A stretch of 32,000 nt of DNA, taken from positions 1,470,001 to 1,502,000 of the forward strand of contig OY969938.1 in the NCBI GenBank assembly GCA_963704755.1, given 5' to 3'. The stretch is from an uncultured Chloroflexia bacterium (lineage in GTDB: Bacteria; Chloroflexota; Anaerolineae; Anaerolineales; Anaerolineaceae). Below are positions 1-32,000 of this stretch, one piece after another (position 1 is the stretch's first letter; each line of letters opens with the position of its first letter). Both the position numbers and the translations under genes were made by a program. The notes below the pieces were generated by a model, which saw only the letters and a list, made by a program, of their open reading frames with translations, searched no databases and was not told where the DNA came from.

Positions 1-584
1 CCACGATCCACTGACGCTGGAAGAAGTCCACCGCCAGATCGACCAGGATTTTCCCGGCCTGCTGAACTCCTCCCGCGGAACTGGTCGACGCCTGCCTCGA
101 TTCATACGGCGAGATAGTCCCGGACCTGCCCGGCACCTGGCGCCTGCGCGCGCAAGACACCGTCATCGCCCGCAAACGCGACCTGCGCACGGTGCGCCTT
201 TTACTCGACCGCCTGGCCGGCACACTCGGTTTTACCTGCCTGGGCGAAGAGGTTTTACACTGGCAAATCGCCGGCCAGCAGCCGGCTTACCTGTTTTTCC
301 CGGTGGCCTCGGCCATCGTCAGCCGGCATGTCTTTCAACCCCAGCCGCTGCCGCGCTCCCGCTGCGTGCTGGTCATCCCTGGCGGTCGCGCCTCGCTGTT
401 GAGTTATAAACTGGACCACAACCCGCAGCTCAGCCGGGCGGTCAACCAGGGCTGGCGCATCCTCAAATTCCGCCATCTACGCCAGCTTGCCGAACGCACC
501 GTGATGGATTTGTCGCTGTGGGACGAGCTGCTGGATGCCGACCCGCCCAGTTGGGACAGCGCCACCCAGATGGCCATGTTGTAG
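1..584 (+). CDS. 3' part of a hypothetical protein running in from upstream; the frame changes near nt 62-75
   Basis: Frame 2 reads a plausible HDPLTLEEVHRQIDQDFPGLL up to about nt 64. Frame 3 then reads plausibly from nt 66 (TPPAELVDACLDSYGEIVPDLPGTWRLRAQD...) to TAG at 582-584. The GTG start at 192 in the ORF track is probably internal. I recognise no family. Confidence 0.5.
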
Positions 585-616
585 TAGCGCTTCGCAAATC
601 CAATGGACTATCGTAA

Positions 617-676
617 AAAGCGATCGGCCCGGTCCCTCCGTACCGTCGGCCGAGGCTGCTCTTCAACCCACGCCTG
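617..676. repeat. 60-bp direct repeat, copy 1 (AAAGCGATCGGCCCGG.CCCTCCGTACCGTCGGCCGAGGC..CTCTTCAACCCACGCCTG)
   Basis: It matches 798-857 at 57 of 60 positions. It lies in the non-coding gap between two convergent genes. Confidence 0.8.
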
Positions 677-797
677 TACGGCTCCAAACACCGCGCAAAC
701 CTGTTGGGTTCCGCTTGCGCCGTAAATGGCCAATGCTATTTAAAGGCCCGCTCAACCCAACCTACACACGACTCCAATAATCAAAAGGAAATTCGCC

Positions 798-857
798 AAA
801 GCGATCGGCCCGGCCCCTCCGTACCGTCGGCCGAGGCCACTCTTCAACCCACGCCTG
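798..857. repeat. 60-bp direct repeat, copy 2
   Basis: It matches 617-676 at 57 of 60 positions. A small hairpin, CCCGGCTTCGAAAGCCGGG, follows at 861-879. Confidence 0.8.
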
Positions 858-897
858 CGACCCGGCTTCGAAAGCCGGGCTACATTCTTAAAGACAG

Positions 898-934
898 AGA
901 GGAGTTTGTGGTGCTTCGCACCACAAACTCCTCT
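898..934 (-). terminator. 16-bp perfect hairpin just after the PBP stop codon
   Basis: AGAGGAGTTTGTGGTG-CTTCG-CACCACAAACTCCTCT lies 7 nt downstream of the PBP stop codon (941-943, minus strand). There is no clean U-tract, so the terminator function is inferred from position. Confidence 0.45.
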
Positions 935-940
935 TCGTGT

Positions 941-3900
941 TTAAGGTGTCCCCGACGGCGTCTGCGATGGCGCTGGGGGCGGCGTGTTGGTCTGGGTCGG
1001 CGGAGGTGAAGTCGGCGGGGGCGACGTGGGTGTATTGGAAGGCGTGGCGCTGGGCAAGGGCGTGTTGGTCGGCGTAAAGGTTTGGGTTGGCGTCGACGTG
1101 GGGGTCGGCGTGGGGGTCGGCACCTGAATATTGAGGTGGATCGTCCGGGTGGCGTAATGGTCCGAGTCACCCTTGAGGTACAGCCGCAAAGTCACCTCAC
1201 CCGACGGCAGCTTGCTGACGTCCCAATCGGTCAGGAACTGCGGCTGATCGGATTGCGGCCCGCCCTTGTAAATATCTTCCCATTCGGCCGGGTCGTGACC
1301 GGTCCCATAGGACAAAGTGTAACTGTCGTACGAACCGGGCACCTTGACCAGCGCATACACCTCCAGCGGAGATTGGGTGATGGTCTGGCCTTCGCTCAGC
1401 CCGGCGAACAACAGCATCGGCCGCGGATCGTCCGCGGTACACTCGCGCGAGGGTGTGAAGAAGATCGGTTGGCTGAACCCCATCTGCTTGGCCCAGTTCT
1501 GGCCATCCGAATCCTGCAGGATCCACTTGACCGCCGATGCATCGGTCACATTGAGGGCAAATTTATCCTCGGAAAAATCCGAACAGGCCGAGGAGGCCAG
1601 CAAGCCGGTCCAGGTATCGATGTTCACCTTCGTCCACAGGTCATCCTCTTTGGGCAGGGGCAACTGGTCGTAGGCAAAGACTTCGCTGCGCTGCTGCGGG
1701 CACCATTCGGAGGGTTCCGTCCCCGAAACTGTACAAATCACCCGGTCCACGATCCCCGCGGGCCGGGAAAACGGGGTGGGATTTCCCCCCGTGAGCTGCT
1801 GGATAGCCGTCTTCATGAAATTCGACCAGATTGGCGCCGCGCCGGATAACCCGGTGGTGTTGACCATAGGCGTGTAATCGGCGTTACCCACCCAAACCCC
1901 AACCGCCAGGTCGGGCGTATATCCCAGGGTCCAGTTATCGCGAAAGTCATTGGTCGTGCCGGTCTTGGCCGCTACCGGGAAGTCCAGGTTGAGGACCGAA
2001 TTGGTGCCGAACTCCATCGCCCGGGCCTGGTTATCCGAGAGGATCGAAGTCATCAGGTAGGCATGTTCGGGCCGGATAACCTGGTCGCCGGCCGGCGGAT
2101 CGTACTGATAGACCACGTTGCCCTGGTAATCGGTGATCTTGGTGATCGATACCGGCGGTACACGCCGGCCGCCGTTGGCGAAGATCGCGTAGGCCCCGGT
2201 CAACTCCAGCAAGGTCACGTCGCCGCCGCCCAGGGTCAGCGACAGGCCGTACTGGTCGCCGGTCAGGGTTGTGATGCCCATCTTTTTGGCAAAGTTGATA
2301 AACCCGTCCGGTTCCGGCGTGTTCGGGTCGTCATAGATTCCCACAAACTGGAGCGTCTTGACCGCGGGAATATTCAAGGAATTGGCCAAAGCCGTCCGAA
2401 CCGTAACCGGCCCGTGGAATTTGCCATCGTAGTTCACCGGCACATAGGGTGGATTGGTGTCGTTCGGGTCACCCGAAGGCGGGAACTCGGTCGGCACGTC
2501 CCAGATCAGCGTAGCCGGCGTCCAGCCCTTCTCGAAAGCCGCCGTATAGGTCAGCGGTTTGATCGAAGACCCCGGCTGGCGCGGACTGACCGCCATATTG
2601 ACCTGCCCGGAGATGGCATCGTTGTAGAAATCGGCCGATCCGACCATAGCCAGGATCTCGCCCGTGCTGGGCTTGATCGCCACCAGGGCGCCATCGTGGG
2701 CGTTATTGTCGGCCATCTGGTTGATCTGGTCGGTGACGATCTGTTGGGCCTGCTCCTGCAGGGACGGATCCAGGGTCGTGTAAACGGTGAAGCCCGAGCG
2801 GTAGATCGTGTTGGGGTCGTACATATTTTCGAGCTCGGCCCGGATGTAATCGATCCAATGCGGAAAACGATATGCATCCTGTGTGGGCGCGAAATCATAA
2901 TTTTCGATCTCTTTAACCGCGTCCACGGCTGCCTGCTGGTCCACGCAAACCGGGTGTGTGGAAGTGCTTACGTCGATGCAGTTACGATCCTGGCTGAGCT
3001 GGTACGACAGCACCACCACGGTGCGAAAGCGATTCAGGGTGGCATCCCGATTGGTCTCGATATCGTAAAAGGCCGGCGACTGGGGAATGCCCGTCAGGAA
3101 CGCAGCTTCTCCCAAGGTGAGCTTATCGGCGGTCGTTTGGAAATAAGTCTCTGCCGCTGCTTCGACCCCGTACGCCAGCCTGCCGTAATAATTCTCGTTC
3201 AAATACAGCTCCAGGATATCTTCTTTGCTGTATTTGCGGGTGATTTCAGCCGCCAAAACGATCTCGCGGGCTTTGCGCTCCACAGTCCGCTGGCTGCTCT
3301 CCTCGGGGCCTAATAACAGCGCCCGGGCAAGCTGTTGGGTAATGGTCGAGGCGCCCGAGACAACCTCGCCGGTGGTGTAGTTCTGCCACAGCGCGCGGGC
3401 GATAGCCAACGGATCGAAACCGGGGTGGGTGTAAAAATCCTTATCCTCGGTCGCGATCGTGGTCGCGATAATGTAAGGCGATATCTTGTCCAGGGTGACG
3501 AAGGTGCGTTTGCCGGCATTTGGGTCGATGATCTCGTAGATCAGGTTACCGTTGCGGTCCAGGATGCGGGTCGTCTCGAATTGTGAGGCCTTGGAGCGCA
3601 GGTCGTCCACGCTGGGCAGGCTGGAAGCGATCGAGAAATACTTGATCACCAGGAACGAACCCACTCCGATAACCGCAAAGACCACCACGAACAACAAGCC
3701 AATCAAAATGCGCAGGAAACAGCCCATCGTGCGCTTTTGACCGTTTTTCTTGGCTTTGGCAGGCGGCTTTATGCGCGTATCGACCTGGTGTTGTTGAGGC
3801 GGACGGGATACGGGTGCGCGGTTAACCGGCGTTGGGCGGGTGCTGCCGGCCGGGCGGGTTGGCCGCCCTACCCGCGAATATTGCTGCGAACGTCCCAATG

Positions 3901-4612
3901 CCGAGGGCGTGACCTGGGTGGCATCCAGGTCCACTTCCTCCACCCGGTGGGGGAGGATATTCGGGTCCTTGCCATAGGGCGGCGGGGTCGAGGTTTGCTC
4001 TTCCGGTTTGAGAACGCGGGTCTTGTTCGGGTCCGGGATAAATGGCGGGGTGTGTGCTCCGGACTCACCGGGCGCTGAAGGTTGGGTCTGGTCGGCGTTC
4101 AGAAAAGGCGGCTGCGTTTTTTCCATATCCTGGCCATACCACCCGCCGGTGGACTCCGGGCTGCCGGTGGGATGGCGGTTCGCCGGGCCGGTGCCGACCG
4201 GCTGGGTATCCCCCAGGTCGCGGTTGTACACCTCTTTGAACCAGCTATTGGTCACCTCAGGTTCGCCGGCCGGCTTTTGATCCGGGGCTTCAGGGTGGGC
4301 CGTTTCTGGCTGCGCCTGCGATGCGGAGGGCCCTTCAGACGGAGCGCCCTCCTGAGATTCGCCGGCAGCCTCCTGCGCCTGTTCCGTTGGGGCCGGGCCG
4401 GGCTGTCCGGCTTGCTCTTCCGCCCCGGCCGGTTTCTCCCCTTCCGCCGGCTTTTCACCGGCCGGTTTGAGCTTGTGCGAGCCGGTGCCGCCGGTCAGAA
4501 GCGAATCATCTCCTTCTTGCGAGGAGGCAGCCAGCCGGCGCAAGCGATCGCCCGGCTGTGTAGGTTGTGTATCTTCGGCAGGCTTTTTTTTGGCCTGATC
4601 GTTTTCATCCAT
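941..4612 (-). CDS. Class A penicillin-binding protein (GT51 transglycosylase plus transpeptidase) with a long disordered N-terminus and a PT-rich C-terminal tail
   Basis: 1223-aa ORF. GT51 motifs: ATEDKDFYTHPGFD and GASTITQQLAR. Transpeptidase motifs: SSIK (SxxK), SLN and KTGTT. One TM helix (LRILIGLLFVVVFAVIGVGSFLVI) follows about 300 low-complexity residues. The C-terminus is PTPTPTPTSTPTQTFTPTNTP... Confidence 0.95.
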   Translation of the reverse strand: MDENDQAKKKPAEDTQPTQPGDRLRRLAASSQEGDDSLLTGGTGSHKLKPAGEKPAEGEKPAGAEEQAGQPGPAPTEQAQEAAGESQEGAPSEGPSASQAQPETAHPEAPDQKPAGEPEVTNSWFKEVYNRDLGDTQPVGTGPANRHPTGSPESTGGWYGQDMEKTQPPFLNADQTQPSAPGESGAHTPPFIPDPNKTRVLKPEEQTSTPPPYGKDPNILPHRVEEVDLDATQVTPSALGRSQQYSRVGRPTRPAGSTRPTPVNRAPVSRPPQQHQVDTRIKPPAKAKKNGQKRTMGCFLRILIGLLFVVVFAVIGVGSFLVIKYFSIASSLPSVDDLRSKASQFETTRILDRNGNLIYEIIDPNAGKRTFVTLDKISPYIIATTIATEDKDFYTHPGFDPLAIARALWQNYTTGEVVSGASTITQQLARALLLGPEESSQRTVERKAREIVLAAEITRKYSKEDILELYLNENYYGRLAYGVEAAAETYFQTTADKLTLGEAAFLTGIPQSPAFYDIETNRDATLNRFRTVVVLSYQLSQDRNCIDVSTSTHPVCVDQQAAVDAVKEIENYDFAPTQDAYRFPHWIDYIRAELENMYDPNTIYRSGFTVYTTLDPSLQEQAQQIVTDQINQMADNNAHDGALVAIKPSTGEILAMVGSADFYNDAISGQVNMAVSPRQPGSSIKPLTYTAAFEKGWTPATLIWDVPTEFPPSGDPNDTNPPYVPVNYDGKFHGPVTVRTALANSLNIPAVKTLQFVGIYDDPNTPEPDGFINFAKKMGITTLTGDQYGLSLTLGGGDVTLLELTGAYAIFANGGRRVPPVSITKITDYQGNVVYQYDPPAGDQVIRPEHAYLMTSILSDNQARAMEFGTNSVLNLDFPVAAKTGTTNDFRDNWTLGYTPDLAVGVWVGNADYTPMVNTTGLSGAAPIWSNFMKTAIQQLTGGNPTPFSRPAGIVDRVICTVSGTEPSEWCPQQRSEVFAYDQLPLPKEDDLWTKVNIDTWTGLLASSACSDFSEDKFALNVTDASAVKWILQDSDGQNWAKQMGFSQPIFFTPSRECTADDPRPMLLFAGLSEGQTITQSPLEVYALVKVPGSYDSYTLSYGTGHDPAEWEDIYKGGPQSDQPQFLTDWDVSKLPSGEVTLRLYLKGDSDHYATRTIHLNIQVPTPTPTPTSTPTQTFTPTNTPLPSATPSNTPTSPPPTSPPPTQTNTPPPAPSQTPSGTP

Positions 4613-4799
4613 GTAAGTTTCCTGAATACTTGCGGGGAGATATCAAAAGATAGCGGGTAAATTCAAGCAATGGATTGCAAGGTCCATTCCAAAATCAAGC
4701 AAATTTCAAAATAAGGGATACCGAATTTGCAGTACCCGGCAGGTAAACCACCCGTTCACACAGAAATTTCGGGGGCCTTACCCTATCGGTTGAGCAATT

Positions 4800-4911
4800 G
4801 TAACTGCTAAGCCAGACCGGGAAGAACCCCTAATTTGAGCTGATTATAGGGGATACCCTCCCGCGATCACCTCAAATTAGGTAACCACTTACCAGGAGCC
4901 TGAGTAGTTCC
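4800..4911 (+). mobile_element. 112-bp MITE-like element, hairpin-less subfamily (GTAACTGCTAAGCC ... GCCTGAGTAGTTCC)
   Basis: The termini match those of the other GTAAC elements. The internal GGGAAGAACCCCTAATTTGAG module is shared with 7458-7510, 14257-14317 and 20421-20479. There is an internal 11-bp inverted repeat, CCTAATTTGAG/CTCAAATTAGG. The flanking 8-mers are GAGCAATT and GTACAATT (6/8). Confidence 0.6.
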
Positions 4912-5093
4912 GTACAATTCCATCATAATTACTTATGGTTAAAACGTTCCTAAGAAAAATTAGTTCCCCGTATGGGGGTATCCCAAATTCTAGCATAAAT
5001 TCAATTCGCTGGACCGGAAGGCGTTCAAAAGTGACTTTTTCAATCCACCCGATATCGGGCAGATTCTGGCACCGCTTCGGGTAGAATCAGGGC

Positions 5094-7481
5094 ATGCGAA
5101 CCTGGAACCTTGGCCGCGGCGACCCGCTTCAATTGACCCTGGCAGCCGATTCTCGCTTGAGTCGCCTGAGCTTCACCAATGACACCATCTGGAAACTTGA
5201 ACTGGCTGGGGGCGAACCGCCGGCGCTGGCCCTCTATACCACCTTTGGCATGCGCGCCCGCGCCATGCACCTGTTCCCGGCATTCATCACCCACAACCGC
5301 ACATTGACCAACCCGTCTGCTTTCAGCCGGCCGCCAGTGCTGACCCGCCTGTACCCCAATTTCCTGGAAATACACTTTTCACCCTACGATAACAGCGATG
5401 TCAGCGCTGAATATTGGGCTGCCGGCTCGGATGTCATTGCCGGGCGGATCACTTTCACGAATTCGAGTGTACTCCGCGAGAAATTTCGCTTCGAATGGTG
5501 CGGCTTGCTGAACGCAGGCGGCGGTGGAATGGGCCTGGGCATCCGTTCTATGGGGGCCCAAAACGTGCTGGCCGGTACCTGCGAAGACCTGGCCATCGTG
5601 TGCGTCATCAGCGGTGGGCCGGAGACCAGCAGTGGGTCTTTTGCCGGGCTTTCTTCGGAGGTCGACCTGGAACCGGGAGCAACCCGCCAGTTCAAATGGG
5701 CCTGCGCCTGGAAACCCGACCTGGAAGGTGCCTATGAGTTGGCCCAACATACGACGACCCGCTCGTGGGATGCGGAAATCGCCCGCATCGAGCTGACCAA
5801 CGAGAGCCAGGCGGTCGAAATCCAAACCGGCGACCCGGACTGGGATGCCGCGTTGATGCTCTCGCAGCGCCTGGCTGCCAATCTCTTCTACCCGGCCGGC
5901 GAGAAACTGCCTTTCCCTTCCTTCGTTCAAAACCGCCAGCCCACCCAGGGCTTCTCGTCTCGCGGCGACGGCAGCGATTACAACCACTTGTGGAACGGCC
6001 AGTCGCTGCTGGACGCCTGGTACCTGGCCGGTCTGGTTCTGCCTGGCCAGGCAGAACGTATAGCCGGTTTGATCGATAACTTCCTGGCCGTGCAGAAAGA
6101 AGACGGCTTCATCGATTGGAAACCCGGCCCATTAGGCCAGCGTTCCTACCGACTGGCGCAGCCGCTGCTGGCCGGCCTGGCCTGGCAGGTCTTTCGCCTG
6201 CAAGAGGACCCGGCCTGGATCAGGAAGGTTTATCCCGGGCTGATGGCATTTCTGCGCTGCTGGCTTTCCGCGGCCCACGACCGCGACCAGGACGATTACC
6301 CCGAATGGGGCCATCCTTACCAACCCGGCCTGGACCAGGCACCATTATTCAACCCGGATGCACAAACAGCCCAGGGAGTGGACCCAGCCTGCGTCGAAAG
6401 CCCGGCCCTGGCAGCGATGCTGTACAACGAGGCCGGTGCGCTCTATCAGATCGCCGAAGAAGTGAAAGACCCTGCTGGGATGGATTTCCTGGCGAAAACG
6501 CGAGTACGCCTTAAAGCCAACCTGGATAGCTGTTTTGCGGAAGAAAACAAAACCTACACCTACCGGGATGCCCTGACCCATGCCTGCCCCTCCGGAACCG
6601 CTCTGCTGGAAATCAACGAAGCCGGGACTTTTCCGCTCGCAGCTCATTTCGATCTCCCCCAGCGAGTGCTCTTGCGGTTGAACTCATCCGCGGACCAGAC
6701 CCTTTACAGTCATTTTATCCTGCGCGGGCAGACAATCGACGGACCGGCCAGTGAAGAAATTTCACCGCGCTCGGTCCACTGGCTGCACGGCAACGGCCGT
6801 TACACCAGTGCGCACCATTTTTTGCACGTCGACGAAATCGTTGCCAGTGGGCTTCTGCCCGGCGATCACTGCCGGCTGGATACCATCGACTTGACCGGCC
6901 AGGACCTATCCTTGCTGCTGCCCTTATGGGCCGGCGTCCCGGATCCGTTCCAGGCCAGCGGAATCATTTGCGATACTGTCATGCGCCGCTACCTGCAGCC
7001 TTACGGCCTGGCGGTTTGTCCCCCGCAGGACTCCCACCTGGCCAAGAACGAAAACGCCGTGGTACTGCCCTGGAATGCGCTCATTATCGAAGGCTTGCTA
7101 CGCTACGGATTCCGCGCGGAGGCGGCCCAGATTTTGCAGGCTGTAATGAGCGCGATCATTCTGGCGCTAAAAAAGGACCAGGCATTCTTCGCCACTTACG
7201 ATGCAATCAGCGGGCGGGGAGTTGGCGAAAAAGACTTGCTCAGCGGCGTCGCCCCGGTGAATTTATTCTTGAAAATACTGGGCATCCAGGAGTTCACCCG
7301 CGAGAAGCTCGTCATTGTCGGGCTCAATCCCTTCCCCTGGCCGGTTCGGGTGTGCTACCGCGGCAGTCAGATCGATTTTGGCAAAGGCAAGACCACCGTG
7401 CAAATGCGGGATGGCCGCGAGTTTGTCTTCCAGGATGGCCATTCACATGAGATTTTTATATCGCCTCAGCCAAATAGGTAA
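5094..7481 (+). CDS. Large hypothetical protein with a probable (alpha/alpha)6-barrel glycoside-hydrolase-like C-terminal region (GH63/MGH1-like guess)
   Basis: 795-aa ORF with coding-like composition. The segment DYNHLWNGQSLLDAWYLAGLVLP...FLAVQKEDGFIDWKPG...DQDDYPEW resembles GH63-type barrels. The family call rests on memory only. The last 7 codons and the stop lie inside a MITE copy. Confidence 0.8.
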   Translation: MRTWNLGRGDPLQLTLAADSRLSRLSFTNDTIWKLELAGGEPPALALYTTFGMRARAMHLFPAFITHNRTLTNPSAFSRPPVLTRLYPNFLEIHFSPYDNSDVSAEYWAAGSDVIAGRITFTNSSVLREKFRFEWCGLLNAGGGGMGLGIRSMGAQNVLAGTCEDLAIVCVISGGPETSSGSFAGLSSEVDLEPGATRQFKWACAWKPDLEGAYELAQHTTTRSWDAEIARIELTNESQAVEIQTGDPDWDAALMLSQRLAANLFYPAGEKLPFPSFVQNRQPTQGFSSRGDGSDYNHLWNGQSLLDAWYLAGLVLPGQAERIAGLIDNFLAVQKEDGFIDWKPGPLGQRSYRLAQPLLAGLAWQVFRLQEDPAWIRKVYPGLMAFLRCWLSAAHDRDQDDYPEWGHPYQPGLDQAPLFNPDAQTAQGVDPACVESPALAAMLYNEAGALYQIAEEVKDPAGMDFLAKTRVRLKANLDSCFAEENKTYTYRDALTHACPSGTALLEINEAGTFPLAAHFDLPQRVLLRLNSSADQTLYSHFILRGQTIDGPASEEISPRSVHWLHGNGRYTSAHHFLHVDEIVASGLLPGDHCRLDTIDLTGQDLSLLLPLWAGVPDPFQASGIICDTVMRRYLQPYGLAVCPPQDSHLAKNENAVVLPWNALIIEGLLRYGFRAEAAQILQAVMSAIILALKKDQAFFATYDAISGRGVGEKDLLSGVAPVNLFLKILGIQEFTREKLVIVGLNPFPWPVRVCYRGSQIDFGKGKTTVQMRDGREFVFQDGHSHEIFISPQPNR

Positions 7482-7510
7482 GAACCCGCAATTTGAGCCT
7501 GAGTAGATAC
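7458..7510 (+). mobile_element. 53-bp MITE-like element (short form) overlapping the 3' end of the preceding CDS
   Basis: ATATCGCCTCAGCCAAATAGGTAAGAACCCGCAATTTGAGCCTGAGTAGATAC aligns to the left end, GGGAAGAACCCC-AATTTGAG module and right end of 4800-4911. The flanking 8-mers are AGATTTTT and CAATTTTT (6/8). Confidence 0.55.
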
Positions 7511-7617
7511 CAATTTTTCTACTATAATGATGTATCCTTAATGTAGCAGCACACCCGGTGATCTAAACAAGCGGTTTTGACGCCTCAATGATTGCCCGGA
7601 GAAAGGGAGGCCAAGAA

Positions 7618-7962
7618 ATGAGCGAAGAATTGAGTACACCTGACCGATGTATGTGGGTCATTGTCCAGGCCCAGGATGCAGAAAACGCCGAGAACGCGTT
7701 GTGCGAATTAGGCGTTTCGGCCACGAAACTACAGAGCTTTGGCGCATTCCTGGGCAGGCGTAACGCCACCCTGTTGGTTGCCTTTCAAACCGGGCAGCGT
7801 GAAGCCGTCCTGGAAGTTTTGCAAAAAACATGCCGCCAGCGTATCGAATACATCGCCGTACCTTTGGAAAGTGCTCCCCTGCCTTTACCCACCCCTACCC
7901 CCATCACCATCGGTGGAGCGATCATCTTCACCATGGACGTCGAACATTTCGAGGAGTTATAA
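7618..7962 (+). CDS. DUF970/YaaQ-like PII-like protein (cyclic-di-AMP receptor family), long paralogue
   Basis: An AGGGAGG SD lies 7 nt upstream of the ATG at 7618, which I prefer to the ATG at 7588 in the ORF track. GAFLGRRNATLLV and the C-terminal GGAIIFTMDVEHFEEL match the YaaQ pattern (TGGFL..GNTT ... GGATVFVL.V..F). Confidence 0.75.
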   Translation: MSEELSTPDRCMWVIVQAQDAENAENALCELGVSATKLQSFGAFLGRRNATLLVAFQTGQREAVLEVLQKTCRQRIEYIAVPLESAPLPLPTPTPITIGGAIIFTMDVEHFEEL

Positions 7963-7965
7963 GCC

Positions 7966-8232
7966 ATGAAACTGATCATTGCCATCGTACGTGACACTGA
8001 CAGTGACCCCGTCTCTCAAGCGCTGACATCCCATAACCTCCGGGTCACCGGAATTGCCTCAACGGGCGGCTTTCTGCGCCGCGGGAACACAACCCTGCTG
8101 ATCGGGCTGGACGACGAGCGCGTGGACGAGGCCCTGGCGATCATCCGCCAAACCGTTTCGGCGCCCGCATCTCAGGACGAACAGCGCGGAGTGCTTTTCG
8201 TCCTCAACGTGGACCATTACGACCATTTCTAA
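7966..8232 (+). CDS. DUF970/YaaQ-like PII-like protein (cyclic-di-AMP receptor family), short paralogue
   Basis: MKLIIAIVRDTDSDPVSQALTSHNLRVTGIASTGGFLRRGNTTLLIGL closely resembles B. subtilis YaaQ as I remember it. The gene starts 4 nt after the upstream paralogue ends. Confidence 0.85.
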   Translation: MKLIIAIVRDTDSDPVSQALTSHNLRVTGIASTGGFLRRGNTTLLIGLDDERVDEALAIIRQTVSAPASQDEQRGVLFVLNVDHYDHF

Positions 8233-8298
8233 ACAGGGATATCAGGCCTGAAAAATTTCAATTCATCCAGGTTATTCTCGAAGAGGAACAAAAAAATG

Positions 8299-8410
8299 GT
8301 AACCGCTCAGGCAAGTGCGCAAGGTGAGGGTGTTTTTATTATTTTTTACGCGCTTCGCGCGTAAAAAATAATAAAAACACCCTAATCCTCTGCAGTAGCG
8401 GAGTAGTTAC
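8299..8410 (+). mobile_element. 112-bp MITE with a hairpin core (copy E1)
   Basis: GTAACCGCTCAGGCAAGTGCGCAAGGTG-[26-bp perfect stem AGGGTGTTTTTATTATTTTTTACGCG, loop CTTCG]-AATCCTCTGCAGTAGCGGAGTAGTTAC. It is near-identical to 11396-11507 and to the reverse complement of 20609-20720. Confidence 0.85.
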
Positions 8411-8466
8411 AAAAAAACGATGTAATTGCGGTACAACACACCGCAATTACATCGTTTTTTTGTTCC
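8411..8466. terminator. A7-hairpin-T7 palindrome (bidirectional-terminator architecture), disrupted by MITE E1
   Basis: AAAAAAACGATGTAATTGCGGT-ACAACAC-ACCGCAATTACATCGTTTTTTTGTTCC. The partner of the final TTTTTTTGTTCC is GGAACAAAAAAA at 8285-8296, on the far side of E1. Confidence 0.5.
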
Positions 8467-8592
8467 GCCAGTCAAGCAACCCATCAGTGGTTTCTAGACA
8501 AAAAGGGAAACCGAAACTCCCTTTTCCCGTATATCATTTCAAGGTAATTCGGTAGTCTTTCACTGCCATAATAATTCAAAGGAGTAACGATC

Positions 8593-8991
8593 ATGGCTGA
8601 ATATCAATCCATGCCTGTTATGACAGGCACAAAACCCGGAATGGTGCAAGCAATCGGCGTCATGACGCTGGTCAACGGGATCCTGAACATCCTCGCCGGA
8701 CTGGGGCTTACTTTTGGTTTCGCGGTGACCGTCGTCGGTTTGTTGTGCGTACCGTTCACGATCTTACCAACCGTCCTGGGCATTTTCGAAGTCATCTATG
8801 CCTCTAAAGTCATTGCCAACCCGCCCGTACCGGTCAAATTTTCCCAGGCCATCGCCATCCTGGAAATCTGCTGCATCCTGGTCGGCAATTTCGTCTCGAT
8901 GATCGTCGGTATCCTGGCCCTGGTGTTCTACAACGACCCGCAGGTCAAGGCATACTTTAGTACACTTAACCCGGAACCGCTCGAGGCATAG
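8593..8991 (+). CDS. Small integral membrane protein, function unknown
   Basis: 132-aa ORF with an AAAGGAG SD 8 nt upstream. It has three to four hydrophobic helices. I recognise no family. Confidence 0.75.
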   Translation: MAEYQSMPVMTGTKPGMVQAIGVMTLVNGILNILAGLGLTFGFAVTVVGLLCVPFTILPTVLGIFEVIYASKVIANPPVPVKFSQAIAILEICCILVGNFVSMIVGILALVFYNDPQVKAYFSTLNPEPLEA

Positions 8992-9079
8992 CATCCGCCG
9001 GCCAAAAATTCTGGAATTGGTGTGCGTGCAGGGGAAAAGACTACACCCACCCCAATTCCAGAAACCCTACACTTTTTTA

Positions 9080-9108
9080 TTGTAAAAAGGCTGGAAAACG
9101 GCTATATT
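9080..9108 (+). promoter_or_regulatory. Candidate sigma70-type promoter (TTGTAA-17 nt-TATATT) for the DUF4013 gene
   Basis: Hexamers lie at 9080-9085 and 9103-9108 with a 17-nt spacer. This predicts a 5' UTR of about 117 nt. Confidence 0.35.
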
Positions 9109-9231
9109 TATTTCATCAGGGAGCGCAAACAGGGAATTAAACCATGTTTGTAATGACTTAACAATCCTCCCTGATCCCCAGGTAACATCTTTGACTCATC
9201 GTTCTTATTCAATCAAGCAAGGAGGAAATTA

Positions 9232-9894
9232 ATGGATTTCGGAAAGGCATTTTCATTCGTTTTTGAAGATCCGGATTGGGCCCGAAAGGTACTCATTGCC
9301 GCGCTGGTTCTGATCATCCCCATCATCGGCGAACTGGTCGTCTTGGGTTGGGCATTGAAAATATCCCAGAACGTCATGGAAGGCAGTCCGCGGCCTTTGC
9401 CGGATATCGATTTCGGCGCCGACCTGGCCCGTGGCTTCATGGGATTTGTGATCGGTTTTGTGTACGCCCTGCCGATTACTATCGTCTCCGGTTTCTTTGG
9501 GATTGTGGATGCCGTCTTGGCCAATAGCGTCGGCAACTCCAACGGATTGGTGACCGCCTTCTCGTTGGTGTATGGCTGTTTTGGCCTGCTCGCCCTGCTC
9601 TACGGCATCGCGATGGCGTTAGTCCTGCCGGCCGCCTACACGAATTACCTGGCCAAAGGCAACCTGGGCGCAGGTTTCCACCTTGGCGAGGTCTTCGCCA
9701 TGGTCCGCCGCAATATTGGCGCTTATTTCATTGTCCTGCTGGGCTCGATCGTCGCCAGCATCATCGCTTCGGTCGGCGTGATCGCCTGTGTTATTGGCGT
9801 CCTGGCCACCGGGGCTTATTCTTACGCCATCCTGGGCCACCTTTATGGGCAGTCCTACCTGGAATCGAACAAAGCACCTCAGGTTGTAAGCTGA
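9232..9894 (+). CDS. DUF4013-family membrane protein
   Basis: A GGAGG SD lies 6 nt upstream. The N-terminus MDFGKAFSFVFEDPDWARKVLIAALVLIIPIIGELVVLGW is the typical DUF4013 opening, and several TM helices follow. Confidence 0.8.
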   Translation: MDFGKAFSFVFEDPDWARKVLIAALVLIIPIIGELVVLGWALKISQNVMEGSPRPLPDIDFGADLARGFMGFVIGFVYALPITIVSGFFGIVDAVLANSVGNSNGLVTAFSLVYGCFGLLALLYGIAMALVLPAAYTNYLAKGNLGAGFHLGEVFAMVRRNIGAYFIVLLGSIVASIIASVGVIACVIGVLATGAYSYAILGHLYGQSYLESNKAPQVVS

Positions 9895-9915
9895 CCGATT
9901 ATAGATCGAATGTAA

Positions 9916-9976
9916 AGATTACCGGAAAAAAATATTCGCAGTGCGTTGCACTGCGAATATTTTTTTCCGGTAATCT
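9916..9976. terminator. 29-bp perfect palindrome with an internal A7/T7 (bidirectional terminator between convergent genes)
   Basis: AGATTACCGGAAAAAAATATTCGCAGTGC-GTT-GCACTGCGAATATTTTTTTCCGGTAATCT lies between the stop codons at 9894 (+) and 9983 (-). Confidence 0.6.
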
Positions 9977-9982
9977 TGTTCG

Positions 9983-10564
9983 TCAGGTTTCTTCTTCCGA
10001 AAACTCTTCCACATGATAGATCAGCACAAACAGTTTCTTCTTGCGCCACAAGTTGCGGGGAGCGCCCATCTTCAGGCACAGGTTATCCAAAAAATCATGC
10101 GGGTCCGGCAGTTTTTCCCACACTTGTGGCAGAAAAGTCGCCCGTCGGTAACCATCCCGCAGCACCACCCCATCGACGCCAGGGTGCAGCAGGCCGGGTA
10201 ATTCCTCCGGCTGATTATATTCCAGCGGCTGCGGTGTGGTCAGGCAGGATATCTCGATAGAAAGCTGGCCCATTTCCTCCGGGCGCACGGGTGCGAAGCG
10301 GTAATCCTCCAGGGCGGCAGCGGCGGCGTGTTCGCGTACATCTTCGAGCAGCGGCTGGTAAGGTTCCAGCGCCCCGATACAGCCGCGCAGGTTACCCTGG
10401 CGGGTAAGCGTGACGAAAGCAGCCCCGAGTTCACTCAAGACCGGCGGGTACTCTTTCAAATCCAGCGGTTCAAGGATTCCCCCATTTACGGTCAGCTCAA
10501 TGGCTTCCCGCGCAAATTTCAGCAGAAGCGTTTTTTCCTTTTGAGATAACCCACCCTTTTCCAT
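9983..10564 (-). CDS. AMMECR1 domain protein
   Basis: 193-aa ORF. NLRGCIGALEPYQPLLEDVREHAAAAALEDYRFAPV is the AMMECR1 signature region (RGCIG). Confidence 0.9.
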   Translation of the reverse strand: MEKGGLSQKEKTLLLKFAREAIELTVNGGILEPLDLKEYPPVLSELGAAFVTLTRQGNLRGCIGALEPYQPLLEDVREHAAAAALEDYRFAPVRPEEMGQLSIEISCLTTPQPLEYNQPEELPGLLHPGVDGVVLRDGYRRATFLPQVWEKLPDPHDFLDNLCLKMGAPRNLWRKKKLFVLIYHVEEFSEEET

Positions 10565-10576
10565 AGTAAAGACCTG

Positions 10577-11065
10577 TCATTCTGCCAGCCGGTGATAGAT
10601 CCGGTTGTGGTAAACCAGCGGTTTGCCTTCATGGGTGTGCTTGACTGCCACAACTTCGCCGACGTACAGCACCGAATTGGGTGACTCGAATTTATGAACG
10701 ACCCGGCAGTCCAGGCCAACCAGTCCCTCGCTCAATAAAGGCACACCACTAACAAGTGAATAAACCTCCAGGCCATAAAACCGGTCTTCGTCTTCAGGAA
10801 TCCTCCCCGCAAACCGGTCAGAAATATCGGCCTGATATTCTGATAATATTGTAATGCCAAACACCTCGGATTGATCAACCATTCGCTGGGTCTTTGCATT
10901 TCTGGCAAGTGAAACGCTGACCAGGGCCGGCTCAAGTGAAATCGAAGTAAATGAGTTAACGGTCATGCCGTGGGTAACCCCTTCATCGATCGTCGAAAGG
11001 ACCGCTACTCCACTGGCCCAGTGCCGCATGGCGTGGCGTAGAATTTCGGGACGAATCTCAGCCAT
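10577..11065 (-). CDS. Flavin reductase-like (FMN-binding split-barrel) protein
   Basis: ASGVAVLSTIDEGVTHGMTVNSFTSISLEPALVSVSL is typical of the flavin reductase domain. I prefer the ATG at 11065 (MAEIRPEIL, GGAG 5 nt upstream) to the upstream start at 11149 in the ORF track. Confidence 0.85.
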   Translation of the reverse strand: MAEIRPEILRHAMRHWASGVAVLSTIDEGVTHGMTVNSFTSISLEPALVSVSLARNAKTQRMVDQSEVFGITILSEYQADISDRFAGRIPEDEDRFYGLEVYSLVSGVPLLSEGLVGLDCRVVHKFESPNSVLYVGEVVAVKHTHEGKPLVYHNRIYHRLAE

Positions 11066-11395
11066 TGCATCTCCAATCACACCTGCCGGGCGGCTGTCCG
11101 CCCTGGCAAGTATATTGCACCATAAAAGATATCTTTTGTAACTTCGCAACTACTCCGGGAAACAAGGTGCCGTATTTATTTTCTGCCCAAAAAGCCCGCA
11201 GTGAATAAAGACCACCTGGCTCCAGACTTTAAATAGTTATATCCCTTCTTTATACTTTTCGGCATAGGCCGAGTCAAGGGTGGTGTAAAATAACCGTACT
11301 TGCATAAATTCCTCGAAAGGGACCTGATTTGAGGTGCTGGGGGCGCCAGCTCGCATGTGCAAACACATCAAATTGGGCGCAATGCTCATAAAAAA

Positions 11396-11507
11396 GTAAC
11401 TGCTCAGGCAAGTGCGCAAGGCGAGGGTGTTTTTATTATTTTTTGTGCGCTTCGCGCAAAAAAAATAATAAAAACACCCTAAACCTCTGCGGTAGCTAAG
11501 TAGTTAC
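11396..11507 (+). mobile_element. 112-bp MITE with a hairpin core (copy E2)
   Basis: Same architecture as E1, with a perfect 8-bp direct duplication ATAAAAAA on both sides (11388-11395 and 11508-11515). Confidence 0.9.
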
Positions 11508-11660
11508 ATAAAAAAGAGAGTTTTTCCTGAACCGGTCAAACACTTGATTTATTCGCTTTTCTTGAGGTACTATTCCTTATAATCGATCCAGAAAAAGTAC
11601 TCTCGCAGGAGCGAGAAGCAGCTTATTACGATTTACCAGGAGAACCCTGGAGAACCCTTC

Positions 11661-12482
11661 ATGACCAACTTGCCTGACGAGCACTTTTCAACCGAATCAG
11701 AACCCGAGCCCCCCAAGAGCAATCACGCTTTCAGTGCATTGTGGACCATCCTGACCGTTGCGTTGGTGATGGCGACGCTCTTTACCCTGTGGACGCCCGC
11801 CAACCTGTTCTCCAATCAAATGCTGGATAACATGTTTCAGGCCTGGCAGGCCAACCCGACCCTCACCTACCCGACCCCCACTTCGTTACCCAAGCAAAAA
11901 ATCGGGATTGTGGCCGGGCACTGGGGCAACGATTCGGGAGCAGTTTGCCCGGATGGGCTGACCGAGCAGCAGGTCAATTTGGATATTGCCAGCCGGGTCC
12001 AACAGCAGTTGATCGCCGCCGGTTACGACGTGGATTTGCTGCAAGAGTTCGATCCCAAGCTGACGGAATATCAGGCCCTGGCGCTGGTTTCGATCCACAA
12101 CGATTCGTGCGACTACATCAACGACGAGGCCACCGGTTTCAAGGTGGCGGCTGCCGCTTCCAGCGCTTACCCGGAAAAAGCCGATCGCTTGAGCGCCTGC
12201 CTGATCGATCGCTACGCCAAAACAACCGGCCTGAAGTTCCACCCCAACTCAATCACTCCGGATATGACCCAGTACCACACCTTCCGCGAGATCAACAGCA
12301 ACACCACCGCGGCTATCATCGAGACCGGCTTTCTTAATCTCGATCGGACGATCCTGACTCAACACCCGGACCTGGTCGCCCAGGGGGTGACGAACGGGAT
12401 CCTGTGTTTCGTGCGTAACGAATCCATTAGCACAACGGCCACACCAGACAGTACAGTTCCCGCTACAACGACGGCACCATGA
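11661..12482 (+). CDS. N-acetylmuramoyl-L-alanine amidase (Amidase_3 family), membrane-anchored
   Basis: The N-terminal TM helix is followed by IGIVAGHWGNDSGAV...LVSIHNDSC...IETGFLN, the Amidase_3 metal-ligand pattern. It overlaps the next gene by 4 nt (ATGA). Confidence 0.9.
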   Translation: MTNLPDEHFSTESEPEPPKSNHAFSALWTILTVALVMATLFTLWTPANLFSNQMLDNMFQAWQANPTLTYPTPTSLPKQKIGIVAGHWGNDSGAVCPDGLTEQQVNLDIASRVQQQLIAAGYDVDLLQEFDPKLTEYQALALVSIHNDSCDYINDEATGFKVAAAASSAYPEKADRLSACLIDRYAKTTGLKFHPNSITPDMTQYHTFREINSNTTAAIIETGFLNLDRTILTQHPDLVAQGVTNGILCFVRNESISTTATPDSTVPATTTAP

Positions 12483-13630
12483 GCTCATCCACCAGCGACC
12501 AGGCACGTTCACTGATTCTCCAGGCCCATACTGCGCTTCGCCAAAAGCAGTTGGCGGAAGCCCGCCGCCTGGCCCAACTGGCTTCTCAGCTCGATCCTGA
12601 CCTGGAAGAACCCTGGTTGATCCTGGCCGGTCTTTCGGCCCCCCAGGACAGTGTGGACTATCTCAACCGGGCCCTGGCCATCAACCCGGCCAGTGAACGG
12701 GCCCGCCAGGGCATGCACTGGGCTGTGGCGCGCCTGCGCCAGTCGATCCTCGCCCAGGCCACCATACAAATTCCGCCGGAAGAGACCCAGGCCGTTAAAT
12801 CCCGCCCGGAACCCGCTACTACCCAGCCGGTGACGCCCAGGCCGGTCGTCCCTGCGCCGCTCGAAGATACCCGTCCGGTGCAGATCAAGTCGGAGCCACG
12901 GCCTACCCCTGAACCTGAAAACAAGGGCAAAAAGAAGAACCGTCATTGGCTGCCCTGGATGATCGCCGGGGACTTGATCCTGCTGGGAGTGCTGACCATT
13001 TTGATCCTATCCCTGGTGTTTCCCGCCACCCAGGTCGCCCAGGCCGGCGACCCGGCTTCGGCCCGCCCGGTTGGGGCCTTGCAAAAGCCCTCTCTGACGG
13101 CGACCTATACCAATACCTTTACCCCCACTCCAACATATACCTTCACCCCGACACCGACCAATACCCCCATACCGACCGCGACCGAAACACCGCTGCCGAC
13201 GAATACCCCTACCGATACCCTGGTACCCACCGGCGCTCCACCGGTCGTTGGAGATGTGCCGGCCGATATTTCGTCCGGGGAACACTGGATCGATGTCAAC
13301 CTGAGCGAGCAGATGGTATACGCCTACGAAGGCGATGCGCTGGTCAACAGTTTCCTGGTCTCTACCGGTACGGCTCAATACCCCACCGTCACCGGCCAAT
13401 ACCGGATTTACGTGAAATACCGTTATACCGATATGTCCGGCCCGGGCTATTACCTGCCCGATGTGCCCTACACCATGTACTTCTACCAGGGTTACGGGCT
13501 GCACGGCACCTACTGGCACAATAATTTCGGCCACCCAATGAGCCATGGATGCGTCAACCTGCGCACTGAAGACGCGGCCTGGCTGTACAGCTTCGCGGAC
13601 GTCGGCACATTGGTCAACGTCCATTACTGA
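12479..13630 (+). CDS. L,D-transpeptidase (YkuD domain) with an N-terminal TPR-like region, a TM helix and a PT-rich linker
   Basis: The C-terminal HGTYWHNNFGHPMSHGCVNLRTEDAAWLY contains the YkuD catalytic H...SHGC motif. The linker reads TYTNTFTPTPTYTFTPTPTNTPIPTATETPLPTNTPTDT. Confidence 0.9.
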   Translation: MSSSTSDQARSLILQAHTALRQKQLAEARRLAQLASQLDPDLEEPWLILAGLSAPQDSVDYLNRALAINPASERARQGMHWAVARLRQSILAQATIQIPPEETQAVKSRPEPATTQPVTPRPVVPAPLEDTRPVQIKSEPRPTPEPENKGKKKNRHWLPWMIAGDLILLGVLTILILSLVFPATQVAQAGDPASARPVGALQKPSLTATYTNTFTPTPTYTFTPTPTNTPIPTATETPLPTNTPTDTLVPTGAPPVVGDVPADISSGEHWIDVNLSEQMVYAYEGDALVNSFLVSTGTAQYPTVTGQYRIYVKYRYTDMSGPGYYLPDVPYTMYFYQGYGLHGTYWHNNFGHPMSHGCVNLRTEDAAWLYSFADVGTLVNVHY

Positions 13631-13767
13631 TTCTGGCCTGACCTGCTCCTCATTTTCGAGGCGCAGCGTTGGATGAGATCTGCCGGGGCGAACTTATCCC
13701 CCGGTGATTTCCACAATTTCAATCATTCAATGACCTCGATTCATTCGAGTTATGGGATAATTAGATC

Positions 13768-14187
13768 ATGCATAAACCGCTTTTTGAAGGACTGGTTATA
13801 GACGAAAACGATAACCCCGTCAGCACCACCTACGTGGGCGAAGAGCCCATGTACATTATCGATGACGCCGGCTTCAAACGCCACATTCCAGCCGAGCAGG
13901 TCGATCAGCAGGTACTGAATATCATCAAAGAGCAGATTTCTGGCAACGAGGGCCTGATTAGCGAGCAAACTGCCAAAATGTTAGGGCAGGAAGATATTTT
14001 TACCAAGGCAGCCATCGAGAACCAGATCAGCAACATCGACAAACAATTCGACCAGCTCATGCAGATGGGTATCCCCGAAGAAGGTCGCGCTTACATGGGG
14101 ATGATGGGGTTTAAAGTGGTTATCGATTTCCACGGTGATGTGATCCGGCTCGACCAGCCCGCTGCTACGGATGAAGGGGACGAATAA
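13768..14187 (+). CDS. Hypothetical acidic protein
   Basis: 139-aa ORF with coding-like composition. I recognise no motif. Confidence 0.6.
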   Translation: MHKPLFEGLVIDENDNPVSTTYVGEEPMYIIDDAGFKRHIPAEQVDQQVLNIIKEQISGNEGLISEQTAKMLGQEDIFTKAAIENQISNIDKQFDQLMQMGIPEEGRAYMGMMGFKVVIDFHGDVIRLDQPAATDEGDE

Positions 14188-14256
14188 GCCCTCATTCCTG
14201 CCTTATCCTGTATTCCAATACAAATCTAATAGACGACAGGTAAAATAACCTGGATA

Positions 14257-14317
14257 CTCAGTTACGGATTAAGGAATTCCCGAATTGGGGTTCTTCCCCG
14301 CCAGGCTGAGTGGTTAC
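14257..14317 (-). mobile_element. Degenerate or rearranged MITE-like copy (short form)
   Basis: The reverse complement reads GTAACCACTCAGCC-TGGCG-GGGAAGAACCCCAATTCG..., matching 4800-4839 and 20421-20456. The far end (CTCAGTTAC) is in the wrong orientation and no target duplication is visible. Confidence 0.45.
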
Positions 14318-14369
14318 CAAATTACAACTAGACATGGCCTGTAAATGGATCGCCGTGCCGGAGCAAAGA

Positions 14370-14894
14370 ATGCAATCTGAAAGAATAATCGAAGAAATGA
14401 AGCTGGTTTTTCGAGATATGCCTTTTGGGATTACGCATTCGCTTAAAGTCTTGCACAATGCCGAACAGATCATGGCAGCCGAAGGTTATCCAGAGGAAAA
14501 GCGCGAGCTGGTCCGGGCGGTAGCTATCTTGCACGACACCGGCGCGGTAGAAGCCAAACGCAAATACGGGTCCATCGACTCATGCTACCAGGAATTGGAA
14601 GGCCCGGGCGAAGCCAGGAAGATTCTCAGCAAAATTGGCTACCCGCCTGCGGATATCGAGAGGATTGCTTATATCATCGGCGCCCACCACAGCCCGGAAA
14701 AAATCGACGGGCTCGATTTTCAAATTCAATGGGATGCCGACCTGCTGGAAAATTTGCAGTCGCAAAAATTCGAGAACGATGGCCAGGCTAAAGAGTACAT
14801 CGAAGCCAACTTCACCACTGTTAGCGGTAAAGCTCTGGCCTACCGGCGAATATTTCCAGGCGCAACACCCTCCCCTGCACAGGACTTAAATTAA
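14370..14894 (+). CDS. HD-domain phosphohydrolase
   Basis: H...HD signature: THSLKVLHNAEQI ... AILHDTG ... IIGAHHS. The start is uncertain: GTG 14310 (inside the MITE copy), ATG 14334, or ATG 14370 (GGAG 6 nt upstream). I chose the last. Confidence 0.8.
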   Translation: MQSERIIEEMKLVFRDMPFGITHSLKVLHNAEQIMAAEGYPEEKRELVRAVAILHDTGAVEAKRKYGSIDSCYQELEGPGEARKILSKIGYPPADIERIAYIIGAHHSPEKIDGLDFQIQWDADLLENLQSQKFENDGQAKEYIEANFTTVSGKALAYRRIFPGATPSPAQDLN

Positions 14895-14945
14895 AATTAT
14901 AGTGGACGCGATATTCCCGGTCGCAGCGCACAGCGGAGAAACAAG

Positions 14946-15779
14946 ATGATGTCACCCGAATTTATTATTAATGTAACCGAAGCTGATTTTGAATACGAAG
15001 TACTGGCATATTCGCAAAATGTGCCGGTTGTGGTTGATTTTTGGGCCGAATGGTGCCGCCCGTGCAAAGCACTGGGTGCCCAATTGGAAGCGCTGGCCCG
15101 TGAGGCCCACGGCAGTTTCCGCCTGGCGCGGGTCAACGTGGACGAAAACCCTAACCTGGCTGCTCACTATTCGGTCCGCTCCATCCCCACCGTGAAGGCT
15201 TTTTCGAGCGGCGAAGTGGTCAGCGAGTTCGTGGGGGCACTGCCGGAAGAACGCATCCGTGAGTTTGTCGAAAATATCATGCCGCCTTCACCGGCCACGC
15301 TGGGCATCGAAAAAGGCATGAGCCTGCTGGCTGATGAAGAGTGGGTCGAGGCAGAGGACATATTCAATGAGGTTCTGGAACAAAGCCCGGATAACCCGGC
15401 CGCACTGCTCGGTCTGGCGCGGGCCTTGCTGGCCCAGGGCAAAACCCGTGACAGCCTGGGGATCCTCAATACATTCCCGGCCAGCAAATATTACCCCCAC
15501 GCCGAAGCCCTGCTGCCCCTGGCCGGAGCGCTAAAAGATTTGCCCCACCATCCGGCCGGTGAAGAAGACGACGAGAACGCTGCCGCCTACTGGAATGCAG
15601 TCCGCCTGGCTTCGCGCGGGATGGTACCGGCTGCGATCGATGGGCTGCTGGACCTGTTACGCCAGGACCGCCGTTACCAGGCCGCCCGGGTACTGGCGCT
15701 TAGCCTGTTCGAGCTGCTCGGTGAAGAAAACCCCCTCACCCGCCCCTATCGCAATGAATTAGGGAGTATCTTGTTTTAG
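14946..15779 (+). CDS. Thioredoxin-domain protein with a C-terminal TPR-like domain (YbbN/CnoX-like architecture)
   Basis: VVVDFWAEWCRPCKAL is a Trx fold with a CxxC motif, followed by a helical repeat region of about 160 aa. A GGAG SD lies upstream. Confidence 0.9.
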   Translation: MMSPEFIINVTEADFEYEVLAYSQNVPVVVDFWAEWCRPCKALGAQLEALAREAHGSFRLARVNVDENPNLAAHYSVRSIPTVKAFSSGEVVSEFVGALPEERIREFVENIMPPSPATLGIEKGMSLLADEEWVEAEDIFNEVLEQSPDNPAALLGLARALLAQGKTRDSLGILNTFPASKYYPHAEALLPLAGALKDLPHHPAGEEDDENAAAYWNAVRLASRGMVPAAIDGLLDLLRQDRRYQAARVLALSLFELLGEENPLTRPYRNELGSILF

Positions 15780-15780
15780 G

Positions 15781-15914
15781 AAGAGAATAGAGATTAGAGA
15801 ATAGTAACAAGGCAACAAGGCAACGAGGATCGCAAACTTTTTCCTCGTTGCCTTGTTACTTATTGCCTCGTTGCTCTCTTACTATTTTCTCTTCTCTATT
15901 CTCTATTCCCTTTC
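15781..15914. repeat. Imperfect palindrome of about 130 bp with (A/G)AGGCAA(C/T) octamer repeats, between convergent genes
   Basis: The inner stem is CAAGGCAACGAGGA / TCCTCGTTGCCTTG. The outer arms GAGAATAGAGATTAGAGAATAG and CTCTTCTCTATTCTCTATTC are partly complementary. Confidence 0.6.
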
Positions 15915-16880
15915 CTACCTCGTCAACGTCATCTGCGCCCAGGTGGTTGGGTCGGCCAGGCTGCGGTCGGGCAGGTTGGAGACCATCGACTGCTGCACGT
16001 TTTGAGACGGATTGTCGTTATCCGAGGCGGACACGCCAAAACCGTATTGCTGCCCGGCAGCAGGGGTAATACCGTACAGGCTCCAGGGGATGGCGGCTTC
16101 TACGCGGTAAACCCCATTGCCGCCGGTCGAGGCGATTTTCACCTGCGTACGCGAGCCCTGCACATTCGAGGGGAAATACAGGTAAGCTTCTTTGGTACCG
16201 CTGGTATTGGGGTTACCCGGTGAAATCACCAACTGGTAATCGTCGCTGGACAACTGGTGCGAACCGAAATCACCGTAAAGATTGGTGTCCAGCAGCAATT
16301 CGATGGAATCCCCTTTAAAAATATCCGCTCCGCTGGCGTTTTGGACATATTTGTCGTCGATCACCTTGACTGCCAGGTAGAGATAGGTTTCATCCCACCC
16401 GATGCGATAGGACGCTTGCAGATCATCGGAGTTGGCGACGTTTTGCTTGCCATAAACGATATACTTGGCCGGATAAGCGGTCGTCTTCCACTCATCCCAA
16501 ACTCCATCCAGCACCGGCGGAGTGCTGAGGTAAGGCACATTGATCTGCCCGGCCGCCCGGGACTGCTCGGTCGGCGTGGCCGGCGGTGCGACCGGTACGG
16601 CGGTGGCCGTCGGTGCCGTGGTCACGACGATAATTGGCTGGGTGGGCACTGGGGTAGGCGCACTCACGGTCGTTCCGCCTGGGGCTGCGACTGTGGGGGT
16701 CGATACATCAAATGGCAGGGTAGCCTGTGGGGTAATAATGTTAAATAATGCCGTCATGGTCATATTGGGGGTGGGTTCTGATGAAGTCGGTTCGATGCTG
16801 TTGGCGGGAAGGTTACACGCCAGCACTGCCAGGACCAACGCCAAAATAGCCGCACCAACCCGAATTCGCTTTTTGCTCAT
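15915..16880 (-). CDS. Secreted lipoprotein with a PT-rich linker and a CBM9/DOMON-like carbohydrate-binding-type domain
   Basis: The lipobox-like signal is MSKKRIRVGAAILALVLAVLAC. The C-terminal VLDGVWDEW...ASYRIGWDETYLYLAVKVIDDKYV...GDSIELLLD resembles the CBM9-like family. A GGAG SD is present. Confidence 0.8.
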   Translation of the reverse strand: MSKKRIRVGAAILALVLAVLACNLPANSIEPTSSEPTPNMTMTALFNIITPQATLPFDVSTPTVAAPGGTTVSAPTPVPTQPIIVVTTAPTATAVPVAPPATPTEQSRAAGQINVPYLSTPPVLDGVWDEWKTTAYPAKYIVYGKQNVANSDDLQASYRIGWDETYLYLAVKVIDDKYVQNASGADIFKGDSIELLLDTNLYGDFGSHQLSSDDYQLVISPGNPNTSGTKEAYLYFPSNVQGSRTQVKIASTGGNGVYRVEAAIPWSLYGITPAAGQQYGFGVSASDNDNPSQNVQQSMVSNLPDRSLADPTTWAQMTLTR

Positions 16881-17038
16881 GGTCTTCTCCTTCTAATGCA
16901 ATCTATTAATTCGCTTGCGACCATACTAAAGACGAAAAACCGGTTGTAATGTTCCCTCATTTTACGCCAGCCTATTTCTCGTCGTACGAGCCCACTTGAT
17001 ACTCAGTTATAATCAATAATGATCGTAACGAAAAGACT

Positions 17039-17731
17039 ATGGAAGCCTCAAATTTGACCCCTGTCCCTGTCAAGCTGCGCACCAACCTGGAAATCCGGGT
17101 GGTTTTGTTCACCTTAATGGATAACCGTTTGCAACTATTGCTCCAGCCCAGCAGCGACGAGCAATACGGCGGCTTTTGGGTCTTGCCCGCCTCGGGAATC
17201 TCTCCGGCCAAATCGTTGGAGGAATCGGCTACCCAGTGCATCGAATCACTGACCGGGTTGAAGGAAGTCTACCTGGAGCAGTTGTACACTTTCGGCGAAC
17301 CCGAACGCCACGCGGGCAAACGACTGATCTCGGTGGTCTATTTTGCCCTCATCCCGGCCAATTCGCTGGAAGAACGCAGTCCATCCGGCCTGGAGAGTCA
17401 TTGGTACGCCCTGGATAACCTGCCTCAACTGGCCATGGATCACAACGAAATCCTGGGATATGCCTTGCGCCGCCTGCGCTACAAGCTGGAATACACCGCG
17501 GTCGGCTTCGAACTGCTCCCACCCACCTTTACCTTGAGCGAATTACAGCACACCTACGAGCTGATCCTGGGGGAAAAGCTCGACAAGCGCAATTTCCGCC
17601 GGCGCATCCTGGAAGCCAATATCATCGAAGCCACGCCTTACCGCCGCATGGGCGAAGGACGCCCGGCCCAGCTTTACCGCTACCGCCCGGATGCCGTCGC
17701 CGAGGTCAAGGCCCGGCGCCTCTTCCCATAA
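17039..17731 (+). CDS. NrtR-like regulator (degenerate Nudix domain plus C-terminal winged helix)
   Basis: A Nudix-fold N-terminal half has a degenerate Nudix box. The C-terminal half, ALRRLRYKLEYTAVGFELLPPTFTLSELQHTYELILGEKLDKRNFRRRI, is typical of NrtR-family proteins. Confidence 0.8.
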   Translation: MEASNLTPVPVKLRTNLEIRVVLFTLMDNRLQLLLQPSSDEQYGGFWVLPASGISPAKSLEESATQCIESLTGLKEVYLEQLYTFGEPERHAGKRLISVVYFALIPANSLEERSPSGLESHWYALDNLPQLAMDHNEILGYALRRLRYKLEYTAVGFELLPPTFTLSELQHTYELILGEKLDKRNFRRRILEANIIEATPYRRMGEGRPAQLYRYRPDAVAEVKARRLFP

Positions 17732-17734
17732 TAA

Positions 17735-17911
17735 GCCACGGATGAACACTGATGGACCCAGATTTTTTGTTTGTTATATTGGTGGGCAAAGCCCACCAAT
17801 ATAACAAACAAAAAAATACCCGATGGAAATTCGAACCTTGTTGTTTTTTGGGCGCTTCGCGCCCAAAAAACAACAAGGAATTATCTGTGTCTATCTGTGT
17901 TCATCCGTGGC
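17735..17911. repeat. Nested hairpin complex: a 15-bp outer inverted repeat enclosing two long perfect hairpins
   Basis: Outer repeat: GCCACGGATGAACAC (17735-17749) and GTGTTCATCCGTGGC (17897-17911). Inner hairpins: 17763-17815 (25-bp stem, loop AAA) and 17836-17878 (19-bp stem, loop CTTCG). Confidence 0.8.
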
Positions 17912-19141
17912 TATTCAGCAAGCTGATGCTCTCGATGTGGTAGGTCTGCGGGAATAAGTCGAACGGGGTGACTTTATCCAATGAATAGCCGCCGGCCATC
18001 AGGCGCTTGAGATCGCGCGCCAGGGTGGATGGGTCGCAGGACACGTAGGCGATTGTTTTGGGCTGGATGGCCAGCAGCGCATCGATCACCCGCCGGTCCA
18101 GGCCGGCCCGGGGCGGATCCAGCAGCACCACGTCCGCCGGCACGTCCAACTGCGGCAGCACTTCCTCGACCGGGCCGAGGTAAAACTCCACGTTATCGAA
18201 CTCGTCCAGGTTGGCGGTGTAGTCCTCACAGGCCGACTCAGAAACCTCCACCCCCACACAGCGGCCCACCAGCGGCGCCAGGAAGGCCGAGAACAGGCCC
18301 ACGCCACAATACAGGTCCAGCAGGGTCGTGTGTGGATTAAGCGGCAGGCTGGCCAGCAGGGCCTGCACCATCGCCTCCGCCTGGAGCGTATTGACCTGGA
18401 AGAACGACCCGGCGGACACTTTAAAGGGCCGCCCGGCGACCTCCATCACCAGGTAATCGTCCCCGGCCAGGATGATCTGGCCGGCCGGGCTGCTGTGCAC
18501 CGCCGAGAGCGGAATGTCCACGCTGAACTCGGGCGCGACCGGGTCTTCGCTTTCGAGCACCATCAACAGCTCGTCGCCGCTGCCTGCTCGCAGCTCTACC
18601 CGCTGGCTAAATTCGGCCGGATCGAAATCCAGTTGCGGCCACAGTTCTCCCAGGGGCGCTTCTGGTAAGAAACACTCCTGGATGGGCACGACCCGGTGCG
18701 ATCCCCGGCCTGGTAGCCGATCTTCCCCTGCGGATCGAGATGAAACTGGACCGTGTTGCGGTAATTCCAGGGCTGAGGCGAAGGCACTACCGGCTCGACC
18801 TCGGGTTCCGCCACCCCGGCGATCCGCCGGAGCTGGTCGATCACAATCTCGCGCTTGGCCGCCAGTTGAGCCGGGTAGTCCATATGCTGGTAATGGCAGC
18901 CGCCGCAGACACCGAAATGCCGGCAGCGCGGCAGGACCCGCTCAGGAGCCGCTACAACGGTCTCCAGCAGCCTTCCACGGGCATAGTTGCGCTTATCCTC
19001 TATAATTTCCACCCGGACAGTCTCTCCGGGCAGGCTGAAGGGCACAAAAATCGCCCGGCCATCCGCCAGGCGTCCCATGCACTCACCCCCATACGTTAGT
19101 GTCGTTAGTTTGACCGTTTCGGTCTTAATCTGATTTTCCAT
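17901..19141 (-). pseudogene. rlmD: 23S rRNA (uracil-C5)-methyltransferase, RlmD/RumA family, split by a 1-nt frame shift in a homopolymer run
   Basis: The N-terminal ORF (18596-19141) carries a TRAM domain and the CRHFGVCGGCHYQH Fe-S motif. The C-terminal ORF (17901-18689) carries the SAM-MTase domain (LDLYCGVGLFS). Reading ...GKIGYQAG then shifting one base gives GSHRVVPIQECFLPE, the canonical family junction. The shift lies in the C4 run at 18703-18706. Confidence 0.8.
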
Positions 19142-19228
19142 AGGGCAATATGCCTGGATTATATCAGCTTCTCTGCCAGGTAGAGTTTATGCCGGACCAG
19201 GACCGTCAGGCTTTCTCTAGATATTTTG

Positions 19229-19329
19229 GTCACTGCTCGGGCCGGTTCGTAAATTAGGAGGGTTTTATTGTTTTTCGCGGGCGAAAAACAATAAAACCCT
19301 CCTCTCTTTTGCAGTAGCTGCATCGTTGC
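19229..19329 (+). mobile_element. Diverged 101-bp member of the hairpin-core MITE family (copy E4)
   Basis: GTCACTGCTCGGGCC...[22-bp perfect stem GGAGGGTTTTATTGTTTTTCG]...TTGCAGTAGCTGCATCGTTGC. The flanking 8-mers are ATATTTTG and GTATTTTG (7/8). Confidence 0.75.
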
Positions 19330-19411
19330 GTATTTTGTTAAGGGAAGCGAAGATAACCATTCCCCTGGGACGGCATAATTGAGACCAATCTACACCGGCA
19401 CTCCCGGTGTC

Positions 19412-19849
19412 TCAAATCATATGCACCCAGATGTAATCTTCCAGGCTTTGAATGGTCGAATCCTTTTCCAGAATGAGCTGCCGGACCACGTCGCCAATGG
19501 AAATGACGCCCAGCATCCGGTTGCTGGTATCCAACACCGGCAGGTGGCGGATGCGGCGGGAGGTCATCAGGGACATACACGCCTCGACTGACTGGTCTGG
19601 AGTGACGTAGTACACCCCGGTCACCATCAGCTCGCCAACCTGGGAGTCCAGGTTGACCGAGGCCAGCAGCGCTTTGCGGGCGAAATCCCGCTCACTAAAG
19701 ATGCCCACAATCTTGCCTGCTTCCACCACCAGCACGGCCCCAATTTTTTGTTCGGCCATCAACTTGAGCGCGTCGCGCACGCTGGAAGTAGGGGTGACGT
19801 ACCATACCTGGGTGATTTTATCCCGCAGCAGATCTTTAACGGTGGCCAT
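19412..19849 (-). CDS. Stand-alone CBS-pair domain protein
   Basis: 145 aa with two CBS motifs (IGAVLVVEAGKIVGIFSERD and RHLPVLDTSNRMLGVISIGDV). Confidence 0.9.
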   Translation of the reverse strand: MATVKDLLRDKITQVWYVTPTSSVRDALKLMAEQKIGAVLVVEAGKIVGIFSERDFARKALLASVNLDSQVGELMVTGVYYVTPDQSVEACMSLMTSRRIRHLPVLDTSNRMLGVISIGDVVRQLILEKDSTIQSLEDYIWVHMI

Positions 19850-19883
19850 TTAATCGTTCCCTTCCTTCTCCGCGGCGTGAAAT

Positions 19884-20336
19884 TTATCCGCTGTACTCAC
19901 GACCTTGAATGTAGTTTTCCAGGTGCTGGATGGTCGTCTCTTTCTCGACCATCAATTGCTTGACCACATCGCCGATGCTGACCAGGCCTACCAGGCGGGT
20001 TTCGTCTTCCAGGACCGGCAGGTGGCGGATATGTTTTGCCGTCATCAATGCCATGCACTCTTCTACCGTTTGCTGGGGACTGACGAAATAAACCGAATGG
20101 GTCATGTATTTGCCCACCGGCTCGTCCAGCAGCAAAGCATTGGCCGTTACTGCGTGGCGGGCGTAGTCCCGCTCCGAATAGATGCCGACAATCCGGTTAT
20201 CTTCCATAACCAATACTGCACCAATATTCTTGTCGGCCATCAACTGCAACACCTGTCTGACCGTGACCGTTGCAGCGACCGTCCAAACTGCATTTCCTTT
20301 CGCATCGAGCAAGTTCTTAACGTTAGCCATCCTCAA
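19884..20336 (-). CDS. Stand-alone CBS-pair domain protein (paralogue of the downstream gene)
   Basis: 150 aa, clearly homologous to 19412-19849 (IGAVLVMEDNRIVGIYSERD and RHLPVLEDETRLVGLVSIGDV). A GGAG SD is present. Confidence 0.9.
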   Translation of the reverse strand: MRMANVKNLLDAKGNAVWTVAATVTVRQVLQLMADKNIGAVLVMEDNRIVGIYSERDYARHAVTANALLLDEPVGKYMTHSVYFVSPQQTVEECMALMTAKHIRHLPVLEDETRLVGLVSIGDVVKQLMVEKETTIQHLENYIQGREYSG

Positions 20337-20420
20337 CTCCTTTCCAAGATCCAGGTTTTAAACGACAAATCCTGATTCCTCCGGAGAGGTTCAGAAGGGC
20401 AAATCCGAAACGGATTAATT

Positions 20421-20479
20421 GTAACGTCCCAGCCTGGCGGGAAAGAACCCCGAATTCCCATACAAGCCCGAGCAGTTAC
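20421..20479 (+). mobile_element. 59-bp MITE-like element (short form)
   Basis: GTAACGTCCCAGCC-TGGCG-GGAAAGAACCCCGAATTC-CCATACAA-GCCCGAGCAGTTAC. It is flanked on both sides by ATTAATT (20414-20420 and 20480-20486). Confidence 0.75.
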
Positions 20480-20608
20480 ATTAATTTAATGATTATCCTC
20501 GAACAAGGCCGGTTGTCAAGTTGAAGTCAGCGAACGAAGGGGTGAAATTGGAGTCACCCGGGGAAAAAGAGAATAGTAATTAGTTGATTAGTGATTAGTA
20601 AAGTGGAA

Positions 20609-20720
20609 GTAACCACTCAGCTACTACAAAGGATTCGGGTGTTTTTATTATTTTTTGCGCGCTTCGCGCGCAAAAAATAATAAAAACACCCTCACCTTGC
20701 GCACTTACCTGAGCAGTTAC
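20609..20720 (-). mobile_element. 112-bp MITE with a hairpin core (copy E3, inverted relative to E1 and E2)
   Basis: The arms are the reverse complement of the E1/E2 arms. The flanking 8-mers are AAGTGGAA and AAGAGGAA (7/8). The apex loop is still CTTCG on the + strand. Confidence 0.9.
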
Positions 20721-20724
20721 AAGA

Positions 20725-20758
20725 GGAAAACAAAAACCCGGTAGGAATTGCCGGGTTT
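20725..20758 (-). terminator. Rho-independent terminator closing the tRNA-Ser transcription unit
   Basis: The minus strand reads AAACCCGG-CAATTCCTA-CCGGGTTT followed by TTGTTTTCC. Confidence 0.65.
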
Positions 20759-20760
20759 CC

Positions 20761-20809
20761 TGGCGGAGAGGGTGGGACAGGGTACTTCAATGGTATTCAA
20801 ACCCACCTT
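20761..20809 (-). repeat. tRNA-Ser 3'-end-derived unit A
   Basis: The first 17 nt (TGGCGGAGAGGGTGGGA) are identical to the 3' end of the tRNA-Ser gene, including CCA. Then follow CAGGGTACTTCAATGGTA and TTCAAACCCACC, a T-arm-like stem split by an 18-nt insert. Confidence 0.85.
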
Positions 20810-20841
20810 GAATATCTTTTCCACCAGTTTTTGTTCGTTTC

Positions 20842-20890
20842 TGGCGGAGAGGGTGGGACAGGGTACCTCGATGGTATTCAAACCCACCTT
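20842..20890 (-). repeat. tRNA-Ser 3'-end-derived unit B
   Basis: It matches unit A at 47 of 49 positions and lies 16 nt from the tRNA-Ser 3' end. Confidence 0.85.
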
Positions 20891-20904
20891 CTTGATAATA
20901 TTTT

Positions 20905-20996
<92 letters not shown>

Positions 20997-21025
20997 AATC
21001 ACTCCAGGGGCCACTCTTTACCCGG

Positions 21026-21045
21026 AGCGCAAGGATTATACCATA
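21026..21045 (-). promoter_or_regulatory. Candidate extended -10 promoter (TGGTATAAT) for tRNA-Ser
   Basis: The minus strand reads TTTTATGGTATAATCC, with TATAAT at 21035-21040, about 38 nt upstream of the tRNA 5' end. There is no good -35 hexamer. Confidence 0.4.
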
Positions 21046-21293
21046 AAAGGATCTGGATGAGCCCTTTTTAGCGGGGCCTGGATGGAGAGGAAAACCACAA
21101 AATGTAGGGTGTCATTGAAGGCTGTTATTCATTAAATTGGCAAATCCTAAACCGGCCTTCCTCTTCCAAACGTGTCCTCAACGCGCCAAAATACGCCCAT
21201 CCGGCCTTCGGGCCGAATCTACTTTCAATATTGGTATAAAAACCCGGCTTTGAAAGCCGCTCAACAACATTATGTCCCAGACGTTTCATTTCC

Positions 21294-21322
21294 TTGCCAA
21301 TTTGGCACCCTTCAAGTATAAT
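21294..21322 (+). promoter_or_regulatory. Sigma70-type promoter TTGCCA-17 nt-TATAAT for tRNA-Val
   Basis: Hexamers lie at 21294-21299 and 21317-21322. The tRNA starts 13 nt after the -10 hexamer. Confidence 0.7.
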
Positions 21323-21334
21323 TTCGATCACTTC

Positions 21335-21409
21335 GGGCGGTTAGCTCAGTTGGTTAGAGCGTTGCGTTGACATCGCAGAGGCCGTAGGTTCGAAGTCCTA
21401 TACCGCCCA
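21335..21409 (+). tRNA. tRNA-Val (anticodon GAC), CCA not encoded
   Basis: GGGCGGTTAGCTCAGTTGGTTAGAGCGTTGCGTTGACATCGCAGAGGCCGTAGGTTCGAAGTCCTATACCGCCCA. The acceptor stem is GGGCGGT/ACCGCCC and the anticodon loop is TTGACAT. As I read it, the T-loop has 8 nt (TTCGAAGT). Confidence 0.85.
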
Positions 21410-21412
21410 CAA

Positions 21413-21441
21413 GCCGCAGATGATTCTGCGGCTCTTTTTTT
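21413..21441 (+). terminator. Rho-independent terminator after tRNA-Val
   Basis: GCCGCAGA-TGAT-TCTGCGGC followed by TCTTTTTTT. Confidence 0.8.
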
Positions 21442-21476
21442 GTCAGAGGGCGTTGAAAAACACCCTGAATTTTAGG

Positions 21477-21531
21477 ATATTGGGTATATGGGGTGGGGCG
21501 GCTTCGTCGCCCCACCCCATATACCCAATAT
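21477..21531. repeat. 25-bp hairpin with a CTTCG apex
   Basis: ATATTGGGTATATGGGGTGGGGCGG-CTTCG-TCGCCCCACCCCATATACCCAATAT, followed by TTTTT on the + strand. Confidence 0.7.
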
Positions 21532-21545
21532 TTTTTATCTTCCTC

Positions 21546-21574
21546 TTGAAAACAGCGCCAGAAAATACTATAAT
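21546..21574 (+). promoter_or_regulatory. Sigma70-type promoter TTGAAA-17 nt-TATAAT for the thrS leader
   Basis: Hexamers lie at 21546-21551 and 21569-21574. Confidence 0.65.
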
Positions 21575-21579
21575 CCGTT

Positions 21580-21831
21580 CATCAAACGCATTGACCAGGA
21601 CGAGTAACTGGAAAGAAACTGCCAGCGAATGGGGATCACCGGGTGCAAGTCCCCTCCAGTAGAATTCCAGCCAAAACCCCCTGCGAGCGGTGTCCGGAAC
21701 GGGGTGAGAGCCCTCAGTATGGCCAACGGGTGGTCCCGTTAGCGACCGCCACAAGATAGCCACTATTCAGCGGCTAACCTGGGTGGAACCGCGAGCTTAA
21801 CGCTTGCCCCAGCATGGGCAGGCGTTTTTTT
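21580..21831 (+). promoter_or_regulatory. T-box riboswitch leader (Thr specifier) controlling thrS
   Basis: Stem I has an AGCGA bulge (AGVGA box), a GGTGCAA distal loop (GGUGNRA) and an AGTA box. The F-box CCCGTTA lies at about 21735. The T-box sequence AACCTGGGTGGAACCGCG lies at 21776-21793. The terminator ACGCTTGCCC-CAGCAT-GGGCAGGCGT plus T7 lies at 21799-21831. Candidate specifiers are ACC (21676-21678) and ACT (21618-20); both are Thr codons. Confidence 0.85.
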
Positions 21832-21903
21832 ATTTAATTTTGCAAAGTACAAAGGCTTGCAGGTCCTGGGTACATCTTTTGCCAGAAATAGAACGAGGTC
21901 AAA

Positions 21904-23694
21904 ATGTCCGCAAATAACCCATCCCAACCCTACCAAGAGACCCAACTGTATCGCATCCGCCACTCCAGCGCCCACATCATGGCTCAGGCGGTGCTCGAAC
22001 TCTTCCCCGAGGCCAGGCTGGCCATCGGTCCGGCGATCGAGGACGGCTTCTACTACGATTTCGACCTGCCCCGCCCCCTGACTCCCGAAGACCTGGAAGA
22101 GATCGAAGCGCGCATGCGCCGGATCATCCAGGGCGATTATCCTTTCTACAAAGAAGTGGTCTCGGCCCAGGAAGCCCGCCAGATCTTTGCCGGCCAACCC
22201 TATAAACTGGAGCTGATCGACGATCTCGCCGCCGGCCCCAAAGAAGGCGAAGACCCGGCCCGGCCGCTGCCGGAAATCTCTATCTACACGCAAGATAAAT
22301 TTGCCGACCTGTGCCGCGGGCCGCACGTCGAGCGGACCGGCCAGATCGATCCGCTCGCGATCAAGCTGATCAACGTGGCCGGGGCATACTGGCGCGGCGA
22401 CGAAAACCGGCCCATGCTCCAGCGTATCTACGGCACCGCCTGGGAGAATCCGGAAGAACTGAAGAACTACCTCTGGAGGCTGGAGGAGGCAAAAAAACGC
22501 GATCATCGCAAATTGGGCCGCGACCTGGACCTGTTTTCCATCAACCCCGACGTCGGCCCCGGGCTGGTGCTCTGGCACCCTAACGGCGCCATGGTACGCC
22601 ACCTGGTCGAGACCTACTGCAAGGAAGAGCACATTCGCAACGGCTACAGCCTGGTCTATTCCCCGCACATCGGCCGGGCCCATCTCTGGGAGACCTCCGG
22701 CCACCTGCACTGGTACCAGGAAAACATGTACGCAGCCATGCAGATCGACGACGAGGCCTACTACGCCAAGCCGATGAACTGCCCCTTCCACATCGAAATC
22801 TACAAGAGCAAAACCCGCTCTTACCGCGACCTGCCCATCCGCATGGCCGAATGGGGCACGGTTTACCGCTACGAGCGTTCGGGGGTGCTGCACGGGTTGA
22901 TGCGCGTGCGCGGTTTTACCCAGGACGACGCCCACATCTTTTGCCGGCCCGACCAGATGCCGGGCGAGATCGACCGGGCGCTGAACTTCTGCCTGCATAT
23001 CCTGCGCCACTTCGGCATCAACGAATTTCACGCCTTCCTGTCCACTCGTAACCCTCAGAAATTCACCGGCGACCTCGAAGATTGGCAGCAGTCCACCGAG
23101 GCGCTGCGCCAGGCGCTCGAACGCGCCGGCCTGCCCTTCGACCTGGACGAAGGCGGGGCGGCCTTCTATGGGCCCAAAATCGACCTGAAGATGGTGGATG
23201 CCATCGGCCGGGAATGGCAGCTCAGTACCATCCAGTTCGACTTCACCCTCTCGGAGCGTTTCGCGCTCGAATATATCGGCGAGGACGGCCAGCCGCACCG
23301 GCCGTATATGGTCCACCGCGCCTTGTTGGGATCGATGGAACGCTTCATGGGTGTGTTGATCGAGCATTACGGCGGAGCCTTTCCCGTCTGGCTGGCGCCG
23401 GTCCAGGCCGTGGTCATCCCCATCGCCGACCGGCACGCCCCCGAAGCCCAACGGGTAGCTCATATCCTGGAGGAAAACCGCCTGCGGGTCGAACTGGACG
23501 AACGCGGAGACCGTATGCAGGCCAAAATCCGCGACGCTCAGAACCGCAAGATTCCATACATGCTGGTGATCGGCGACAAAGAGGTGCAGAGCGGCCAGGT
23601 GTCTTTACGCTTACGCTCCGGTGAAAACCCCGGCGCCGTTTCGCTGGACGATTTCCTCCAGCGCGCCCAGGCCGACATCAAGGACGCGGCCTAA
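21904..23694 (+). CDS. thrS: Threonine--tRNA ligase (short form lacking the N-terminal TGS domain)
   Basis: 596 aa. It starts at the editing domain (RIRHSSAHIMAQAV...GFYYDFD). The class II core follows (CRGPHV..., YRYERSG, GFTQDDAHIF) and then an anticodon-binding domain. A GAGG SD is present. Confidence 0.97.
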   Translation: MSANNPSQPYQETQLYRIRHSSAHIMAQAVLELFPEARLAIGPAIEDGFYYDFDLPRPLTPEDLEEIEARMRRIIQGDYPFYKEVVSAQEARQIFAGQPYKLELIDDLAAGPKEGEDPARPLPEISIYTQDKFADLCRGPHVERTGQIDPLAIKLINVAGAYWRGDENRPMLQRIYGTAWENPEELKNYLWRLEEAKKRDHRKLGRDLDLFSINPDVGPGLVLWHPNGAMVRHLVETYCKEEHIRNGYSLVYSPHIGRAHLWETSGHLHWYQENMYAAMQIDDEAYYAKPMNCPFHIEIYKSKTRSYRDLPIRMAEWGTVYRYERSGVLHGLMRVRGFTQDDAHIFCRPDQMPGEIDRALNFCLHILRHFGINEFHAFLSTRNPQKFTGDLEDWQQSTEALRQALERAGLPFDLDEGGAAFYGPKIDLKMVDAIGREWQLSTIQFDFTLSERFALEYIGEDGQPHRPYMVHRALLGSMERFMGVLIEHYGGAFPVWLAPVQAVVIPIADRHAPEAQRVAHILEENRLRVELDERGDRMQAKIRDAQNRKIPYMLVIGDKEVQSGQVSLRLRSGENPGAVSLDDFLQRAQADIKDAA

Positions 23695-23742
23695 TGGAGC
23701 ACTTCTCAAGCAAATAGCAAAGAATAAAAAAGAGGTAATTTA

Positions 23743-23791
23743 AGTGTGGTTTCATTCGTGGCGGAGTAGCTGCCACGAATGAAACCACACT
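23743..23791. terminator. 20-bp perfect hairpin between convergent thrS and the M23 peptidase gene
   Basis: AGTGTGGTTTCATTCGTGGC-GGAGTAGCT-GCCACGAATGAAACCACACT. A T-rich tract follows on the minus strand. Confidence 0.55.
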
Positions 23792-23826
23792 CAAAAATTC
23801 TTGTCCTGAACTGGCGTTATTTGCTT

Positions 23827-25041
23827 TTATGCCGGCGGCAGGTACAACAGCGGATCAACCTTGCCGTAGGTATCGCTGCGCATTTCGAAGTGCAGGTGCG
23901 GGCCGGTGGTATTGCCGGTGAGCCCCATCAAGGCAACCTGGTCGCCTTGATAGACGCTTTGGCCGCATTGGGCATAGATCGTTTCCAGGTGGGCATAATA
24001 GGTTTGCCAGCCGTTGCCGTGGTCGATCACCAGCAGGTTGCCGTAGCCATAGTCATTCCATCCGGAATAGACCACCACACCGCTGTCAGAGGCATAGATC
24101 GCCATACCCACCGCACCGCCAATATCGATGCCAAAGTGGTTGATCTCCGGCTGGTAATGGTACCCGGAAATATAATGGCTGGGGGTTGGCCAAACAAACG
24201 ATCCGGTGCCATACGCGCCATCGTAAATTTCGCCGCAATAGCCCGGTCCCAGGGTCTTGGCCGAAGCCGGGTCCTGGCGGGTGATCTGCGGCATCGTCCA
24301 ACTGGTAAAGTTGCCCGTCCCACCCGGCACGAACAACTGCGTGCCCGGCTCGATGTTGGGGTGGCTGTAATCGCCCACCGTATTCTTGTCCAGGTGATTC
24401 CCCGGCCAATCGACGATGTCGTCTGGGCTGACGTTGTAATACTCGGCTACCGCGTTCAGGCCATCGCCTTCATGCCAGGTGTATAAGACGCCATCGGTTG
24501 GAAGGATGTTCAACACCTGGCCGGGTTTCAGCCAGTGCGGATCCGGCAAAGTGTCCGGGTTGCCCCATAACAGCGTTTGCGGCAATAAGTCGAACCGGTC
24601 TGCAATTGTGAACAGCGTATCGCCATCCTGGACGGTGTATTGGGTGATATCGAAACGCGGCCGCGAAGGCAGCGTGGTATGCAGCAGGGCCTGGCGGGTG
24701 ATACCCGATACCATTTTGACCGGGTCGGGCGTCAGCAAAGGCGGGTTCGCGATTTCTGCCGTCGCCGTCGGTTGGCCGGCTTCTGCAATGGCAGATTGCG
24801 GCTGGACAACCTTCCCTTTGAGGTAGAAATTGCTCAGCACCCAAATGACCATCAATACCAGTGCAATCGAGGCGAGCGCTGTTCCCGCCCGTACGGCTGC
24901 TTCTCCCAGCCCAATGCGGACCAGGCCTTCCCATAAATCAGCCAGGCTGCGGCTGTTCTTCTTCTTTGATATTGTCAATGGTTCGTCTAGTTTTTGATCA
25001 TCGGAAAAATCAGGAATATCCAATTCAGGGTCATCAACCAT
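23827..25041 (-). CDS. LysM-domain M23 family metallopeptidase, membrane-anchored
   Basis: One TM helix. LysM domain: YTVQDGDTLFTIADRFDL...LKPGQVLNI. M23 core: HFGIDIGG...GNLLVIDHGNGWQTYYAHL...GNTTGPHLHFEMR. Confidence 0.93.
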   Translation of the reverse strand: MVDDPELDIPDFSDDQKLDEPLTISKKKNSRSLADLWEGLVRIGLGEAAVRAGTALASIALVLMVIWVLSNFYLKGKVVQPQSAIAEAGQPTATAEIANPPLLTPDPVKMVSGITRQALLHTTLPSRPRFDITQYTVQDGDTLFTIADRFDLLPQTLLWGNPDTLPDPHWLKPGQVLNILPTDGVLYTWHEGDGLNAVAEYYNVSPDDIVDWPGNHLDKNTVGDYSHPNIEPGTQLFVPGGTGNFTSWTMPQITRQDPASAKTLGPGYCGEIYDGAYGTGSFVWPTPSHYISGYHYQPEINHFGIDIGGAVGMAIYASDSGVVVYSGWNDYGYGNLLVIDHGNGWQTYYAHLETIYAQCGQSVYQGDQVALMGLTGNTTGPHLHFEMRSDTYGKVDPLLYLPPA

Positions 25042-25275
25042 GTTTTTCTATTCCTTTTGTTGGGTCAATATAACATAACCATTTTGGATGGTCAAGCTAC
25101 GTTAAACCTACGCAATTCACTTTAAACAGCAATTTTTTGATGGCCAACCCAAAAAACCGGGCTGACCCCCGGCGGCTGTGATGAAACTGGAATGAATTTT
25201 AAAATCGAATGGGGAAACTGTACAACCTATGGGTATGAAACCCGAACTTGAAGGGCTCCGCTGTGCGTACGAAGG

Positions 25276-25800
25276 TCAGGAAGAATGTTGCGCCTGAGAA
25301 GCGGATTCGCTGCTCTTGGGACGGAGAAAGGGGATCAACATCAAGAACCCGATGGCAATAATACCCTGGCCGATTTCGACCCCACGGGCCTGCCAGGGCC
25401 CAAAATAGGGCACACCCGGTAAGGGGTGGCTGCCCGCACCAAAAACGTCGGCCATTCCGGCAAATACGACGATCACATAGCCGGTCGCGACCATCCGCAG
25501 GCCGATATCAGCGGCAATACTGCGTTGGCGGTCCTGCCATAAGGTCGTCAGGCCAATGTATCCGCCGATGCAGATGATGCCCAGGCCGACCAGGAAGACC
25601 GCAATTTGCACAAACCCGATCACCGGGCTGCGGTCCAACCCAAACATACTTGGGCGAGCGCCGACCAGAAAGACCAGGAATCCAAAAAGCGTCAGCGCCA
25701 ATCCAAAACGGGTTCGCCAGTTGAAAAGTCGCGTACGGACCGGCTGGCTGCCTGTCGGCGGGTTGATCACAGAAGATGGGGTTGGGTTTGAATCACTCAT
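25276..25800 (-). CDS. Hypothetical integral membrane protein
   Basis: 174 aa with about 4 TM helices. Its ATG overlaps the stop of the upstream dipeptidase gene (ATGA at 25797-25800), so the two are translationally coupled. Confidence 0.7.
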   Translation of the reverse strand: MSDSNPTPSSVINPPTGSQPVRTRLFNWRTRFGLALTLFGFLVFLVGARPSMFGLDRSPVIGFVQIAVFLVGLGIICIGGYIGLTTLWQDRQRSIAADIGLRMVATGYVIVVFAGMADVFGAGSHPLPGVPYFGPWQARGVEIGQGIIAIGFLMLIPFLRPKSSESASQAQHSS

Positions 25801-26900
25801 GCCGGGAGCGTATTTTCCAGAATATTCTGCCAGTTTTGATGGAAGATCGCCTGGATATCGGCGGGCTCGAAGCCGCGCGCTAACAGTGCGGGCTCTATTT
25901 TCTGTAAATCGGCAATGCTGTCAAATTCTAGAGGGACGGTTGGCCAGCCAAATCCACCATCGAAATCTGAGCCAATGGCCACGTGCCGGCTGGAGCCGGC
26001 CACCTGGCAAATATGGTCCACGTGATCCACTAATAAGCGTAAAGGCACTTGCTCGCGCGAGTCGCCCGGTTCCCATCCGGGGACCAAAAACCGGTTGCAG
26101 GGTAACACACCCATTACACCGCCGCGCTCGCTCAAACTGCGGATAACGCGATCAGAAAGGTGACGGCGGATTAACCGCTCATCGCCGTCCAACAACGCGC
26201 TGGCATTCGCATGGCTTGCAATAATCCTGCCAGGGAAGCGATCCAGCGCTTCCAATGCCGAGCGCTCATTCATATGAGCGATATCCAGAGTATATCCCAA
26301 CTCTGCCATCCAATCCAAAAAAATCAACCCTTCGCGGGTAAAACCATCCCCTTCCAGGGTACCACCACATAGGCGCGTGCCGGCCCAGACCGGACCAATA
26401 TATCTTACTCCGGCTTGCCACAATTCTTCCAATTGGTGCTGGCTCGAAATACCCTCAGCGCCTTCGACGCTCAACACCAGGCCCACCGGATTGGCCGGGG
26501 TGGCCGAACTAACGGAGGCTTCGTTCCAGGGTTGCAGTACCTGGGCAAGGTCGGCCCGGTCGAGCAACTGGCGGAACTTGTCCGGCGCGCTGTCGCACAG
26601 CCGGCGATAATAGTCCACCTGGCCCATGGTCAGGCGATAAGCCTCGTCAAAGCTGGCGTAATCCTGGTTTTCCCAGGTGCCTTCCCGATATTTCCTTGGG
26701 GAAATAAAAAGAGAGCAGACGATAACTGCCACCTGCCCCTTTTGGTATTCCGGCCAGCCCAACATGCAATCCCCATTCACATCGACTGTGTGCGATCCCG
26801 CTTCGATTTTGCGGGTCTCATAAGCTGATTGCCGGTAATCCCTCTTAAATGTCAGGGCGCTGTAGGCCAGGTCCTCGTGTGCATCGATCAAGAAGGTCAT
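25797..26900 (-). CDS. Membrane dipeptidase family protein (peptidase M19)
   Basis: The N-terminal IDAHEDLAY and the later VDHVDHICQVAGSSRHVAIGSDFDGGFG fit the M19 renal-dipeptidase pattern. Confidence 0.88.
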   Translation of the reverse strand: MTFLIDAHEDLAYSALTFKRDYRQSAYETRKIEAGSHTVDVNGDCMLGWPEYQKGQVAVIVCSLFISPRKYREGTWENQDYASFDEAYRLTMGQVDYYRRLCDSAPDKFRQLLDRADLAQVLQPWNEASVSSATPANPVGLVLSVEGAEGISSQHQLEELWQAGVRYIGPVWAGTRLCGGTLEGDGFTREGLIFLDWMAELGYTLDIAHMNERSALEALDRFPGRIIASHANASALLDGDERLIRRHLSDRVIRSLSERGGVMGVLPCNRFLVPGWEPGDSREQVPLRLLVDHVDHICQVAGSSRHVAIGSDFDGGFGWPTVPLEFDSIADLQKIEPALLARGFEPADIQAIFHQNWQNILENTLPA

Positions 26901-26973
26901 GAGTTAGGTTTTTTGGGAAAGAGAGCGCACCAATAGGGTGCGCTCTCTGTTACTCTTTCGAGAATGATCGGGC

Positions 26974-28290
26974 TTATTCCTGTGGATTTTCGTCCGATTC
27001 TGATTTTTCTTCCAATTCCGGTTCTTCGTTCACTTCTAGCTTTTCTTCGGAAGCCGGTTTTTCTTCTTCGACGCTTTCACTGCTCTCGCCGTCGGCTTCT
27101 TCCATGACCTCATCCAGGGCCATCCAGTCCATATCCGCGTAGGCCATCGATTCGACCCGGCGCAGGCTCAAGCCGATGCGGTGGTTTTCCGGATCAACTT
27201 TGATCACGCGCAGGGTAACCACATCGCCTTCTTTCAAGACCTCTTTGGGGTGCTCGATGCGCTTCTCGCTGATCTCAGAAATGTGGATCAATCCTTCGAT
27301 GTCATCTTCGATGCGGGCAAAAGCGCCAAACTTGGTCAGGCGGGTGATGGTTCCTTCGAGCAACTGTCCTACCTGGAATTTGGAAACTTTTTCAACCCAC
27401 GGGTCGGATTGCAGTTGGCGGATGGACAGGCCGATGCGTTTCTTGTCGCGATCGATGGAAATGACCTTGACTTTTACTTCCTGTCCGACTTTCAAGACCT
27501 CGCTGGGATGCTGAATGCGGTCCCATGAAATTTCCGAGAGATGTACCAGGCCATCGGCGCCGGCAATATTGACGAATGCGCCGAAATCGGCCAGACTGGT
27601 TACCCGCCCGGTGCGGACTTCGCCTTCATTCAACTCTTCGATCACCCGTTCTTTAATCGATTCACGGGTTTCGGAGCTGGCAGCGCGCTCGGAGAGGATC
27701 AAACGGCGGCGTTCGCGGTCTACTTCGATCACGCAAACGTCCACTTCTTCGTTGATCATCTTGCTCCAGCGCTGTTCCGGGGTTTCACCGGTCATGGCTG
27801 CACGGCGGGAAAGGCTGACCTGGGACGCGGGGATAAATCCACGCAGTCCACCAACGGGAACGATCAACCCACCCTTGTTATAACCAACGATCTTGCTGTG
27901 GTAGGACTCTTTATCATCTTTGAGCTGTTCTGCATCTTTCCAGCTCATTTCTTCCCGGGCGCGAACGTATGAGAGAACGAGATTACCACCCGAATCCTCG
28001 GGGTTAATCACATAAACGGGTATCTCCTGGCCGACTTTTAGTTCGGCCATCTCTTCTTGCGGAATAGCTTCGAATTCTTTTCCGCTAATAATACCCTCGG
28101 ATTTGGTTCCAACGCTGACGAGAATTTGTCCAGGGGTGATACTGGCAATCATTCCATTGCGAATTTCGCCTTGTTGCGGAAAATCAATACCTAAACCCTC
28201 TTGTTCTAACAAAGAAGCCATATTATTGTTTTCCGCCTGGTTGTTCTCGGGCACGGCGTTTTGCTCGAGAGGGGCGTTGTTCTGATCCAT
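26974..28290 (-). CDS. rpsA: 30S ribosomal protein S1 (four S1 domains, acidic C-terminal tail)
   Basis: It has repeated S1 OB-fold motifs (G.I..G.V......G..V..G....G.IH.SE) and an acidic tail, EEADGESSESVEEE.... Confidence 0.93.
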   Translation of the reverse strand: MDQNNAPLEQNAVPENNQAENNNMASLLEQEGLGIDFPQQGEIRNGMIASITPGQILVSVGTKSEGIISGKEFEAIPQEEMAELKVGQEIPVYVINPEDSGGNLVLSYVRAREEMSWKDAEQLKDDKESYHSKIVGYNKGGLIVPVGGLRGFIPASQVSLSRRAAMTGETPEQRWSKMINEEVDVCVIEVDRERRRLILSERAASSETRESIKERVIEELNEGEVRTGRVTSLADFGAFVNIAGADGLVHLSEISWDRIQHPSEVLKVGQEVKVKVISIDRDKKRIGLSIRQLQSDPWVEKVSKFQVGQLLEGTITRLTKFGAFARIEDDIEGLIHISEISEKRIEHPKEVLKEGDVVTLRVIKVDPENHRIGLSLRRVESMAYADMDWMALDEVMEEADGESSESVEEEKPASEEKLEVNEEPELEEKSESDENPQE

Positions 28291-28326
28291 ACGATCTTGC
28301 TCTCCGGTGAATAAAAGATATCACCC

Positions 28327-28355
28327 ATTATAAAGGTGATTTAAGAACTTGGCAA
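28327..28355 (-). promoter_or_regulatory. Sigma70-type promoter TTGCCA-17 nt-TATAAT for rpsA
   Basis: On the minus strand the -35 hexamer is at 28355-28350 and the -10 hexamer at 28332-28327. The -35 hexamer and the spacing are identical to those of the tRNA-Val promoter. Confidence 0.6.
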
Positions 28356-28575
28356 CCCCGCTAGAAAATAAGGGTGCACTCAATGCTCATTTGGAATGTA
28401 TTTGGGAGCGCGCTTTGCACAAATCTAAACACAAACCAAAATTGCCATCCTGCCAACCCCCGAAAATTAACCCGACCCTCTGAACTCTTGCAAAGCGTCG
28501 ATGGGGGCGAACTCCTATTATATCCTTACTGGCACATATTGGGGGAAAAGTCAATGTCTGCGCCGCTTTTTCTTT

Positions 28576-31500
28576 CTATCGGTCCGCGATTTCGGGCTCT
28601 TCGGCTGCAACGATCGGCGCTTCTATGGCCGCCGGCTCGCCTTCGCTGCGCTCACTCCGTTCCCGGTTGGCGCTGACGGTGGCCCCCCGGCTGGGACGGT
28701 AGGTAAACATGCGCGAAACGACGGCTGCACGGATGTCCTTCAATAGTTCGGCGAACATTTCAGTGGCCCGTGCCTTATATTGTACCAGCGGATCACGCTG
28801 GGCGAAGGCTTCCAATCCAATCGAAACGCGCAGCGCATCCACACGGGTCAAATAGTCCACCCAGAGCTGCGAAATGGCGTTCAACAGCACTTCGCGGTAG
28901 ATTTCGTTTTGCAGGCGCAGCCCCAGGGCGACGATGACCCGGTAGGCATCTTCGCCGGGGAGTTCTTTGAGCGGCGTATTAGCCAATTCTTCGAAGCGCT
29001 CCACTCCCAGGCCATTCCGCAGCCGTTCCTGGACGCGCGCTTCCAGCCTGTCCATGGTGATTTCGTTCTGCACCAGCCGGCCAAATTCATAGCGGCCCCA
29101 GACCACTTGCAAGGCATTGCGGGCGCCGTCCAGGTGCTCCAGAATCTCGCCAACCAGGTCCTCGCTCGGGTGGCTTTGCAGCAAATCAGCCGCATAGTAG
29201 ACGTAGGTTAAACGGATAACCTGCTGGCGGCCGCGCCGGTGGGTACGCCGGTCGAAAGTGACCTTGCTGCCTTGCATCATCATCATCAGCAAGCCCATCA
29301 GAGCCGGCAGGTTTTGCTCCAGGTCGATTTTCGTGCTTTCGACTTTTTCGAACGACGCGGCGATATCATGACCGATCTGGCCATCCGGCCCGGTCAGTTT
29401 CTCGATCCGGTCCGCCAGGCATTGTTCCGCGGCGGTGTAGATCGCTTTGGAGGCGGTCTCCCATTCCTGTCCGGCCAGTTGGGCCGGGCGCAAATCGAAA
29501 TCCCATACCCTGCGCTGCAAGGCGCCGATCACCCGCGCCAGGGCAATATTCAGCAAGGTGGTTTCCACCTGTTCATGGACGGCATCTTCAGCGTCCGTGC
29601 CACCTTCCATCAGGTCGCGCATTTCATCCGGCGAAAGGCGCAGGGGAATGCGCGCCAGGCCGCTCAATTCGTCCAGCAAATCCTGGGCTTTCAGCGTCCC
29701 GCCGGCCTCTTCCAAACGGTCAGGCAAGCCCTGGAAGAAATTATCCAGGCCCTCGAAACGCTCTTCCTGTTGTTGAGTCAAGGTCTCTTCGGTCCGGTCG
29801 AGCAGTGCTTCGGTCGAGCGCAGGATGTGATCTCTTTCTGCTTCCAACGCTTTGCGGGCAATGCCAACCAGGGCCGTATGCAATACGCCCGGTTCCACCT
29901 GGCGCTCCCCCAGGGTCTGCTTCAAATCGTCCAATAGCAGGCGGAAAGAGTAGGATGGATAGGCAATCCCTTCCAGGTTGACCGGTGGCTGGACCTCATC
30001 CAGGTAAGCCACCAGCTTCCAGGGGCCCTCTTCGTCGGCCATGGCCTCGGGCACCCGGCGCTGCAGCTCGTTCTGCAGCATTTCATCTACGTCCTCGCTC
30101 AGGTCCTCCTTGACGAAGACCTTGTCGCGCTGGTCGTAGATGCGCTTGCGCTGCATATTCAAAACGTCGTCGTATTCCAGCAAATGTTTGCGGACGTCAA
30201 AGTTCGAACCTTCCACCCGCGTCTGGGATTGTTCCACCAGGCGGGCAACCAGGTTGTTCTCGATCGGCAGGCTTTCATCGATGTTCAACCGCTTGAGCAG
30301 GTTCTCCACCTGCTCGCCGCCGAACAGGCGCATCAGGTCATCTTCGAGCGACAGGTAGAACTTGGAAGAGCCAGGATCGCCCTGGCGGGAAGAACGACCA
30401 CGCAACTGGTTGTCGATCCGGCGCGCCTCGTGGCGTTCGGAGCCGATTACGTGCAGGCCGCCCAGCTCGCGCACCTTGTCCATTTCTTCCATCGATTGCA
30501 GGAACGACTGGACCAATTCGGCATAGATCCCATACTGGTCCAGGTTCATTTTGGCAAGCTGCTGGCGCCGTTCCTCGTTGGTCAGGTCGTAGGGATCTTC
30601 GACGCCGTTGCGCTTGAGCACGCGGATAACGTCGTTGATCGTTTCTTCGTCCAGTTCGCCGCCTAGCTTGATATCGACACCACGGCCGGCCATATTGGTT
30701 GCAATGGTCACTGCCCCGTAAGCGCCTGCCCGCGCGATAATCATCGATTCTTCGTCGTGTTTACGCGCGTTCAACACCTGGTGCGGCACGCCGCCCTGGA
30801 GTACTTTCAACAAGCGCGGCTGGTTTTCGGCCGGCAGCGCGAGGATCTTCATCAGGTTGGCCAGGTTTTCGGGGTCTTCCGGGTTGATCGATGTCATCCC
30901 CACCGAACGGGCAAACTGGCGTATCTCGCCGGTATTCAATTCTGGCAGCGGTTTATAAAGGAATTGCAGCTCAGGGATAACGACTTCGTTATCATCTCGC
31001 TTGTTCTGCTTGAGCCAGGCCTGGCGGACCAGGACCACCTGCATCATGCGCCGCAGCAGTTCAGGCTGCAGCCGCTGCGAGAGGCGTTCGGAATGCTCGA
31101 CCGAGGTTGTGCCCAGCAACTGCGGGCGGCCCAGGACGTGATAGCGAATGGCTTCCATCGCGATTGCCCGCACCTTGGCTTCTTCGGTGCGATAGATGAC
31201 GTCCGGGTAGTCTTTACGCTTCCAGAAAAGCGGATCCTCGTCCGGCCTGTCTTTGTTCGCGTAATAGGTATATTTATAGCCCTGTTCGTCCTTGTCGGTC
31301 ACTTCGATCAAGGCCGGGTTGGGCGTAATGACCCTGTATTCCAGGTTGGTCGGGATGGCAAGAACTTCCAATTTGTAGATCTTGGAAAATTCTTCAGCCT
31401 CGGTCAGGGCTGTACCGGTCATGCCGGCTAATTTATCGTACATGCGGAAGTAATTCTGGATGGTGATTGTCGCGTAGGTGACGTTTTCGGCTTCGACCTT

Positions 31501-32000
31501 GACCCCTTCTTTGGCCTCGACCGCCTGGTGCAAGCCCTCGGACCAGCGCCGGCCGGGCATCAACCGCCCGGTGAACTCGTCCACAATGACGACCTTGCCG
31601 CCCTGGACGATGTAATCTTTGTTTCGTTTGAACAGGTATTGCCCTTTCAGGGCCTGTTCCAGGTAGCCCAATACCCGCGCCTGTTCGGGAGTGATATCTT
31701 CCGGGCGCTCTGGATCACCCAGGGCCATATCCAGGATCTCTTCGACGTGCGCCGAACCAATTTCGGTCAGGGTAACGGTGCGGTCGCGTTCGTTGATCTC
31801 GTAATCTTCTTCCTTGAGCACCCGCACGACCTGGGCCATCTTGATATACCAGTCGGCATCGTCGGCGGCAGGGCCAGAAATAATCAACGGTGTTCGCGCT
31901 TCATCGATCAGGATGTTATCGACCTCATCGACAATCGCGAAATAATGCCCGCGCTGCGAACGGTCTTCCAGGTGATTGGTCAGGTTATCACGCAGGTAAT
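28576..32000 (-). CDS. secA: Preprotein translocase ATPase SecA, 5'-truncated by the window edge, with large lineage-specific insertions
   Basis: The frame stays open upstream of the ORF-track start, reading VDEVDNILIDEARTPLIISGP across 31887. Further motifs: TGTA, VTIATNMAGRGVDI, GGLHVIGSERHEARRIDNQLRGRSSRQGDPGSS and LWVDYL...AQRDPLVQYK. There is no C-terminal zinc finger. Confidence 0.95.
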   Translation of the reverse strand, partial: YLRDNLTNHLEDRSQRGHYFAIVDEVDNILIDEARTPLIISGPAADDADWYIKMAQVVRVLKEEDYEINERDRTVTLTEIGSAHVEEILDMALGDPERPEDITPEQARVLGYLEQALKGQYLFKRNKDYIVQGGKVVIVDEFTGRLMPGRRWSEGLHQAVEAKEGVKVEAENVTYATITIQNYFRMYDKLAGMTGTALTEAEEFSKIYKLEVLAIPTNLEYRVITPNPALIEVTDKDEQGYKYTYYANKDRPDEDPLFWKRKDYPDVIYRTEEAKVRAIAMEAIRYHVLGRPQLLGTTSVEHSERLSQRLQPELLRRMMQVVLVRQAWLKQNKRDDNEVVIPELQFLYKPLPELNTGEIRQFARSVGMTSINPEDPENLANLMKILALPAENQPRLLKVLQGGVPHQVLNARKHDEESMIIARAGAYGAVTIATNMAGRGVDIKLGGELDEETINDVIRVLKRNGVEDPYDLTNEERRQQLAKMNLDQYGIYAELVQSFLQSMEEMDKVRELGGLHVIGSERHEARRIDNQLRGRSSRQGDPGSSKFYLSLEDDLMRLFGGEQVENLLKRLNIDESLPIENNLVARLVEQSQTRVEGSNFDVRKHLLEYDDVLNMQRKRIYDQRDKVFVKEDLSEDVDEMLQNELQRRVPEAMADEEGPWKLVAYLDEVQPPVNLEGIAYPSYSFRLLLDDLKQTLGERQVEPGVLHTALVGIARKALEAERDHILRSTEALLDRTEETLTQQQEERFEGLDNFFQGLPDRLEEAGGTLKAQDLLDELSGLARIPLRLSPDEMRDLMEGGTDAEDAVHEQVETTLLNIALARVIGALQRRVWDFDLRPAQLAGQEWETASKAIYTAAEQCLADRIEKLTGPDGQIGHDIAASFEKVESTKIDLEQNLPALMGLLMMMMQGSKVTFDRRTHRRGRQQVIRLTYVYYAADLLQSHPSEDLVGEILEHLDGARNALQVVWGRYEFGRLVQNEITMDRLEARVQERLRNGLGVERFEELANTPLKELPGEDAYRVIVALGLRLQNEIYREVLLNAISQLWVDYLTRVDALRVSIGLEAFAQRDPLVQYKARATEMFAELLKDIRAAVVSRMFTYRPSRGATVSANRERSERSEGEPAAIEAPIVAAEEPEIADR

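Follow-up and report, generated by a model that had tools for sequence, protein, structure and literature searches.

Short repeated elements and their ends

The window, a 32-kb stretch from an uncultured member of the Anaerolineae (Chloroflexota), contains several short noncoding repeats, some with a long hairpin, and the question is what these repeats are and which enzyme, if any, has moved them. [quoted passage not shown] Their MITE status is supported by the size of 53-112 bp, the absence of any ORF longer than 35 aa (the largest, of 35 aa, overlaps E1), the TIRs, the 8-bp target site duplications (TSDs), and the existence of subfamilies that share only their termini.

Table 1. Positions, ends, hairpins, and flanking sequences of the E and F elements in the 32-kb window (rc, reverse complement)
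Element	Position	Strand	Length (bp)	Ends	Hairpin	Flanks, left / right	Matches	Remarks
E1	8299-8410	+	112	left GTAACCGCTCAGGC; right (rc) GTAACTACTCCGCT	8327-8383, 27-bp perfect stem, TTC loop	AAAAAATG (8291-8298) / AAAAAAAC (8411-8418)	6/8	
E2	11396-11507	+	112		27 bp, one mismatch	ATAAAAAA (11388-11395) / ATAAAAAA (11508-11515)	8/8	divergent intergenic region of 10577-11149 (-) and 11661-12482 (+)
E3	20609-20720	-	112		20637-20691, 26-bp perfect stem, flipped loop	AAGTGGAA (20601-20608) / AAGAGGAA (20721-20728)	7/8	inverted orientation
E4	19229-19329	+	101	GTCACTGCTCGGGC / (rc) GCAACGATGCAGCT	19256-19303, own 23-bp perfect stem	ATATTTTG / GTATTTTG	7/8	diverged relative
E5	11138-11230	-		right ...GGAGTAGTTGCGAAGTTAC				degenerate E-type remnant, nhmmer E=0.005
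F1	4800-4911	+	112	GTAACTGCTAAGCC / (rc) GGAACTACTCAGGC		GAGCAATT / GTACAATT	6/8	unrelated interior
F2	20421-20479	+	59	GTAACGTCCCAGCCTGGCGGGAAAGAACCCC...GCCCGAGCAGTTAC		ATTAATT / ATTAATT	7/7 with 1-nt register shift; 4/8 in register	
F3	~14256-14317	-		single clear end GTAACCACTCAGCCTGGCGGGGAAGAACCCC, from 14317 on minus strand				partial; other boundary uncertain
F4	7458-7510	+	53	right (rc) GTATCTACTCAGGC; degenerate left ATATCGCCTCAGCC		AGATTTTT / CAATTTTT	6/8	

Pairwise identities among E1, E2, and E3 are 102, 100, and 97 of 112 positions (87-91%), and this divergence of 9-13% gives no sign of current activity. E4 was recovered as a relative of the family by nhmmer (E=1e-24), and E5 has a decayed hairpin and an indistinct left end. 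The initial annotation listed four copies with imperfect TIRs, and a check of the sequence found its coordinates and lengths exact and the repeats present in all four; E5 and F1-F4, however, have to be added to the family.

The elements terminate in GTAACYRCTCAGS at both ends, with GTAAC-YR-CTCAG-S as the TIR consensus. GTAAC is the start of 11 out of 15 termini in the window, and GTCAC, GCAAC, GGAAC, and GTATC occur as variants. The ends of E3 pair at 12 of 12 positions, and partial pairing continues inward. The two ends of the E subfamily differ slightly, positions 6-7 being TG in the left end and TA in the right one, as in ISDge4.

The termini are common to E and F elements, but the E-type hairpin is absent from the latter, and DNA folding revealed no significant hairpin in F1 (z=-2.65) or F2 (z=0.1). 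As the same ends are found on unrelated interiors without a hairpin, it is the ends with the TSD, and not the hairpin, that represent the shared functional unit. In all, about nine elements lie between 4.8 and 20.7 kb at separate intergenic sites, in both orientations, and in divergent, tandem, and convergent contexts among housekeeping genes. The last seven codons and the stop codon of the ORF at 5094-7481 are supplied by F4, and predicted start codons are overlapped by other elements of the window.

Target site duplications

Direct duplications of 8 bp had been proposed for E1-E4, and the match counts were the same on recounting. Together, the flanking 8-mers of these four elements match at 28 of 32 positions, against a mean of 9.6 under a null of AT-rich flanks drawn from the same window (P<5e-7). 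With F1, F2, and F4 included, seven elements have 44 matches out of 56 (P<5e-7). When the flanks of E1 are read as 9-mers (AAAAAAATG / AAAAAAACG), eight of nine positions agree. The right copy of the E1 duplication is also the A-tract of an adjoining terminator-like hairpin at 8409-8463.

Relationship of the ends to insertion sequences

A link to the IS66 family had been suggested on the basis of the GTAA start and the 8-bp repeats, together with a search for an insertion sequence (IS) with matching ends. The link is borne out by TIR matches, a position weight matrix (PWM), and TSDs, and it can be narrowed to the ISBst12 group of single-ORF elements; the matching ends were found in ISs of this type from other organisms. 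Ends of five such ISs were read directly from sequence: from Geobacillus plasmid pHTA426 (end GTAACTATTCAGCCC, TSD AACTCGTC), Deinococcus wulumuqiensis (GTAACTGCTCAGCA, TSD TAAAAATC), Ca. Chlorohelix (a plasmid of Chloroflexota; GTAACAATTCAGCC, TSD AATTATTT), Acaryochloris (GTTACTGCCCAGGC, TSD CTTCATTC), and B. thuringiensis (GTAACTACTCAGCTT). The ends share the pattern GTWAC-NN-YTCAG-S, and an 8-bp duplication without mismatch flanks four of these ISs. For ISDge4, the published TIRs are GTGACTACTCAGCA and GTAACTGCTCAGCA, the direct repeat is 8 bp long, and transposition was observed experimentally (PMC12898284). Of 14 positions, termini in the window share 10-13 with the IS ends; the right ends of the E elements share 13 with the B. 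thuringiensis IS.

The PWM was built solely from 12 ends of ISs in other phyla, without any sequence of the window. Its top 11 hits in the window are all element termini (14.8-19.7 bits), and 15 sites reach 12 bits or more, where 0.87 were expected. Control DNA surrounding three such ISs (122 kb) contained no site of at least 15 bits other than the IS ends. Inverted repeats of classical three-ORF IS66 elements, GTAAGCGTCCGG... or GTAACCGTCCGGGCA, depart from the TIR of the window elements after position 5-7, and these ends fit less well, which refines the assignment from IS66 to the ISBst12 group.

Hairpin of the E elements

The proposed 26-bp perfect hairpin core is exact for E3, but E1 has 27 perfect pairs, E2 has 27 bp with a mismatch, and E4 has 23 bp. 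The DNA-fold z-scores of E1-E4 range from -7.9 to -11.3, and none of 200 shuffled sequences folded equally well. Beyond the core, an imperfect palindrome spans all 112 bp. The 3-nt loop of E3 is inverted relative to its flanks, GAA versus TTC. The compensatory stem changes that had been pointed out were confirmed: at pair 50/64, the A-T of E1 corresponds to G-C in E3, and at pair 51/63, E2 has T-A where E1 and E3 have C-G. Across all four copies, both partners are changed in five of 26 central pairs, and 97.9% of cells remain paired. Covariation among four sequences has weak power, and DNA palindromes can self-correct. Conservation is higher in the hairpin arms, where one column out of 42 is variable, than elsewhere (17 out of 70; p=0.0025), and a purely neutral model of the hairpin as 'stuffer' does not predict this. 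A hairpin of similar sequence is situated at 17838-17876, within a different palindromic element (17734-17912).

The likeliest cause of the maintained complementarity is hairpin or template-switch correction at the DNA level, or foldback selection, and a host function is less likely. An unlikely extension of the MITE reading is that the E-type core is a selected module, acting as an RNA or ssDNA hairpin on neighbouring genes or in foldback mobilisation, which was spread by ISBst12-type ends and also entered the unrelated palindromic element; the genome would then carry a massively expanded and exapted family of IS66/ISBst12-derived MITEs.

It is quite improbable that the elements are simply structures selected by the host (terminators or attenuators, hairpins for RNA stability or RNase III, protein-binding palindromes), repeated for their function and not by transposition. 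Such a role would agree with the extreme stability of the hairpins (z down to -11.3), the compensatory changes and conserved arms, the similar hairpin in the other palindromic element, and the terminator-like flag on E4, but it leaves the TSDs and the IS-type TIRs unexplained. Moreover, on either strand of E1-E3 it is A-runs that come after the GC tip, and no U-tract is present after the tip or the full stem; the position relative to genes is inconsistent (downstream side of a gene, divergent promoter regions, antisense). The Rfam scan of the window gave only two tRNAs above the gathering threshold; the elements matched no family and received only sub-threshold hits to generic hairpins like miRNA precursors. 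Intrinsic terminators were considered for E1-E3 and rejected, the full stems running into TAATCC or CACCTT; E4 alone was flagged. The hairpin probably has no host function.

Origin and mobilisation

IS-type ends would also be left behind if full-length ISs had undergone separate deletions in place, and the F elements form a heterogeneous, partly degenerate set. For the E family this origin is already refuted: the 112-bp structure and the interior recur in E1-E3 at three loci with separate TSDs, so the short form itself must have been copied. In-situ deletion may have produced F2-F4; as an account of the elements as a whole it is very improbable.

The initial annotation had offered, as an alternative, REP/REPIN-like elements moved by a RAYT, an IS200/IS605-type HUH Y1 transposase recognising GTAG hairpins, and this is hardly credible: the right arm does carry two GTAG tetranucleotides and the whole element folds as a long REPIN-like hairpin, but both GTAGs arise from reading the ISBst12-type TIR GTAACTACTCAGCTAC on the opposite strand, so that this mechanism is not needed, the left arm has no matching CTAC pair though its TIR is otherwise homologous, F1 and F2 have these ends but no significant hairpin, no Y1 transposase was found in the ORF scan of the 32-kb window, and the E elements have significant 8-bp duplications, while mobility of the HUH/RAYT, IS200/IS605 type leaves none.

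As non-autonomous transposons of the ISBst12 type, the elements would be mobilised in trans by a transposase encoded elsewhere in the genome, presumably on a partner IS, which would bind the two ends and cut out or copy the element. Insertion would take place at a staggered 8-bp cut, with preference for A/T-rich intergenic DNA, and repair of the stagger would yield the 8-bp direct duplications. The E subfamily, with its two slightly different ends and long palindromic interior, is probably an internal-deletion or foldback derivative in which complementarity has been maintained via compensatory substitutions, symmetric indels, and the loop flip.

Search for copies and for the transposase

The earlier statement that no transposase is encoded in the window was borne out by the scan of its ORFs, among which no PF03050 (DDE_Tnp_IS66) transposase was detected. 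The 22-nt E terminus had no hit in viral, GTDB-representative, and JGI metagenome collections, a two-ended E pattern had none in metagenomes, and an F-type pattern matched only a coding motif of SDR outside the window. In the nearest relatives, whose ThrRS is about 78% identical, there is no synteny upstream of thrS, and the 45 kb examined from them contained no copies of the elements. None of the ISBst12-like transposases retrieved from the protein database was labelled as Anaerolineae; a homologue is present in Chloroflexota, in Ca. Chlorohelix.

The elements would represent a previously unannotated repeat family of Anaerolineae tied to a specific transposase group, and the prediction for the full genome is a PF03050 transposase flanked by GTAACYRCTCAGS. 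The family is of use for repeat masking and for gene annotation, given the stop codon contributed by one element and the start-codon overlaps of others. The findings suggest that ISBst12-type transposases can mobilise very short substrates of 53-112 bp that are set by ends of about 14 bp. No description of MITEs derived from the IS66/ISBst12 group was found in the literature searched, and the elements of the window may be the first example. Conceptually, they are ordinary MITEs, a well-known kind of selfish DNA.

Comparison with known systems

Members of the ISBst12 group (ISBst12, ISDge4, the 'ISGka4-family' element of pHTA426, ISKpn15, and ISAs21) resemble the window elements in the TIR starting with GTAAC (GTWAC-NN-YTCAG-S) and in the 8-bp target duplication, and the asymmetry of the left and right ends of ISDge4 is mirrored as well. 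These ISs have a length of 1.45-1.64 kb and a single transposase gene, whose product (PF03050) has about 450-485 aa, whereas the window elements are 53-112 bp and without an ORF. Classical three-ORF IS66 elements (IS66, IS679, ISPsk01, among others) have the GTAA start, 8-bp duplications, and a transposase of the same superfamily, but carry the accessory genes tnpA and tnpB. REPINs are, like the E elements, repeated intergenic long hairpins with GTAG, but they have neither TSDs nor IS-type TIRs; in the window, the duplications are statistically significant and the TIR accounts for the GTAGs. Palindromic bacterial MITEs such as Correia elements of Neisseria, pneumococcal RUP, and enterobacterial ERIC are, like the window elements, intergenic and noncoding, with a size of about 100-150 bp, TIRs, and target duplications; folding of the entire element can give a long hairpin that may be co-transcribed with neighbouring genes. 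The window elements differ from them in the TIR sequences, the TSD (TA for Correia), and the presumed transposase family.

Elements and target duplications

The E and F elements are united by a terminus of about 13 nt, GTAAC-YR-CTCAG-S, and an 8-bp duplication of the target, and not by the hairpin, because F1 and F2 share the ends without a significant fold (z = -2.65 and 0.10, respectively). The initial annotation had listed four copies of a hairpin MITE, and the positions and 112-bp length of E1–E3, as well as the diverged 101-bp copy E4, were borne out by the sequence and a profile search. The count was incomplete, as terminus searches with mismatches and repeat detection uncovered E5, a degenerate E-type remnant, and F1–F4, small elements with other interiors, all carrying the same ends. 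The local density is high, with about nine E/F elements in 16 kb. E1–E3 are pairwise identical at 97–102 of 112 positions. The subterminal sequence is GCAAGTGCGCAAGG / CTGCAGTAGC in the E type and CCTGGCGGGGAAGAACCCC in the F type, and a subterminal block AGCC-W-G-R-C-S-GG-R-AAGAACCCC is common to F1, F2, and F3.

Positions, lengths, and flanking 8-mers of the E and F elements in the window
Element	Position	Strand	Length (bp)	Flanking 8-mer match	Remarks
E1	8299-8410	+	112	6/8	
E2	11396-11507	+	112	8/8	
E3	20609-20720	-	112	7/8	
E4	19229-19329		101	7/8	Diverged relative; family profile E=1e-24
E5	11138-11230				Decayed E-type remnant; nhmmer E=0.005
F1	4800-4911		112	6/8	E-type ends, other interior
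F2	20421-20479		59	ATTAATT on either side, register shifted by one base	E-type ends, other interior
F3	~14256-14317				One clear end
F4	7458-7510		53	6/8	E-type ends, other interior

The 8-mers flanking E1–E4, annotated initially as direct duplications, match at 28 of 32 positions in total. Equally spaced AT-rich 8-mers of the same window have a null mean of 9.6/32, and none of 2 million simulations attained 28. For these four copies, the observation of a repeat with target site duplications (TSDs) is confirmed as far beyond chance.

Termini and relationship to insertion sequences

[quoted passage not shown] Inverted repeats of classical IS66 elements are GTAAGCGTCCGG... or GTAACCGTCCGGGCA (PMC12888890), and these fit the ends of the E/F elements more poorly than the ISBst12-group ends. 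The link to IS66 that had been proposed initially is thus narrowed: the ISBst12-group ends and the 8-bp TSD match, but the classical repeats fit worse.

The ends of five ISBst12-type insertion sequences (ISs with a single ORF) were read directly from fetched sequence. The five reference transposases align at 57% mean column identity. According to precomputed database annotation, PF03050 is present in the homologues that the Chlorohelix transposase and the five-sequence profile retrieved.

Ends of reference ISBst12-type insertion sequences
Host	Length (bp)	TIRs	TSD
Geobacillus kaustophilus pHTA426	1635	GTAACTATTCAGCCC / GTATCTATTCAGCCC	AACTCGTC
Deinococcus wulumuqiensis	1454	GTAACTGCTCAGCA (both ends)	TAAAAATC
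Ca. Chlorohelix allophototropha (Chloroflexota)	1504	GTAACAATTCAGCC / GTAACAGTTCAGAC	AATTATTT
Acaryochloris		GTTACTGCCCAGGC	CTTCATTC
Bacillus thuringiensis pLM4	1630	GTAACTACTCAGCTT (both ends)	No clean TSD

A 14-position weight matrix was computed from 12 IS ends alone, with the window sequence excluded, and the window was then scanned. The top 11 matches (14.8–19.7 bits) were exactly the ends of E1, E2, E3, F1, F2, F3, and F4, and 15 matches reached at least 12 bits, compared with 0.87 expected from Markov-shuffled windows. In control DNA (122 kb around three reference ISs), at least 15 bits were attained by IS ends only, and on 45 kb from the nearest relatives the matrix gave only chance matches in coding sequences. 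Individually, the window ends are identical to IS ends at 10–13 of 14 positions; the right ends of the E elements reach 13/14 with the B. thuringiensis IS and the left ends 12/14 with the Deinococcus IS. The asymmetry of the left and right ends of ISDge4 (TG versus TA at positions 6–7) is reproduced in the E elements. The IS-only matrix, the controls, the end identities, and this asymmetry are strong evidence that the elements have ISBst12-group ends. Their end sequences and the length of their TSDs place them with the ISBst12 group of the IS66 family. With a probability of roughly 85%, the E/F elements are ISBst12-type MITEs, which would be mobilised in trans. If so, the partner IS would have a single ORF, a length of about 1.5–1.6 kb, and ends GTAACYRCTCAGS.

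The Ca. Chlorohelix plasmid NZ_CP128402.1 has a solitary sequence resembling an ISBst12-type end, GTAACAGTTTAGCC (14.7 bits), at position 29331 on the minus strand; the full IS is some 8 kb away, and no partner lies within 2.5 kb. It may be a solo end.

Hairpin

E1–E4 are each an imperfect palindrome around a near-perfect central stem. The perfect 26-bp core annotated initially is that of E3, while the stem has 27 bp in E1, 27 bp with one mismatch in E2, and 23 bp in E4. Folded as single-stranded DNA, the four copies have z = -7.9 to -11.3 against dinucleotide shuffles. Among E1–E3, 18 of 112 columns are variable, with 1/42 in the A/T-rich arms versus 17/70 elsewhere (Fisher p=0.0025). The differences in the stem are indeed compensatory: two compensated pairs (50/64 and 51/63) lie at its tip, and 5 of 26 central pairs are altered on both sides when E4, which also has symmetric indels, is added. 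Paired cells are retained at 97.9% in E1–E4, a value attained by one of 500 shuffles. The 3-nt loop of E3 has the opposite orientation to that of E1 and E2, as is characteristic of a palindrome that undergoes flipping or template switching at the level of DNA. The preferred reading is a foldback-type MITE in which DNA-level processes would homogenise the arms. Selection for a function of the hairpin as RNA or DNA is a less probable alternative; an Rfam scan of the elements gave only sub-threshold matches to generic hairpins.

Mobilisation of GTAG-bearing hairpins in the REP/RAYT manner had been suggested by two GTAG tetranucleotides in the right arm. These are the reverse complement of the TIR GTAACTACTCAGCTAC, whose CTAC is present also in the end of the B. 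thuringiensis IS. HUH-type mobility leaves no target duplication, unlike the significant duplications here, and F1 and F2 bear the ends without a significant hairpin, so REP/RAYT mobilisation is rejected. Integron attC sites were discarded, as the termini depart from RYYYAAC/GTTRRRY, the copies point in both directions, and housekeeping genes lie on either side of them; intrinsic terminators were discarded for E1–E3, which have no U-tract and in which A-runs come after the GC tip on either strand.

Genomic context and neighbouring repeats

The window covers a housekeeping region in the chromosome of a member of the Anaerolineae (Chloroflexota) and encodes, among others, PBP1, ThrRS, SecA, ribosomal protein S1, two tRNAs, and CBS-domain proteins. 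Every element either lies between genes or is in contact with the end of an ORF; both orientations are represented, and the neighbouring genes are divergent, tandem, or convergent, depending on the element. ORF 5094–7481, which encodes a glycoside-hydrolase-like product of 795 aa, takes its final seven codons (ISPQPNR) and its TAA stop from part of F4 (7458–7481). The predicted starts of ORF 10577–11149 (minus strand) and ORF 14310–14894 (plus strand) overlap E5 and F3, respectively, and these start calls are therefore doubtful. No transposase, as annotated initially, and no RAYT domain was identified in the window ORFs scanned.

Near E3, a tRNA-Ser(GGA) gene is located at 20907–20996 on the minus strand. 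Three direct copies of its 3' end, TTTCTGGCGGAGAGGGTGGGA, spaced 81 and 65 nt, are present at 20756–20923 beside E3, and two of them extend into 53-nt units with 94% identity (20757–20809 and 20838–20890). They resemble either stacked att-site scars left by integrative elements that target tRNA genes or a 3' fragment of the tRNA that was duplicated in tandem.

Long palindromes are unusually common in intergenic DNA of the source genome. A second, different palindromic element at 17734–17912, between convergent genes, has 29-nt TIRs GCCACGGATGAACAC... and encloses two long hairpins, 17763–17815 (25 bp, perfect) and 17838–17876 (20 bp); the latter shares 79–85% identity with the E core across 39 nt, and its GCGC-TTC-GCGC tip is part of the similarity. 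No TSD was recognised for this element. The arms GCCACGAATGAAACC of a 24-bp hairpin at 23739–23795 resemble its TIR at 12 of 15 positions, and this hairpin may be of the same repeat family. A 123-bp palindromic element at 15782–15904, also between convergent genes, is made of GAGAATAG/GATTAG-like short repeats, and its GAGAATAGTAA motif is found again at 20569–20583, directly adjoining E3. Unique perfect intergenic hairpins of 24–30 bp are numerous (9915–9977, 8409–8463, 21477–21531, and 887–945), some with A-run/T-run flanks resembling bidirectional terminators; the insertion point of E1 is the A-tract of hairpin 8409–8463. Near the window start, a 60-nt direct repeat (617–676 and 798–857) is 95% identical, with copies 181 nt apart.

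Searches beyond the window

The E terminus GTAACYGCTCAGGYAAGTGCGC gave no match in DNA scans of viral, GTDB-representative, and JGI metagenome collections, nor did the two-ended E pattern in metagenomes. BLASTN of E3 and F1 against plasmids in distant mode gave only chance 27-nt matches. No element copies were found at three loci from the nearest relatives (L001–L003), with which synteny is lost upstream of thrS. This absence of copies elsewhere says little, because the closest available relatives are about 78% identical in ThrRS, with named matches (Thermanaerothrix, Bellilinea, and Anaerolineae MAGs) at 72–75%. The F-type pattern AGCCWGRCSGGRAAGAACCCC had 15 matches in genomes, all of them false positives in the coding sequence of a motif (SLAGKNP) of short-chain dehydrogenases.

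Metagenomes contain ISBst12-like transposases in abundance. The Chlorohelix protein and the five-sequence profile retrieved thousands of homologues each, mostly on IS-sized contigs of 1.5–2.5 kb; among the 120 matches listed for these two queries, none was labelled Anaerolineae.

Comparison with known elements

No description of MITEs of the ISBst12 group was found in the literature searched, and the elements may be the first example for this group. The E/F elements are ordinary MITEs, small and non-coding, with TIRs and TSDs and with several subfamilies whose common ends are those of an IS group, and they would work in the same way as other palindromic MITEs of bacteria, such as Correia, RUP, and ERIC.
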